Assembly (NCBI GenBank): GCA_965649295.1 | Contig: CBFGKH010000001.1 | Location: 192,001 to 256,000 of the forward strand | Direction: 5' to 3' | DNA: 64,000 nt | Source of the DNA: a candidate division WOR-3 bacterium | Lineage (GTDB): Bacteria > Hydrothermota > Tepidihabitantia > Tepidihabitantales > Tepidihabitantaceae | In this document: in pieces, positions 1 through 64,000 of the stretch | How the letters are laid out: the number at the start of each line of letters is the position of its first letter | Numbering within the stretch: position 1 is the first letter of the stretch | Program-made: the position numbers and the translations under genes | The notes under the pieces: model-generated | Databases searched by the model: none | Seen by the model: the letters and a program-made list of their open reading frames with translations, nothing else | What the model was told of the DNA's origin: nothing

Positions 1-321
1 AAGCTTGCCCGGGAACTTGCCAAGATCGCCACCGGCCGCACCCTCTATCTGCTCGATGAGCCAACCACCGGTCTGCACTTTGAGGACGTCCGGTTGCTCC
101 TCGGTGTGCTAAACCGGCTTGTTGACCGCGGCAATACTGTTCTGGTGATTGAACACAACCTCGAAGTCATCAAGTGCGCCGATTGGATTATTGATCTCGG
201 CCCAGAAGGCGGCGACGCTGGTGGGACGATCGTCGCCACTGGCACCCCCGAACAGGTTGCCGCCAACCCGGTCTCCCACACCGGCCGCTATCTCCGGCCG
301 CTCTTACCGACGTTAGCCTGA
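1..321 (+). CDS. uvrA: Excinuclease ABC subunit A, C-terminal part (runs off window start)
   Basis: Frame 1 reads [29 protein letters not shown]...[29 protein letters not shown], the typical UvrA C-terminal ABC motifs. Confidence 0.95.
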
Positions 322-346
322 CAGAACCGCAACCTGCTGCCCGGCG

Positions 347-2788
347 CTAGGCCGCTCGGCACTCTTGCTGCCGACTGCTGCCTGTCGCTCGCGCTCGCCC
401 GGACTTCTCAGCAGCAGGCCTCTTCTCTGCTGGCGGGCAGTGATCGGGAAACACCACCCGGCAGACATCAGCCGCAGTTCGAGCAAAGTGGAATCGCAGG
501 CTGCGGCGCACTGCTGGCGGCACATCCCTGAGGTCACGACGGTTCTCAGCCGGAAGTATGACATCGGTGATGCCGGCCCGGGCCGCTGCCAGCACCTTCT
601 CCTTGATTCCACCCACCGGCAACACTCGCCCGGTCAAGGTCAGCTCGCCGGTCATGGCAATGTGCGGGTCAATCGGCCGCTGCCGAAACAAAGACAGCAG
701 CGACGATAGCATCGCTACCCCTGCTGACGGCCCGTCCTTGGGGATTGCTCCGGCTGGCACATGAATGTGGACATCGGTCTCCTCCAACGCCGCATCATCA
801 ACTGCCAGTGCTGCTGCATGGGAACGGATATAGGACATCGCCGCCTCAGCCGACTCCTTCATCACTTCGCCGAGTGAACCGGTCAGCAGCAACCGCCGCT
901 TCCCTTTCATCTTCGTTGACTCAACAAAGATAATCTCGCCGCCAAACGGTGTCACCGACAGACCGGTAGCAACGCCGACTGCGCCAGTGCGAGCTGCCAC
1001 TTCCGAAGTGTGGCGTCGCGGCCCCAGCAGCCGATGCACTTCCGCCACACCAACGCGCACCGGCTTGTTGCGGCCCTCAGCAAATCGCTTGGCCAGCTTG
1101 CGGGCAATCGCTCCAATCTCGCGCTCCAGGTTCCTGACACCGGCCTCACGGGTATAGCCGCTGACAATCTCTCTCAACGCCTCATCGGTAAACTGCACCT
1201 TACTGCTCCGTAGCCCGCATTCCTCCAGTTGCCGAGGCACCAGATACTGACGCCCAATCTGTAGCTTCTCCTCGTCGGTATAACCGGGCAGCTCAAGAAT
1301 CTCCATCCGGTCCCGCAGCGCCGGGATAATCGTATCAATAACATTGGCAGTGGTGATAAACATCACTCGCGACAGGTCAACCGGCACTTCCAGATAGTGA
1401 TCCGAGAAACTAGCATTCTGCTCAGGGTCAAGCACTTCGAGCAGCGCCGAGGACGGGTCGCCGCGAAAATCGGTACCGACCTTGTCAATCTCATCAAGCA
1501 TCAGCACTGGATTCATCGAACCGGCATTGCGCAAGGCCTGCACAATCCGCCCTGGCAGAGCCCCAACATAGGTCCGACGGTGACCCCTAATTTCCGCCTC
1601 GTCGCGGATGCCTCCGAGCGAGAACCGGAAAAACTTCCGGCCCAGGGCCCGGGCAATCGAACGTCCAAGCGAGGTCTTACCCACTCCTGGCGGCCCGACA
1701 AAACAGAGTATCGGCCCCTTCGAATCCTGCTTGAGCTTGCGCACTGCCAGGTATTCAACAATCCGCTCCTTCACCTTGGCCAGATTGTAATGGTCCTCGT
1801 CCAGCACCCGTCGAGCGCGCCGGATGTCGAGATTGTCTTCAGTCTGAACTTTCCAGGGCACAGCCAGTAGCCAGTCAAGATAGTTGCGGGCAACCGCATA
1901 CTCGGCCGACGACGGCTGCATGCGACCAAGCCGTTCCAGCTCACGGTCAGCAGCCTGCCGGGCCGCCTCGGGCATGCCGGCCTCCTCGATCCGTTTCCGG
2001 AGCTCAGCCAATTCGGCCTGGGTCGCGTCACCCTCGCCCAGTTCCTTTTGGATGGCCTTCAGTTGCTCGCGCAGGAAATACTCGCGCTGCGTCTTGTCAA
2101 TCTCACCCTTGACCTGGTCACGAATCTTGGCACCAAGTTCGAGGATGTGCAGCTCCTTGGAAAGCAGCGGCACAATCGCCTGTAGCCGTTCCCGGGCATC
2201 GGTCAGCTCCAACAGTCGCTGCTTGTCGGCCAGCTCAAAGTTGGCATAGGTGGCCACGAAATCGGCCAGCCGACCTGGCTGCTCGATGCTCAACGCTGCT
2301 GACTGCATGTCATCCGGCATGTTCGGCGCAGTCTCCACCAGCTTGGCGAACATCTCTGCCACGCTACGCTGCAAGGCCTTGGTGGCAACATCGCTCGTAC
2401 CGGTCTCCTCCAGCACCTTCACCTTGGCCCGCAGATAGGGTTCGACTGCCGTGTACTCTATTGCTCGGCCGCGCTTCAATCCCTGCAGCAGCAGCCGCAT
2501 CGAGCCATCCGGCAGCCGTAACATCTTCAGAATTGCCGATATCGTGCCGACTTCATACAGGTCACCCGGCCCAGCTTCCTCTTCTTGCGAGGAATCGCGC
2601 TGGGTGATTGCACAGACAAGCTTGTTGCCGGTCAGGGCGTCATCCACGAGCTTGGCCGACCGCTCGGTCGAAATCACCAACGGCGCAACCAGCCCGGGAA
2701 AGACCACCCCGCCCTTGACCACCAACACCGGCAGCTCTTCCGGTATCACGGTCGGCTTGGCTTGCTGATTCTTCTCTTCCTCACTCAT
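347..2788 (-). CDS. lon: ATP-dependent Lon protease (endopeptidase La)
   Basis: LON N-domain, Walker A GPPGVGKTS, RGHRRTYVGALPG, catalytic PKDGPSAG and downstream KEK; start taken at ATG 2788 just after the Hsp20 stop. Confidence 0.96.
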   Translation of the reverse strand: MSEEEKNQQAKPTVIPEELPVLVVKGGVVFPGLVAPLVISTERSAKLVDDALTGNKLVCAITQRDSSQEEEAGPGDLYEVGTISAILKMLRLPDGSMRLLLQGLKRGRAIEYTAVEPYLRAKVKVLEETGTSDVATKALQRSVAEMFAKLVETAPNMPDDMQSAALSIEQPGRLADFVATYANFELADKQRLLELTDARERLQAIVPLLSKELHILELGAKIRDQVKGEIDKTQREYFLREQLKAIQKELGEGDATQAELAELRKRIEEAGMPEAARQAADRELERLGRMQPSSAEYAVARNYLDWLLAVPWKVQTEDNLDIRRARRVLDEDHYNLAKVKERIVEYLAVRKLKQDSKGPILCFVGPPGVGKTSLGRSIARALGRKFFRFSLGGIRDEAEIRGHRRTYVGALPGRIVQALRNAGSMNPVLMLDEIDKVGTDFRGDPSSALLEVLDPEQNASFSDHYLEVPVDLSRVMFITTANVIDTIIPALRDRMEILELPGYTDEEKLQIGRQYLVPRQLEECGLRSSKVQFTDEALREIVSGYTREAGVRNLEREIGAIARKLAKRFAEGRNKPVRVGVAEVHRLLGPRRHTSEVAARTGAVGVATGLSVTPFGGEIIFVESTKMKGKRRLLLTGSLGEVMKESAEAAMSYIRSHAAALAVDDAALEETDVHIHVPAGAIPKDGPSAGVAMLSSLLSLFRQRPIDPHIAMTGELTLTGRVLPVGGIKEKVLAAARAGITDVILPAENRRDLRDVPPAVRRSLRFHFARTAADVCRVVFPDHCPPAEKRPAAEKSGRARATGSSRQQECRAA

Positions 2789-2789
2789 G

Positions 2790-3209
2790 CTACTCAACCT
2801 TGATTACACGAGCACGGGCAGCTGACCGCGCCAGTTCAATCGTCAACACTCCATCACGCAGGCTTGTCTCATTACTCTCTGGCACAACCGTGGTCGGCAG
2901 GGTAATCCGCTTCTCAAACGGCCCATAGGTAATCTCCGACTCGTAAAAACTGACGCCCTGCCGCACCGCTGCCGGCACCGGCTTGCTGCCGCGAACAACA
3001 ACCATCCGCGGCCCAATCCTCAGCTCAATGTTGTTCGCAGGCACTCCCGGCAGTTCAAGCGTGATGTGGACGCTGTCGTCCGAGACAAATAGATCAATCG
3101 GCGGGTCCCACAATGGCGGCAGTTCATCTTCGCTAAAGAACTGCTCAAACATGGCATCAATCTCCCGTGCCATGCAGATTATTGCCCGTAGCCGATTGCC
3201 TGTTTGCAC
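2790..3209 (-). CDS. Hsp20/alpha-crystallin family small heat-shock protein
   Basis: WDPPIDL..., LELPGV, EITYGPFEKRITLP, LRDGVLTIEL; directly upstream of lon; start uncertain. Confidence 0.88.
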   Translation of the reverse strand: MQTGNRLRAIICMAREIDAMFEQFFSEDELPPLWDPPIDLFVSDDSVHITLELPGVPANNIELRIGPRMVVVRGSKPVPAAVRQGVSFYESEITYGPFEKRITLPTTVVPESNETSLRDGVLTIELARSAARARVIKVE

Positions 3210-3226
3210 CTTGTTATTAGACTTTG

Positions 3227-4111
3227 CTAGCCGCGCTGCTGATTCCCCGCGTCGGCCAGCGGCATTACCAGCCGTTCGATTCGCAGTGCCCGGCCGGTTG
3301 CGGCCTCAATATCAATCACCACCCCGCAGAGCCGCAGGTCGGCCTGCCCCGGTGCCAGCCGCAGCGGCACCATATCAATCATCCGCCGAATCGAAAGCTC
3401 CTTGTTCATTCCCAGCACAGAATCAAACGAGCCGCACATCCCAACGTCAGTCAGGTAAGCAGTCCCGCCTGGCAGAATCCTTTCATCCGCCGTCTGCACG
3501 TGAGTGTGCGTACCAACCACCGCCGAGACCTTGCCGTCGAGAAACCAGCCCATTGCCTGCTTCTCGGCGGTGGCCTCGGCATGGACGTCAACGATAATAA
3601 TCGGTGTCTCCCGCACGAGGTCATTCACCACCGGCATCGCCCGGCGGAAAGGACAGTCAATTGGCCGCATGAACACCCGCCCCGCCAGACTTACAACGGC
3701 AACCCGCACCCCGCCGTCACTCGCTACCGTACCGACCGGCTCTGGCCCCAGCCCCTCAGCTCGATTCGCAAGCGTCGGTCGCAGCTCGTAAATCGCAAAC
3801 CCACGCCCCGGCACATCCGGCGGATAATTGAGCGGCCGCAGAATCCGCCGCTCACTGGCAAGGTAGTCCCATGCCTCTTTCCGATCAAACGCATGGTCCC
3901 CGGTAGTGAGACAATCGGCTCCGGCTGCCAGCAGCTCCTCGGCCAACTTCGGCGTTATGCCATAGCCGCCGGCCGCGTTCTCAGCATTGACAATCACAAA
4001 ACTCGCGCCGAGGGTCTGGCGCAGTCTGGGCAGACCAGCAACAACCGCTCGCCGGCCCGGCTCAGCACAAACATCCCCAAGCACCAGCACCCGTACTGTC
4101 GCGCTGCTCAT
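3227..4111 (-). CDS. ymdB: YmdB-family metallophosphoesterase
   Basis: LGDV, VNAENAAGG, TTGDH, RPLNYP, DVHAEATAEK, GTHTHVQTAD, TDVGMCG; lies downstream of rny. Confidence 0.92.
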   Translation of the reverse strand: MSSATVRVLVLGDVCAEPGRRAVVAGLPRLRQTLGASFVIVNAENAAGGYGITPKLAEELLAAGADCLTTGDHAFDRKEAWDYLASERRILRPLNYPPDVPGRGFAIYELRPTLANRAEGLGPEPVGTVASDGGVRVAVVSLAGRVFMRPIDCPFRRAMPVVNDLVRETPIIIVDVHAEATAEKQAMGWFLDGKVSAVVGTHTHVQTADERILPGGTAYLTDVGMCGSFDSVLGMNKELSIRRMIDMVPLRLAPGQADLRLCGVVIDIEAATGRALRIERLVMPLADAGNQQRG

Positions 4112-4140
4112 CCCTCACTCCCTGCCTGCATTCCTTTCCC

Positions 4141-5712
4141 CTAGTGGGCGTAGCTCACTGCCCGCGTCTCGCGGATAACCGTCACCTTCACCTGTCCCGG
4201 ATACTTCAGCTCAGCCTGAATCTGCGCCGCAATCTTCGCTGCCAGGTCAGACGTATCCTCGTCGGTCACCCGATCCGGTTCGACCAGCACCCGGATTTCT
4301 CGACCGGCCTGAATCGCATACGCCTTCTCGACACCGGCAAACGACGCCGCAATTGCCTCCAGACTCTCCACCCGCTTGACATAGGTATCGAAGCTCTCAC
4401 GCCTGGCCCCGGGCCGCGAACTCGAGACACTATCAGCCGCCGCCACCAGGAACGCATACGGCGAATCAAGCGTTGCCTCCTCGTGGTGCGCGGCAATCGC
4501 ATTCACCACCACGTCCTGCTCACCACAGCGCTTGGCCAGTTCTGCCCCAATCTGCGCGTGTGTGCCCTCAACCGACTGGTCCGCCGCCTTGCCGATGTCG
4601 TGCAGCAACCCGGCCCGCCGGGCAATCGCTGCATCGAGATCCAGCTCCTGCGCCATCAGCCCGGCAAGGTAGGCGACCTCCTTCGAGTGGTTCAAGACGT
4701 TCTGGCCGTAGCTTGTTCGAAACTGAAGCCGCCCCAGCATCTTCGCCAGCTCCGGATTCAACCCGACAATCCCCAGCTCCAGTACCACCGCCTCACCAGT
4801 AGCCTTGATCGTATTCTCCAGTTCCTCCCGCGTACGGTTGACCAGTTCCTCAATCCGAGCCGGATGAATCCGGCCATCGTTCACCAGCTTCTCCATTGCC
4901 AGCTTCGCCACCTCACGCCGCACCGGATCGAAACCAGAGATGATTATCGCTCCCGGCGTATCATCAATCATCACCTCAACGCCAGTGAGAGTCTCAAACG
5001 TCCGAATGTTGCGACCCTCGCGGCCAATGATTCTGCCCTTCAGCTCGTCTGACGGCAGATTCACTACCGACACCGTCGTATCGGCCGCATGTGACACGGC
5101 ACAGCGCTGAATCGCCTGAATGATAATCTCCCGGGCCTCGGCCTCAGCCCGCTGCCGCGCCTCCTCCTTGATTTCCTTCGCCAGTTGTGCCGCCTCCAGC
5201 CGGGCCTGACTTTCCATATTCCGCAGTAACTCCCGCTTCGCCTCCTCCGACGAAATACCCGACAGCCGTTCCAGCCGGGCGTTCTCCTGCGCAATCAACT
5301 GGTCAAGCCGCTCCATCTTTGCCCGGGCGACCTTCTCCCGCGCCGCCAGGTCGCGGTCCTTGCGGATCAGGTCGGCCTCCTTCTGCGTCAACACACTGTC
5401 ACGGCGGGCCACAAACGCCTCCCGCTCAGCCAGCTTTGCTTCGGTGCGGTCCAGCTCCCGCCGGGCCGCCGCGGTCTGCGTCTCAAACTTCAACCGCTCC
5501 TTCTCCCACTCCGCCTTCAACTCGGCTTCGGCCTTGGCTCGCATCCGGTCAACCTCAGCCTGGGCCTCAGCCAAAAGCCGCTTGCGTTCGGCCTCGCCTG
5601 CTGCCAGCGAACGCTGCATCATCCGTCGGCTTCCCAGAATCCCGATAACCATCCCCAATGCTGCCACCACGACAAAAATCGGCACAGCCACCAAAAGGCT
5701 TACGCCATTCAT
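4141..5712 (-). CDS. rny: Ribonuclease Y
   Basis: N-terminal TM helix, coiled coil, KH motif KGRIIGREGRNIR, HD motif LLHDIGK, YAIQAGREIRV; start placed at the ATG after GGAGG (MNGVSLL). Confidence 0.96.
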   Translation of the reverse strand: MNGVSLLVAVPIFVVVAALGMVIGILGSRRMMQRSLAAGEAERKRLLAEAQAEVDRMRAKAEAELKAEWEKERLKFETQTAAARRELDRTEAKLAEREAFVARRDSVLTQKEADLIRKDRDLAAREKVARAKMERLDQLIAQENARLERLSGISSEEAKRELLRNMESQARLEAAQLAKEIKEEARQRAEAEAREIIIQAIQRCAVSHAADTTVSVVNLPSDELKGRIIGREGRNIRTFETLTGVEVMIDDTPGAIIISGFDPVRREVAKLAMEKLVNDGRIHPARIEELVNRTREELENTIKATGEAVVLELGIVGLNPELAKMLGRLQFRTSYGQNVLNHSKEVAYLAGLMAQELDLDAAIARRAGLLHDIGKAADQSVEGTHAQIGAELAKRCGEQDVVVNAIAAHHEEATLDSPYAFLVAAADSVSSSRPGARRESFDTYVKRVESLEAIAASFAGVEKAYAIQAGREIRVLVEPDRVTDEDTSDLAAKIAAQIQAELKYPGQVKVTVIRETRAVSYAH

Positions 5713-5730
5713 TGCTTCCTCCAAAACAAA

Positions 5731-5900
5731 ACCCCGCCGGGTCGTGCTGGGCCAAGTCTATGAACCCAGTGCTAAATCGGGCGCCTCAGTCGAGCTTTCC
5801 GCTACACCTTGCGATGCGGCAGTCCACTCGCCTATTGCGGCACCCAACTAATGGGTGTTGGCTCAAGACTCAAGCCACAATCACGGACACGGCAGGGAGC
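5731..5900 (-). ncRNA. ssrS: 6S RNA
   Basis: About 170 nt between zapA and rny, a classic 6S location; 5' UCCCUGCCGUG pairs with 3' CCCGGCGGGG, and UUGAGCC.../...GGGUUCA internal stems flank an unpaired central region. Confidence 0.8.
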
Positions 5901-5922
5901 CTGTCGTTACCGTCGGACCAGC

Positions 5923-6204
5923 CTAGCTGGTCCCGATGACGGTATCCAATTTGTCAATCAGCGCACCGACGCGACGACAGCACCAGTCGGGATCAACGCC
6001 CCGCTGCTGCCGCAACAGCTCATCCGCAAAGTTCATGGCGGCAAACACCGCCGTCCGTGTTGGCGACGGCTGACGAAACTGGGCATCAATCTCCCGCATC
6101 TTCTCGTCAACCATCCTCGCGACCTCAACAATATGAGCTTCGTCGCCGCTATCGGCTTTAACATTATAGTCACTACCAAAGACTGAAACTACAATCGACT
6201 TCAT
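5923..6204 (-). CDS. zapA: Cell division protein ZapA
   Basis: VSVFGSDYNV...VARMVDEKMREI...AVFAAMNFADEL; upstream of 6S and rny. Confidence 0.88.
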   Translation of the reverse strand: MKSIVVSVFGSDYNVKADSGDEAHIVEVARMVDEKMREIDAQFRQPSPTRTAVFAAMNFADELLRQQRGVDPDWCCRRVGALIDKLDTVIGTS

Positions 6205-6224
6205 AGGCTCCCGTCTGCTTGACT

Positions 6225-6434
6225 CTAACGCAGACGGTCGATGTTGTCAATGAGCTGGTCCAGCCGGGACAGTGCCTCCCGTCGGACCCGCTCCGACTCA
6301 GCCAGCTTCGCGGCCAGCTTGTCCCGCTCGGCCTGCAACTGGACAATCTTCTGCGCTGCCAGGTCAATCCGCCTTTCCAGCTTGCGGAAGAGCCTTTCCA
6401 GTTCCTGCCGCGGATCAGAGACCATCTCGCTCAT
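6225..6434 (-). CDS. Small coiled-coil protein, ZapB-like
   Basis: 69 aa heptad-rich (LERRIDLAAQKIVQLQAERDKL...RLDQLIDNID), immediately upstream of zapA. Confidence 0.65.
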   Translation of the reverse strand: MSEMVSDPRQELERLFRKLERRIDLAAQKIVQLQAERDKLAAKLAESERVRREALSRLDQLIDNIDRLR

Positions 6435-6440
6435 AGGCCA

Positions 6441-6468
6441 ATCCTAACCCGACCGCACCGCCTGTCAA
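6441..6468 (-). promoter_or_regulatory. Sigma70-type promoter for the zapB-like/zapA/6S/rny operon
   Basis: TTGACA-N16-TAGGAT, then 6 nt to the ATG at 6434. Confidence 0.65.
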
Positions 6469-6505
6469 TGCAGACTGTCCCGCTGCGCTGGCCACCAAGA
6501 AACTC

Positions 6506-6564
6506 GATCACCATTTGATCCCAAGTTGATCATTGACAAGGGGTTAGAAGTCTGTAGATCGATC
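6506..6564 (+). promoter_or_regulatory. R-M promoter with five GATC sites
   Basis: TTGACA (6533-6538)-N16-TAGATC (6555-6560); GATC at 6506, 6517, 6528, 6557 and 6561. Confidence 0.7.
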
Positions 6565-6568
6565 ACGA

Positions 6569-7561
6569 ATGCCGCGAAGAAAACAAACAGAACCCTTTGT
6601 GCCGGTTTCGCCCGATAACCCTCTCGGCATACTCATGGAACCGACAGAAGTAACGTGTTTAGCTGCTCGTGATGCGGCACGAACGCAAGACAAGCCAGCG
6701 GTCAAACAACTTCCATTCAGGCTGCACTGGTTCAACGCCAAGGCTGGCATCTGGCTCTACCAAGCAGACTGCCTGACATTCATGGACCGTGTCGCGGAAG
6801 CGCACCCAGACGGCCGCTTCGACATGATCTTCGCCGACCCGCCCTATTTTCTTAGCAATGGCGGCATCACGTGCCATGCTGGCCGCATGGTTTCGGTTAA
6901 CAAAGGCGATTGGGACAAAAGCAGAGGGGCCGAAGAGAACCACGAGCTCAATCGTCAGTGGCTTGAGCGATGTCGGCGAGTCCTAAGACAGGACGGCACA
7001 ATCTGGGTTTCGGGTACGGCGCATGTCATACATTCAGTCGGGTATGCCATGCAACAGCTCGGCTTCAAGCTCCTGAACGACATCGTCTGGCTGAAACCCA
7101 ACCCTCCACCAAACCTCTCATGTCGCTACTTCACCCACACAACCGAAACGCTGATTTGGGCCGCAAAGAGCTCAAGTAGCAAACACCACTTCGATTACCA
7201 GCTAATGCGCAAGCTGGCTGGTGGCCGCCAGATGAAGAGCTATTGGCCGGATGTCAAAGAAGACAAGGTTGTGCCGACCGGTCTGCTGGAGATACCACCC
7301 CCAGGCCGCGACGAAAAGCAATATGGCAAGCATCCGACTCAAAAGCCGGTCGCCCTGCTGGAACGAATCATTCTGGCAAGCACCCAGGAAGGAGCGTTGA
7401 TTCTTGACCCGTTCATGGGCAGCGGCACAACCGGCGTGGCTGCCGTGCGGCTTCACAGAATGTTCGTCGGCGTGGAACTGGTTGAGCAGTACGTTCACAC
7501 CGCGTCAAGACGCATAGCGGATGAGTTGAAGCACTCGGATCAGTTGAAAGTCGGCATCTAA
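6569..7561 (+). CDS. Beta-class N6-adenine DNA methyltransferase, DpnA (M2.DpnII)-like
   Basis: DMIFADPPYFLSNGGITC..GRMVSVNKGDWD, KPNPPPNLSCRYFTH, HPTQKP, LDPFMGSGTTG. Confidence 0.92.
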   Translation: MPRRKQTEPFVPVSPDNPLGILMEPTEVTCLAARDAARTQDKPAVKQLPFRLHWFNAKAGIWLYQADCLTFMDRVAEAHPDGRFDMIFADPPYFLSNGGITCHAGRMVSVNKGDWDKSRGAEENHELNRQWLERCRRVLRQDGTIWVSGTAHVIHSVGYAMQQLGFKLLNDIVWLKPNPPPNLSCRYFTHTTETLIWAAKSSSSKHHFDYQLMRKLAGGRQMKSYWPDVKEDKVVPTGLLEIPPPGRDEKQYGKHPTQKPVALLERIILASTQEGALILDPFMGSGTTGVAAVRLHRMFVGVELVEQYVHTASRRIADELKHSDQLKVGI

Positions 7562-8454
7562 TGCTAGCTAGCAGACAAGGCTTGACACCCGAGGCTTTCC
7601 TAGACGAGTTTCTGCGAACTCTCCAGCCTGGCGTGATCCCGCGATCTGAATTCATCGCCTGGTCTGCTATTGACCAGACCGTCGCTTCTGCCAGAAAGAG
7701 CCTTGAGTATTTTGAATCGTCACTCGCAGCTGCGGGGAAGCAAAGCCTGCTGAAACAGGAGATTGCCGATGCCCTTCTTGCCGACGATGATCCAGAAATG
7801 CTGCTACGCACTGCTTTTGCCCTGCTCGGCCACACCGGCGACCTTTTCGTATCCTCAGTTGACGACCTATCCATCAGGCAAGCTGCGGACAGAATAGCTG
7901 CTGGCGACCGAAAACAAGCCGAGCTTGTTGCGTCAATACTCACTGACATCGGAATCCATCGTGTCATTAGTCGTGAAAACGTTGTTGATACCTTCTTCGG
8001 CGTTCAAGTGGGACTTGAGTGCAACAGAAGGAAGAATGTCGGCGGCGAGGCCTTCAAGAATGCCGTTAGTATTGAGCTTCGTCGCACTGTCAATGAACTT
8101 TCCAAACGATTTGACGGACTGCAACTGAAGGAAGAGCTCAAGATCGCCTACAGCGGCATCTCAAAGACGGTCGATTTCGCGATAATCAAAGACAGCGCCC
8201 CTATCGTAGGTTTTGAAGCCAACTTCTACACGACAACTGGTTCGAAGCCAACTGAGATCAAACGGTCTTATCAAGCGGTGACTCAAGGTCTCAAGTCGGT
8301 CGGCGTTGAGCTTGTTTGGGTTACTGACGGCAAAGGCTATCTTCACATGCGGCGCAGCCTCAAGGATGCCTTCCGGGTCTTACCCAACATATACAACTTG
8401 GCAATGCTCCACAAGCACCTCACTAGCGACCTCACTGCTCTTCTCTCACAATAA
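7561..8454 (+). CDS. DpnII-family type II restriction endonuclease (GATC)
   Basis: RKNVGG, KTVDFAI, EANFYTTTGSKPTE, VWVTDGKG motifs; TAATG stop-start overlap with the MTase; appears less GC-rich than flanks. Confidence 0.85.
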   Translation: MLASRQGLTPEAFLDEFLRTLQPGVIPRSEFIAWSAIDQTVASARKSLEYFESSLAAAGKQSLLKQEIADALLADDDPEMLLRTAFALLGHTGDLFVSSVDDLSIRQAADRIAAGDRKQAELVASILTDIGIHRVISRENVVDTFFGVQVGLECNRRKNVGGEAFKNAVSIELRRTVNELSKRFDGLQLKEELKIAYSGISKTVDFAIIKDSAPIVGFEANFYTTTGSKPTEIKRSYQAVTQGLKSVGVELVWVTDGKGYLHMRRSLKDAFRVLPNIYNLAMLHKHLTSDLTALLSQ

Positions 8455-8657
8455 GGTCTGCAGCATTGTATGGCTCCTGGTTGTCCGCCTGAGCCGCTTT
8501 CCTCTCGAAACAGAAACCTATGGTTTGCCTTCGGGCCGATTTCCGATTTCAGCCCGCTGCCATCGGCTAATCGTCGAAGCGTCCTCACTAGTTATACGCC
8601 GGCCTGAGTGTATCTGAGCACAACAATCTGACCACCCAACTGACGGTAATCCCTGCC

Positions 8658-8694
8658 CACGGTCCTTGCACCTCCTTTGAGGTGCAGGGCTGTG
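8658..8694. terminator. Strong hairpin downstream of the R-M pair
   Basis: CCTTGCACCTC-CTTT-GAGGTGCAGGG, extendable with G-U pairs; no clear U-tract. Confidence 0.4.
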
Positions 8695-9137
8695 CCGCTC
8701 AGACCAGCCCTAACTCCCGCCGGTAGAACCAGCTAGCCGACTTCACGCCCCTCTCCCCTCCATCGTCCCCGGGATGGTCTCCACACCCGCCTGCTGACAT
8801 TCTTGCATGGGACATTGGCATTCTCATTCCGTTATCCTTGCTGAATTGGCTTCTCTTTGGGTCATCCGAAAGGTTGGCACCGGTATCAGCACAGCTCATC
8901 TCCACTGCGTTTGCTTCAGGACTTCCCCGCCTCCTCGGCTAGACCTCACCTGACGAGTCAGCAGCGACCTTCGCCCTTGCGCTTCGCTCTCGCTCATCAG
9001 AGCTCCGCGCTAATCTCTCTGACAAAGAGCCGCTATCACTCCTGGTCTCGGCCCGGCGTATCTGGTACCGACAGGTGACGGCTAGTCCTTTAGTCTGTCC
9101 TCGTGCCCTTGGTGACGAACCGTGCTTCGCACCTGGT

Positions 9138-9165
9138 TTGACTCAGCCTCCAAGCAGGCTAGAAT
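9138..9165 (+). promoter_or_regulatory. Sigma70-type promoter for the iscS-like operon
   Basis: TTGACT-N16-TAGAAT. Confidence 0.7.
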
Positions 9166-9214
9166 CGGCTTGCCGGCTCTGAACCGGCACTACTCCGGCT
9201 ACTGTCTAAACTAT

Positions 9215-10456
9215 ATGATGCAGGCTTACTTCGACCACGCTGCTGCCTCGCCGCTGCTGCCCGAAGCCCGTGCTGCGATGTTACCTTTCCTCGAAACCGA
9301 TTTTGGCAACCCAGCTAGCCTGCATCGTTACGGTGAGAAACCCCGCCAGGCAATCGAAGCTGCCCGCCGTGAGGTTGCTGCGCTCATCAACAGTCAGCCT
9401 GAGGAGATTGTCTTCACCTCGTCTGGTTCTGAAGCAAACAATCACGCGGTGAAAGGCTTTGCCCTGGCCCGCCCGGATAAGGGCAAACACCTGATTGTGT
9501 CGGCAATCGAGCATGTGTCGGTGTTGGCCCCGGCCCGGTCATTGAAGAAGCTCGGCTTTGAGCTGACCGAACTCCCGGTTGACCGTAGCGGTGTCGTCCA
9601 TCCCGAAGAGCTCGCTGCCGCGATCCGGCCCGACACTGTCCTCGTTGCCGTGATGCACGCCAACTACGAGGTCGGCTCAATTCAGAATATCAAGGAGCTG
9701 GCCCGAATCGCGCATACCAAGGGCGTGCCCTTCTTCGCTGACGGCTGCGCTGCGGTCGGCCGCATCCCAGTTGATGTTGCCGAGCTTGGTGTTGACGCCT
9801 ACTCTTTCCCGGCCCAGTCAGTCTATGGGCCGAAAGGCGCGGCCGCGCTCTATCTCCGGCGGGGAACTCAGCTTCAGCCATTGATTGAAGGTGGTGTCCA
9901 GGAACGGAATCGGCGGGCCGGCACCGAGGATGTCGCCGCCATTGCTGGATTCGGCGCAGCCGCCGCCGTGGCCAGACAGCACCTTGCCGAATGGTCGCAG
10001 CACCTGAGCCGCCTGGCCAGCCGCATCATCACTGAGCTACCCGCGAAGCTCGAACGGGTCGTCTTGACCGGGCCGCAAGAGAACCGGCTTCCCGGTCACG
10101 TCTCGGTCTGTGTTGAGTTTGTCGAGGGCGAGGCGATGCTGCTTCTGCTCGACGACGAGGGCATCGCTGCTGCCTCTGGCTCGTCGTGCACTGCGAAGAC
10201 GCTCAAGGCATCACACGTCCTACTGGCAATGGGCCTGCCCCACGCGCTGGCCCAGACTTCACTGGTACTGACCTTGGGCAAGGATTCGACCGATGCCGAG
10301 GTAGCTTACCTCCTCGAAAAGCTGCCACCGATTGCCCAGCGACTGCGCCAGCTCTCTCCGCTCTATGCGAAGTTCAAGCGCGGCGAGGACCCGTATGCGA
10401 CCAAACCAAAAGCAGCCTGCGATGACCACGAACACCAAGTTGAAGCCGATGAATAG
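9215..10456 (+). CDS. iscS: IscS/NifS-family cysteine desulfurase homologue lacking the PLP lysine
   Basis: YFDHAAASP, FGNPASLH, FTSSGSEANN, SAIEH, GGVQE..RAGTE, SGSSCT; canonical HKxxGPKG reads QSVYGPKG. Confidence 0.88.
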   Translation: MMQAYFDHAAASPLLPEARAAMLPFLETDFGNPASLHRYGEKPRQAIEAARREVAALINSQPEEIVFTSSGSEANNHAVKGFALARPDKGKHLIVSAIEHVSVLAPARSLKKLGFELTELPVDRSGVVHPEELAAAIRPDTVLVAVMHANYEVGSIQNIKELARIAHTKGVPFFADGCAAVGRIPVDVAELGVDAYSFPAQSVYGPKGAAALYLRRGTQLQPLIEGGVQERNRRAGTEDVAAIAGFGAAAAVARQHLAEWSQHLSRLASRIITELPAKLERVVLTGPQENRLPGHVSVCVEFVEGEAMLLLLDDEGIAAASGSSCTAKTLKASHVLLAMGLPHALAQTSLVLTLGKDSTDAEVAYLLEKLPPIAQRLRQLSPLYAKFKRGEDPYATKPKAACDDHEHQVEADE

Positions 10457-10534
10457 GAGTGAATGCCCAGTGGCCAGCCCAAGACTGGCGGTCCGGCCCA
10501 AGCCACTGTCCACTGTGACTACTCAGGAGCGCTG

Positions 10535-10912
10535 ATGTACTCAGAGAAGGTAATGGATCATTTCCGCTCGCCCCGTAACGTTGGCGAGATTGAGAACCCG
10601 TCCGGTGTCGGCGAGGTTGGCAATCCGGTTTGTGGTGACATGATGACGTTCTACGTCAAGATTGAGAACGGCATCCTCACCGACGTCAAGTTCAAGACCT
10701 TCGGCTGCGGTGCGGCAATCGCGGTCTCCTCGATGGTCTCAGAAATGGCCATCGGCAAGACCGTTGAGGAAGCCCTGAAGATAACCAATGCCGATGTTGC
10801 CAAAGAACTCGGCGGCCTGCCGCCCAACAAGCTCCATTGCTCGAACCTTGGCGCCGACGCCTTGCACAAGGCGATCGAGGATTACCTTGCCAAGCAGCAG
10901 GAGAAGAAATGA
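10535..10912 (+). CDS. iscU: IscU/NifU-N Fe-S scaffold protein
   Basis: MYSEKVMDHFRSPRNVG, GNPVCGD, FKTFGCGAAIA, KLHCSNL; AGGAG SD before ATG 10535. Confidence 0.95.
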   Translation: MYSEKVMDHFRSPRNVGEIENPSGVGEVGNPVCGDMMTFYVKIENGILTDVKFKTFGCGAAIAVSSMVSEMAIGKTVEEALKITNADVAKELGGLPPNKLHCSNLGADALHKAIEDYLAKQQEKK

Positions 10913-11106
10913 AGTCGCCCAAAACGACCGCTTGCCGCTGTCCCTACTGCGCCGGGCCGACCGACAAGGAGGGGACAATCTGCACGCCCTGCAGCGTCAA
11001 GATTAGATTCTGTCCCACCTGCGGTAGTCCCCTGCCGCAGGGGTCTGACGATTGTCCCGAATGCGCCGGCAGCCACTCTGCCGGCAGAAAAAGGAAACAA
11101 CGATGA
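10909..11106 (+). CDS. Small double zinc-ribbon-like protein
   Basis: Four CxxC pairs (CPYC, CTPC, CPTC, CPEC); ATGA overlaps with both neighbours. Confidence 0.7.
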   Translation: MKSPKTTACRCPYCAGPTDKEGTICTPCSVKIRFCPTCGSPLPQGSDDCPECAGSHSAGRKRKQR

Positions 11107-11384
11107 CCCTCAATCATCAGTCCGGTACCAACAAGAATCACAAAGTCACCTTCTATGGTCTTTCCACCTGCGGCTGGTGCCGCAAGACCCGAGAATATCT
11201 TGACCAGCACAGCATCGACTACGACTGGATCTACGTTGACCAGACCACCGGCGACGAGCGCAACGAGGTAGTTGCCCGGGTCCGCGAGCTCAACCCGCGC
11301 GGCTCCTACCCAACCGTCGAGATTGATGGCCAGGTCGTGGTCGGCTATGACGAGGAAGAACTGGCCGACCTACTTGGACTATGA
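11103..11384 (+). CDS. Glutaredoxin/NrdH-like redoxin
   Basis: YGLSTCGWCRKT, NPRGSYPTVEID, VVGYDEE. Confidence 0.9.
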   Translation: MTLNHQSGTNKNHKVTFYGLSTCGWCRKTREYLDQHSIDYDWIYVDQTTGDERNEVVARVRELNPRGSYPTVEIDGQVVVGYDEEELADLLGL

Positions 11385-11902
11385 GCGGTGAAGAGTTTGC
11401 TCCCGAAGTAATCGCCGCCTATGAACGGTTGAAGAAAGAGGCCGAGGCGGGCGGCTACCGGCTCAACCCGGACCGAGAGTTCGTGCTCCGGCTGGTGCAG
11501 GGCCTACTCGAAAACGAACGCCGCTACGGCTACTGGCAATGTCCGTGTCGTCTCGCGTTCGGCGAACGGGCCAAGGACAAGGACGTCATCTGCCCCTGCG
11601 ACTATCGCGACGCCGACCTGGCCGAATACGGTGCCTGCTACTGTGCTCTCTACGTCACTGATGACTGGATTGCCGGCCGGAAACCGCACGGCTCAATCCC
11701 CGAACGCCGGCCGGAGAAGTTTATGAACGAAGGTTACCAGGAATCCACGCCGGTCAGCACCCCGCAGCCAGGACCAACTGCCGCGTTGGCCTATCCGGTC
11801 TGGCGCTGCCGCGTCTGCGGCTACCTCTGCGCCCGACCCGAGCCACCCGACAAGTGTCCTATCTGCAAGGTAACGAAGGACCGGTTTGAGAGGTTCATGT
11901 GA
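11381..11902 (+). CDS. Ferredoxin-thioredoxin reductase catalytic domain fused to rubredoxin (FDR-like)
   Basis: CPCR...CPCDY...CYCALY followed by WRCRVCGY...PDKCPIC. Confidence 0.9.
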   Translation: MSGEEFAPEVIAAYERLKKEAEAGGYRLNPDREFVLRLVQGLLENERRYGYWQCPCRLAFGERAKDKDVICPCDYRDADLAEYGACYCALYVTDDWIAGRKPHGSIPERRPEKFMNEGYQESTPVSTPQPGPTAALAYPVWRCRVCGYLCARPEPPDKCPICKVTKDRFERFM

Positions 11903-12219
11903 GTAATAAGGGAAATGTCATTGCTGAGCTGACCGTGGTCCCGCTCGGCACCGGTTCCACCAGCCTCAGTCAGTATGTCCGCATCGTCGAGCAGATGATT
12001 GCCGCCAGCGGCCTCGAACACACCCTGACACCGATGGGCACCTGCGTCCAAGGCGACCTCGATGCAATCTTTGCCGTCGTCAAGCAGGCCCACGCTGCGC
12101 TGGCTGCTGCCGGCTGTGCTCGCATCTCAACCCATATCAAGCTCGACGACCGCCGCGACAAAGAGCGGAAGATGCAGGACAAGATTGACGCTGTGCTGGG
12201 CAAGCCTGCCAGCCGCTAG
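11899..12219 (+). CDS. MTH1187/YqgV-family thiamine-binding protein
   Basis: IAELTVVPLGTGSTSLSQYV, LTPMGT, KLDDRRDK. Confidence 0.88.
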   Translation: MSNKGNVIAELTVVPLGTGSTSLSQYVRIVEQMIAASGLEHTLTPMGTCVQGDLDAIFAVVKQAHAALAAAGCARISTHIKLDDRRDKERKMQDKIDAVLGKPASR

Positions 12220-12228
12220 CTGCCAACG

Positions 12229-12912
12229 CTAGATCTGTTCTTCATCGAAGAACAGGTTGACGAACTGGATTCCCGGTGTCTTGTTCAGGTCCTCGATGAA
12301 ACGACTGCTGCCGGCCTTGTCGCGCAGCCGCACGTAGAACGAAGCCTCAACCAGCTCGGTGTCACCCAACGTTCGGACATTGATTGGCGTTACCTTCTGG
12401 CAGTGCCGGTCAAGCACCGCCTGATAGGTCGGCGTACTGCCGTCACCCGGTCGGTAGTTGAACTGAAGCAGGTAATCATCACGCCGGGGGGCGGCAAACT
12501 TCGCTTTGGCCAGCAGTAGCACGGTCAGACCGATAACAACCGTACCCACAACCGCAATGGTGTAGAAACCGACACCAGTCGCCATTCCGATTGCAAGGGC
12601 CAGGAACACGAAAACGATGTCCTGCGTGTTCTTCACCGCGTGCCGGAAGCGAACCACCGACAGGGCGCCGACCAGTCCGAATGCCCGGGCCAGGTTGTTG
12701 CCAATGACCATGATCATTATCGCCGTGGTCATGGCTAGAAGAATAAGCGTGTTGGTATAGGCAACAGAGTACCCTGGCCCGCGATAGGACTTGCGATAGA
12801 CCCAGGCAATGAACAAGCTACAGATAAAGGCTACTGCCAGCTTGAGCACAACGATTGGTGCTTCGAACGGCAGCAGGTTCAGCGAATGCACAAACTGCCT
12901 CAGAACCTCCAT
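12229..12912 (-). CDS. DUF4956 family membrane protein
   Basis: IMVIGNNLARAFGLVGALSVVRFR..VKNTQDIVFVF..LAIGMATG; several TM helices and a soluble C-terminal domain; ATG 12912 after GAGG. Confidence 0.88.
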   Translation of the reverse strand: MEVLRQFVHSLNLLPFEAPIVVLKLAVAFICSLFIAWVYRKSYRGPGYSVAYTNTLILLAMTTAIMIMVIGNNLARAFGLVGALSVVRFRHAVKNTQDIVFVFLALAIGMATGVGFYTIAVVGTVVIGLTVLLLAKAKFAAPRRDDYLLQFNYRPGDGSTPTYQAVLDRHCQKVTPINVRTLGDTELVEASFYVRLRDKAGSSRFIEDLNKTPGIQFVNLFFDEEQI

Positions 12913-12913
12913 A

Positions 12914-13768
12914 TTACCTCTCAGTTCCTGCCCTGGCACCAGCTACTGGGGCAAACTCGGTCCAATGCGCCACCCCGCCCAGAAATTTCTTCTCGCGCCG
13001 CTGCACTTCAATGCCGGTCGCATACTTTGAGAAAGCCTGCCGCTGGAGATTGAATCGGCTGAGCCAGTTCCGCAACCACGCTGGCAGCGTCAGATAGAAC
13101 TTCACCTCGAGGATGAAGTGACCGGGAATCAGGAATGTGGCGTCGCGATCCGAATATAGCGATTCGAGTGCCGGATAGAGCCGTGAACGAATGTTCTTGT
13201 CAAAGGTGATCCGTAACCGCGGATCGAAACGGCCGAAGAAGGCCTCCCGTTCGTAGGCGACCAGCACTACCGGCAGCAATCGGCGTCGGTAATAGTTGTA
13301 AAGGAACCGGCTGGCGGCTTCGGCCGCCGCCGATCCTGGCGCAAAGGGCAGTACCTCGTTCTTGGGCCCGTAGCCGGCAAAAACCGACGGCAACTGGTCC
13401 CAGCGCACCGGTGCGCGATGCTTACTGATGAAATCCTCGTACCGACGCTTGATTTCGAGAAAAACAACGCTGTCTGGCCCGAGCCGATCGTAGCCGCGAA
13501 TGCGAAACTTCTTCTTCAGCCGGAATCCGTCAAACTTCTCATAGTAGCAGCCGAACCGCCGATTGTCGTAATAAATGCTGCGCACGGTGTATTGCCGGTC
13601 CGGACGCTGGGCGGAGAACGGATCAAGCCGCACATACGGCATCATCGCTGCCCGCAACTCCCCCAGCAGCTCGTTCGCTACCATGAATTTGTACTCCAGC
13701 CGACCAACGGGTTCGGCCGGCTGACTGCCCCAAGCCGCCCGACCAGCCCGTACCCGCAACCAGCTCAC
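12914..13768 (-). CDS. VTC-domain (polyphosphate polymerase-like) protein
   Basis: RLEYKF, YTVRSIYYDN, KFRIRGY, FLEIKRR, YEREAF, RITFD, ILEVKF, FSKY. Confidence 0.9.
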   Translation of the reverse strand: MSWLRVRAGRAAWGSQPAEPVGRLEYKFMVANELLGELRAAMMPYVRLDPFSAQRPDRQYTVRSIYYDNRRFGCYYEKFDGFRLKKKFRIRGYDRLGPDSVVFLEIKRRYEDFISKHRAPVRWDQLPSVFAGYGPKNEVLPFAPGSAAAEAASRFLYNYYRRRLLPVVLVAYEREAFFGRFDPRLRITFDKNIRSRLYPALESLYSDRDATFLIPGHFILEVKFYLTLPAWLRNWLSRFNLQRQAFSKYATGIEVQRREKKFLGGVAHWTEFAPVAGARAGTER

Positions 13769-15396
13769 TCGCCAGCTCGCGCTACCACGAATCTGACACG
13801 CTGCTCGTCAGCACCCAACCTGGCGCCCGCGAAATAAACACCTGGCTCCAGCCCAAGTTGAGCCGGCCGCAGTTCAATGCGCTGACTACCAGCAGCAGCC
13901 GTAACCGGCTGCAATCGTGCTCGAACGCGTCCAAGGCCATCCCAGATAACTGGCTGTACCCACGTCGGCGTACTCAGTTCCAGCCGCAGTTCGGCTTGCT
14001 CGCGGCAGGGATTCGGTGTCACGATCAGCACTGCTGCCCTGGCCCGCCGACCGGTGTCGCGCTCGCTAATGCCCAGCACCGGATAGCGCGCTGTCGCGTA
14101 GTCGCTGCCCGTGCTGCCACCATCGCTAGTGCCAGTGACGCAGATACCGTGGTCAGCATCAGCGACCATTGCCACTGGTTCATCGAGCCTGCTCGCTGGC
14201 CCATCGTAGCGATAGACCCAGCACTGGTTACCGAACGAGTCATAGACAACCGTGGCGTAGTCGTTGCGCGTACCATCGCCAGTACTCGTTCCAGCCACCG
14301 CCACCCAGCTGCCGTAATCGTCCACCGTAATCGCTCGCGCCTCATCAAACCCATGGCCTGGTCCGTCATAGCGCGCGACCCATTCCTGTCCGCCGCCACT
14401 ATTGAACTTCAGCGTCACGAAGTCGAAGTCGTTCTGGGTATCTTGACTGTAGCCGGTAACATAGACATTGCCCCAGTAATCAACCTCGATGGCATTGGCC
14501 CAGTCCACGCCATTGGCCGGCCCATTGTAGGTGACTGCCCAGAGTGACTCGCCGGTTGAGCCGTACTTGACGACGGTCAGATCAACACTGCTGGTCAGCC
14601 CAGTTGTACCGCCGGCAACACAGACGTTGCCGAACCGGTCGAGCACCATCGCCTTGACTTCATCATCGTCGTCGGCCTGACCATTCAGTCGCCTGACCCA
14701 CAGGGTCTCACCAGTCCGACCATCGAACTTGGCAGTCACCATGTCCCAGCGCAAGGTGTAGGGACTACCACTGTTGCCAGCGGCATAAACGTCGCCATTG
14801 GCATCAACCGCCACTGCCACCGCGTAGTCAAATTCGGGAGTCACATAGCTGCTGACCCAGCGCCGAACTCCGTCGCTGCCGTATTTGAGCACACACCAGT
14901 CCCATTCGGTCCCGGCACCGCTCTGATAGCCGGCAGCAATAATAGCTCCCGAGCTGTCGAATGCGACTGCCAGCCCATCTTCATTGCCCGCTGCCGGCCC
15001 GTCGTAGCAGGCTGACCAGATTGGCGTGCCGTTTGTGGCGTCATGAACGAGCAGCAGCGCATCGGTCATGAAATTGCTGGCGGTTACGCTGCCCGCAACC
15101 GCTACCCGTCCTCGGGCAACAGCAATTGCCCGACCTTCATCTGCTCCCTGCTGCGTACCGTCATAACGCATCGCCCAGAGCGATTCGCCGGCAAGACTAT
15201 ACTTGATTGTCAGCACATCGAACGAACTGCCGCCCCAGCTCGTTCCGGTCACATAGACACCGCTGGCATCGTTGGCGGCAATCGCTGCCGCCCTGTCCTC
15301 ATCGTTTGCTGGCCCGTTATAGCGCATTACCCAGCTCGAACCAGTACATAGTCCGGCCAGCACAACCAGTAGTCCTATCAACTGTTTGCATCTCAT
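13765..15396 (-). CDS. Secreted beta-propeller (SBBP-like repeats) with T9SS-like C-terminal domain
   Basis: Signal peptide; about 7 repeats of W..RYDGP...D.A.AIAVD..GNVYVTG.S; C-terminal PNP...IWDGLGR...GVYF. Confidence 0.8.
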   Translation of the reverse strand: MRCKQLIGLLVVLAGLCTGSSWVMRYNGPANDEDRAAAIAANDASGVYVTGTSWGGSSFDVLTIKYSLAGESLWAMRYDGTQQGADEGRAIAVARGRVAVAGSVTASNFMTDALLLVHDATNGTPIWSACYDGPAAGNEDGLAVAFDSSGAIIAAGYQSGAGTEWDWCVLKYGSDGVRRWVSSYVTPEFDYAVAVAVDANGDVYAAGNSGSPYTLRWDMVTAKFDGRTGETLWVRRLNGQADDDDEVKAMVLDRFGNVCVAGGTTGLTSSVDLTVVKYGSTGESLWAVTYNGPANGVDWANAIEVDYWGNVYVTGYSQDTQNDFDFVTLKFNSGGGQEWVARYDGPGHGFDEARAITVDDYGSWVAVAGTSTGDGTRNDYATVVYDSFGNQCWVYRYDGPASRLDEPVAMVADADHGICVTGTSDGGSTGSDYATARYPVLGISERDTGRRARAAVLIVTPNPCREQAELRLELSTPTWVQPVIWDGLGRVRARLQPVTAAAGSQRIELRPAQLGLEPGVYFAGARLGADEQRVRFVVARAGE

Positions 15397-15397
15397 A

Positions 15398-16930
15398 CTA
15401 GCGCCCCTTCACAATCTGTCTTACCAGCCGTTCTGGAGCCGAACCGTCGGCCGGGACCAGCCTGAGCGCCACGAAATAGACCCCGCGCGTCAGACCTGAA
15501 CCCGGCCTAAACTCAACTGCGACGGTTCCGGTCGGCTGCTGCGCGTCAATCAATCGCGCCACAACCCGGCCAGTAGCGTCGTAAACCTCGAGCGTTACCC
15601 AGCCGGGCGACGGCAACTCACAACTGATGGTAGTGGATTGGTCGAAAGGTGAACCCACCGCGACTGCTAGTTGCCTGCTCGCTAATGGTGCCTTATCCTC
15701 CACACCAGTTGCGAAGTCACGCGGATACTTCAGACAGCGCCCAATCTGCCCGCCGAGACTCCGGGTCCAGACCACCGAACCAGAAGGTGTAATCTCCTGG
15801 ACAACACCGGTCGTACCAAGAATGGCGAACGTATTGCCGTTAGGCAGACGGTAGGCGCCGCCGAGATGCTGTGAATAGAAAGCGCTGCCGTTAGAGTAAG
15901 ACCAAGTTCGTGTTCTAGGCCCAAATGCCGAATCCGGAGCAATGTAGTAGTTGCCCTCTGAGTCGAGCGGCGGTGTTATCTGGATGACTTCTGAGTAGTC
16001 GTTGGCAGTGCCTGACCGATCACCGTTGTTGAGCACGATAATGTCACCCGCGCCCGGCAGGCCCGGCCGAATCCAGTTCGCGCCATGCACCACGTAGAAG
16101 ACTCGGTCGGCAGCTGTGCCGCGGTCATAGTTCTGAGGATTGCCCCAGCGATAGAGAAAATCACCGCCCCGCCCACGCCTGCCGCCAGTGTGGCCGGCTG
16201 CTTCAGCCGTGGTCGTACTGTGGTCAATCACAAAGATTTCGTGCAGATTGTGCGAGGTGAGAATTATCTCATCTCGCTCGGCATTGTAGTCAATGGTATT
16301 GCAGTGCATCCAGTCGCCGTTCTGAACTGTGCCGAGATTGATGTCAAGTAATTCCGGATGCTCGGCGACAACACCGTAGTTAGGCAACGCTGGGTTGACG
16401 TCCTGAATCAGGTGATCCCAGAAGTGCCACTCCCAGACGACCGCGTTGCTCACCGGGTCGTACTCAATTACCTCGTCTGGCCAGATTTCACCGGTGATAT
16501 TCTGTCGGCCGAGCGCCTGCGCCTGCGCCGCCGTCTTGCGCTCCCATGATATCAGCAGAACATGACCGTTCGGCATCACACAGAAATCATGGTGCTGTTG
16601 ATGGTTTGCATTCGACCAGATGAAGCTCTCGACGATGTTACCGTTCCAGTCATACTGCTGCATCAGCCCACCGTAGGCAGCGCCGCGCATCGTCGCCCCG
16701 GAATAGACATCACCACGCCAGATAGAACTGTCCGGCATCAGGTAAGCGACGTAAGCGCAGTTGACCGTGCCAGTCCAAGACCGCACTGTCTGGCCGTTGT
16801 TGTCAATCAACCGGGTCGTCCGGCTATTCATTAGGTTGTACAGCGTCAGACCATCAAATACCTGCGCTGAGACAACTCCCGCCAGACTGCATACAGCCAT
16901 AAACGCAGTCAGTGTTGTTCTCTTCAGCAT
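15398..16930 (-). CDS. Aryl-sulfate sulfotransferase (ASST)-family secreted protein with T9SS-like C-terminal domain
   Basis: QHHD..MPNGHVL, VWEWHFWDHLIQD, DWMHCNTIDY, LYRWGNPQNY, RLPNGNT; C-terminal VYDATGRVV...GVYF. Confidence 0.82.
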   Translation of the reverse strand: MLKRTTLTAFMAVCSLAGVVSAQVFDGLTLYNLMNSRTTRLIDNNGQTVRSWTGTVNCAYVAYLMPDSSIWRGDVYSGATMRGAAYGGLMQQYDWNGNIVESFIWSNANHQQHHDFCVMPNGHVLLISWERKTAAQAQALGRQNITGEIWPDEVIEYDPVSNAVVWEWHFWDHLIQDVNPALPNYGVVAEHPELLDINLGTVQNGDWMHCNTIDYNAERDEIILTSHNLHEIFVIDHSTTTAEAAGHTGGRRGRGGDFLYRWGNPQNYDRGTAADRVFYVVHGANWIRPGLPGAGDIIVLNNGDRSGTANDYSEVIQITPPLDSEGNYYIAPDSAFGPRTRTWSYSNGSAFYSQHLGGAYRLPNGNTFAILGTTGVVQEITPSGSVVWTRSLGGQIGRCLKYPRDFATGVEDKAPLASRQLAVAVGSPFDQSTTISCELPSPGWVTLEVYDATGRVVARLIDAQQPTGTVAVEFRPGSGLTRGVYFVALRLVPADGSAPERLVRQIVKGR

Positions 16931-16983
16931 TCAAGACCTCCTACTACGTTGGGACGAACGAATCGGCAGCGTCTTGCTGGCGC

Positions 16984-19254
16984 TCATCTTGTCATCACTA
17001 GCTTAGTACAGGTTGAACCGCCGCCGTTCACGGTAAGCTGGACAAAGTAAACTCCAACGCCCCACCCTGACTCGGGACGGAAGTCAAACGTGTGCCAACC
17101 CAGTGTCGGCTGATACTCATCCTGCCCAGCGGCCAGCCGACCGGCCGCATCATAGACTCGCAGCGAGACCCTGGCCGGGCAGGGCAGCAAGTAACTGATT
17201 CTCGTTGAGCTCCGGAATGGATTGGGCAGGGCGACCAGCTGATACCGGCCGTCGGTTACGGTCACCACTTCTTCACTCACACCAATGCCACTCTGGTTTG
17301 CTCTGTCCGGTGTCGGGCTCATCAGCCGGAACAAGCCAGCGCCGTCCGGAAAACGCCCGTAGCTGATGTCTGCTCTTTGTGGCCCGAACGTTACACGATC
17401 GAGTGGCCGACCGTCATCATCGGCAAACAGCACTGTCTCGCCTGAACTTGAGAGTTGGAAGTTGGCATGTAGCCCAGGTTGATTGGTATCGCCATCGGCC
17501 CAAACCAGAAGATACCCTCCAGCGGGAATCGTTACATCGGGAAACACCCACTTGGCGATGGTAGCCGAGTCATCAGTCAGCAGAAATCCATCTAGAGCAA
17601 CCGCACTGTTCGTCGGGTTATGCAACTCAATCCAGTCGTCATACTCCCCAGCCGGGTCACGGACTGTGCTAACATTGTCCGCCATTAGCTCATTGATGAC
17701 AACCCTACCCGTCACCGGTAATGATAGGTATTCCTGTTCAGCCCGTGCCGGCGCGAATGTGCCGGCACCTCTGTTCTCCGCATAGATGTAATAGTGGACA
17801 TCACCGGAGCCGATTCTCACCGCTGTTCCGTAGCGGCCGTCACCAGCAGCGCCGTCACCGTGCAGCCCGTCATCGTACAGCGGTGTTAACACAAATCTCA
17901 ACCCTGGACTCTGACCCCAGCCAACCCAGACTGAGTCAGCATTAGCGACATCAGCAGTGAACTGCAGTAGGCCGCCCGGCACCGCCGGGCAAGGATTGGC
18001 AGTCACGGCACCAATAGTCGGGGACGATGCGCGAAACTCGCTATCGTTCAAGATGAAGCTGACGCGAGGATTCATCAGCTCAGTCAGCCCGACGACCGCC
18101 AGCGGCCCAGTTCCAACCGACCGGGTAATGTTGTTCAGAAAGTCGTTGTAACTGTAGAACTTGTTCGGGTCAGCCTGAACGTAGGAATCAATGATATCCT
18201 GAATCTCTAGCGCCCGCTGTCGGTACCAGTTGTTCGAAAAGACCTCGGCGATCATCGTCTTCATGTGGGCGACGTACATCCGTCGCAGCCGCGGATTGGA
18301 CAGAATCTTGCTCGCAATCGGGTAGTTCGTGTCGTTCTGCCGCAGGAATGGGTCAAGCTGCTGCATCTGACCCAGCGTCAGGGTTCCGACGCCGATAAGA
18401 TTGCGAAACACACCGAAGCTCTCGTTTAGGTCCCAGACAATCGGATTGAACCGCCGAGCCGCATCTCGATACAGATAGAAGTTCTGCGGCATGTTGATTG
18501 GTGCATCAAGATTCACAAGCAGCGCATCGAACGCCAGCATCCAAAGGTGGCGATCAACGTTCAGCACTCGGTCAACCACCTCCGTGAAGTTGTTTAGAGT
18601 GTCGAGCAAACTAACAAGCTCGGTCCAGCCCGAGTCAGACTGCAGTTCGAAGTAGTCGCGGTACGGTGTCGGGTCCGGCCCCAGATACTTCCAACCAATC
18701 ATCTGGGAGTTGTTCGTCAGCCGGCCCTTGAATCGAGCGTTCTCGTCACAGTAGAAGTGGGTACGCATGAACATCCGGTCCGGGTCCTCATTGTTGCTGT
18801 ACAAACCCAGTAACGTGTCGTTGACGTAGATGTTAGCGTAGTTGGACCTGCCGGCTGGCATGTACAGCCTGGCAATCTCATAGCTCAGCGCCTCGCGTAC
18901 GAAACTTGGGTCATTGAAGACATTGGCCAGCCGTAGCGTACCGTGTCCCTCAATCGTCTGACCAGGACGAACATAGTCGAGCTTGATATTGAAGGGATTC
19001 TTGCGCCGACCCGGCGAATAGGAAGAACCGCCCTTGTAGCGCACACCCACGCTGTCGAATCGCTGACCATTGATTACCGCCGTACCAATCAGCCGACCCT
19101 CTTCGCCCGCCGCATACAGGCTGTCGAGAATCTCATCCCAGTTTGGCTCAGCGAAGCTCAGTCTGATTTCGTTCACCTGTTCGATGTCAAAGAAGCCGGC
19201 GCTTGCTATCGTGAGACCAAGAAGCAGAGTTCCCGCCAGCCGTTGCCTGCCCAT
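16984..19254 (-). CDS. CotH-family secreted kinase with lamin-tail domain and T9SS-like C-terminal domain
   Basis: VGVRYKGGSS, DPSFVRE.LSYE, NFYLY, IVWDLNESFG; LYDDGLHGDGAAGDG module; VINELMADN..DWIELHN (LTD); PNPF...VYDAAGR. Confidence 0.88.
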   Translation of the reverse strand: MGRQRLAGTLLLGLTIASAGFFDIEQVNEIRLSFAEPNWDEILDSLYAAGEEGRLIGTAVINGQRFDSVGVRYKGGSSYSPGRRKNPFNIKLDYVRPGQTIEGHGTLRLANVFNDPSFVREALSYEIARLYMPAGRSNYANIYVNDTLLGLYSNNEDPDRMFMRTHFYCDENARFKGRLTNNSQMIGWKYLGPDPTPYRDYFELQSDSGWTELVSLLDTLNNFTEVVDRVLNVDRHLWMLAFDALLVNLDAPINMPQNFYLYRDAARRFNPIVWDLNESFGVFRNLIGVGTLTLGQMQQLDPFLRQNDTNYPIASKILSNPRLRRMYVAHMKTMIAEVFSNNWYRQRALEIQDIIDSYVQADPNKFYSYNDFLNNITRSVGTGPLAVVGLTELMNPRVSFILNDSEFRASSPTIGAVTANPCPAVPGGLLQFTADVANADSVWVGWGQSPGLRFVLTPLYDDGLHGDGAAGDGRYGTAVRIGSGDVHYYIYAENRGAGTFAPARAEQEYLSLPVTGRVVINELMADNVSTVRDPAGEYDDWIELHNPTNSAVALDGFLLTDDSATIAKWVFPDVTIPAGGYLLVWADGDTNQPGLHANFQLSSSGETVLFADDDGRPLDRVTFGPQRADISYGRFPDGAGLFRLMSPTPDRANQSGIGVSEEVVTVTDGRYQLVALPNPFRSSTRISYLLPCPARVSLRVYDAAGRLAAGQDEYQPTLGWHTFDFRPESGWGVGVYFVQLTVNGGGSTCTKLVMTR

Positions 19255-19269
19255 CGCGTTAATCAGGAA

Positions 19270-20259
19270 TCACCGCCGGCGGCCAGAATTGGAGCGACCC
19301 GGCGTAGGTACCGGTAGTAGGCGCCAGGTGTCACCGCCATCCGGAAGCCTCCCGTAGGCGGTGTCCGGGGCCTGCGGGCCAAAACTCAAAGTATCAACTA
19401 TCAGAATGTTGTGGCCGCTTGCCTGGTACAGACCAACCTGCTCACCGACCGCTGCCCCCAGGCTGAAAGTCGCGTGCAGTGGCCCTTCCGCTGGCTCATT
19501 GTCGGCCCAGACCAGTAGAAAGCGTCCTGGCCCCAGCACCACATCCGGAAACGGCCACTTGGTCGGTTGGGAGAGGTCGTCGGTCAGATAAACCCCCTTA
19601 AGCCCTATCGGTTCGCTACCGGCATTGTAGAGTTCAATCCAGTCATCGTAGTCACCGGCCTCATCGATCACCACCGTGTGGTTGGAAGCAAGAAACTCAT
19701 TTATGAAAAGCAGATGGGCCAGACTCGATTCGCCAGTCGAGTTGGCTGCGCCCGGAGTTGGTGCCCAGAGCCGTCGCCACTCACCACCATCCGGAACGCG
19801 CCCCATCGAAGTATCGGCTCCCTGAGGACCGAATGATAACGTGTCAATAACGAAAAGCCGCTCACCGTTTGTGGCATAGAGCCCAAGCTGCTCGCCGCTG
19901 TCAGCATTGAGCCGAAAAGAGGCGTGCAGTGCGCCCTGACGATACTCAGCATCAGCCCAGACGATGAGAAACCCGCCGGCTGGGATGAACGTATCCGGGA
20001 AAGACCACTTCATCGGCCGGGAAAGGTCGTCGGTGAGGAACATAGTGCCCAAGCGCAGACTCGTATCCCCAGCATTGTACAGCTCGATCCAGTCCGCGTA
20101 GTCGCCGAACTCATCAGCCACGGTCCGCTTGTTTGAAGCCATGAACTCGTTTATGAATAGAGTCCCGTGTAGCGGTGATTCGGCTGGCTGTGTCGGGCCA
20201 GCGCTGCAACCGCCAGCCAAGAATACTACTGCCACAATCAGAACCGTTCGTCGGCTCAC
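19270..20259 (-). CDS. Lipoprotein with two lamin-tail domains
   Basis: Lipobox LAGGC; two copies of INEF(M/L)ASN...DE.GDY.DWIELYN...LTDDLS.P.KW...PTPG. Confidence 0.85.
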   Translation of the reverse strand: MSRRTVLIVAVVFLAGGCSAGPTQPAESPLHGTLFINEFMASNKRTVADEFGDYADWIELYNAGDTSLRLGTMFLTDDLSRPMKWSFPDTFIPAGGFLIVWADAEYRQGALHASFRLNADSGEQLGLYATNGERLFVIDTLSFGPQGADTSMGRVPDGGEWRRLWAPTPGAANSTGESSLAHLLFINEFLASNHTVVIDEAGDYDDWIELYNAGSEPIGLKGVYLTDDLSQPTKWPFPDVVLGPGRFLLVWADNEPAEGPLHATFSLGAAVGEQVGLYQASGHNILIVDTLSFGPQAPDTAYGRLPDGGDTWRLLPVPTPGRSNSGRRR

Positions 20260-20272
20260 ATCTCACCTCCGA

Positions 20273-21262
20273 CTAGAAACTCGCCTGGGTCTGAATTCTT
20301 ATCTCCTGGGCAAAGGTCGGCCGCGAAGTGAAGTCCGCGGTCCAACCTACCTTTAGCTGTAACTGCTGTTGCAGCTGCCACGTACCTCCGACAGTTGCAG
20401 TTGTCCGCCAGTCACTGCGTCTCAGAATATCCTGATAGAACCGTTCCAATCGCAGCCAGGGTCTGGCCGGCCCAATCCGATATGCTCCTGTCAGTGTCGC
20501 GCCGAGCATAGTCGTCCCCGCATCAGCCGCACCGACCAGCAGCTCAGCTTCGGCATCGGCATTGCCCAGACACAGACTGGCATCAGCGCCATAGGCAATG
20601 ACCAGTCTGCCTGTTACCGAATCATGACGCTGGGTTGCGTTGAGACCAAAGTTGACGCCGCTGGCCGGTTTGAGCTCGATGCGCTGAGCTAACTGCTTGG
20701 CGTCGTTATCGTCACGGGCAAGCCGCGTACCGGTGCCGTTATACACACCTGCCGCGTAGCTGAGTAACAGCGAACCGAGCCGCAGGTCACCCATCGTCGT
20801 AAGACCGATGTCACGGCCAAGAAAACCCCGGTCAGCAAAAGCCTCATTGGTGATGCCACGCTCAATTGCCAGGAGCTTGCTCGCCGCTGTTAGTTCCTCG
20901 CGGCTGAACGGCAGCTTGCCCAGCCCAACAACGAGCTTCAGGCCGGACAACGCCTGATATCCGACAAATGCATCCTTGATTTCGGGTATCAACTCATCAC
21001 AGCCAAGCTCGATGCCAGACTGAAGCCTTGTTTGCTGGTAGTTGAACCTGACCCTGATCCGACGCAGGATGAAGCTGTGGTGCGGATAGACGCCAACGTG
21101 AGTATCGTAGTACCACTGGGCGTGAACGTAGCCACTTACTTCTGGCCGCTTCGCCCCACTTTGCCCACTGCCGGTAGCCAATCCGGCCAGGAGGGCGACG
21201 ATCAGCAGCAGCGCACTAGTCCGCACTGTATCTTTGCGCACAGAGCAGCCCACTCTGTGCAA
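20273..21262 (-). CDS. Outer-membrane porin, OprO/OprP (phosphate-selective)-like
   Basis: Signal peptide, F.LRR.R, KDAFV, K.PFSRE.L.....L..IER, GRDIG, YAAGVYNG.G, terminal Phe; true start probably near 21226. Confidence 0.7.
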   Translation of the reverse strand: MHRVGCSVRKDTVRTSALLLIVALLAGLATGSGQSGAKRPEVSGYVHAQWYYDTHVGVYPHHSFILRRIRVRFNYQQTRLQSGIELGCDELIPEIKDAFVGYQALSGLKLVVGLGKLPFSREELTAASKLLAIERGITNEAFADRGFLGRDIGLTTMGDLRLGSLLLSYAAGVYNGTGTRLARDDNDAKQLAQRIELKPASGVNFGLNATQRHDSVTGRLVIAYGADASLCLGNADAEAELLVGAADAGTTMLGATLTGAYRIGPARPWLRLERFYQDILRRSDWRTTATVGGTWQLQQQLQLKVGWTADFTSRPTFAQEIRIQTQASF

Positions 21263-21279
21263 GTAACCACTCGAATACC

Positions 21280-21325
21280 ATTGTAGGCCGTGCCTTTAGG
21301 ACTACAAGTGTTAACACAGTGTTTA
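21280..21325 (-). promoter_or_regulatory. Promoter with an upstream Pho-box-like 11-bp direct repeat
   Basis: TACAAT -10 (21280-21285), weak TTGTAG -35, and TAAACA-CTGTG-TTAACA at 21309-21325. Confidence 0.5.
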
Positions 21326-21418
21326 GACACAGGACCGGCGCTGTTCCTGCGTTGTTCTCTTGAATCTGACTAGCTCTACAAGCTAGTCCCGAACGTCTGC
21401 GGAGCTAAGAGGTTAGTC

Positions 21419-22132
21419 TCACTGCCCGACCTGACCGGAAACGACAGCCAGGGCACCCTCAAGCCTGAATGCCCGCTTTTCTCGGCCAAGTCTGGCCCAG
21501 AGCGCAGCCGAGTACTCACCAGCCTCAAACCCAGCCGGCACCGCTATTGTCGGGTTGAACTCGCCTTTGGGGATGAGCAATAGCACTTTAGAACTCTCGG
21601 CCGCACTGCTACCGGTTGCCGGCCGATGGAATGTCACCTCGAGCCAGCGGCTGTCTCGGGCATTACCACTGACTGTCAGAATCCGTTGGCCGTCCCTTGT
21701 GCCGACCTGGGTTTCCAACGCCGCCAGCGAATCGGCCAAGCGCAACTTCTCCGGTCCACTCGTGACCGAGCCCTTGCCTAGTGCCTTCAGCCCAACCGGC
21801 CGCACCGCTACCTCATCATCACCCAGCTTCCGCTGCCATAGCCCGACCTCGTAACTCCCCTGATAGTAGTCAGCCGGTATCGGCACCGGCAGCAGGAACC
21901 TGCCCTTGACCGAATATACTGTCCGCTGGCCCTGGCAGGTCGAATCTGGCTCGCCTGGCCGAAAGAAGGTCACTGCCAGCCAGTCACTGGCGTCAGGTGC
22001 GACACCGGTAACTTCGAGCACCGGCCTGCCTTCCTTTTTACTGACTCGCGCTGACAAGGTCGGCAGCGAATCTCCAGCGACTGCCGGCTGAACCAGCACA
22101 AGGGACAGAAAGAACAACATCGGCTTCGACAT
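21419..22132 (-). CDS. Secreted hypothetical protein with an internal two-domain duplication
   Basis: GGAGGTG SD, signal peptide, two copies of DSL..L......G..L.V.G.A....WL.VTF.RP...KG.F...P......G.Y...LW..LG. Confidence 0.7.
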   Translation of the reverse strand: MSKPMLFFLSLVLVQPAVAGDSLPTLSARVSKKEGRPVLEVTGVAPDASDWLAVTFFRPGEPDSTCQGQRTVYSVKGRFLLPVPIPADYYQGSYEVGLWQRKLGDDEVAVRPVGLKALGKGSVTSGPEKLRLADSLAALETQVGTRDGQRILTVSGNARDSRWLEVTFHRPATGSSAAESSKVLLLIPKGEFNPTIAVPAGFEAGEYSAALWARLGREKRAFRLEGALAVVSGQVGQ

Positions 22133-22169
22133 TAGCACCTCCAGCAGGTCGGTCTGGAATGCAAGCTGA

Positions 22170-22198
22170 TTGACGAACCTCAGGCCCGTCCGTATGAT
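22170..22198 (+). promoter_or_regulatory. Sigma70-type promoter for the TonB-dependent receptor
   Basis: TTGACG-N17-TATGAT. Confidence 0.65.
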
Positions 22199-22233
22199 AC
22201 GCCAAATAGCACCTGTTGCAATCGGAGGTAGTG

Positions 22234-24627
22234 ATGGCAAAGCTCGTCCTCTTTTTTCTCCTCTGCCGCCAAGCCCTAGCTACTTTAACGCCGACCGGTA
22301 GCATTGCTGGTTACGTCATCGATGCCGCCACCCGCTCACCACTACCTGGCGCCAGCGTGACCGTTGTCGGCACCGAACTTGGGGCTGCTGCCGATGCTGC
22401 TGGCCGTTTTGTGATTAACCGTGTTCCGGTTGGCATCCACACGGTTGAAGCCTCAATGATCGGTTACGCAGCCCAGGCCCGTACCAACAGCGTAGTCAGC
22501 CCAGGCCGCCAGACTGAACTCTCCTTCCGACTCAGCCGGGCACGAATCAGTATCGGTGAAGTCACGGTTCGTGTCGAACACTTTCCCCGCGTCAAGGACG
22601 CAGCTGTCTCCCAGCGCAACTTTGCCGCTCAGGAGATTGAAATTGCTCCGGGCGGGCTGGGCGACATTCAACGCGTTGTCCAAGCGATGCCCTCGGTTGT
22701 CTCCTCCGGTGACCAAGACAATGAGGTCATCGTCCGCGGCGGCAGCCACAATGAGAATCTCTTCCTGATTGACGGGATTGAAATTCCCTATCCAAACCAC
22801 TTCGGCTCGTTTGCAGCCCAAGGTGGTCCGGTCAACATTCTCAACCCTCTGCTCGTTCGGGAAGTTGATTTCGTGGCCGGTGCTTTTCCGGCCCGCTACG
22901 GTGGCCGCGCCTCTTCAGTGATGGATATCAGCCTCAAACGCGGCTCGCTCGAAGAACTGGACGGCAGTATTGATATGGGGATGGCCGGGCTTGGTGTTGT
23001 GTTCGAATCACCGCTGCCCGGCCGCACCGGCTCATTCATCGGTTCCTATCACAAGAGCTTTCTGGAGCTGATGGCCCGGATGGGTGTCTGGGGAATGTCT
23101 GCAGTTCCCTACTACGACAACGCACTGGGCAAGGTGATTCTTCGCCCCTGGCCTGGTCATGAGTTCTCGCTGTTAGGACTGTGGGGCAGCGACCACATCT
23201 ACATCGGACCGGGCGAGAACGTGGACGAGAATACCTATACGATTAGGCAACAAACGCAGCGCTACGCCGGTGGCTTCGGCTGGCAAAGCCTGTTCGGCAA
23301 CCACGGCTATGGCCGACTGCTCTTGTCAACCAACAGCACTTCCTGGAACGCCTTTGTCCATGAGAGTACAGACGTCAACGACACGCTCCAGTCCCTCAAG
23401 TCGTCTGTCGGCACGCTCGCGGCCCGCTACGACGCTGCCCTGCGACTCGCCCCGGGCCAAGAGACACAGACTGGTGTGATGCTAAGCCGCACACCGGCTG
23501 ACATGCAGTTCTTTCTCAAGCCCTCGCCTTTCTACCGCTATCTCTACAACCCCGACAGCTCGATTGCCGACTCGTTTCCCGTGCTTGACTCGGCCGGCAA
23601 TCCAACCTACTGGACGATGAATAGCTACGGCCAGGCCAGCTCGGTCAACCTTTCGGCCTACCTCTCCCACCGCATCGAGCTCGGCCGTCTTCTTGATGTC
23701 ACTGCTGGGTTGCGGCTCGACCGTTTCGGCTACACCGGCGCGACAAGCATCGCTCCCCGCCTTGGCATCGCCACCCATCCTCTCTTCGGTGGTGCCAGCC
23801 TGCATGCCGGCTGGGGCTGGCACTTTCAGCCACCAGAGTGGTACATCCTCTTTGCCGACACGGTTGCCAACCGCAATCTCCGTGACCGCCGCAGCGACCA
23901 CTATGTTGTCGGGATAGAACGCCGGTTCGGTCAGGACATCAGGTTGTCGCTCGAGGGCTTTGTCAGGCGCAGCCGCTACCTTCCAATCCCCTACTCGGCG
24001 ACTACGCCCGACACCTACGACTATCCCAGTAACTACCTAGCTCAGGGCCGTGGCGGGTCAGAGGGACTTGAGCTCTTCGTCCAGAAGAAGCACGCTGGTA
24101 ACTGGCACGGTTCACTCGCCTACTCTCTTTCCCGTTCTTGGGTCATCGCTGCCCAAGACTCGACCATCCGCTACCCTGGCGACTACGACTACCGCCACAT
24201 CCTGACGGCTGCCGGCACCTACACGATCGAGTTCCACAAGCAGCAATGGTATCAGCACCTGCCGGGCTGGTTCCGCTCCACCATCGGTGGCCTGCTCTTC
24301 TCCGACGTAGCGGCCATTGGCCTGCGCTGGCGCTACCTGAGCGGCCGGCCCTATACCGAACCAAGCTGGAATCCGGAGATTCGTCGCTGGATTGCCGCTC
24401 CTGCGAACCTGAACAACCAACGCTATCCGGATTACCACCGCCTCGACATTCGCTGGGACCACAAGTTCTTAATGAAACGCTGGAGCCTCAACTGGTACCT
24501 CGAAATCCAAAACGTCTATGGGCGCCGCAATGTCTGGATGTATCAGTACAACGACGGCAATCCAGACCGTAGGACAGTTTATGGCCTAGCATTCTGGCCG
24601 ATGGCGGGAATGGTCATCGAGTTCTAG
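22234..24627 (+). CDS. TonB-dependent receptor with N-terminal carboxypeptidase-regulatory-like domain
   Basis: GSIAGYVIDA.T..PLPGA, plug VRGG...ENLFLIDGIEI..PNHF, GAFPARYG, YHRLDIR, terminal Phe; GGAGG SD. Confidence 0.9.
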   Translation: MAKLVLFFLLCRQALATLTPTGSIAGYVIDAATRSPLPGASVTVVGTELGAAADAAGRFVINRVPVGIHTVEASMIGYAAQARTNSVVSPGRQTELSFRLSRARISIGEVTVRVEHFPRVKDAAVSQRNFAAQEIEIAPGGLGDIQRVVQAMPSVVSSGDQDNEVIVRGGSHNENLFLIDGIEIPYPNHFGSFAAQGGPVNILNPLLVREVDFVAGAFPARYGGRASSVMDISLKRGSLEELDGSIDMGMAGLGVVFESPLPGRTGSFIGSYHKSFLELMARMGVWGMSAVPYYDNALGKVILRPWPGHEFSLLGLWGSDHIYIGPGENVDENTYTIRQQTQRYAGGFGWQSLFGNHGYGRLLLSTNSTSWNAFVHESTDVNDTLQSLKSSVGTLAARYDAALRLAPGQETQTGVMLSRTPADMQFFLKPSPFYRYLYNPDSSIADSFPVLDSAGNPTYWTMNSYGQASSVNLSAYLSHRIELGRLLDVTAGLRLDRFGYTGATSIAPRLGIATHPLFGGASLHAGWGWHFQPPEWYILFADTVANRNLRDRRSDHYVVGIERRFGQDIRLSLEGFVRRSRYLPIPYSATTPDTYDYPSNYLAQGRGGSEGLELFVQKKHAGNWHGSLAYSLSRSWVIAAQDSTIRYPGDYDYRHILTAAGTYTIEFHKQQWYQHLPGWFRSTIGGLLFSDVAAIGLRWRYLSGRPYTEPSWNPEIRRWIAAPANLNNQRYPDYHRLDIRWDHKFLMKRWSLNWYLEIQNVYGRRNVWMYQYNDGNPDRRTVYGLAFWPMAGMVIEF

Positions 24628-24643
24628 TCTCGCTCAATGTTGG

Positions 24644-24737
24644 TTGACGGACCATCTCGTCTGGCCTAGAATCTAATTAGCTCCTGCTCCGTAAGCCTGT
24701 CACTGGGTTACCAGGTGTCGGCCGCGGAGCAGGAGCT
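24644..24737 (+). promoter_or_regulatory. Promoter plus 13-bp-stem leader hairpin covering the SD
   Basis: TTGACG-N17-TAGAAT; AGCTCCTGCTCCG (24679-24691) pairs with CGGAGCAGGAGCT (24725-24737). Confidence 0.6.
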
Positions 24738-24748
24738 TTGCTATTACC

Positions 24749-25228
24749 ATGGTAACTGCAACCAACCACACTCTTGCCGGCCGCTGCGGCAAGTACTGCG
24801 GCGCTTGCGCTATCTACCGTGCTTACAAGGACGGTGGCAAGCTCCGCGTTGACGTTGCCCGAACCTACCGTTGCCTGCCCTCTGAACTACGGTGCGATGG
24901 CTGCCGCACACTCCATATTGTCGGCTGGTCACGCGAGCCTGACCGGGGCCGCAACTGCCGTGTCCTGCGCTGTCTCAAGACTCAGAACCTCGAAACCTGC
25001 GGTGACTGCCGACAACAGCGAGATTGCGATATCTGGAAGGCAGTTGCCGCCTCGTGCCGTAGTTCTGGTATTGACCTTGGCGCCAATCTCCGGTCGCAGC
25101 GCGAGCAGGGTCTCGACCGATGGCTGGCCTCACAGGCCGAGCGCTGGCGCTGCCAACATTGCTCCAAACCGGTTGCTGCCTCGGCCGACAACCCCCGCTG
25201 TCCGTCCTGCGGCAATTTCCAGCTCTAA
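24749..25228 (+). CDS. DUF3795-like cysteine-rich protein
   Basis: CGKYCGAC.IY, C.GC, C.VLRC...L.TCGDC, C-terminal WRCQHC...CPSCG. Confidence 0.8.
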   Translation: MVTATNHTLAGRCGKYCGACAIYRAYKDGGKLRVDVARTYRCLPSELRCDGCRTLHIVGWSREPDRGRNCRVLRCLKTQNLETCGDCRQQRDCDIWKAVAASCRSSGIDLGANLRSQREQGLDRWLASQAERWRCQHCSKPVAASADNPRCPSCGNFQL

Positions 25229-25255
25229 CCCGCGGCTAGCTCAGGCCGGCAGCGA

Positions 25256-26095
25256 CTAATCAAGTAACACTGGCTTCCGTCGGCGAAACCGAGTCGGACT
25301 AATACCGAAGCGGGTCAGCAGTGCCATGACCGATGCAATTCCCGCGCCGACATCGCTCGCTCGATGAGCATCAGAACCGACTGTGAATCGCTTGATTCCG
25401 GCACTAACAGCTTGCTCAATTATCCAAACTGCCGGGTAGGGTTCACTCGAACCGCGTCGCAAAGCCGAAGAATTGACCTCGACGCCGGTACCAGACTGAG
25501 AGATAAACTGTAGCGTCGGCCCCAACTCAGCCGCCATCACCTCGTCAAAACGACTATCAAACAAAAGCCTGATATATTTGCGATAGATATCAAGATGGGC
25601 GAGCGCATCAAAAAGCTGGGTTCCAGCCGCAGCCCGTAGATTGTGCAGGTACTGTCGGGCGGTATGCTCTGGCCCTCGGTGCAGGTACTCGCGCCGAAAT
25701 CTGTCCAACTCGTCGCCGGCAGTGATTGCCACGTGGTCAAGACAGTGGACAGCCCCGAGCACGAAATCAAACTCGTGCTTCCCGAGGAAGTCAGCGATGA
25801 TGCCTTCGAGTCCCGGCTCATACCCGACTTCGACCCCGGCCAAGACGGTCAGCTGTGGGAAAGCAGTCCGACACTGTTCAATCTCAGCCAGATAGCCTGT
25901 CACCCAGTTCGACGCAACCGGCTGGCGCTCACCTGCCACCCGAACCCATTCAAGTTCAGCCCGGGCCGGGTCCGGCTCATAGTGACTGGTAAAGCAGAGC
26001 TCGGTAATGCCTGCGGCAATCGCCGCCCGGCAGCACTCGTGCATTGAATCACTCGCATCATGCGAGTAATCGGGATGAACGTGATAGTCAATCAC
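25256..26095 (-). CDS. PHP-family histidinol-phosphatase (HisJ-like)
   Basis: DYHVH..YSHD, CFTSH, DFVLGAVH, LAHLD, EVNSS, GSDAH; GTG start overlaps the upstream stop. Confidence 0.85.
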   Translation of the reverse strand: MIDYHVHPDYSHDASDSMHECCRAAIAAGITELCFTSHYEPDPARAELEWVRVAGERQPVASNWVTGYLAEIEQCRTAFPQLTVLAGVEVGYEPGLEGIIADFLGKHEFDFVLGAVHCLDHVAITAGDELDRFRREYLHRGPEHTARQYLHNLRAAAGTQLFDALAHLDIYRKYIRLLFDSRFDEVMAAELGPTLQFISQSGTGVEVNSSALRRGSSEPYPAVWIIEQAVSAGIKRFTVGSDAHRASDVGAGIASVMALLTRFGISPTRFRRRKPVLLD

Positions 26096-27809
26096 CAGCC
26101 CATCCCAGTTCGGCTTGAGCGGCCATGGCCGGTAGGTACGGCTCACGCCAGCAGTAGCCAGCACTCATCCCGACCCGCACCCGCTCACTCGGCTGCCAGC
26201 CAACCGCCGCGCTTGTTCGCCAACCTGACACACTTGTACTGAACGAACGGCTGGTGCCTATCGCCGCCGGCTCAGACAGACCAAGTGTCACACCACTACC
26301 CGCAACCCAGAACCGGCCCAGCCCCATGCCGATACGAAGACTACCTAGCCGCGTTTGGGCCCGCAGCCCAACCGCCTGGCCATTGTCCGCACCAGTCTCC
26401 TTATGCTCATCAACCAGCGTTAGGGCCAGCTCGCTCGGTCCCAGTTGAAGCTCAAGTCCTAGCCGTGCGGTGCGGTAGCGTCCCTGCTCCCCTCGATAAC
26501 TGCGACCAAATCCAAACCGCAACGCTGCCGGTCGCAACCGCTGGCCGACTTCGATGGCGACCCGGGCCGGCAGCGAATCATCGCTGTATTCATGGTAGGT
26601 GTTACCGTTGAGTATCACGTGCAGACCAGCATGATGGTAACCAACGCGCACCCCAGCATCAACTCGCTCCCGCCGACCGGTCATCCCTCGCCAGCGGCCG
26701 TGCGGTGCAAAGAAACCCGGCTGCCGTACCCCTGCCCGTAACGCAACGCTCACCATTGGCCAGTCACCGGCGAGAGTCAGTAAACCAGCACTACCACCGG
26801 AACTGGCAGTCGCAGCCTCAGCTCCGACTCGCCATGGCCCGGTACCTAGACCCAGACCGAGCGCTGCACCGGCGAGCTGCCTGCCGTAGAAAGACTCAAC
26901 ACTCTCCCGCGGTGCGATTGACCGATCATAGCTTAGCCACTGGGCAGCTAGGGTTACGCGCAACGCGCCACGGCTATGCTCAACCGCCGCAGCCTGGGTC
27001 AACTCGCCAAGAGTCCGCCGAGCCACGGCGGCAGCCGAGTCGGCATGAACACCAGAACCGATCAGCCTGGCAACTGTTCCATCAGCGCGCAGAACCGCAT
27101 CCCGCCGGGCCGCCGAAACTAGCCCGGCAACCTGCCAGCAGCCGAGTCTGACTGTCGCCGCCCCGCCACGCAAGTATCTTGTCTCAGCCACTGTCTGTTG
27201 CAGCCCTAGCTCCATACCACGTCCGTCAACTGCTCCTGTCCCACCAAACAGTAGCCCCTGCCCTAGCCGTAGCCGAAAGTCGCCGGCCACCATTCGTATC
27301 GAGCGGTTTGCAAACTGCAACCCAAGCCCGACAAAGTCTGCAAGCTCAGTCTCGCCTCTGTCCTTCTCTAGCTGCAACAACCCAGTCCAAGCCCCACGCC
27401 TTGCCACCAGCCGTTCGTGCAGTTGCCAGGGTGCGAACTGAACCGCAGCCGAGTCGTTCCTCGCGCTAGCGACGAACCGGGCCTGCCATGGTTCACGCTG
27501 AACCCGAAACCGCAGCAACGGCGCCAAAGCCATAACCAACGCCGAGTCGGTCACAACCGAAAATAGGTCCTGGGCCGCTCGTAGCGAACCGAGTGAATCG
27601 CGCAGCCGAATAATCTGCTCAGCAGTCCGCAGGCTGAGCCAGGGAACTGCCAGTAGGTCCTCGACCGCGGCGGTATTGACATCAATCGGATGGGCCGTCA
27701 GGTACTCAATCTCTGCCTGAAGCTCCAGGTCAACGCTGGTGGCGGTTTCTTCTGACTGCAGGTAGGGAACCAATGCCAGCAGCAGCACCGGTACGAGAAA
27801 CTGCGTCAC
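26088..27809 (-). CDS. Helix-hairpin-helix (ComEA-like) domain protein with predicted C-terminal beta-barrel
   Basis: PIDVNTA..EDLLAVPWLS...A..II..R, LEKD.GE, GDFRL..GQGL; GTG 27809 overlaps the upstream TGA and is followed by a signal-like segment. Confidence 0.72.
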   Translation of the reverse strand: MTQFLVPVLLLALVPYLQSEETATSVDLELQAEIEYLTAHPIDVNTAAVEDLLAVPWLSLRTAEQIIRLRDSLGSLRAAQDLFSVVTDSALVMALAPLLRFRVQREPWQARFVASARNDSAAVQFAPWQLHERLVARRGAWTGLLQLEKDRGETELADFVGLGLQFANRSIRMVAGDFRLRLGQGLLFGGTGAVDGRGMELGLQQTVAETRYLRGGAATVRLGCWQVAGLVSAARRDAVLRADGTVARLIGSGVHADSAAAVARRTLGELTQAAAVEHSRGALRVTLAAQWLSYDRSIAPRESVESFYGRQLAGAALGLGLGTGPWRVGAEAATASSGGSAGLLTLAGDWPMVSVALRAGVRQPGFFAPHGRWRGMTGRRERVDAGVRVGYHHAGLHVILNGNTYHEYSDDSLPARVAIEVGQRLRPAALRFGFGRSYRGEQGRYRTARLGLELQLGPSELALTLVDEHKETGADNGQAVGLRAQTRLGSLRIGMGLGRFWVAGSGVTLGLSEPAAIGTSRSFSTSVSGWRTSAAVGWQPSERVRVGMSAGYCWREPYLPAMAAQAELGWAGD

Positions 27810-28570
27810 CGCGTCTGAGCGCGGATGCCAAGCTGATGGCTTATGCCCAGGGCCGGAACAAACCGCGCTGCGTAGTCTATTCCCAGCACGCCGACGTCGG
27901 CGCCCAATCCAGCAGCAGCTCACAACGGCGTTGTTCCCAACCCAGCCCGCAGTCCGAGTACCGGAATCAGCCGAAACTCAAGTCCAATCCGCGCCTCCTC
28001 GTCACTGCCGGCCCGAACTAGGTCCAGCGCCAGTAACAACTCTGACACCGGCTGCCAGACAGCACCCAGGCCCAAGAACAGTGGCAGGTTGCTCGGCCCA
28101 AGTGTGGGGCCATTCAGATTGGAACCGGCCGCGGCAAGTCGGACGTTACCAATTGCCCAGCACCCGCCAAGGTCAAATGCCGGCGCCGCGTACCTAATAC
28201 CGCTCCCGTCAGTCGTGGCTAAGAGATGCGCAGCAGCACCAACAAAACCAACACTCGTAGGTCTGAACGCCACTACCGCAGCTCCGTCGAGCTCGCCATA
28301 CCCGGCCAGACCGACATCACTTAGACCGATGACCGCGGCAACACGCCCAAACGAAGCCCCAGTCCGGATATCGATACTACGCAAACCCGGAAAGCCATAA
28401 GGTTGCTCATAGCAGAGAGCCCCTGCCAGGCGACGAATCGAACCGGCCGCTGCTGGGTTCAGACCAGAGCAGTGCTGCCAGTCTTCGACTGCCAGACCAG
28501 CTACCATTCCGCCTGCCCGACCCGCAGGATTATTCAACTCAAAAGCAGCGAGTAGCAGCAGGGCAACCAC
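27806..28570 (-). pseudogene. PorV/PorQ-like outer-membrane beta-barrel interrupted by an in-frame TGA at 27920-27922
   Basis: NPAA motif and amphipathic strands; reading continues in frame past TGA as AAAGLGADVGVLGIDYAARFVPALGISHQLGIRAQTR* to 27806. Confidence 0.62.
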
Positions 28571-29820
28571 TAGAAGCTACACCCGACGCCAACATCAAAC
28601 ACTATTGTACTCAGCGGCGCAATTCTAGTTCCGCCTAGTCCGACCCCGAATCCGAGTTCCACCGAGTCGATGTTGCGACCGACCGCAAACCTGCAGGAAA
28701 GGCCATCAGTCTGGCGCCATCCGACTTCGATACCAAGCCAAGTACTAGAGACGGGCCGGACATCAATTTGACCAGCAAACCTCGGGGCACTCTCGATAAA
28801 ACCCCATGTCCGTAGTGGCAGCTCTGCCAATCCTGCCACCCTAACCCAAGGCAACGTCAGGGCTGCCCCGAATTCGGCAGCAGCTGGTAACTGCTCCCAG
28901 AAGCCGCTGCTCGGCACGAAACGCTTGCCCTTGACCAGCAGCGTGCTCGTTGCCTCACCACCGATTAGCCGACCAACCGCAAATGAATCAAACAGAATGA
29001 AGTTCTGCTGCTGGCCAGCGTTCCTATGCCAGTAAACAGGGGCCCATAGGTCCCTGATGACAATGCCAATCCGCCCCTGCCTGCCCAGCTCAAGTGTCAA
29101 TCCCGGTGTCAGACTGAACCCATCGCCACCCTTGGCAATTCTGCGAACCTGGCGCAGCTCACCCGAAACCTCGTAAGGCGTGGTCAGCACCCAGCCAATG
29201 ACCGAATCGGCTCGGGCGTAGCGAAACCCGTGAATCCAGACCGCGGTTGCTCCCAGCCGCAGCTTTGCGGGTCCGCCGGCCCAGACCTGATGCCCGTGTC
29301 CGAGACCGATCCGGCAGTACCGAATTGTGTCTACCCGGAGACTATCCAAGCAGTACCTGCGACCGACCTGGTTTCCCCAGAACGCTAAGTCGAGAAAATC
29401 ACGGGGCAGGGTAACAGCCCTGTTAGTCTCATAGCATAGCACGAGCCCGAACGACCTAACCTGAGCCTCAAGCAGCTGCAACCGCAGCCGGAGTCCGGCC
29501 CGAACCGGTCCGTTGCCAAGCCGGCCGAGCAGCTCCTGCTTTGCCGGCTCATCGATGTATGCCCGGTTGAGGACATACCGGCTGAACTCAGCACCGGTAA
29601 CAAAGTTACTGCCCGCACCGACACCAAGATGGACATAGTCCAGCGAAAACCGCGGCTCACCTTCTTTACCAAGCAGAGCCGGATTCGCCAGCACAGCTTC
29701 GTACCCGGTCGCAGTAACTACGTTGGCCTTACTTCCCGTTCCTGGTAGCCACTGCGCGGCAGCGACCGCTACCCCAGCAACTAAGCTGATACCAACCTGA
29801 AACAGCTGCGGCAGAGTCAT
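28570..29820 (-). CDS. Outer-membrane beta-barrel protein (DUF5723-like)
   Basis: Signal peptide, NPALLG, LAFWGN, IRDL...W, terminal Phe. Confidence 0.6.
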   Translation of the reverse strand: MTLPQLFQVGISLVAGVAVAAAQWLPGTGSKANVVTATGYEAVLANPALLGKEGEPRFSLDYVHLGVGAGSNFVTGAEFSRYVLNRAYIDEPAKQELLGRLGNGPVRAGLRLRLQLLEAQVRSFGLVLCYETNRAVTLPRDFLDLAFWGNQVGRRYCLDSLRVDTIRYCRIGLGHGHQVWAGGPAKLRLGATAVWIHGFRYARADSVIGWVLTTPYEVSGELRQVRRIAKGGDGFSLTPGLTLELGRQGRIGIVIRDLWAPVYWHRNAGQQQNFILFDSFAVGRLIGGEATSTLLVKGKRFVPSSGFWEQLPAAAEFGAALTLPWVRVAGLAELPLRTWGFIESAPRFAGQIDVRPVSSTWLGIEVGWRQTDGLSCRFAVGRNIDSVELGFGVGLGGTRIAPLSTIVFDVGVGCSF

Positions 29821-29832
29821 CGCTAGATGCTG

Positions 29833-31725
29833 CTAACGTGGCTTGATGTCGATGGCCAGTTCCCCATGGGATTCCGCAATTTGGAAGTAGTCACGGGCCG
29901 TTAGGCTGATAGTATCTGTCTCGGGCAGAAACAACCGAATAGCGACCCGCAACTCGTCGGTGTCAAAAACCTTTGCCCCCAGCGAGTCAAGCTCGATGCC
30001 GACTGTCGAATCCCGCGCCTGGATGACAATACCTGATCCGGGTTCAACTACTGGCATGGGCACGCCAAGCCCAAGCCGGACCGTATCCGGCGCCCAGTCC
30101 CGCCAGAGACTCAACTCGCCAGTCACTGCCACGGACAGGTGATTGACGACATGGGCTGAAATGATCGCGCCGGACACCTTCGGCAGCTGACGACGGATGA
30201 TGGAATCAATCCGCACTGTCCATGGCCCAAGTTCAATTGTGTCGGCCAGCAGCTTGGCCTGCAACGGAAAGGTGGCCTCAGGCCGTATTCCAACATATGA
30301 CTCCCTGACCAGCACACCACTGCCGATGATACCAGCCCGACCTCTCAAGACGAGCCGGTCCGTAGCTAGATTGACGACCCCGGCCAAGTCAACTGCAAAA
30401 CCGGTGCTTTCCGGCATCCCTGGCGTTCCTCCTGGTACCGTAACCGCCAGCACTGCCGAGAGGCTCTCACCGGCCGCGTTCAATCCGGTAGCCCGGAGCT
30501 CAAACAGACCACAGAAGCCAATCGCGCTTACCACTGTTCCGTGTAGCACGAGCCGCCGCACCCGGACGCTCCGCGCCCAGTCAGGAAAACGCATCGCCAG
30601 CGTCTCAACCCATTCCGGGGTCCAGACCGTGTCAAGTGCCTCGCCTGCGAGATACTCGAGCGCCACCGCACCACCGACGAAGCCGACGACCAGTCCGCGC
30701 GTACTGTCGAACTGCAGTGCACCGGGTGGTGACCGTCGCTCAAGCGAACAGATGAAAGTCAGTTGGCTCGAATCAGGACAGGCACTGCGATAGCCGATGC
30801 CGGCCAAATCTAGCCGGTACTCGAACGCATCACCAGCCTCAAGCTCTTGCCGTTCAACGTAGTTGAACTCAACCAGCCGCACCGTGGCGTGAAATCCGAG
30901 CGGTAGTTCATTCTCAAGACCGAAGCAGAGTTGGCCAGCCGCGAACTGCCCGGTATCGACGCGAACACGGTAACGTGTTCGCAGATATGAAACCGAAGTG
31001 ATCGCGCCGCTCACGTGGCTGCTGTCTTGGAGGCGAATGCGGCCGTGCCGCACCCGCAGGGAATCAACAACCAACCCGATCACCAGCTCGTCGCCCAGTT
31101 CTACCACCACCGGCTCACCGTGTGAGCCAGACCCTGCCAGTCGTAGGCTACAAAGGACGAGTGAGTCGATTACCAGCCCAGAGAGATTGACTCGGCGATA
31201 GGCAATGGAGTCAACTGGGCCGCTAAAAACTGTGCCCAAACCAGCAACTGCCAGTTCGACATGCTCTAGACCAACCGGCAGACGGTTCTCAATCAAGAGA
31301 CTTAGCACACCGCCAGCCAGTACCGCTCCCTCGATGCCAGGAACGTGGCTGACAAACGTCGATTCGTAGCTGAAAGCAGGCACGACGAGGGTTTCGCCGA
31401 CCGCGGCCCCAAACAGCTGTCCGGCCGGCACCGTCCAAGTATCTCCGGCAACCGGCGTGACCACGATGTGCTCGCCGGTCAGTTTCAGCGTATCGGCAAT
31501 GTGCAACGTATCGATCAGGTCTTGGACCAGTACCGACTCAGTCCTGGCGGCGAAGTGAAGTTCAAGCAGGGAATCGGGCCTGACCCGCAGCCAATCTCCG
31601 GCCAGCATCTCGACAATACGGTAGTTGCGACTGATTATCGGCACGGTCAGCGTGGTCCGCAGGCCCGGCGTGTGCAGGCAACTGACGAAGACCAGCACGA
31701 CGCCGAGTAGTCGTTGAAGCATCAA
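29833..31725 (-). CDS. Large beta-rich hypothetical lipoprotein
   Basis: GGAGG SD, lipobox-like VFVSC, repeated N.LP(V/L) strands; directly upstream of the barrel gene. Confidence 0.6.
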   Translation of the reverse strand: MMLQRLLGVVLVFVSCLHTPGLRTTLTVPIISRNYRIVEMLAGDWLRVRPDSLLELHFAARTESVLVQDLIDTLHIADTLKLTGEHIVVTPVAGDTWTVPAGQLFGAAVGETLVVPAFSYESTFVSHVPGIEGAVLAGGVLSLLIENRLPVGLEHVELAVAGLGTVFSGPVDSIAYRRVNLSGLVIDSLVLCSLRLAGSGSHGEPVVVELGDELVIGLVVDSLRVRHGRIRLQDSSHVSGAITSVSYLRTRYRVRVDTGQFAAGQLCFGLENELPLGFHATVRLVEFNYVERQELEAGDAFEYRLDLAGIGYRSACPDSSQLTFICSLERRSPPGALQFDSTRGLVVGFVGGAVALEYLAGEALDTVWTPEWVETLAMRFPDWARSVRVRRLVLHGTVVSAIGFCGLFELRATGLNAAGESLSAVLAVTVPGGTPGMPESTGFAVDLAGVVNLATDRLVLRGRAGIIGSGVLVRESYVGIRPEATFPLQAKLLADTIELGPWTVRIDSIIRRQLPKVSGAIISAHVVNHLSVAVTGELSLWRDWAPDTVRLGLGVPMPVVEPGSGIVIQARDSTVGIELDSLGAKVFDTDELRVAIRLFLPETDTISLTARDYFQIAESHGELAIDIKPR

Positions 31726-31753
31726 TCCTCCCCCAAGGCACCCCCCGTTGAGG

Positions 31754-32101
31754 CTATTTCACATAGTAGAGGAACCGACCACAGTTGGGGCAGGTCACAA
31801 GGTCAGTCTTGCACCGGGCCGCCAGCTCGGAAGGCAACTTGACGTAGCAGCCACCACAGAACTCGCGAATCACCTGAACGACGACGCGTCCGCCGTAACG
31901 CTTCATAATTCGCTCGTAGAGCTGAACCAGCTTCTGGTCCAGCTTCTTCGTCAGTTTCTCCCGCTCGCGCTCCGCCGTTTTGACAAACTCCTCGGAGGCC
32001 TTGATCTCAAACCCCATCGCCTGGTAGTCTTTGTGCTCAATGTCGCGGAGGATGTGGTCAAACTCCTCCAACGAGCGGAGCACCTCGACCTTTGGGTTCA
32101 T
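31754..32101 (-). CDS. C4-type zinc-ribbon protein (short DUF164-like)
   Basis: YERI...CGGCYVKLP...TCPNCGRFLY. Confidence 0.8.
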   Translation of the reverse strand: MNPKVEVLRSLEEFDHILRDIEHKDYQAMGFEIKASEEFVKTAEREREKLTKKLDQKLVQLYERIMKRYGGRVVVQVIREFCGGCYVKLPSELAARCKTDLVTCPNCGRFLYYVK

Positions 32102-32556
32102 CTTATCTTCTCCTCCAGTGTGCGGATAAGCTCAATCATCTCTTCCGGGGTCTGAGGGTCAAAGAGCCGCTTCCGTTTGGTCAGTTCCTGACAGACCATT
32201 GCGACCCGGCCGAGAGTGATAAGATACTGATTGCCGGGATCCTGCGGTGGCGCCATGATAAGAAAGAAAAGGTGAGCCGGCTTCTTGTCAATCGAATCGT
32301 AATCTACGCCCTTGGTCGAACGGCCGACTGCCATTTCCAGCTTGTCAATCAGTAGCGACCGACCATGAGGGATGGCGATACCCTTGCCGATGCCAGTCGA
32401 ACCCAGTTCTTCGCGCTTGAGCAGCGTCTGCTGGAGCAACTCGGCCTCATCGCCCTGACGGATAGCTAGCACCAGTTCGCGCAATACCTCGGGCTTCTTC
32501 TTGGCCTTGAGATCAAGATTGATGCGCTCCGGACGCAATAATGACGTTAGATTCAA
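32098..32556 (-). CDS. Stand-alone PTS IIA (Ntr/fructose-type) protein
   Basis: RE.LGSTGIGKGIAIPHGR, DSIDKKPAHLFFLI; TTG start after GGAGGTG. Confidence 0.9.
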   Translation of the reverse strand: MNLTSLLRPERINLDLKAKKKPEVLRELVLAIRQGDEAELLQQTLLKREELGSTGIGKGIAIPHGRSLLIDKLEMAVGRSTKGVDYDSIDKKPAHLFFLIMAPPQDPGNQYLITLGRVAMVCQELTKRKRLFDPQTPEEMIELIRTLEEKIR

Positions 32557-32957
32557 ATAGCACCTCCCGGTTGCCGGCGCGACCGAGCGTCGGCCCTGTT
32601 TTGAGCTTGAACCGCGGCACCGAATGTCTGACGTGGCACGTCTCCCCAAAGTCGTTCGAGGCCGTAATACTCACGCACGTCAGCCAGTAGAATATGCACG
32701 ACCACGTCGAAGTAGTCAAGCAGAATCCAATGACCGAGCTCGATGCCCTCAATGTGATGTGGCCGCTGCCCAGCTTGCCGAAGTCGCCGCGCCAGCTCTT
32801 CGGCCAGCGCCTGCGCGTGTACCGTTGAACTGGCCGTGACGAGCACAAACCAATCGGCCAGCGGTGAGTGCCGCCGCAGGTCGAGCATCACTACGTCCTC
32901 GCCGTGCAGCTCCTCAGCAACCGTGCCGGCCAGCCGCGCCAGTGCCTCGCTGTCCAT
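32553..32957 (-). CDS. rsfS: Ribosome silencing factor
   Basis: DVVMLDLR..S.LADWFV, WILLDYFDVVVHI, REYYGLERLWGD. Confidence 0.93.
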   Translation of the reverse strand: MDSEALARLAGTVAEELHGEDVVMLDLRRHSPLADWFVLVTASSTVHAQALAEELARRLRQAGQRPHHIEGIELGHWILLDYFDVVVHILLADVREYYGLERLWGDVPRQTFGAAVQAQNRADARSRRQPGGAI

Positions 32958-32964
32958 TGCTGCC

Positions 32965-33417
32965 CTAATACAACGGTATCACCTTCGGGAAAAAGACGCG
33001 GTAGTCCTTGCCCACCAGCAGCCGTATCTCCAGGTAGCGCGATGAATCAATGGCCACCTCGTGGGCCGGAACAATCCAGTGGCCATAGTAGAACCGACCG
33101 AACTGCCGCCGCACACGCAGCGACTGCGCCACTTCGGCAGCCCGACGGCCGCTTCGATCGCGAAGATCAACAACCGTGGTCTTGTCAAGAATCTTGCTGC
33201 CGGTGAGTACATTATAGACATCGTAGCCCCGCAGCTGCAGTTCGTCAGCCACCGCCCGACCGACCCGCGCCTGACCGCAACAGTTGACCACCTCCATCCG
33301 CACCGACTTGCGGTCAAACGGGTACTCATGCTCCTCGGTCAGGAATCGCCATGCCACCGATCCTGCCGCTGCCAGAATCAGCGCAACGGCGATGAGCCAC
33401 GGTAAAAAACGCCTCAT
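32965..33417 (-). CDS. LytR C-terminal domain membrane protein
   Basis: N-terminal TM, VEV.N..G...V...L...GYDV, LLVGKDY. Confidence 0.72.
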   Translation of the reverse strand: MRRFLPWLIAVALILAAAGSVAWRFLTEEHEYPFDRKSVRMEVVNCCGQARVGRAVADELQLRGYDVYNVLTGSKILDKTTVVDLRDRSGRRAAEVAQSLRVRRQFGRFYYGHWIVPAHEVAIDSSRYLEIRLLVGKDYRVFFPKVIPLY

Positions 33418-34151
33418 CCACTCGCTACTGCTGCCCGCCGGATCAACTCCTGCTCGATTACCGCCAGTTGCTCCGGCGTGTTGGCCCCGAGCATCTCACT
33501 GGGGTCGTCGGCCAGCACCGCTACCGCCGAACCACCTGCAGACCGAACCTCGGCCACCAGATCGGTCAGATACAACTCGCCCGAAACCGAACTAGGACGA
33601 ATCCGCTCCAATGCCGGTAGCACCTCGCCCCAGCAGAAGGCATACGCTCCCGAGTTGACCTCGCTGATTCGACGCACTTCAGCCGTGGCATCTCGTTCCT
33701 CAACTATACACTCGACAAAGTCTCCCTCACCCCGGATTATCCGACCATAGCCAGTCGGGTCCGCCAGTCGGGCGGTGAAGACCGCCACGGTTGCTCTCGC
33801 CAACCGTCGCTGTTCGACCAGTCGGCGAACTGTCGCCGGCCGTACCAGCGGCGCATCGCCACAGAGCACAACACACTCTTCATCCCAAGCTAGCAGCGAC
33901 CGACACGAGAGCACCGCATCAGCCGTTCCTTTCGGCTCGGCCTGGATGGCGTATTCGATTCCGGTCGGAAAGGCAGCCAATATCGCTTCGCGACTGGGCC
34001 CAACTACCAGCACAATCCGACGCGCTCCGGCTGCCCGGGCTGTCTGGATCACATAGCTAACGAGCGGACGACCCTGCACCGGCAAGAGCACCTTGGGGAT
34101 GCCAGTGCCCATCCGCTTGCTCATGCCGGCAGCCAGAATGATTGCCGTCAT
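33414..34151 (-). CDS. GlmU N-terminal-like sugar-nucleotide pyrophosphorylase (no acetyltransferase domain)
   Basis: IILAAG.SKRM...PKVL, Q....GTADAV, GDAPL, PTGYGRIIR, EVNSG.Y, GELYLTD. Confidence 0.85.
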   Translation of the reverse strand: MTAIILAAGMSKRMGTGIPKVLLPVQGRPLVSYVIQTARAAGARRIVLVVGPSREAILAAFPTGIEYAIQAEPKGTADAVLSCRSLLAWDEECVVLCGDAPLVRPATVRRLVEQRRLARATVAVFTARLADPTGYGRIIRGEGDFVECIVEERDATAEVRRISEVNSGAYAFCWGEVLPALERIRPSSVSGELYLTDLVAEVRSAGGSAVAVLADDPSEMLGANTPEQLAVIEQELIRRAAVASG

Positions 34152-34193
34152 TGCCTGACAGCGAGCGGCCATTCCGCCCTGACTAAAGCCAGC

Positions 34194-34222
34194 GGCAGCC
34201 TGACAGTTCGTGTCAGGCTGCC
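34194..34222 (-). terminator. Hairpin downstream of rplQ
   Basis: GGCAGCCTGACA-GTTCG-TGTCAGGCTGCC, a 12-bp stem. Confidence 0.45.
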
Positions 34223-34289
34223 TTGGTATCTTATCCGGTTGTCGGCTGTTGCCAGTTGCCGCAGCATCGGGTTGCGGCAGCAGGAGTCA

Positions 34290-34748
34290 CTACTTGGCGG
34301 CCGGCTTCTTTTCCGGCTTAGCCGGCTTGGGCTTGCGACCACCTTTTTCCTTGGCCGCGGCTGCTCGGGCTGCTTTCTCCTTGTGCCGCTCTTCTCGGAC
34401 AACGAGTTCGAGAATCGCCATCTCGGCACCGTCGCCGTCGCGTGGCCCAAGTTTGAGAATTCGGGTATAGCCTCCGGGCCGATCGATAAACCGCGGGCCA
34501 ATGACTGTAAACAGCTTCTTAATAAGTGACTTGTCGTCAACGAACTTGGCCACCTGGCGGCGGGCCGCCAAAGTTCCTTGCTTGGCAAAGCCGATGAGCC
34601 GTTCGGCATATCGCCGCGCTTCCTTGGCTTTGGGTAGCGTCGTCCGTATTCGCTCATAGGTAAAGAGCTGGGCAACGAGATTGCGCAGCATTGCCCGGCG
34701 ATGTTCCTTGGTACGACCGAGTTTCTTGACCGAATCGGCGTGACGCAC
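34290..34748 (-). CDS. rplQ: 50S ribosomal protein L17
   Basis: MRH...KLGRT..HRRAMLRNL, RPGGYTRILK; Lys/Ala-rich tail. Confidence 0.97.
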   Translation of the reverse strand: MRHADSVKKLGRTKEHRRAMLRNLVAQLFTYERIRTTLPKAKEARRYAERLIGFAKQGTLAARRQVAKFVDDKSLIKKLFTVIGPRFIDRPGGYTRILKLGPRDGDGAEMAILELVVREERHKEKAARAAAAKEKGGRKPKPAKPEKKPAAK

Positions 34749-34751
34749 GGC

Positions 34752-35786
34752 CTACTCCTTCTCCGGTTCGGGCTCGTGCTCGGGCAGTGGCAAACCAGCC
34801 AGGTCCATCCCCAGTGACAGACCGAGGTCTTCGAGCACCTTCTTCAACTCTTCAAGCGACTTGCGGCCGAAATTCTCGATATCGAGCATGTCCTTCTCGG
34901 TTTTCATCACGAGGTCAGCGATGGTCTTGATGGCAATCCGCTCGCCAGTTCGTTTCGAGCGCCCCTTGACCAAGCAGTTGAGCGCTCGGTTAGATAGCTC
35001 CAGCTCCTCGACCGACTGGTTGAGCAGCTCAATCAGTTTGTCACGGTCGCGATAGAGCTTCTCTTCCTCGATGAACTCCGGTTCCTTTTCCGCCGGCACC
35101 AGCACCGCCATGTGGTTCTTCAGAATCGTGCCTGACTGAATCATCGCCTCATCCGGCCGGACGGTTCCGTCAGTCCAGACCTCTAGTACCAGCCGCTCGA
35201 AATCGGTCCGGTCGAGTACTCGCATCGACTCGACCCAGTAGTTCACCCGTTTGACTGGCGAGAAGAACGCATCGAGGAAAATCGTATTCTCCGGCGCGGT
35301 CCGGTTCTTCTTCAATCGCTCCGCCTTGACATAGCCGCGGCCGTTCTCGACAAGGAGCTCGATGTTGACCGAGCGTTTGGCGTCGGCAATCGTCAGAATC
35401 TTCTGTTCAGGATTGGCGATAACAATCTCCGGCGGCACCGTCAGGTCGCGGGCCGCAAACTCACGCTTGCCCGCGGCCCGTAGGTAGCACATCCGCGGCG
35501 TCTCCGACCAAAGCCGCAGCCGCAGTTTCTTCAGGTTGAGAACAATCTCAGCAACGTCCTCGACCACGTCGTCAATCGTCTCGAACTCGTGGGCCACACC
35601 GTCAATCCGCATCTCGGTAATCGCCGCACCCTGCACCGACGACAAAAGCGCCCGGCGCAAGCAGGTCCCCATCGTTGCGCCCCAACCTTTTTCCAGCGGC
35701 GCCAGGGTGAAGCGACCATAGGAGTCAGTGGCGGTCGTGGTGTCGAGCTCAATCTTCTCCGGCAGAACAAAGGGTTTGAGCTTCAT
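34752..35786 (-). CDS. rpoA: RNA polymerase alpha subunit
   Basis: PLEKG.G.T.G..LRR.LLSS, HEF, DAFFSPV, ELELSNRALNCL, NFGRKSLEE. Confidence 0.97.
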   Translation of the reverse strand: MKLKPFVLPEKIELDTTTATDSYGRFTLAPLEKGWGATMGTCLRRALLSSVQGAAITEMRIDGVAHEFETIDDVVEDVAEIVLNLKKLRLRLWSETPRMCYLRAAGKREFAARDLTVPPEIVIANPEQKILTIADAKRSVNIELLVENGRGYVKAERLKKNRTAPENTIFLDAFFSPVKRVNYWVESMRVLDRTDFERLVLEVWTDGTVRPDEAMIQSGTILKNHMAVLVPAEKEPEFIEEEKLYRDRDKLIELLNQSVEELELSNRALNCLVKGRSKRTGERIAIKTIADLVMKTEKDMLDIENFGRKSLEELKKVLEDLGLSLGMDLAGLPLPEHEPEPEKE

Positions 35787-36397
35787 TTCGAGTACAACTC
35801 CACGATTAGCTGCGTGTTACAGGGAACATCCTTGACATCTTCCGGCGTCGGGACACGCAACACCGTCCCCTTGCCAGCACCGGCTTCAAGCTGCAGCCAA
35901 GGAGCGCTCGGTGCATCATGTTTGGCGAGAATCGGCCCAATCATCTTCAGGCTATTCTCGTTGCGGATACCGATTACTTCACCTGCCTTTACCTGATACG
36001 ACGGGATATTGATTCGTCGGCCGTTGACGGTGATGTGACCGTGGCGCACGAACTGCCGCGCTTGCGTGCGCGAGTCGGCAAAACCCAGCCGATAGACGAC
36101 GTTGTCCAGCCGTCGCTCAAGCATGATAACCAAACTCGCCGCGGTGTTACGGGTCTTAGCCGCCTTCTCAAAATAGTTGTGGAACTGCGTCTCCAGCACG
36201 CCGTACATCATCCGCAGCTTCTGCTTCTCGCGCAACTGAATTGAGTAAGCAGAGACCCGCCGTCGGCCCCTGGCCTCCGGCTCCTCACCGCGCTTCATCA
36301 GCACACACTTGTCGGAAAGACACTTGTCGCCGCGTAGAAAGAGTTTCTCACGCGACTTACGGCAACGCTTGCACTTCGGTCCGATGTATCTTGCCAT
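35783..36397 (-). CDS. rpsD: 30S ribosomal protein S4 (Cys-containing form)
   Basis: MARYIGPKCKRCR...C...C, QLREKQK, LERRLDNVVYRLGFA, IVELYSK. Confidence 0.97.
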   Translation of the reverse strand: MARYIGPKCKRCRKSREKLFLRGDKCLSDKCVLMKRGEEPEARGRRRVSAYSIQLREKQKLRMMYGVLETQFHNYFEKAAKTRNTAASLVIMLERRLDNVVYRLGFADSRTQARQFVRHGHITVNGRRINIPSYQVKAGEVIGIRNENSLKMIGPILAKHDAPSAPWLQLEAGAGKGTVLRVPTPEDVKDVPCNTQLIVELYSK

Positions 36398-36419
36398 CCT
36401 ATCCCCTGCTCACTTCCGG

Positions 36420-36794
36420 CTAGACCCGGCGCTGCTTGCGTGGCCGGCAGCCATTGTGCGGAATCGGTGTGATGTCACGGATCGACGTGATATCGAGCCC
36501 GGCGTTCTGCAGCGACCGAATTGCCGCCTCACGTCCCGGACCCGGCCCGCTGACCAGCACCTCAATCTTGCGCACGCCGAGTGCCGACGCTTCCTTGGCC
36601 GCCGCCTCCGCGCACTGGCCCGCGGCAAACGGCGTCCCCTTCTTCGATCCCTTGAAGCCGACCCGACCTGCCGAAGACCAGGAAATCACCGCACCAGTCG
36701 GATCGGCAATGGTAACAATTGTATTGTTGAACGACGTCGTGACGTGGGCCACGCAGAGTGGCGGCACCTTGCGACGGACTGACTTACGCGCCAT
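36420..36794 (-). CDS. rpsK: 30S ribosomal protein S11
   Basis: [34 protein letters not shown]. Confidence 0.98.
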
Positions 36795-36796
36795 CG

Positions 36797-37201
36797 CTAC
36801 TTACCTCCTGCCGGTTTGGCCGGAGCCGCCGCTTTCACCTTCAGCACACCCGACGTCTTACGCGGCCCCTTGCGGGTACGCGCGTTGGTTCGTGTGCGCT
36901 GACCGCGCACCGGCAGCCGCGCCTTGTGCCGGAGGCCCCGATAGGCACCAATCTCAATGTACCGCTTGATATTCGCCGACACCTCAGCCCGGAGTTCGCC
37001 CTCGACCTTGTAGCCGCTCTCAATCTCCTTCCGGATCGCCGCCACCTCGTCGTCGGAAAGCTCCCGAGTCCGACGATTCGGGTCAATTCCGGTTGCAGCC
37101 AGAATCTTGCGCGCCGAGTGCAGGCCGATGCCGTAAATGTGCGGCAGCGCATAAAGAATCTTCTTGTTGTCGGGCAGGTCAATACCCGCAATACGAGCCA
37201 C
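36797..37201 (-). CDS. rpsM: 30S ribosomal protein S13
   Basis: [15 protein letters not shown]...[17 protein letters not shown]. Confidence 0.98.
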
Positions 37202-37258
37202 TTATCCTCCTGTGATTGCCAGTGTCAAAGGATAAAATCAGCCTAGTCTAAGCCGATA

Positions 37259-37286
37259 CTTATAACAGATTGGCCCGCGTTGTCAA
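37259..37286 (-). promoter_or_regulatory. Promoter of the rpsM operon
   Basis: TTGACA-N16-TATAAG with a TG extended -10. Confidence 0.6.
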
Positions 37287-37297
37287 CATCTGACGCC

Positions 37298-37329
37298 AAA
37301 AACCGGGGCGGGCAGCGCTGCCCGCCCCG
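37298..37329 (-). terminator. Intrinsic terminator after the RRM gene
   Basis: Palindrome CGGGGCGGGCAGCGCTGCCCGCCCCG followed by GTTTTT on the minus strand. Confidence 0.8.
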
Positions 37330-37353
37330 AGACTGCCCTTGCGGGCCAGACCC

Positions 37354-37662
37354 TTACCAGCGATTGCCGGAGGGCCGACGCTCGCCGCCGCCGCGCGGGC
37401 CACGACCGCCCTCAGTGCGGGCGCGGGCCTCGTTAACGGTCAGGGGCCGACCTTCCATCTGGTACTGGTTGAGAGCGGCGATAGCGGCGTTGGCAGCATC
37501 GTCGTTGGCCATCTCGACAAAAGCGAACCCACGGGAACGCTCAGTGAAACGATCCTTGACGATCTCAGCCGACGTGACCTCACCATGCTGCGCAAACAAG
37601 TCACGCAGTTGCTCTTCGGTTGCGCTGAAGGGAAGATTCCCTACGAATATGCGCTTACCCAT
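37354..37662 (-). CDS. RRM RNA-binding protein
   Basis: IFVGNLPF (RNP2), RGFAFVEM (RNP1), L.VNEAR, Gly/Arg tail. Confidence 0.95.
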   Translation of the reverse strand: MGKRIFVGNLPFSATEEQLRDLFAQHGEVTSAEIVKDRFTERSRGFAFVEMANDDAANAAIAALNQYQMEGRPLTVNEARARTEGGRGPRGGGERRPSGNRW

Positions 37663-37823
37663 GCTAACGTTACCTCCGGACAGTTACGCTTGGGAATCGC
37701 TGAAGGCTCGGGGCGGACGGACAGAACGCAGACCGGCCGGACACGGACCTCTCACTACCTCAAGCAATTCGGAACCGCTAATCTTCTCGCCGGCTAGCCG
37801 GTTCCATCGCTAACCGACGCAAT

Positions 37824-37851
37824 ATCGTAATCAAAAGCACCTTGCTGTCAA
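37824..37851 (-). promoter_or_regulatory. Promoter of the RRM gene (long 5' UTR)
   Basis: TTGACA-N16-TACGAT about 155 nt upstream of the ATG. Confidence 0.6.
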
Positions 37852-38296
37852 GCCCTGCCACAACATAAAGCGATAGTAACACGCGACCGCACCCAGCTAG
37901 ACCAAGAACTGATTGCGCTGACACCAACGAAACTCTTTTGGCGGTGGTCTTGGGCAGCGCCACCTGGCGGCCCGGCCGAGGCCCAATCAGCAGCAGCCCA
38001 AGAGACAGCTACAAAGACACCTGGCCAGTCACCGTACTAAACTCACCATATGATACTCACGCGAACGCAACCCAAAGCCCGTTGCCAAACAAACGGGCCA
38101 GCATCATGCCAGGGAGCTATCACCAGAGCGACGGAAAGCTCTAGAGAGGCATCTATTAGAACATGCTCTCCAGCTGAGCCCGAGATAGTCTCGGGAACGA
38201 CTCCCGGAACGGTAGGGTGGTAGGGGCAACAATTCATCATATCCCATTAGCATCTGCGAACTTACAGCTAGTTATGACTACGCAGGTACGAAGCGT

Positions 38297-38323
38297 CGGC
38301 GGCGGGCAAGTTGCCCGCCGCCG
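38297..38323 (-). terminator. Hairpin after M6 protease 1
   Basis: CGGCGGCGGGCAA-G-TTGCCCGCCGCCG. Confidence 0.6.
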
Positions 38324-38346
38324 TGTCTAGATTATTCTGCTCTTGG

Positions 38347-41300
38347 CTATCTCTCGATCACGAGCTTCTGCGTCGCTGCCAACTGCTCACCACTCAGCTT
38401 CACCAAATAGACACCAGCCGGTAGCACACGAAGGTCCAGTGTCACCGGTCCTGTACCAAGCTGTTCCAGCCGCTGAGCAAAGACCCGCCGGCCCAGCGCA
38501 TCGTAAATCGAAAGCGTCGCCGACTGCATAAGTGGGCGAGTGGTCAGGTGCAGATGTCCAGAACTGATCGAACTAAGACCAATCGTGAATCGGAAGCCGT
38601 CACTCGCGGTTTCGCTCGCCTGCACGCCATCGCGTCGCCGGTCTGCGCCCAAGGCGCGACTGAGCGAGAACTGCCAGACATCATTTGAGTTGTTACCCTT
38701 GATGGCCACTAACACATCACCGGCGGTCGCCGCGATATCGCCACCCGACTTCACCTTGACCTTACTACGAACGACCCCAATCTGAGGCAACGTTTCAAGC
38801 TCAACCCACTGATCGACATCGGGTAGGTATTGCCAGAACTCAGTTGTGTTGCTGCCCTTCAGAGCATAGATGCGACCGCTGTACCAGGCCGCATTCGAAC
38901 CGTCACCGGCCTTACTGTTGCGACGGGTATAGCTGCTATAGAGCGGCATCCCCTGCCGCGGTACTGTGTCCCAAGTCTGCGTCAGAACATCGAACCGGTA
39001 GAAGTCACGATACTTACCCTTGTGGGCATAGATAAAACGGTTCTCATCATAAACGAGCCACGAACCCTTGTCCCATTTGGGCCGCGTGCCAGCCGGTGGC
39101 GCTGGCAGCGTCTCCCACTCACTACGAGCGACACTGTACCGCCAGAACTCGTTGGTGCCGCCCTTCAGCGCATAGACAGCGAACCCATCCGGCCCTGGCG
39201 CATAGACCAAATCGGTCCCGGCCTTGACCCGCTTTGGCCCTGGTATCGGGTCCAGCCGCTGCCAAGTATCGGTAAGCATCGAATACCGCCAGAAACCATC
39301 GGTGTTGTTACCTTTCAAAGCATAGACGTACTCAACGTTGTCCGCTGTTCCGGCCGCACCGGCGCTGACTGGTTTGCCTTCAATTCCTCGCGGCATCGTC
39401 TCGCACTCTGTCCAGCGACCAGACTGTGGCTCAAAGAAGTAGAAGTCCTGAGTCTTGTTCCCTTTGGCCGCATAGACTCGCCCCAGCCCCGGCGCCGACG
39501 CCAACCAGCCACCGGCCTTGACTGCTCGGTTGGAGGGCGCTGACGGCATTGACCGGGCCGGACTCCAGCCTGGCCCAGCCGGACCAACAGCGACAACTTG
39601 GCACTCGGTGAACCGGACGTCGTTCAATGGCTGACGGTCACCAGCCAGCGCCACCGAACAGGTGACAACATGACCGCCAATCGCCAATGCCTGCCATGGC
39701 CGGAAGCTTACCGTGGCCCAGGAACCGGCTCCTAGCGAAACATGCTGGGTATCAGCATAAATACTGTCAATGGTCAGAATCACCGGGATTACTGCCGCAC
39801 TAGTACCGGCATTGGCAATCACTGCCTGAGGTATCACTGTTACGCCTGAATCATAAGCGCCGGTCGGTTCGCCCAGGGCCGCTACTGCCGCGTCAACCGT
39901 GCGCACGAAAACCGAACACCCAGCCACATCATTGGTCCGCACCAGGTCACCAACCAAAGCGGTCGAACAGCGGACTGCCGAAGGCCCGAGCGGTCGCGCC
40001 CGCCAGGAAGCAAACTCAACAGTAACCTCCTCACCCGGCCCAAGTTCGACCTGCTGGGTGTTCGCATATCCCGGCCCAATCCGCATTGTCACCGGAATAG
40101 TTGTCGTATAGCTGCCCCGATTGGCAACCCGAGCTGACGGTGTCACATATAAGTCTGCCTCGACCGTGTCAATCGGAGCAATCACCAGGCTGACCGCCGC
40201 ATCAGTCACCCGCACCACGCACTGCTTGAACCGCACGTCGTTTGCCGGCTGCCAGTCACCGGCCAGCGCCGCGCTGCAGCGCACCATCACCGTACCCCGG
40301 CCGCCTGGCAGCCAAGGATCGAAATTGACCGCGGTCTGAGCATTCGCTCCGATTGTCACTGTCTGTGTGTCGGCATAGACTCCGCCAATGGTCAGTATCA
40401 CCGGAAAGGTCTGCTGGCTCGTGCTGTTGTTCCGAACGACTGCCTGCGGCGTGACCGCAACTCCTGAGTCACAGCTCGCACCCGGCTGGACAATACTGAC
40501 TACTGCCGCATCCACGGTGCGTACCGTCACCTGCCGTTCGCGCACGTTGTTCGTATCGCACAGGTCACCGGCCAAACCCACCGAGCAACGGGCAACGTGC
40601 GTCCCGCGCTGAATCGCATACCAGTCGGCAAAAGTCACCTGGGCCTGGTCTCCTGACCCAAGCGTGATGCTCCGCGTATCAGTGTAGAACGACCCGATGC
40701 GCAGCGTCACCGGGATTGTCGCCGCCCCAGTACCGCCATTACGCACCGTGGCCCGCGGCGAGACTGTAACCCCAGAATCGTAAACACCGTTCGGCTGGTC
40801 AAGCGCGACCAGCACCGCATCAGTCACCCTAACCGTCACCGTACCGCTGAGCGAATCATTGGTATTGTCTTCGTCGCCAGCCAAGGCAGTGGTGCAGCGC
40901 ACAAGATGCTGACCGCGCTGCTGCACTGACCACGGCTCAAAACTGACCTGCATCGCTGCCGCCGGATTGAGTGCTACATTCTGGGTGTCAGCATAGAATC
41001 CGCCAATCCGCAGAATAACCGGGAAGGAGGCCGGGTTGGTTCCGCTATTGCGCACCGTGACCTTGGGCACAACCATCACCCCAGAGTCGAGTATTCCGAC
41101 TGGTTCATCAATCGAGACTACTGCTGCGTCATTAGCGTCAACCCGAACCGTGACGGCAGCACTGGCAGTGTCGTTGTCACTACGCTCATCACCGGCAAGA
41201 TTGACCGTGCAACGGGCAACGTGAGAACCGACATCTTCAGCCAGCCAAGGAGTGAAACTGACAATCCGCTCCTCAGCCGGGGCCAGTGAGGTGCTGACGG

Positions 41301-44300
41301 TGCTGGAGTAGCTGGCAACCGTGAACGTCGCGGTGATGTTGCCTGACTGCGTGCCATTGTTGCGAATCCGTACCTTTGGGACAACCGTTGTATTGGAATC
41401 AACGTTGCCTACGGGCTCGACAATCGCCACCACCGCGGCATCGGTCAACCGCACGCCAGTCATGACCGTGGCCGTATCGTTCGCCCGGTTCATGTCATTG
41501 GCCAGGCTGGCAACGCACTGGGCAGTGTGGATTCCGCGCTGCTCTGCCGACCACGGAACAAATGAGACCTGTGTCTGAGCTTCAGCACCAAGAAGGACGA
41601 GCTGGGTGTTGGTGTAGAACGAACCAATGGTCATCGTGACATTGAAGGCCTTCGGCTCGGTACTGTTGTTACGAACTGTCGCCCGGGGTGTAACAACTGT
41701 GCCCGAATCGTAGATGCCGACCGGCTCATCTATCGCCACGACTGCCGCATCAATCACCCTCACATTGACCGTCGCCCCAATGGCATCATTGCTTGAATAA
41801 AGCTCTCCTGGTACCGCCGTTGAACAACGCACTGACAGTGCCCCTCGCTCGGTCGCCGTCCACGGACTGAAACTGACTGACGCCTGCGCACCCGGGCCTA
41901 AGTCCACCGAACGGTTATCAGCATAGCTACCAATGGTCATTGTGACCGGCACGGTCAGTGGCACTGTTCCCCGATTGCCAACCGTCGCCTTCGGCACAAT
42001 CACGGTTCCTGAGTCAACCGTGCCTGTTGGCTGCTCTACCAGTACGGCAAAGGCATCCGCTACTCGTACATCAACCATACTGGAGAGGGTGTCATTAGCC
42101 GGATAGTTGTCGTCCGCGAGCTTCGTTGTGCAGAGGACGACCTGCGAGCCCCTCGCTCCAGCAGTCCAGTTGGGCAGAACGACGTTCGTGAGCGTCCCGG
42201 CTGGGTGATTCATGACCAGGGTTGATTCGCGGTAACTGGCACCGATTGTCATCCTGACATAATAGGTCTTGGCCGTGGCCGAATAGTTGAACACCGTTGC
42301 CTGGGGCACGTAGGTCTGGCCCGAATCAGCCGTGCCGACTGGTGCATCAATGGACAAAACACCGACGTCATTCAGCGGCGGTCGGAACTCCACCGCCCGT
42401 TGACTCGCGAGCAGGTTACCGATTGGAGCGCCGTTGAACAGATATTGCAACCCAATCGTGCCGTTCTCATTTTCGATACCTACCGTTGCACTCCTGCCCC
42501 AGTTGCGAAGCGTGTCAGAGACCGAACAGTCCTTGTACTGGGCGACGATACGACCATTTTCACAGATGATGAGCTGAAACGTGACTTGATTGAGAGTCGG
42601 TGCACCGACAATGCGCGCGTTCTGCCAGGTCACCACCGTCGAACAGTTCGGACTGGTGCCGAAGTGCTCGCAGTAAAGGTAGCCAGAATCAGTCGGCACC
42701 AGATTGAGGTCATCCCAGAAAGCGTAGATTGCCGCATTAGGAGTAGCTCCACTTGGCAAGCTGACGTTGGCCGGTGCGTTTGTGCCAGGGTCGGCGCCAA
42801 AGCTAACCCAGCCATTGGTCGAAACCCACATCGAGCTGTAGGTCTGTCCATAGAAGCGGAAAGCGTAAGGCAGGGTGACCTGAAAACGGGCCTCGTTTCC
42901 GCTACCGAGTGGCAACGACGGTGCTGCCACACTGCGCCACGCATAAGCCGGACCGCCATCATCCGAATCAAGCCAGGTATAGCCGGCTGCGTCGGGCCCA
43001 CCAGCAAAAAGACCGGTCACGCCGGATGAAGCCCGAAATGTCATCGAAGCACCGGAAGCCGGTATGTTCTGCACGAAACTGCCGGTGGGCAAGGGACTAG
43101 CCAGCGGATAGTTTGTCCTCGTGTTCGGATTGGTCCCATCGTCAAAAGTAGTCCGGTTCAGTCCACCTGGCCACGGATCGTTACCATCGCCACGGTTGTT
43201 GCCGTTGTACAGGTGATCAAGACCGTCTGCCTGTTCGAGCGCAACACCATACTTCCAGCCCGCACCGCCGTTGTTGATTGCATTGCTGCCACGGCGCCGA
43301 ACGATAACCGAGTCGTCGATGTGGTAAATCAGCAGACCCTGGCCAGGCAAGTTGATGTCAAACCCGGTCCTGCGCCGGTTTTCAATCAGGAAGTATTCGG
43401 TAAATGTACGGTTGCTGCCGATTGTCCAGATGGCATCGGCATTGTACTCAACCTGATTCAAAGTGTAATTCCCGTCGCATCGCACCGCTCTCGGGCTGAG
43501 CCAGCCCAGTTCCATCTTACACCAGGCATCAAGGTGTGCCGGATACCACGGGGAGTTGCCATTACCGCCCCAGGAACCACCAGCCATCAGGCTCCAGTTG
43601 CCCAAACCCTGCCCGCCACCATCGGTATCGTAGAGATCAGGCAGGCCCAACGCGTGCCCCCACTCGTGACAGAAAACGCCGATGCAAACCATCGAACCGT
43701 AATTGCTGTAGTTACTCCGCTCGGGATCGATTGTATAGTCATCAATCTTTATGAACCCACCATTGCGCGGATCAGGGTCATTGGTCACATAGACACCAAT
43801 CCCTGCCGAAGAGAAGCTCCATGCATGCGAGTGAATGTCGGCACCACTGCCGGTCTCCTCGCGCCCATAACCGGCGTGGATGCAGGTAAAAGCATCAACA
43901 TAGCCGTCGCCGTCGTCGTCATAGAGGGAGTAGTCCAGCACCGCGTCTGCTGCTGCGGCCGCCTCTTTGGCCAGCATTGCCGCCCGCTGGAATCCATTCG
44001 AGTAGCCATAGTAGGCCCTGTTGTTTATGGCCGTGTACCAGCCTGCCACTGTTCCGGTCAGGTTGAACTGCCCATATGAGACCTGACTGTAGTAGTCACG
44101 AGCAGAGCCTGTAGGCCATGTGCCAAAGAGCATGTTCTGAAACTCAGCCACCGAGTAGTTGTTGGGATAATCTGGATAATTGATAGCTACAACCGGAAAC
44201 TGTCTTGTCCCAACGACCAGTGGTAGGACATCGCCAGGCCGGTTTCTGATTTCACGCATTCCCAGACTGCGCACCGGGCGCGTGAACTGGTTGAGACCGT

Positions 44301-44427
44301 TGCTAATCGCATCGAGTTCGTGCGGCAGGGGCTTAACTGAGTTATCAATTGGCGGCATAGCCTGCACCGACAGAACGAAGGGAACGGTTAGCAGCAGGAC
44401 AGCTAGCAAAGCACGCATCAGTTTCAT
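38347..44427 (-). CDS. M6 (immune inhibitor A)-family metalloprotease with 9 CARDB-like repeats, Kelch-like propeller and T9SS-like C-terminal domain
   Basis: Signal peptide, DDDGDGYVD, CHEWGHALGLPDLYD, WSLMA.GSW, EYFLIENR; GGPDAAGY module; D(A/V).V..I..P.G..DSG repeats; six Y..KG...F blades; IYDALGR...GVYLV. Confidence 0.9.
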   Translation of the reverse strand: MKLMRALLAVLLLTVPFVLSVQAMPPIDNSVKPLPHELDAISNGLNQFTRPVRSLGMREIRNRPGDVLPLVVGTRQFPVVAINYPDYPNNYSVAEFQNMLFGTWPTGSARDYYSQVSYGQFNLTGTVAGWYTAINNRAYYGYSNGFQRAAMLAKEAAAAADAVLDYSLYDDDGDGYVDAFTCIHAGYGREETGSGADIHSHAWSFSSAGIGVYVTNDPDPRNGGFIKIDDYTIDPERSNYSNYGSMVCIGVFCHEWGHALGLPDLYDTDGGGQGLGNWSLMAGGSWGGNGNSPWYPAHLDAWCKMELGWLSPRAVRCDGNYTLNQVEYNADAIWTIGSNRTFTEYFLIENRRRTGFDINLPGQGLLIYHIDDSVIVRRRGSNAINNGGAGWKYGVALEQADGLDHLYNGNNRGDGNDPWPGGLNRTTFDDGTNPNTRTNYPLASPLPTGSFVQNIPASGASMTFRASSGVTGLFAGGPDAAGYTWLDSDDGGPAYAWRSVAAPSLPLGSGNEARFQVTLPYAFRFYGQTYSSMWVSTNGWVSFGADPGTNAPANVSLPSGATPNAAIYAFWDDLNLVPTDSGYLYCEHFGTSPNCSTVVTWQNARIVGAPTLNQVTFQLIICENGRIVAQYKDCSVSDTLRNWGRSATVGIENENGTIGLQYLFNGAPIGNLLASQRAVEFRPPLNDVGVLSIDAPVGTADSGQTYVPQATVFNYSATAKTYYVRMTIGASYRESTLVMNHPAGTLTNVVLPNWTAGARGSQVVLCTTKLADDNYPANDTLSSMVDVRVADAFAVLVEQPTGTVDSGTVIVPKATVGNRGTVPLTVPVTMTIGSYADNRSVDLGPGAQASVSFSPWTATERGALSVRCSTAVPGELYSSNDAIGATVNVRVIDAAVVAIDEPVGIYDSGTVVTPRATVRNNSTEPKAFNVTMTIGSFYTNTQLVLLGAEAQTQVSFVPWSAEQRGIHTAQCVASLANDMNRANDTATVMTGVRLTDAAVVAIVEPVGNVDSNTTVVPKVRIRNNGTQSGNITATFTVASYSSTVSTSLAPAEERIVSFTPWLAEDVGSHVARCTVNLAGDERSDNDTASAAVTVRVDANDAAVVSIDEPVGILDSGVMVVPKVTVRNSGTNPASFPVILRIGGFYADTQNVALNPAAAMQVSFEPWSVQQRGQHLVRCTTALAGDEDNTNDSLSGTVTVRVTDAVLVALDQPNGVYDSGVTVSPRATVRNGGTGAATIPVTLRIGSFYTDTRSITLGSGDQAQVTFADWYAIQRGTHVARCSVGLAGDLCDTNNVRERQVTVRTVDAAVVSIVQPGASCDSGVAVTPQAVVRNNSTSQQTFPVILTIGGVYADTQTVTIGANAQTAVNFDPWLPGGRGTVMVRCSAALAGDWQPANDVRFKQCVVRVTDAAVSLVIAPIDTVEADLYVTPSARVANRGSYTTTIPVTMRIGPGYANTQQVELGPGEEVTVEFASWRARPLGPSAVRCSTALVGDLVRTNDVAGCSVFVRTVDAAVAALGEPTGAYDSGVTVIPQAVIANAGTSAAVIPVILTIDSIYADTQHVSLGAGSWATVSFRPWQALAIGGHVVTCSVALAGDRQPLNDVRFTECQVVAVGPAGPGWSPARSMPSAPSNRAVKAGGWLASAPGLGRVYAAKGNKTQDFYFFEPQSGRWTECETMPRGIEGKPVSAGAAGTADNVEYVYALKGNNTDGFWRYSMLTDTWQRLDPIPGPKRVKAGTDLVYAPGPDGFAVYALKGGTNEFWRYSVARSEWETLPAPPAGTRPKWDKGSWLVYDENRFIYAHKGKYRDFYRFDVLTQTWDTVPRQGMPLYSSYTRRNSKAGDGSNAAWYSGRIYALKGSNTTEFWQYLPDVDQWVELETLPQIGVVRSKVKVKSGGDIAATAGDVLVAIKGNNSNDVWQFSLSRALGADRRRDGVQASETASDGFRFTIGLSSISSGHLHLTTRPLMQSATLSIYDALGRRVFAQRLEQLGTGPVTLDLRVLPAGVYLVKLSGEQLAATQKLVIER

Positions 44428-44501
44428 ATTGCCAACTCCTTGGAGAGCAGCCTCGACGGTCAGTTGTGGCCGACGCTAACCGCGCCGGAAGCCTCAGAGT
44501 A

Positions 44502-44566
44502 AGTCTAGAACCAGGCTACCCACTGTCAAGCAACAGAAGCGGCCTGCAGGCCGCTTCTGTTGCTTG
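44502..44566 (-). promoter_or_regulatory. 40-bp perfect palindrome overlapping the promoter of M6 protease 1
   Basis: CAAGCAACAGAAGCGGCCTG|CAGGCCGCTTCTGTTGCTTG at 44527-44566; TTGACA (44524-44529)-N16-TAGACT. Confidence 0.65.
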
Positions 44567-44583
44567 TGGCTGTGGGCGGTGGG

Positions 44584-47500
44584 TTACTGCTCTACCACCA
44601 GCTTGGTCTTTTCACTACTACCGCCACCCTCAAGACTCAGGATGTAAACTCCCGCTGCCAGCCCGTGCAGGTCAAGCTGACACCAGTCGCGGCCTGCCCG
44701 AACCGACTGCGAAACAAGACACCGACCAGCGACATCCCGGACCGATAGCCACCGATTACTGGTTGTCGGCGAAAATCGAATGACCAACGTACCGGTTGAC
44801 AACGGATTAGGAACGGCAGCAAGCCGTACCCGCGCATCAATCGTCCTGTCGCTAGCCATGACCCCGCTCTGGCTGTGACTAATCGCGTTCTGCCAGGAGA
44901 TTCCGCCTGGTACGTATGTCCAGAACTGTCGAGAACGATTGCCCTTCAGCGCGTAGCAGACGCCCGTCTCGGGATAGTAAGCCAGGGCAGCGCCAGCCTT
45001 GACCCGCTTACGCGCACTGCTGCCCGGGTAGGCTTTCGGAATTGACTCCAATTCAATCCACGTATCATCTGCGGGTAGATACTGCCAGAACTCCTGAGTG
45101 CTGTTCCCCTTGAGAGCATAGATAACATTACCATCAAAGGCAGCACAACCGCCATCACCCGCTTTCTTGTTTCGCCGCCCAGTCACACCGCTGACCAGTG
45201 GCATCCGGGAGAGAACTACCGCGGTATCCCAACGTTCCTCGCTGACGTCGTAACGGTGCAATTCGTTGTACCTCGCCTTCAGAGCATAGATGTAGCGACA
45301 GCCATCGTAAACCAGCCATGAGCCGCGCCCATACCTTGGCCGGTCGCCGACTGGTGCCGGCGCTAACTCCACGAACGTATCGGTTCCGACATCGTAACGC
45401 CAGAAAGCATTATCGCCACCCTTGAGCAGATAGACATGGTCACTATTCGGTTTCGCAACATAAACCATGCCTGCGCCCGACCGCACCTTCTTGCGATTCG
45501 GGCCTTCGGGAATACTAGTCAGAGCACCCCATGTCTGGGTCGCGACATCGAACCGATAGAACTCGGTCGTGTTGTTGCCCTTGGCCAGATAGACACAGCC
45601 TGCGCCGCAGCAAATCGCACTGCCCCGGTAAACTCCGCGATCACGGTCACCACCGGGCACACTCGGTTCCTGCGTCCAGCCAGAATCGCCAGGCCGATAG
45701 GACCAGTATTCCAGAGTCCGGCTACCCTTCAACGCATAGAACTTGCCGCTAATCGGTTCGAACGTCAGCGCACCGCCATCCCGCACATACGTCGTGCCAG
45801 GCAGTGATTCAGCCGGATGCCAGCCCGGTGCCAGATTGCCCAGGCCAACAACAAACTGTCGCTCTAATGAGTTGTTCTCAGGACACTGTTCGGTCGCTAG
45901 CACCACCATACCGCGTGCAGTGTAGCGGCCTCGTCCTGCATTCCAAGGAGCAAACTGCAGCACCGTATCAGCCTCGACCGGCAGACCTGAATCGAGCACT
46001 AGACTATCGGTGTAACGGGTCGGCCCAGCAATGTCGAGTAGCACCCTGACCGGCTCGCGCACGGTACCACAGTTGCGCAGACGCAACATTGGCACCACTA
46101 CACCGGGCGGAACCGAATCACTCGGTGCCATTAGCTCTACTACTGCCGCATCGTGGACCGCGACTGTCACACTCGTGCTGGCAGTGTCGTTTGCCGGCAC
46201 CGCATCGCCCTCAAAGTCCAGCGAGCAGCGAACGGTCTGCCGACCGCGGCCGGTGGCCGCCCAGGGCCGGAACAGCACCTCGGCCTGGTCACCAGCCGCA
46301 AGCTCAATCGTGTATTCGTCACGGTAGTCGCTGCCGATGCTGAGGACCAGGGCAAACACTGCCTCTTCGGTGCCAGGATTGTAGATTGAGACTGCCGGCA
46401 CAACCTGAGCGCCCGAGTCAATCGTGCCGTGCGGCCTACCCAGACCAGAAACCCCGACGTCGAGAACCCGAACCACCGCTGCCGTGGTCAGCGTGTCATC
46501 AGCCCGCACCATGTCAAAGGCAAGCCCGGTTGAACAGCGCACGGTATGCTCTCCTCGCACCATATTGTCCCACGGCGCAAAAGTTGCCTCGGCTTCCTCA
46601 CCCGGTTGCAGCACAACATACTGCGTATCACAGTAGCCAGAACTGACACTGAGCGCCACCGGCACTACTGCCGGCTCGGTTCCGCGGTTAACAACGACCG
46701 CATGGGGAATCACCAGCGTGCCCGAATCATACACCCCACTTGGCGCGTCAATCGAAAGCACCCCAGCGTTCCAAACCCGGACTCGGGTACTACTCACCAG
46801 CGTGTCGTTACTCCGATTAAGGTCACCGCTCAGCACTGTCCAGCAGCGCACGTCCTGTACTCCCCGCTGCATCGCCATCCAGTTACCAAAGGTCACCTCA
46901 TTCTGGGCTCCGGCGGGAACGGTGACAGTGCGAGTGTTGGTGTAACTGCTGCCAATTCGCATCGTGACCGCAAACGTCGCCGCAGCCATACCATAGTTTG
47001 CAACCATGGCCCGCGGCGTAACAACAGTGCCCGAATCAACCGCCCCGGTCGGCGCCAGAACGCTAACAACACCAGCATCGGTGACGTTAACCGTGACACT
47101 ACCAGTGACCAGATTGTTGCTCGCCACCTGGTCGCCAGCCAAAGCCGTCGAACAACGCACCGCCAGATTGCCGCGCTGCTGCGCGGTCCAAGGCGAAAAT
47201 GTCACCACCGACTGACCGCCAGCCGGCACCGTGATACTCTGCGTGTTGCTGTATAGACTGCCGATGCGCATCGTCACCGGAATCGAAAGACTCTGATTGC
47301 CGCGATTGGCAACAGTCGCCTGAGGTGTAATCACTGCCCCAGAATCAACCGTCCCGGTCGGAGCCGCAATAGTCAATGCCGCGGCATCAGTCACCCGCAC
47401 AAACACATTGCCACTAATGGTGTCATTGCTGCGCTGCTGATCACCACTCAAGTAGGTCGAGCAGCGCACCACCAGATTACCTCGCGGCAGTGCCGTCCAG

Positions 47501-50043
47501 TTGTTGAACGAGACGCTGACCTGCATGCCCGGTTGGACGGTTACATTCCGGGTGTTGCTGTAGGCGGTACCAATCCGCAGACGCACCGGAACAGTCACTG
47601 CCGCCGTTCCATAGTTGGCCACCAGCGCCTGCGGCGTAATCACTGCCCCCGAATCAACTGTCCCGGTCGGAGCAGTTATCGTCACGGCCGCAGCATCCAC
47701 AACTCGCACCGTGACAACGCTACTCATCGTGTCGTTGGCCGAGTTGGCGTCGTTGGCAAGCCCGGTTGAACAGCGGACAGTCAGGTTGCCTCGCGGTAGC
47801 GCTGTCCAGGCTGCAAAGGCGACACTGGTCTGAGCACCGGCCGCCAGTGAGACTGTCTGGGTGTTGACGTAGAGGCTGCCGATTCTCAAGGTAACCGGAA
47901 AGGTGACGGCAGCCGTTCCGTTGTTGACCACTGTTGCCTGCGGAGTGATGACCGTGCCGGAATCAACCGTCCCGCTCGGCGCGCTGATGGCAACCACCGC
48001 CGCATCACTGCCACCAACAACAACCGTGCTGCTCACAGTATCATTGGCACGCACCAAATCACCAGCCAGTCCAGTCGAACACCGCACCGTCAGCGTACCC
48101 CGTGGCGACGCGGTCCAGTTAGCAAAAGTTACGCTAGTCTGCGCACCGGCGGCAAGCGCGACACTCTGGGTGTTCGTGTAAGCAGTACCAATCTTCAAGG
48201 TAACCGGTATCGTTGCACTCACACTGCCGCAATTCTGGACTGTCGCGCGGGGCGTGATGACCGCTCCGGAATCAACAGCGCCGATTGGAGCGGTAATGGC
48301 GACTACTGCCGCATCAGTCACTCGAACTGTTAGCGAACGCGTCTTGCAGTCGTTAGCAGTATTGGCATCGCCGGCAACCAGTGTTGAGCACTTGGCGGTG
48401 TAGGAGCCACGCGGAACTGCCACCGTCCAGTTCGCGAAAGTCACGAGGGTTGATTCTCCAACCCCAAGACCCGCCACTGTCCGGGTGTCAGTGTAGTATG
48501 AGCCGACCCAAAACCGGACCGAGAAACTACCAATAGCAGTCGTGCCGTAGTTCTTCACCCAAGCAGCAGGTGTCTGCACCGATCCGCTGTCAATCGTCGT
48601 CGCCGGGGCGGTGATTGCCGCCACCCCAACATCACCACTCGGTGGCGGTGCTGAGCCGCCTGACTTGAGCGAGCAGACCGCATAGTAGCTCTTAGGCGGA
48701 ATCATCCAGGCCTTACAACCAGAAAGACCATTCGCCGGCGAGTTCAGCCGAGCGCGGGACGTGCTTGAGCTGTCCGAGAAAACAGTCCAGTTGCCAAACC
48801 CCGGCCAGACGTCATCACCGTCGCCCCGGTTGGTGCCGTCCTGCAGGTCAATTGCACCGTCAGCCTCTTCAACGCAGACACCGTAGGGCATGATTCCGCC
48901 GGCGTTAATCATGTTGAGTGACTCGCGCGCCCGGATCACTGCGTTGTCAATGTGCTGAATCAGCAGCCCGCCTCCCTGTACACCCGGCAGCATCAGGTCA
49001 TAACCAAGATAGCAGCGGTTGGTAATCAACCAGTATTCGCTCGTGTCGGCCGCGGTCACCAGCTTGTAGATACGGCCATTACTGTAGGTGGCAGCCGGAA
49101 TAGTACAGAGCGTCGCGACATTTGGCACCACGATCGGCGTGCGCCAGCCGAGCCGCTCATAGCACCAGGCATCAGGACAGGTTGGCCGCCAAGGCGAGGC
49201 GTTGTTGCCACCCCACGAACCGGTCGCCATCAGACTCCAATTGCCGATCCCTGAACCACCGCCATCGGTGTCATACAGGTCCGGCAGCCCCAACGCATGT
49301 CCCCACTCATGGCAGAACACGCCGATACTGACCATCGTTCCGGTCTGAGTGATGTTACTGCGCTCCGGGCACATGACATAGCCATCAATCTTGATGTACT
49401 GGCCTGGGTGTCCTGGCCTGGGGTCATTAGTGGTGTACACCCCAACACCAGCTTCGGACAGGCTCCAAAGATGCGACCAGATATCATCGTAGTCGCCAGT
49501 CTCCTCAAGTCCGTAGCCGGCGTGTATTACTGTGAAGATATCTACGAAACCATCGCTGTCGGCATCAAAGGCAGCAAAGTTCAATAGGGAATCAACCTTC
49601 TGAGCCGCCTCCTTGGCCAGCAGTGCCGCTCGCTGTATCCCACTGCCGTAACCATAATAGGCACGATTGTTGTTTGCGGTTACCCACCCGACAACTGTCC
49701 CATCAATGTCGAATTGCCCGAAGCTGACCGTCTGGAAGTAATGCCGAGCCGAAGGGTTCGGCCACTCAATCACATTGAACAATCGCTGCTGAAAGGCGCC
49801 AGTCGTGTAGGTCTCGGCAAAGTTTGGGTACTTGATGCAGGCAACCGGGAAATACCTGGTACCAGTGACGGCAGTTGCCTCACCCAGCCCGCGGATGGGC
49901 CGCAGTGCACGATTGAGACCCTGTTTTAGCGCGGAACGATAATCAGCCGTTATCAACGGCTTGTCGAGCTTGTGGTAAGGAGGCATCGAAACCGCGATGC
50001 CAGCAAAGAGCAAAACAGCGGTCAGTAGCTTTCGGGTTGTCAC
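44584..50043 (-). CDS. Second M6-family metalloprotease with 9 CARDB-like repeats, Kelch-like propeller and T9SS-like C-terminal domain
   Basis: DADSDGFVD, CHEWGHALGLPDLYDTDGGG, D...V..I.AP.G.VDSG repeats, six Y..K blades, PNP...RDVAGR...GVY. Confidence 0.9.
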   Translation of the reverse strand: MTTRKLLTAVLLFAGIAVSMPPYHKLDKPLITADYRSALKQGLNRALRPIRGLGEATAVTGTRYFPVACIKYPNFAETYTTGAFQQRLFNVIEWPNPSARHYFQTVSFGQFDIDGTVVGWVTANNNRAYYGYGSGIQRAALLAKEAAQKVDSLLNFAAFDADSDGFVDIFTVIHAGYGLEETGDYDDIWSHLWSLSEAGVGVYTTNDPRPGHPGQYIKIDGYVMCPERSNITQTGTMVSIGVFCHEWGHALGLPDLYDTDGGGSGIGNWSLMATGSWGGNNASPWRPTCPDAWCYERLGWRTPIVVPNVATLCTIPAATYSNGRIYKLVTAADTSEYWLITNRCYLGYDLMLPGVQGGGLLIQHIDNAVIRARESLNMINAGGIMPYGVCVEEADGAIDLQDGTNRGDGDDVWPGFGNWTVFSDSSSTSRARLNSPANGLSGCKAWMIPPKSYYAVCSLKSGGSAPPPSGDVGVAAITAPATTIDSGSVQTPAAWVKNYGTTAIGSFSVRFWVGSYYTDTRTVAGLGVGESTLVTFANWTVAVPRGSYTAKCSTLVAGDANTANDCKTRSLTVRVTDAAVVAITAPIGAVDSGAVITPRATVQNCGSVSATIPVTLKIGTAYTNTQSVALAAGAQTSVTFANWTASPRGTLTVRCSTGLAGDLVRANDTVSSTVVVGGSDAAVVAISAPSGTVDSGTVITPQATVVNNGTAAVTFPVTLRIGSLYVNTQTVSLAAGAQTSVAFAAWTALPRGNLTVRCSTGLANDANSANDTMSSVVTVRVVDAAAVTITAPTGTVDSGAVITPQALVANYGTAAVTVPVRLRIGTAYSNTRNVTVQPGMQVSVSFNNWTALPRGNLVVRCSTYLSGDQQRSNDTISGNVFVRVTDAAALTIAAPTGTVDSGAVITPQATVANRGNQSLSIPVTMRIGSLYSNTQSITVPAGGQSVVTFSPWTAQQRGNLAVRCSTALAGDQVASNNLVTGSVTVNVTDAGVVSVLAPTGAVDSGTVVTPRAMVANYGMAAATFAVTMRIGSSYTNTRTVTVPAGAQNEVTFGNWMAMQRGVQDVRCWTVLSGDLNRSNDTLVSSTRVRVWNAGVLSIDAPSGVYDSGTLVIPHAVVVNRGTEPAVVPVALSVSSGYCDTQYVVLQPGEEAEATFAPWDNMVRGEHTVRCSTGLAFDMVRADDTLTTAAVVRVLDVGVSGLGRPHGTIDSGAQVVPAVSIYNPGTEEAVFALVLSIGSDYRDEYTIELAAGDQAEVLFRPWAATGRGRQTVRCSLDFEGDAVPANDTASTSVTVAVHDAAVVELMAPSDSVPPGVVVPMLRLRNCGTVREPVRVLLDIAGPTRYTDSLVLDSGLPVEADTVLQFAPWNAGRGRYTARGMVVLATEQCPENNSLERQFVVGLGNLAPGWHPAESLPGTTYVRDGGALTFEPISGKFYALKGSRTLEYWSYRPGDSGWTQEPSVPGGDRDRGVYRGSAICCGAGCVYLAKGNNTTEFYRFDVATQTWGALTSIPEGPNRKKVRSGAGMVYVAKPNSDHVYLLKGGDNAFWRYDVGTDTFVELAPAPVGDRPRYGRGSWLVYDGCRYIYALKARYNELHRYDVSEERWDTAVVLSRMPLVSGVTGRRNKKAGDGGCAAFDGNVIYALKGNSTQEFWQYLPADDTWIELESIPKAYPGSSARKRVKAGAALAYYPETGVCYALKGNRSRQFWTYVPGGISWQNAISHSQSGVMASDRTIDARVRLAAVPNPLSTGTLVIRFSPTTSNRWLSVRDVAGRCLVSQSVRAGRDWCQLDLHGLAAGVYILSLEGGGSSEKTKLVVEQ

Positions 50044-50061
50044 AATCGCTCCTCCACAGTA

Positions 50062-50142
50062 AATGACGCATCCACACCCGATGCTCTGGCCGCTCGTCCC
50101 GGAGCGTCATTACATTCTACCCCTCCTGTCAATGACTGTCAA
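50062..50142 (-). promoter_or_regulatory. Promoter and leader hairpin of M6 protease 2
   Basis: TTGACA-N17-TAGAAT with a second TTGACA 10 bp downstream; AATGACGC...GCGTCATT stem in the leader. Confidence 0.6.
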
Positions 50143-50685
50143 TCAAACTCAACCGGTAGCTTCCAGTCACCGCGACAACCCTGATGCCGAACGCAGTTCG
50201 CGCTAGCGGAACCGACCGCCTGCACCCTTTTTCGGGTGCAACGCACGCTGGCGAACATCAGACCTAACTCTTCTTCTCCCAATCTGATGCCCGAGCCCTG
50301 CTCTTCTCCCCTCCCTCGTCCCCCGGACTACTACCAGCAGCCTTCTGCCATCTCTCCTCATCAATACTGGCTTGGGTACCTACGAAGAAATCCCAAGCTT
50401 CGTTGCAACAGCCCTTTTCCAGAACGCCTTGCAGTGAGTCCTACGACTAGCCACTAGAATCGCCTTAGGCGAGGCTACCCACTAGCTCGGCTACCAGACC
50501 TGCGACCCTCCTTGCTACGACCTCTGCCAGTATCCATGCTGACAGACCTGCAGGTCTACTTGAGCCCCAATCCGCTTCGACCTAATTCCCACCCCTGTCA
50601 CTGCTCTAATTGTGCTCGACATCGGCTTCGACGCTATCAGTACGTTCTGCTGCTAGGCACAGCCGGTGCTTTAGCAGTTGCGCTG

Positions 50686-50823
50686 TTGACCTTTCCCTGG
50701 CCCGGAATATGATGACCTGCTGGCTATGCCAGGCTTGCACTGACATCACTAGTGTCAGCCAAGCCATCCCGGCCAGGTCGGGATGGCCTAGCCATTCCCG
50801 GCAATTGAGCAAACCGGCGGAGG
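50686..50823 (+). promoter_or_regulatory. Promoter and structured leader of the symporter gene
   Basis: TTGACC-N16-TATGAT; several nested stems before GGAGG. Confidence 0.5.
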
Positions 50824-50827
50824 CAAC

Positions 50828-52417
50828 GTGCTCCAATTGCTGATCATCGTTGGCTACCTTGCCATGCTGGCCGTCCTCGGCCTGTGGGCAAGACGACTGC
50901 ATACTGGCGGGCATGAGTCATACTTTCTCGCCAATCGCTCAGTCGGCCCGGTTGCACTGCTCCTTACCATGGCCGCCACCAACTTCTCAGCCTTCACCAT
51001 CCTTGGCTTCTCTGGCGCCGGCTACCGGATTGGTTACGGCTATTACCCGATAATGTCATTTGGCACCGGCCTGATGGCAGTCACTTTCTTCTTCATCGGC
51101 ATCCCCGCCTGGCAGGCAGCCCGACGACTCGGCGCAATCACTCCGCCTGAACTCATCTATCGCCAGCTCGGTCACCGTCCGCTCCATCTTGCCTACTTGG
51201 CAGTGATGGTCATCTTCACCCTGCCCTATCTCGCGATTCAGCCGATTGGCGCTGGCTACGCGCTCCAGAGCCTGCTCGGCATACCCTACCGATTTGGTTC
51301 GGCCCTGGTTGTGCTGATTGGTACGAGTTACGTCCTGCTTGGCGGGCTGCACGGCGATGTCTTGACCGACGTCTTCCAGGGGCTCGTGATGCTAGTTGCC
51401 CTCGTCGTGGCGTTTGTTGCTACTTCGCTCGCGCTTGGCGGCTTTACCGCTGCCAGCGCTAGTGTCCTGAAGGAAATGCCCGAACTCTTCGCCCGGCCCG
51501 GCGGTGGCGCCACCCTGCCAGCCGGCATCTGGTTCTCATACCTCCTGCTCTGGCTGCTCTGCGACCCGGTCTTTCCCCAACTCTTTCAGCGATTCCTTGC
51601 TGCCCGCAGCGCCAACTCGCTAGCACTCTCGGCAACCTTGTATCCGGTCGTTACCGGCATTCTTTTCTTTTTCCCGGTTGCCATTGGCGTCCTTGGCCAT
51701 CTCGTCGCTCCCGGACTTGCTGGACAGGCCAGTGACAGCATTCTGCCACTGGTTGTCAACCGACTCTTGCCCAGCTGGCTAAGTGCCGTTGTCGTCGCTG
51801 GCACCCTGGCCGCCCTGATGTCAACGATGGACTCCCAGCTTCTCACGCTCAGCTCAATGCTTGTGCGCGACAGCGGACTGGCGCGCCTGCCGCCGCGCTT
51901 GGCAACAATGCTGCTGGCCGGAGTCGGACTGGCAATTGCCCAGCGGCCGCCCGCACCATTGCTGGAGATAGCCACCGAAACTTTCACCGGTCTTGCCGTA
52001 CTCCTCCCAGTGACAGTCGCAGCCATCTACTGGCCGCGACTCAACGGTTGGGCCGGATTCGCTTCAATCGTTACTGGCGAGGCAATGGTCACACTCTACC
52101 ACTACCGGCTCCTGCCCAGATTCGGTCTGCTGCCTGTCGTCCCAACGACGGTTGTCGTGACCGCAGTGCTGGTTGCCGGTAGCTTGCTCGGACGCCCCTC
52201 GAATCGTCCACCATTGGCGCGGCTGGCCCCTGGTGCATGGCGCTGGTTGGCTACCACGGCACTCGTCTTCCTACTCGCCTTGGACCTCTGGAACTGGAAC
52301 AGAACCGAGCCCCTCTGGCTGGGAGTTCCCTACTGGTTGTGGTACTCAGTCGGACTTAACGGCTTGCTCGTCCTGCTCTTCGCCCGGATGAGCCGCGCTC
52401 GCCTTTTTCTTGACTAA
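50828..52417 (+). CDS. Sodium:solute symporter with C-terminal DUF3311-like extension
   Basis: YFLANRS.G, ATNFSAFT.LGF.G..Y, PQLFQRF, AALMSTMDSQLL; tail DLWNW....LWLGVP.WLWY. Confidence 0.9.
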   Translation: MLQLLIIVGYLAMLAVLGLWARRLHTGGHESYFLANRSVGPVALLLTMAATNFSAFTILGFSGAGYRIGYGYYPIMSFGTGLMAVTFFFIGIPAWQAARRLGAITPPELIYRQLGHRPLHLAYLAVMVIFTLPYLAIQPIGAGYALQSLLGIPYRFGSALVVLIGTSYVLLGGLHGDVLTDVFQGLVMLVALVVAFVATSLALGGFTAASASVLKEMPELFARPGGGATLPAGIWFSYLLLWLLCDPVFPQLFQRFLAARSANSLALSATLYPVVTGILFFFPVAIGVLGHLVAPGLAGQASDSILPLVVNRLLPSWLSAVVVAGTLAALMSTMDSQLLTLSSMLVRDSGLARLPPRLATMLLAGVGLAIAQRPPAPLLEIATETFTGLAVLLPVTVAAIYWPRLNGWAGFASIVTGEAMVTLYHYRLLPRFGLLPVVPTTVVVTAVLVAGSLLGRPSNRPPLARLAPGAWRWLATTALVFLLALDLWNWNRTEPLWLGVPYWLWYSVGLNGLLVLLFARMSRARLFLD

Positions 52418-52922
52418 CAGCTTGCCGGCCTCGACGGAAGAAATCCTCCCATTCCGCAACTGCGCCCGGCGTCATCTCCGGCTTCTCAGCCGAGGACTCA
52501 TCGCCGCGGGCAGCCGGACCTCGGCCAAGCGCCGATAGCTCGCTGGCGAAGTCGGCAGCCGAGACGACTCTTACGCCATAATCGCGGGCGTGCAAAGCGA
52601 TGGAGTTATCAGAAGACACCAGTAAGCAGGCCCTTGGGTGTTTCTCGACCGCCATCATTCTCTTGATGACATCATCAGCACTCTGCGGGTGGCGGGAATA
52701 GACTACGTCAACTCCGAAATGCCGGGACGAAATTGACCGAACCGATGTGCTCTGGCCGTCAAAAACAACTGTCACTCGCACTTTTCGCGCCACACTGTAG
52801 CGCTCAAGCTGAGCGACCAACCGCTCACGCGCCCTCTCCGTATCAACAGGCAGCAACTTGGCCAGTGCCGGAATCTTGTGGATGAGATTGTAGCCGTCAA
52901 CAATGCAGCGCTGCTGCGACAC
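52356..52922 (-). CDS. NYN (YacP-like) domain protein
   Basis: IVDGYNLIH, VVFDG, SADDVI, VSSD. Confidence 0.85.
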   Translation of the reverse strand: MSQQRCIVDGYNLIHKIPALAKLLPVDTERARERLVAQLERYSVARKVRVTVVFDGQSTSVRSISSRHFGVDVVYSRHPQSADDVIKRMMAVEKHPRACLLVSSDNSIALHARDYGVRVVSAADFASELSALGRGPAARGDESSAEKPEMTPGAVAEWEDFFRRGRQAVSQEKGERGSSGRRAGRASR

Positions 52923-52929
52923 AGTCTGC

Positions 52930-54903
52930 CTATGGTGCCAGCCCCACCTGTAGCAACAACCCGACGGTTGCCGCCACCAGTGAGACAACAGTGATAATTA
53001 ACCCGGTACGAAACCAGGCGCCAAAGCTGATTGACTGGCCGGTAACTCGCTCATACATTCCCACCGCGACGAGGTTGGCGCTGGAACCCACCATCGTCAG
53101 GTTGCCACCGAAACAGCCACCAAACAACAGCGCCCACCACAAAACTGACGCGTGGGGTAACTTCACTGCCTGCAACGACTTCACGACCGGTACAAGCGCA
53201 GCAACGATTGGCATGTTATCAACAAAACCCGACCCAACACCAGCACCCCAGAGCATCAACACCAGCGCTGAGCCGGTTACGCCGGCGCTGCCAAGCAGGT
53301 GATTAACCGGCGACCGTTCGGCTGCCTGCAGCAACAGGTAGCCAATCTTGGTCGTCACGCCGGTGTGCTCGAGACAGGCCGCGCAGGCAAACAGGAACAT
53401 AAAGAACAAGAGCGTCCACCAGTCAATACTCCGGGCGATGAGCTGCCGGCCGCGCTCCTGCTCGACAAAAATCACAAAAGCAACCGCGGCCAGCGGCGCT
53501 GCCATCAGCATCGTCCCTTCACCCAATCGTAGCAACGTTTCAAGTCGCGCGTGAAACATAATCGCCGCCACGACCGCAAGAAACGTGATACCTCCCAAAC
53601 GCAGCTCATCGGTATCGAAGCCACTTGCCATCCGCTCAAACTCACGATTGTCCACAACCTGCCGCGTCGCCAGTTGGCGACGAAACAGTAGTACTATCAG
53701 TCCACCGATGGCCAGCGCCGAGACAAAGGAGATTGGCGTTGCCCAACGTAGGAAATCCTCAAAGGTGAGCTGGGCAATGAACGCGAGATACACGCCAATG
53801 GGATTACCGACAAGCGTCAATGCGCTGCCGATATTGGTAGCAAAGACCAGCGCTAAGAGGTAGGGTAACACCGGTGTCTTGGTGCGGCGAGCAATCTCCA
53901 CTGCCAGCCCAAATGTCACCAGGATGCCCGAGACCTCGCCGACAAAACCACTGAGCAACACCGAAAAACCCATCAGGATTAGCAGCAAGACCCACGGCAC
54001 GCCGCCGACCCGACGGACGACCTGAATGACAATGAACTTGAACAGCCCCTTGTCCTCTACCCACTTGATTAGCACCATCATTGCCATCACGAAGATGATC
54101 GTCGGCAGCGACATGTACTCAACCATCTGCGGCAGGTCAATAACTCCCGCCAGCAATAGCAGGCTGAGTCCCACTCCCACAACCGCCAACCGAAACTTCC
54201 AGAAAAGTAGGGTGCCAACAATCATGGCAGCGAAAATCGCTACCACCAGTGCCTGCCGGGACAGCCACGGCTCAAAGTTGAACCGCAGCAGACCAAGCTC
54301 CTCATAGACGCTCCCCGCCGACAACACTACTCGCGGCAGCAGCAGCTTGGCGCCCACCCAAACCCCAACTACTACCAGCGCTGTCAGCAGAATGCCTCGA
54401 CTCCGCCAAAGCCAGTTTGGGGTCGGCGAACGTCGCAGCAGTTGCACAATCTGCTGAGCTGAACTGGCCCGCAACAACCGGCCCTTCAGATACTCGTTCC
54501 CGAGCAGGCGGGCAACCGCCGCTAATGTCTGCAGGTAGCGTGACCGCGCTGCTGCGTCGGCAACAATAACCGCGACCAGTCGTACCGGTTCTCCATCAAC
54601 AGCGTGCCAGTCTATACCGCTGCGAATCCGGACCAAAACAACTGCCGGCTCAGTCCCGGTTGCCGGAATCAAAGCGTGCGGCAACGCGACACCAGCGCCG
54701 ACCCCAGTCGAACCCTGCGCCTCACGCTGCAACAAGGCCTGCACCAAGCCGGCCTTATCGGTGACCAGGCCGGCGGCCGCCAGTCGCTCGGCCGCAACGC
54801 GAAAGACCTCTTCTGGTCCGCTAGCCTCGGCCAGGTCAACAACCAAGTCTATCCCCAAGTTGAGACCTGGTTCGTGTCGGCCAGTATGAATTGGGTCAGT
54901 CAA
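52930..54903 (-). CDS. PTS IIA domain fused to an ArsB/NhaD/SLC13 (IT superfamily) permease, paralogue 2
   Basis: RE...STGVG.GVALPHA; FATNIGSALTLVGNP, IDWWTLLFF, SGFVDNMP, GGNLT.VGSSANLV. Confidence 0.88.
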   Translation of the reverse strand: MTDPIHTGRHEPGLNLGIDLVVDLAEASGPEEVFRVAAERLAAAGLVTDKAGLVQALLQREAQGSTGVGAGVALPHALIPATGTEPAVVLVRIRSGIDWHAVDGEPVRLVAVIVADAAARSRYLQTLAAVARLLGNEYLKGRLLRASSAQQIVQLLRRSPTPNWLWRSRGILLTALVVVGVWVGAKLLLPRVVLSAGSVYEELGLLRFNFEPWLSRQALVVAIFAAMIVGTLLFWKFRLAVVGVGLSLLLLAGVIDLPQMVEYMSLPTIIFVMAMMVLIKWVEDKGLFKFIVIQVVRRVGGVPWVLLLILMGFSVLLSGFVGEVSGILVTFGLAVEIARRTKTPVLPYLLALVFATNIGSALTLVGNPIGVYLAFIAQLTFEDFLRWATPISFVSALAIGGLIVLLFRRQLATRQVVDNREFERMASGFDTDELRLGGITFLAVVAAIMFHARLETLLRLGEGTMLMAAPLAAVAFVIFVEQERGRQLIARSIDWWTLLFFMFLFACAACLEHTGVTTKIGYLLLQAAERSPVNHLLGSAGVTGSALVLMLWGAGVGSGFVDNMPIVAALVPVVKSLQAVKLPHASVLWWALLFGGCFGGNLTMVGSSANLVAVGMYERVTGQSISFGAWFRTGLIITVVSLVAATVGLLLQVGLAP

Positions 54904-54906
54904 TCG

Positions 54907-55320
54907 CTAGCCTGCGTTGGTGATGAGAATTGGACAGGGCAGAGTGGGCAGAAACTCATCAGGCAACCGGTAGTTTGAACCAGCAAGGCTCGCCGAGCTT
55001 AGCACGACAAGGTCACTACCGGTATTGTGAGCCAGGGTCTGAATATCCTCAACATCGCCCTCACGGGCCATGACCGATGATTTGATGCCGGCTGCCTTGA
55101 ACTCCTCTTCCAACCGATAGAGGTCGTGCCAGCACTTGCGCTCACGCTCCTCCCGTACAACCATACGGCGAGTATCGCCATCCGTGGTTGTCTCGCGATT
55201 ACAACCGATGGCAAACAGAGCACTGAGCAACACGGTGCTGTCGGTCCGCCGGGCGAGGTCCATTACCAGATGCTTCTCCTCCTGCTTTTCGCTCACGATA
55301 TAGAGTATCTTCTTGAACAT
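54907..55320 (-). CDS. Universal stress protein (USP) family
   Basis: MFKKILY, REGD...I..LA....SDLVVL, LPCPILI. Confidence 0.72.
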   Translation of the reverse strand: MFKKILYIVSEKQEEKHLVMDLARRTDSTVLLSALFAIGCNRETTTDGDTRRMVVREERERKCWHDLYRLEEEFKAAGIKSSVMAREGDVEDIQTLAHNTGSDLVVLSSASLAGSNYRLPDEFLPTLPCPILITNAG

Positions 55321-55335
55321 TGGCTTAGACTCCCT

Positions 55336-57282
55336 TTAGGGTGCCAGACGCAACTGCAGTAGCAGTGCAGCCGTGGCAACAACAAGTGAAACTGCCGTTA
55401 TTATCAGGCCATACTTGAGCCATTCAACAAACCGCACTGACTTTCCGGAGACTTTCTCGAATGCACCAACGGCCACCAGGTTCGCAGTTGACCCGATGAC
55501 GGTGAGGTTGCCGCCGAAACAACCACCGAACAGCAGCGCCCACCACAGAATGGACGCGTGCGGCAGACCGGCCCGCGCCAGGTCCTTGACCACTGGTACC
55601 AACGCAGCAACAATTGGCAGGTTGTCCACAAACCCCGAAGTCAAACCGCTGAACCAGAGCATCAGCACCGCTGTGACGCCCGTGACGTTAGCCGGCGAGG
55701 CCGCTGCCCCAGCGATGGCCCGTGAGGTATTCAGCATCACATAACCGAGCTTGGTAGTGACGCCGGTGTACTCCAGACAGGCGGCGTTGGCAAACAAGAA
55801 CATGAAGAACAGTAGCGTCCACCAGTCAATCCCGCGCTCGACCAGCAGCCGACCCTTTTCCTGCTCGTAGAAAACGATGAAACCGACAACCAGCAACGCC
55901 TCAGCTACCAGGGCTGTCCCCTCAGCCAGGTTCAACAACAACTCAACCCGACGATGGATTGCTACCAGCAGGATCACTGTGACAAAGGTGATAATCCCGG
56001 TGCGTAGCCGGGTGAAATCGACGTTCTCGGCCGACCGTTCGAGGTCGCGCAGGTCAAGGTTGTAGCGCTGGCCGAAGAACTGCTTGCGATAGAGTAACAG
56101 ACAGATAGCAGCCGTAACCACTGCCGCCAGCACTGATACCGGTGTCGCCCAGCGCAAAAAATGCTCAAAGCTCAACTTACCGGCAAACGCAATATAGACG
56201 CCAATCGGGTTGCCAACGAGGGTTACTGCGCTGCCGACATTGGTCGCAAATACAAGACAGAGTAAGTAAGGTACCAGTGGCGCCCTGGTCCGGCGTGACA
56301 CCTCCAGCGCCAGCCCGAAAGTGACCAGTATTGCCGATACCTCATCCGCGAACCCGCCAAGTAGCACCGAAAAACCCATCAGGAACAGTAGCAGCAACCA
56401 GGGAATGCCACGCACCCGTTGAATCGCCTTTGTCACGAGATAGCGGAAAACGCCGATATTCTCAAGCCACTTGACAATCACCATCATCGACATAATGAAA
56501 AGGATCGTCGGTATCGACATGAACTTGACCGTTGTGTCCAGGTCCATGACGCCAGCGACCAGTAGGATTCCCAGGGCGGCGGCAGCGATAGCGACCCGGA
56601 ACCGCCAGAAGAGCAGCGTGCCCAGCACCATACCGACAAAGAGCGTGACGGTCAGGTTCTGACGGAATAGCCAGACCGGCTCAGATAGATGGGCGAACTC
56701 CTCACTGGCATAAGGACCGGTATTGGGTAACACAATCCGCGGCAGAACAGTCTGGGCCACCGCATAGACAAACAAGACTGCCGCGCCGAAAAACGCCAGT
56801 CGCCGATGACGTTCAAAGAAACCGGCATGAGGCGGATTGGTAATGGCACGGACGATGTCGCGCGGATTACGGGCAGCAAGCACTGCCTGCTGCACCGACG
56901 GCTGGTTAAGAGAACGTGCCAGCTCCGCCAGCAACTCCAAATACTTGCTGCGACGGTTGGCGGCGGCCACGATGATGACAACAACCCGCACCGGCTCGTC
57001 GTCAGCACCGCCCCAAGGCATACCGCGGGCCAGCCGAACAATGACCACTGCTGGCTCGGTAACGCCATCCATTATTGCATGCGGCAGAGCTAGGCCGTGG
57101 CCAACTCCGGTCGGCCCCTGGGCCTCGCGCCGTTCCAGTTCAGCAATGAACGCGGCTGCATCGGGTATTGTCCCGCGCTCGACCAGCTTCGCGGCCGCCA
57201 ACTCAAATACCTGCCGCGGCGACTCGGCTGAGGTCAATTCAAATGTCAGCTCCGGCCGAACGAAATCAGCCAGCTTCAACAC
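55336..57282 (-). CDS. PTS IIA domain fused to an ArsB/NhaD/SLC13 permease, paralogue 1
   Basis: RE...PTGVGHGLALPHA; FATNVGSAVTLVGNP, SGFVDNLP, GGNLTVIGSTANLV. Confidence 0.88.
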   Translation of the reverse strand: MLKLADFVRPELTFELTSAESPRQVFELAAAKLVERGTIPDAAAFIAELERREAQGPTGVGHGLALPHAIMDGVTEPAVVIVRLARGMPWGGADDEPVRVVVIIVAAANRRSKYLELLAELARSLNQPSVQQAVLAARNPRDIVRAITNPPHAGFFERHRRLAFFGAAVLFVYAVAQTVLPRIVLPNTGPYASEEFAHLSEPVWLFRQNLTVTLFVGMVLGTLLFWRFRVAIAAAALGILLVAGVMDLDTTVKFMSIPTILFIMSMMVIVKWLENIGVFRYLVTKAIQRVRGIPWLLLLFLMGFSVLLGGFADEVSAILVTFGLALEVSRRTRAPLVPYLLCLVFATNVGSAVTLVGNPIGVYIAFAGKLSFEHFLRWATPVSVLAAVVTAAICLLLYRKQFFGQRYNLDLRDLERSAENVDFTRLRTGIITFVTVILLVAIHRRVELLLNLAEGTALVAEALLVVGFIVFYEQEKGRLLVERGIDWWTLLFFMFLFANAACLEYTGVTTKLGYVMLNTSRAIAGAAASPANVTGVTAVLMLWFSGLTSGFVDNLPIVAALVPVVKDLARAGLPHASILWWALLFGGCFGGNLTVIGSTANLVAVGAFEKVSGKSVRFVEWLKYGLIITAVSLVVATAALLLQLRLAP

Positions 57283-57393
57283 CGAAACACCTCAAGAAAG
57301 AACATCGTCCTCCTTACAGATGAGAGCAGAGAAAGGCACTCAATAACCCATTTGCGCTGGCATCACCGGCGCCCTCCAAAGTATCCCGATATG

Positions 57394-57421
57394 AGTATAG
57401 TCTCGCTTGCCCATCTGTCAA
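57394..57421 (-). promoter_or_regulatory. Promoter of the PTS-IIA transporter operon
   Basis: TTGACA-N16-TATACT. Confidence 0.72.
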
Positions 57422-57574
57422 AGCACCGCGACCGCAAACTCTGCAAACAGACACCTATCCTGCTAACTTGCATTGACAACAGCAGAACAGACCCAAGTCT
57501 AGCCACGGGAACGTTAGTCGCCTCGTTACCGTCGCCTCTTGCTAGCCGAAGCTAACACTTGAAAGAACCTAAAC

Positions 57575-57602
57575 TTGACAGACCGTAACGTCAGGCTAGA
57601 AT
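57575..57602 (+). promoter_or_regulatory. Promoter of the lipoprotein-ompA unit
   Basis: TTGACA-N16-TAGAAT. Confidence 0.72.
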
Positions 57603-57630
57603 GAATCACAAGTTTCTAAGGAGGACCCGA

Positions 57631-58251
57631 ATGCGTCGTACACTGTTCGCACTGGCCGTATTCGCCGCAGCAGCTCTGCTTCTGACAGCTTGTGAGCAAC
57701 GCTCCAATGTGCTGCGGGTCGCGAACATCAATGACGGTATCCCAGTCTATGCAGACATCGCCGACTGGTACCTCTACATCCACGGCGACCCAGCTGAACC
57801 CGACTCCGACTGGATTGCGTTCTTCAACGACGACATTGCCGATGTTGAATTCCAATATGTAGAAATCGGCGCCGGTCTTCCGACCTGGACCCCCTACGTC
57901 GCCACCATCAACTCCTACACAATCTGGTACCGTTCATCCGCAGACACGACTGTCACCTACGATTCAATAGTGGTGCCGACCACGGTAGTTGTCCCCGCCG
58001 ACCGTGAAGGAAAGCGTACAACTAAAGCCAAACTGATGCTCGTATCCGGTTCTTGGAAGCAGCAGTTCTTCCGGTCTCGAATTGGCGATGAACCCAACGA
58101 CGGCGACGGCTTCAACGACATACTACAGGCTCGTATCAAGTTCTCCGGCTACGACTCAGTAGCAAATCGGAAAATCACAGCTAGGGCAAATGCCACGATT
58201 CGGGTCGCGGATTTCTGGGATAGTCCAAGCAGTTACGAAGGCGGTCGCTAA
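57631..58251 (+). CDS. Hypothetical lipoprotein
   Basis: AAGGAGG SD, MRR...LLLTAC lipobox, beta-rich mature part. Confidence 0.75.
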   Translation: MRRTLFALAVFAAAALLLTACEQRSNVLRVANINDGIPVYADIADWYLYIHGDPAEPDSDWIAFFNDDIADVEFQYVEIGAGLPTWTPYVATINSYTIWYRSSADTTVTYDSIVVPTTVVVPADREGKRTTKAKLMLVSGSWKQQFFRSRIGDEPNDGDGFNDILQARIKFSGYDSVANRKITARANATIRVADFWDSPSSYEGGR

Positions 58252-58407
58252 CGGCAACCGGCGACGCCAAGTCAGAACTACATAGGCTCTGTTTTGTCAT
58301 TTTGGCGACGACTGCCTCCTAGGCCAATGCCTAGGAGTCTATAGTGTCGTGGCCTAAGGTTAAGCCAGACCACGACAGAGGCAGTTCGGTACATCAAAGG
58401 AGGTTCT

Positions 58408-60435
58408 ATGGACCGTAAGACCGTATTGGTGGCGCTGCTGACGGCGGCAATGTTCCCGGCGGCAGCTTTCGCTTATATTGGAGTCGGCGGTGGTCGCGGT
58501 CTGTTCCGCGTCCAAAGCGCAATGGTCGAAGAAGCTGCCGGCCTCACTGTTGGATTCCACGCACTTGGTCGCAAGGCTGACTTCGATATCTATGACCTTG
58601 GTATCCCCGCCTTGATGGACAAGACCGCCTGGGTGGCGGATGTCATCGGACCAGAAGTCTGCTATGCGCCCGTCGCGACGAAATATCTCGGTCTCGAGCT
58701 GTTTGGCTCGTGGGGTGGCAAGTTTCAGATGCCACAAGACACAGCCATCACCGGCATCAGCATTGCCAGCGGAATGAGAGACGCCAAAGTTGGCGGCAAA
58801 CTCTCGGTGCCATACCTACCTGTACTCAAACTGGGTGTAAGTGGCGACTACAGCTTCGACCTATTTGATGAAACCCGCCAATGGGCAGACCCGACTGCGC
58901 TACCGATTGTTAGAGACCCGGCATACACCTGGCGGGTACTTGCCGACTTGCGATTCCAAGACCTTCTGCCGGCAGTGCCCAACCTTTTCTTCAACTACGG
59001 TAAGGTGAACGGCAACACCGAGATCGGCGCTGGGCTCGAACTCGCTGGCAAAAACCTCGGTCTCTTCGTCGAAGCACTCTCATCGCAACCTGCCGGTCGC
59101 GGCCCGCTCGACATGACGCGGAACGACCCGACCAACCCGACAGCCCCGCAGGGGCACGTCTACCTGACGCCGGGCGTAGTGCTCGGTTCACCATCTGGTG
59201 TCGCCCTCAAACTGGCCTACACAATGGCCTGGGGCTGGCACGAGTATGATGAACTCCTTGCCGGACTGACCATTGCCACCGGTTTCGGCAAGCGCGTACC
59301 GCCGCAATTCGGCTCCATCGCCGGATCAGTGACTGACGAAGTAACTGGTGCACCAATCGCGGCCAACATCAGCTTCCCCGACCATCCTAAGCTGGCCCCA
59401 TTGGTTGCCGACGCGAACACCGGACTGTTCACAGCCAAGAAGGTACCGGTCGGGTCTGTAACGGTCGAGGTGACAGCTGAAGGCTACCGGAAGATGATCG
59501 TTCCGCTCGCTATCGAGAACAACAAAGTCACACCGTACGAATTCAAACTCAAACCCCTTGTCGTTTATGGCAGCATCGCCGGCGTTGTGACCGACGCCAA
59601 GACCGGCAAACCTCTCGATGCGACGATTGAGTTCCCGGGCAGCAGCCTGTCACCGGTAACAACCAACGCCGCTGATGGTTCATTCCGGGTCCAGCAGGCC
59701 CCGGTCGGCGCTTACACGGTCACCGCGTCGGCTCGTGGCTATGTTCGCAGCTCCCAATCGGTAGCAGTTGAGCAGGGCAAAGCCGTTGCCTTGACATTTG
59801 CCCTGAACCCAGTTGAGGTAACGCCAGCGGTCAGTCCGAGCATCTTCACTGGTACAATCAAGGATAAGAAGACCGGTGCGCCAATAGCCGGCACAATCAG
59901 GTTCCCGGGTACAACGTTGCCTGACGTGACCGATGATACCAAGACTGGGGTCTTCCAGGTAGAACTTGCGCCCGGCTCCTATGCTGTAACAGTTGAAGCC
60001 GAAGGTTACGTCCGTCAGGTCGCCGCCATCGTTGTCGAACCAGGCAAACCGCTCGTCCGCGACTTCGAGCTCGTCAAAGAAGGTATGGCGATTACGCTCA
60101 AAGGCATCTACTTTGATGTCGGCAAGGCGACAATCAAACCAGAGTCGCATGAAGCCCTAGCTGACGCAGCCAAGATTCTCAAAGACAATCCCACCATCCG
60201 CGTTGAGATTCAGGGACATACCGACAACACCGGTTCGGATGCCCTGAACATGAGGCTCTCCGATCAACGGGCTTGGGCTGTCGTCAACTACCTTGTTGAG
60301 AACTTCGGCATCGACCGGAACCGATTGACCGCCAAAGGCTACGGCAAGAACCGGCCAGTCGCCTCAAACGACACGCCAGAAGGACGTGCTCTGAACCGAC
60401 GAGTTGACTTCGTAATCCTCAGCGGCGAGAAGTAG
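58408..60435 (+). CDS. OmpA-family protein: N-terminal barrel-like region, three carboxypeptidase-regulatory-like repeats, OmpA_C domain
   Basis: G.I.G.V.D..TG.P repeats; IYFD.GKA.I, IQGHTD..G....N..LS..RA, GYG..RP...N.T.EGR..NRRV. Confidence 0.9.
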   Translation: MDRKTVLVALLTAAMFPAAAFAYIGVGGGRGLFRVQSAMVEEAAGLTVGFHALGRKADFDIYDLGIPALMDKTAWVADVIGPEVCYAPVATKYLGLELFGSWGGKFQMPQDTAITGISIASGMRDAKVGGKLSVPYLPVLKLGVSGDYSFDLFDETRQWADPTALPIVRDPAYTWRVLADLRFQDLLPAVPNLFFNYGKVNGNTEIGAGLELAGKNLGLFVEALSSQPAGRGPLDMTRNDPTNPTAPQGHVYLTPGVVLGSPSGVALKLAYTMAWGWHEYDELLAGLTIATGFGKRVPPQFGSIAGSVTDEVTGAPIAANISFPDHPKLAPLVADANTGLFTAKKVPVGSVTVEVTAEGYRKMIVPLAIENNKVTPYEFKLKPLVVYGSIAGVVTDAKTGKPLDATIEFPGSSLSPVTTNAADGSFRVQQAPVGAYTVTASARGYVRSSQSVAVEQGKAVALTFALNPVEVTPAVSPSIFTGTIKDKKTGAPIAGTIRFPGTTLPDVTDDTKTGVFQVELAPGSYAVTVEAEGYVRQVAAIVVEPGKPLVRDFELVKEGMAITLKGIYFDVGKATIKPESHEALADAAKILKDNPTIRVEIQGHTDNTGSDALNMRLSDQRAWAVVNYLVENFGIDRNRLTAKGYGKNRPVASNDTPEGRALNRRVDFVILSGEK

Positions 60436-60455
60436 TAAAGCGACAGAGAGTAGCT

Positions 60456-60488
60456 AGAGGCGGCGGGCGATGCCCGCCGCCTCTCTTT
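60456..60488 (+). terminator. Terminator between convergent ompA and PAC2 genes
   Basis: AGAGGCGGCGGGC-GAT-GCCCGCCGCCTCT followed by CTTT. Confidence 0.7.
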
Positions 60489-60501
60489 AGGATTCGAACC
60501 G

Positions 60502-61461
60502 CTAACTTGTCCTATTACCGAAAAGGTCCAAGAAGCGATCCTCGTATAGCGAGAAAAGACCCCAGCGGTCCAGCTCTCGCTTCAATTCCAAGGCCTTGGA
60601 CCGATCGAGCTGGGCCTGTTCGAACAACTCCTCAATGTGCTGCATCAGCTCGTGCGGCTCCGGTCGCTCATCCTGACTATCAGGTGCCTCTTCGGCCCTT
60701 CGGGTCGTGGAGTGACCACCCGTCATCTGCTCACGTAACGAGCGAATCGCCTCGCTGACCCTGTTCTCAAACTCTTCAAGGAGTCGATCGGTATCACGCA
60801 CCGCCTGGTTGATTTCGTCGAGGTCAACTGAAGTATTGAGTATTCGTTCGAACACCTGCACTACCGCCCGCGAGGCCCGGGGATTAGGAGTTTCAATTGC
60901 ATATTGCGGCATGGTCGCCAAGAAACAGGCGGCCGGCAAACCTCGTGTCCGAGCGATACCAAGCAACAGGCCGTTGAGACCGGATATACGGCCTTCCTTC
61001 AAAGGAATGACGCCAAGTGCGCCAAACTCATCACGAATCTTCTCGTCAGTCGCCACCCCGTAAACTTCGGTTGGCTGACGATAGCTAATTGGCATGGCAT
61101 AGGCAGCACCCGTATAGACCGCACCGACTCCGTGAGACTGAGCGTAGTCAAGCAGCTCGTTGGCCAGCCGCAGACCTGATTCACCAGCAAGTTGGCCCTC
61201 GCCAACAAAGACAAGTACCGACGGTTCGACGACGTGGTATAGCGACTGTCGGGGCGGACTCGGCACCTGCCCGAGCCCATCGCTGACCATTATCTCATCA
61301 GGATGATAGTATGAGCTGACGTCAACCCTAGCAACTAGCTTTCCGTGGAGTTTGCGCCGAATATAATCAGCCGCACCCAAGCCGACCTGGCCCATGCCTG
61401 GCCAAGCGGCAATTAGTATCGGTACTCTGAAGTCGGTTTCAATTAAACTCTGTATTGCCAT
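60502..61461 (-). CDS. PAC2 (proteasome assembly chaperone)-family protein
   Basis: LIAAWPGMGQVG..A.DY, G.ISGLNGLLLG, PNPRAS. Confidence 0.85.
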   Translation of the reverse strand: MAIQSLIETDFRVPILIAAWPGMGQVGLGAADYIRRKLHGKLVARVDVSSYYHPDEIMVSDGLGQVPSPPRQSLYHVVEPSVLVFVGEGQLAGESGLRLANELLDYAQSHGVGAVYTGAAYAMPISYRQPTEVYGVATDEKIRDEFGALGVIPLKEGRISGLNGLLLGIARTRGLPAACFLATMPQYAIETPNPRASRAVVQVFERILNTSVDLDEINQAVRDTDRLLEEFENRVSEAIRSLREQMTGGHSTTRRAEEAPDSQDERPEPHELMQHIEELFEQAQLDRSKALELKRELDRWGLFSLYEDRFLDLFGNRTS

Positions 61462-61468
61462 CTACTAC

Positions 61469-63094
61469 TTAGACGCGATCGGCGGGGCTCGAGTTCGGCA
61501 TTACTGACCGACGCCTGCCTAGCAGGTCGTGCATCGCGGCTTTGACCTCGCCTATCCCCGCGATCATCGCGCCAGACAAGTATACGCCAATTCCAGCCAG
61601 CCCGGCAACCCCCACCTGCAGCAATTGCTGAACCAATGAAATCGTCCCGATCAGCCGACGTAACAACTCGGCACAGCCGAAAGCTGCAGCAGCGGCAAGA
61701 ATGGCGACCAGTAGCACACGTACTGTCAAACTAGCAAGATAACGACCAGCCAACCCGCCAGCCCGACGACGGAGAATAGTGAAGAGTACGAAGAAGTTGG
61801 CAGTCTGCATGGCTGATGCAGCCAACGGGAACGAACGAAAACCGACCACACGCATAAGTATTACGTTCATCAGAATGTTCCCCACTACAACCGCGACGGC
61901 GACAAATGCCGGCGTCCGAGTGTCACCGCAGGCATAAAAACCGGCAGCAACATTGCGGGTGGCGGCGGCTGCCCAGATGCCAATACAGTATAGCGCCAGT
62001 GCCTGGGCGGTCAGCGCCGTGTCGCCGGCAGTAAACCGGCCATGCTCATACACCAGCCGGGTGACCGGCACAGCCAATGCCAGCAGCAGCAACGCGGCCG
62101 GTAGGGTGAGAACCGAAACCAATGCCATCGAATGCCGAAACCGCTCCCGAATCGCAGAGTATTGATTCTCAGCAGCACCGTGCGCAAACTCGGCAATCGC
62201 TACCGAGCCGATTGCTACGCCAAACAAGCCAGCCGGCAGATGCTGGATGCGATAGGCATAACTAACCCATGTCACTGAGCCCTCGGGCAGAAATGTCAGA
62301 AGAAAAGTATTGACAAGGAAGTTTACCTGCCAGGTGGCGAACCCCAAAACCATCGGCAGCCAGCGTCGCAGAACCTGCCCAAGTTCAGGCGACCGCAGAT
62401 CGAGTTCTGCCGAGTAGCGAAAGCCATGGCGAAAGAGCACCGGTAGCTGAATGGCGAACTGAGCAACCGCACCGACTACCACGCCCCAAGCCATGCCGAG
62501 AATCGGATTCTGTCCCCGCGCCTGAAAGAAACCAAAGCCTAGTGCCGGCACCAGTGCCGAGAAGAGGTTGAACGCGGTCGGCGCCAGTGCCGGCACAAAG
62601 AACGAGCCGCAGGCGTTGAGCACACCCATTGCCCACGCTGCCAGTACAACAAAGAAAAAGAAGGGGAACATGATGCGCGTCAAAGTGGCAGTCAACGCGA
62701 GCTTGGCTGGCTCCGCACCAAAACCCATCGCAATCAGACGGACTATTGATGGTGCCAACGCCATTCCAAGCAACGAGATGACAGCTGTAGCCAACGCCAG
62801 TGTGTTCAGCATGTTGGCGGCAAACCGCCAGGTACGAGCCCGGTCACCGGTGCGCAGACTTTGGACAAGCGTCGGCACAAAGGCAGCCGACAATGCGCTC
62901 TCCGCAAACAGGTCACGCAGGAAGTTAGGAATCCGAAACGCAACATTGAAGGCATCAGTAGCAAAACCGGCCCCAAACAAGCCGGCAAAAACCGACTCGC
63001 GCACCACGCCAGCGATTCGCGATAGCAGTGTTCCAATCGAAGACAGACCCACGCGTCGCGTAAAACGGGCATTCTCGGCAGAGGAACTGGCCAT
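61469..63094 (-). CDS. murJ: Lipid II flippase MurJ
   Basis: SRI.G.VRE...A..FGAG..TDAF..AFRIPN.LR.LFAE.ALS.AFVP, YAYRI..LP.G.FG, FYA..DTRTP. Confidence 0.95.
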   Translation of the reverse strand: MASSSAENARFTRRVGLSSIGTLLSRIAGVVRESVFAGLFGAGFATDAFNVAFRIPNFLRDLFAESALSAAFVPTLVQSLRTGDRARTWRFAANMLNTLALATAVISLLGMALAPSIVRLIAMGFGAEPAKLALTATLTRIMFPFFFFVVLAAWAMGVLNACGSFFVPALAPTAFNLFSALVPALGFGFFQARGQNPILGMAWGVVVGAVAQFAIQLPVLFRHGFRYSAELDLRSPELGQVLRRWLPMVLGFATWQVNFLVNTFLLTFLPEGSVTWVSYAYRIQHLPAGLFGVAIGSVAIAEFAHGAAENQYSAIRERFRHSMALVSVLTLPAALLLLALAVPVTRLVYEHGRFTAGDTALTAQALALYCIGIWAAAATRNVAAGFYACGDTRTPAFVAVAVVVGNILMNVILMRVVGFRSFPLAASAMQTANFFVLFTILRRRAGGLAGRYLASLTVRVLLVAILAAAAAFGCAELLRRLIGTISLVQQLLQVGVAGLAGIGVYLSGAMIAGIGEVKAAMHDLLGRRRSVMPNSSPADRV

Positions 63095-63192
63095 CGCCGG
63101 AGTATAACCAACACCAGCCGGGCTGTCAGCCTCCGACGCTGTTGACTCGGCAAGGCTGGTTGCTACATTGAGCTGTTCGGGACCACCCAGTA

Positions 63193-63897
63193 ATGGCGAG
63201 ACGCGAGAAACCACCAGTCATTGCCGTGCGCGGCCGGCGCATCCGGCGCATCCCGGTGAAAACGCACGTCCTGGTCGAAAGTGACCCACTAATCGAGACT
63301 GTCCGGCGCTATGCCGCGCCAGTCCTCGAACGCGGTGACATCCTGACCATTGCCGAAAGCCCGGTTGCGGCAATGCAGGGCCGAGCGATTCCGGTCGAGC
63401 GGATTCGACCTGGGTTCTGGGCCAACGTCCTCTGGCGCTTTGTCAAGAAAGTCCCCTACGGTATCGGACTGCGCAGCCCCTGGTCAATGCAATGCGCCAT
63501 TGACGAAGTCGGGGCCCCACGCATCCTGCTTGCAGCTCTGGCTGGTGCCTGGGGCAAGTTGCGCGGTCGTAGCGGCGATTTCTATCGCGTCGCCGGCAAA
63601 CAGGCAGCAATGATTGACGCTGCCCACACCTCGGGTGTTCCCGAATTCTACAACTCTGTCATCCTCGGCCCGCGCGACCCCGACCGAGTTGCCACCGAGC
63701 TAGCGCAGGCACTGGGCTGTCCGGTAGCGATTGTTGACGCCAACGATATCTTCGGCTGTACGGTCGTCGGCGCTGCCCCCGGACTTGACAGTGAACTTGT
63801 CCAGTTAGCAATGAGCGATAACCCGGCCGGCCAGGGCAACGAGCTGACACCGATCGTCATTTTGCGCGACCTGGGGCCGGCCAGTGATTCGGATTGA
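63193..63897 (+). CDS. Coenzyme F420-0:gamma-glutamyl ligase (CofE)-like protein
   Basis: IPVKTH, GDILTIAESPVA..QGR, G.FYRVAG.....ID, LGP.DP, AIVDAND, DNPAGQ..E.TP. Confidence 0.75.
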   Translation: MARREKPPVIAVRGRRIRRIPVKTHVLVESDPLIETVRRYAAPVLERGDILTIAESPVAAMQGRAIPVERIRPGFWANVLWRFVKKVPYGIGLRSPWSMQCAIDEVGAPRILLAALAGAWGKLRGRSGDFYRVAGKQAAMIDAAHTSGVPEFYNSVILGPRDPDRVATELAQALGCPVAIVDANDIFGCTVVGAAPGLDSELVQLAMSDNPAGQGNELTPIVILRDLGPASDSD

Positions 63898-63951
63898 CTC
63901 ACTACCAGCCCAACGCTACAATTCGGCCGAGAGGCTTACTGAGGATGATCT

Positions 63952-64000
63952 GTGCTGAGTGACCCAAGGGTAGTCAAGCTCTTTGAGCTGCTCCTGGAAA
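63952..64000 (+). CDS. Probable 5' end of a gene running off the window
   Basis: TTGACT-N17-TACAAT promoter (63894-63922), GAGG, then GTG LSDPRVVKLFELLLE open to the edge. Confidence 0.35.
   Translation, partial: MLSDPRVVKLFELLLE

Follow-up and report, generated by a model that had tools for sequence, protein, structure and literature searches.

A VTC–DUF4956–CotH operon in a candidate division WOR-3 bacterium and a possible polyphosphate supply for surface kinases

A kinase exported from the cell has to find its phosphoryl donor where ATP is scarce, and how such a kinase might be supplied is the question raised by a seven-gene operon in the 64,000-nucleotide stretch of DNA analyzed here (the window). 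An initial annotation had proposed that a split polyphosphate (polyP) synthase and translocase feeds the surface enzymes of the operon. ORF calls and Pfam searches confirmed its description of seven co-oriented, tightly packed genes with the named domains, and its interpretation as a whole was partly supported.

Organization and conservation of the operon

The genes all lie on the minus strand, and the spacing between neighbors ranges from –4 to 53 bases. From the porin to the VTC gene, the gaps measure 13, 15, 53, 1, and –4 bases, and VTC and DUF4956 are a single base apart if the latter starts at the ATG at 12912. This start has GAGG upstream and gives a DUF4956 protein of 227 aa, the same as in homologues. 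The 3′ boundary of the operon is a convergent gene for a thiamine-binding protein (11899 to 12219, plus strand). Pfam searches found no pel or glycosyltransferase domain in the operon or its flanking genes, the promoter and terminator scan stayed at chance level (7 vs. 5.4 and 12 vs. 10.7), and the RNA holder search listed none. Signal peptides and the lipobox were assigned by eye only.

Across 201 genomes of the phylum, VTC, DUF4956, and CotH occur in the same 15, which as kin are not independent samples. Outside the phylum, we surveyed the 80 top-ranking metagenome matches out of at least 592, chosen by DUF4956 motifs, and four of nine plasmid-collection records; a scan of a genome collection with a single protein gave only three loci, one of them spurious. 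VTC adjoins DUF4956 in 73 of these 80 top-ranking loci (out of at least 592). The tight linkage of VTC, DUF4956, and CotH, noted in the initial annotation, is supported by the phylum and metagenome surveys. Both flanks reach 4 kb or more in 21 of the metagenome DUF4956 loci; all of these carry VTC and 16 carry CotH (17 if a weak Pfam match is included), while the other four have no CotH nearby and an HlyD-type adaptor instead. Such adaptors are found in 14 of the 80 top-ranking loci (out of at least 592), mostly directly before VTC, and two Bacteroidota plasmid loci combine DUF4956 with an HlyD-type adaptor and have no detectable VTC within 8 kb. The proposed neighborhood held for CotH, whereas linkage of the porin, ASST, and propeller genes is mostly limited to this phylum, with 1, 0, and 0 cases among the 80 top-ranking metagenome loci (out of at least 592). 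The core of the system is VTC, DUF4956, and CotH, and the porin, ASST-like, and propeller genes are largely phylum-specific additions. Trio loci often lie amid glycosyltransferase or pel genes, and all three families are present, at the genome level, in Bacteroides thetaiotaomicron, Corynebacterium glutamicum, and Methanosarcina acetivorans.

The trio has been published in the setting of pel genes, with no mechanism given in the available parts of the sources. There, cotH, a poly-phosphate polymerase gene, and DUF4956 are described as accessory to the pel loci of Gram-positive bacteria (bioRxiv 10.1101/768473), SIR_1592-1594 form the trio at the pel locus of S. intermedius (bioRxiv 10.1101/2024.04.20.589940), and NELoc-2 of C. 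perfringens is a trio-bearing pel locus (PMC2879425). The pel accessory cassette shares with our operon a secreted CotH, a cytoplasmic VTC, and an MgtC-like/ACT membrane protein, encoded in one operon. In contrast to the cassette, the host here has two membranes, and the operon lacks pel and glycosyltransferase genes, is not contiguous with pelDEAFG, and adds porin, LTD, ASST-like, and propeller genes as well as T9SS-like tails.

The predicted polymerase and its membrane partner

The VTC ORF (12914 to 13768, minus strand) encodes a cytoplasmic triphosphate tunnel protein of 284 aa with PF09359 as its sole Pfam domain (131.5 bits), and it matched Vtc4 structures at an E-value of 9e-6. Vtc4 residues R264, R266, E426, and K458 correspond to R89, R91, E221, and K248 here, and K200 to K27; we take K200 and K458 to belong to the catalytic set, and the C-terminal stretch of the alignment is a motif match that is below significance alone. 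R89, R91, E221, and K248 are invariant in all 72 to 73 homologues covering each site. In the available part of the published work, R264, R266, and E426 are catalytic in Vtc4 (PMC9911596). From these residues, we predict a Vtc4-type polymerase that would make polyP from the gamma-phosphate of ATP.

The eukaryotic VTC complex (Vtc4/Vtc3/Vtc1; PDB 3g3q, 7ytj, and 8i6v) has the tunnel enzyme and the same catalytic residues, and its synthesis of polyP is, according to the part of the source available, proposed to be coupled to membrane passage (PMC9911596), as we propose here. Unlike its eukaryotic counterpart, the 284-aa ORF holds no SPX sensor domain detectable by Pfam and no fused membrane domain, and it belongs to bacterial proteins with the motif RxExK (E25 in 70 of 70 homologues) for RQTTK in Vtc4. 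A weak test for longer forms found no membrane-domain fusion among 7155 candidates; one locus (L093) holds a 595-aa VTC frame. As the same genome contains a separate cluster of ppk1, CHAD, phosphoesterase, and alkaline phosphatase genes, VTC is not its only polyP synthase.

The DUF4956 gene (12229 to 12912, minus strand, in an ORF from 12939; Pfam DUF4956, 58 bits) encodes a protein with five predicted membrane helices and a cytoplasmic ACT domain; the motif S-x-x-R-F-R is invariant in DUF4956. The MgtC profile matched 53 of 65 DUF4956 members and DUF202 none of the 65, giving no homology to the Vtc1 channel. A split copy of the yeast VTC channel by homology is therefore not supported, the membrane partner being MgtC-like and not of the DUF202/Vtc1 three-helix type. 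The match to MgtC, at 23.6 bits, lay below the cut-off of 31.4, and the ACT fold of the DUF4956 model superposed on the MgtC C-domain 2lqj with a Z of 8.5 and rmsd of 3.1 (82 aligned). DUF4956 thus appears to be a relative of the MgtC family rather than a member, and it is not a Vtc1 homologue. A fold search with the whole model returned ACT domains, which filled the list, and archaeal-virus coat helices, with no VTC channel chain among them. Complex prediction for three DUF4956 chains and VTC scored 0.01 and 0.03 against a mark of 0.32 and was counted neither way. VTC and DUF4956 identities were correlated (Spearman 0.69), which we discounted as evidence of coupling because shared descent alone yields such a correlation. 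DUF4956 is predicted to be an inner-membrane passage or docking part. MgtC relatives are described, in the available parts of the literature, as regulators rather than channels, and this weighs against an export reading.

The kinase pocket and the surface proteins

The CotH protein (16984 to 19254, minus strand; PF08757, 135 bits) is an exported atypical kinase with choice-of-anchor X, an LTD (59 bits), and a T9SS-like tail, from a family of 25,132 cluster representatives at E-values up to 1e-10. Both catalytic aspartates are kept, as D250 and D275 (D228 and D251 in B. subtilis). In the B. cereus structure, the adenine lies between Tyr142 and Trp245, according to the available text of the preprint from which we took the residue numbers second-hand (bioRxiv 10.1101/469122). 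The adenine-stacking Tyr142 site of the spore protein is K176 here, and the Trp245 site is retained as W274. The Tyr142 numbering assumes a one-residue offset anchored on Trp245 being W246 of the chain, and K176 was placed at the Tyr site by HMMER and hhalign, whereas the MAFFT alignment shifted the spore Tyr by one column.

Every one of the 113 motif-matched spore CotH proteins has Tyr at the adenine site (7 of 120 were unmatched), while by hand count the 49 linked CotH proteins have Lys or Arg in 36 cases, Tyr in one, and another residue in seven, with five unalignable. An extra Arg, R72, precedes the Gly-rich loop; Arg or Lys stands there in 41 of the 49 linked but only 1 of the 120 spore proteins. 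Among the linked proteins, Trp274 is retained in 38 of 49, and His replaces the catalytic D250 in 13 of 49. The Bacillus spore CotH (PDB 5jd9/5jda; bioRxiv 10.1101/469122, as far as available) shares the fold family and both catalytic aspartates with the protein here, which differs by its signal peptide, LTD, export tail, Lys for Tyr142, and Arg before the Gly-rich loop. New here is a linked CotH that keeps both aspartates with Lys or Arg for the adenine Tyr and an extra Arg. Having lost Tyr and gained basic residues, the pocket as aligned fits polyP as the donor. Nevertheless, the Tyr/Lys contrast with the spore proteins is one of a single clade against the rest: Lys is found at the adenine site in 130 of 160 CotH domains (library representatives of unknown context) and, being general across the family, may be ancestral and silent on the donor.

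The porin gene (20273 to 21262, minus strand, probably starting at the GTG at 21226) matched PF07396 (Porin_O_P) with 27.1 bits, above the cut-off of 20.9. A 12-sequence profile matched OprP 2o4v (E 2e-4) and OprO (E 6e-4), and an RR pair falls on R59/R60 of the OprP arginine ladder, in agreement with the annotation as an OprO/P-like porin. It is predicted to be an outer-membrane conduit for phosphate anions, and 14 of the 15 trio genomes have an operon-type copy. The adjacent two-LTD protein, a probable lipoprotein (19270 to 20259, minus strand; PF00932 twice, 87 bits), keeps its position in related genomes, where it has either one or two LTDs.

The ASST-like propeller (15398 to 16930, minus strand; PF05935, 72 bits) was less true to its label. 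In an alignment that is weak overall (E 0.04), it shares His252, His356, and Asn358 with E. coli AssT (PDB 3elq; PMC13426309, as far as available) as H114, H209, and N211; H282, an invariant residue that follows in the expected order outside the 3ELQ alignment, is probably the catalytic His436. The sulfate-binding Arg374, however, is replaced by H227; 26 of the 28 linked copies carry His at this site and 9 of 15 unlinked ones Arg. The protein has no N-terminal sandwich, judged by length, and an added export tail. With one defining residue failing, the name aryl-sulfotransferase needs caution. We do not regard ASST as a core part, since 11 trio-less genomes have a second subfamily, which is also found once more in this genome. 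The SBBP-repeat beta-propeller (13765 to 15396, minus strand; PF06739, 41.5 bits) has a signal peptide and the third T9SS-like tail. As annotated, the tails of the CotH, ASST-like, and propeller proteins are mutually similar (E 2e-17 to 2e-7), but none reaches the TIGR04183 cut-off of 23; two are just under it (21.6 and 19.6), and the propeller tail gave no match to TIGR04183. The genome has SprA_N and PorV matches.

A polyphosphate route and its alternatives

What is directly established is which genes are linked, which domains they encode, and which residues stand at the key sites. As the best explanation for these observations, we tentatively propose, at somewhat less than an even chance, that polyP is made, exported, and used as a donor by surface kinases. 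Cytoplasmic VTC, with its intact Vtc4 catalytic residues, would polymerize the ATP gamma-phosphate. In the weakest step, a DUF4956 oligomer would dock VTC, and the chain would cross the inner membrane via the conserved basic mouth of DUF4956 (R87/R89/K93). At the outer membrane, the polymer would pass through the OprO/P-type porin or, in other lineages, an HlyD(-TolC) duct, a role suggested by these genes being exchangeable between loci. CotH, exported by a T9SS-like route, would bind the polymer in its Tyr-less, basic pocket and phosphorylate surface proteins or glycans; the LTD, ASST-like, and propeller proteins may serve nearby as scaffolds, substrates, or secondary transferases. OprO/P porins are known as uptake channels, which weighs against an export role, and the 4 of 21 well-covered loci without CotH and the His at D250 in linked proteins weigh against a polyP-fuelled CotH. 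The two plasmid loci with no detectable VTC within 8 kb and the lack of VTC fusions to a membrane domain in the weak search also count against the proposal. So does S. intermedius, in which deleting each trio gene left Pel and aggregation nearly unchanged, according to the available text of the preprint (bioRxiv 10.1101/2024.04.20.589940). A bolder joint reading is doubtful: a widespread prokaryotic polyP-export machine would provide a surface energy currency, most CotH proteins would be polyP ecto-kinases with the ATP-using spore CotH as the exception, and in this phylum the ASST-like protein, its sulfate Arg lost, would transfer phosphoryl groups from polyP by a ping-pong mechanism.

We consider it unlikely that polyP stays in the cytoplasm, with DUF4956 as an MgtC-like sensor or regulator of phosphate/ATP status and CotH using its own ATP. 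The S. intermedius preprint reads the trio in this way; in its available part, polyP is expected to be cytoplasmic and the trio was not found outside pel operons (bioRxiv 10.1101/2024.04.20.589940). The MgtC architecture of DUF4956, in profile matches and ACT fold alike, supports this reading. It leaves unexplained, however, why VTC adjoins genes for exported kinases and for ducts of the envelope, whether porin or HlyD, and the adenine Tyr is gone from the CotH pocket. Furthermore, PPK2 was found in none of the 201 phylum genomes and PPK1 in two, so that the usual means of turning stored polyP into nucleotides was not found.

Rather improbable is an exported donor other than long polyP, such as tripolyphosphate, pyrophosphate, or a nucleotide, that feeds CotH. 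OprO prefers short polyphosphates, the bacterial RxExK is nearer to other tunnel enzymes than RQTTK is, and most linked CotH proteins retain the second adenine aromatic, Trp274; yet all the checked Vtc4 catalytic residues are kept in VTC, and ATP export would need no tunnel enzyme. We find it very unlikely that polyP is a surface polyanion (a metal chelator, counter-ion of cationic polysaccharides, or mineral nucleator) that CotH binds, or is co-regulated with, and does not consume. The loci with an adaptor and no CotH, the linked proteins missing a catalytic Asp, and the frequent glycosyltransferase or pel surroundings favor this view, whereas CotH here keeps both aspartates and accompanies the VTC–DUF4956 pair in all 15 genomes of the phylum that have it. 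Inward flow, with surface enzymes and the porin gathering polyP or phosphoesters, DUF4956 importing them, and VTC hydrolyzing them or regenerating ATP, is similarly remote: tunnel enzymes include triphosphatases, the porin is kin to OprP/OprO, and a few loci have pyrophosphatase or metallophosphoesterase genes nearby, but the alternative partners, HlyD(-TolC) ducts, are export parts, and the exported partner that recurs throughout is a kinase rather than a phosphatase.

We found no description of a bacterial route for secreting polyP in the literature searched. With polyP exported to surface kinases, the trio would be one testable answer both to this secretion and to the donor of the surface kinases, and the Tyr/Lys contrast singles out one position, the K176 site of CotH, at which the choice of donor might be decided.

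Operon layout and plausible surface delivery

The genes form a single run in one orientation, as the initial annotation had proposed: our ORF calls place on the - strand, from 21262 to 12229, a porin (21262-20273), a two-LTD protein (20259-19270), CotH (19254-16984), an ASST-like protein (16930-15398), a propeller (15396-13765), VTC (13768-12914) and DUF4956 (12939-12229 or 12912-12229), separated by 13, 15, 53, 1, -4 and probably 1 base. The domain labels of all seven held, with every Pfam match above cut-off. VTC, DUF4956 and CotH have a single match apiece in the host genome, and among named sequences those closest to its DUF4956 protein are assigned to candidate division WOR-3 (67-70% identity) and Ca. 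Stahlbacteria, which makes WOR-3 the probable host. Flanking genes showed no conservation across related loci of the phylum.

Three of the proteins had been suggested to carry T9SS-like tails. CotH, the ASST-like protein and the propeller do have a C-terminal tail in common. Two of the tails scored just below the T9SS type A cut-off. Because these two come near it and the genome contains SprA_N and PorV matches, delivery of these proteins to the surface is plausible. The porin profile matches OprP and OprO, and its arginine pair lines up with theirs. The ASST-like protein retains the equivalents of AssT His252, His356 and Asn358 (PMC13426309), but Arg374 is replaced by His in 26 of 28 linked copies (unlinked copies have Arg in 9 of 15). 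A sulfotransferase label should not be adopted from the sequence alone.

The porin gene is preceded, in the same orientation, by a 273-aa ORF (21419-22240, -) with a signal-like start and apparently two internal repeats; it had no Pfam or NCBIfam match and was not found at related loci. A TonB-dependent receptor-like gene (22216-24627, +) is divergent from the operon and is not kept next to it in relatives. The + strand also carries a single run (9122-12219) of a cysteine desulfurase-like aminotransferase, a NifU-like scaffold (identified by eye), a glutaredoxin, a fusion of ferredoxin-thioredoxin reductase beta chain with a rubredoxin-like domain, and a thiamine-binding protein, and a pair of N6/N4 methylase and DpnII-family endonuclease genes (6569-8454).

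Distribution of the gene trio and its partners

DUF4956 was found above cut-off in 15 of the 201 genomes of the phylum (a sixteenth match was weak and below it), and VTC and CotH matched in the identical 15 (CotH above cut-off in 14). The complete order, with one to three ASST copies, is kept on one contig in seven of the 14 other trio genomes; three are split by contig ends, two have parts rearranged and two show other layouts, one of these with a stop inside VTC. At L021 (G007:C5:3770-4414), a VTC match with one in-frame TGA adjoins a divergent CotH. Operon-type porins exceeded 250 bits in 14 of 15 trio genomes, the profile itself containing porins from 10 of the 13 other genomes and the remaining ones not all being independent by kinship; a further 23 genomes carry distant O/P porins. 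ASST-like genes are not so restricted to trio genomes, since a second subfamily is present in 11 trio-less ones. Four loci in trio-less genomes (L125, L126, L127 and L128) have two to four ASST-like genes in tandem, with a variable Arg374 site. PPK1 was detected in two and PPK2 in none of the 201 genomes; the host ppk1 sits on another contig, clustered with CHAD, metallophosphoesterase/HD and alkaline phosphatase genes (L135, G000:C8:134875-140720).

Outside the phylum, we surveyed the best 80 of at least 592 metagenome DUF4956 matches, chosen by DUF4956 motifs. The expected linkage to VTC recurred at 73 loci, the other seven having a contig end within 2.7 kb, and at all 21 loci flanked by 4 kb or more on each side. 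CotH linkage was likewise confirmed, at 16 of these 21 (17 counting a weak match); the four without CotH all bear an HlyD-type adaptor, which occurs in 14 of the 80. Linkage of porin, ASST and propeller was largely confined to the phylum (1, 0 and 0 of 80 outside it), as judged by profiles that were built from phylum sequences and may miss distant forms. Among four plasmid-collection records, two from Bacillota have the trio amid glycosyltransferase genes, and two from Bacteroidota (L114 7971-10911; L115 6778-10018) have DUF4956 with the adaptor, L115 also TolC, and no VTC detectable nearby. On these locus contents, VTC and DUF4956 form the core together with CotH, and the outer-membrane part can be exchanged.

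At L052, L054, L064, L067, L072, L079 and others, VTC and DUF4956 adjoin a second CotH class (~900 aa, beta-helix) in which His replaces the catalytic Asp, often alongside a 340-aa protein without a Pfam family. At L098 (2150-7312), DUF4956-LTD-VTC is followed by a five-repeat Cthe_2159 protein where CotH would be.

Earlier reports place the trio adjacent to Gram-positive pel genes (bioRxiv 768473) and within a C. perfringens locus (PMC2879425), and the same three folds are described in S. intermedius (bioRxiv 10.1101/2024.04.20.589940), where trio deletions left Pel almost intact. That preprint did not find the trio outside pel operons, which the present locus contradicts.

A predicted polyphosphate route and its alternatives

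The most likely reading, rated at a little under an even chance, is that VTC would make polyphosphate, which would pass out through DUF4956 and then the porin and be consumed as exported CotH acts on proteins or glycans of the surface. The yeast Vtc4 catalytic residues R264, R266 and E426 (PMC9911596) align with R89, R91 and E221 of the operon VTC, and K200 and K458 with K27 and K248; none of the five varies among the 72-73 homologues covering each site.

The DUF4956 model (pLDDT 77) shows five long helices; its C-terminal domain matches ACT folds, among them the MgtC C-domain (Z 8.5). The proposal that VTC and DUF4956 form a split polyphosphate synthase-translocase is not supported in the sense of a homologous copy of the yeast channel: 53 of 65 DUF4956 members match MgtC and none matches DUF202. 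We therefore infer the passage role from gene context, not homology. Where the third membrane helix is predicted to meet the cytoplasm, an S-x-x-R-F-R-x-x-x-K motif is almost fully conserved, but the loci had been picked on it. That polyphosphate instead stays in the cytoplasm, as the S. intermedius preprint expects, with DUF4956 regulatory, is unlikely.

CotH retains both catalytic aspartates, D250 and D275, the counterparts of D228 and D251 in B. subtilis. Tyr142 and Trp245 sandwich adenine in the B. cereus structure (bioRxiv 469122); with the offset set by the Trp, HMMER and hhalign both align Tyr142 with K176 here. Of 120 spore-type CotH, the 113 that are motif-matched all have Tyr at this site, whereas 49 linked CotH have Lys/Arg in 36, Tyr in one, other residues in seven and five unalignable; the R72 site is basic in 41 of 49 versus 1 of 120. 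Such a pattern would be predicted for a polyphosphate donor. It falls short of proof, because Lys also prevails among library representatives whose context is unknown, at 130 of 160 domains, and the Tyr/Lys contrast sets a single clade against the rest. Export of a different phosphoryl donor seems quite improbable.

Bacterial VTC carries an invariant glutamate (RxExK) where Vtc4 has RQTTK, so the enzyme may act by hydrolysis or yield short products. Import and breakdown is a distinctly remote reading. We give an equally low chance to polyphosphate serving as a structural polyanion.

We found no published mechanism for an export or donor role in literature that was thin in subscription journals. 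The system is real and conserved, a variant form of a known but unexplained cassette, and it makes testable both what fuels exported bacterial kinases and by which route polyphosphate reaches the outside.
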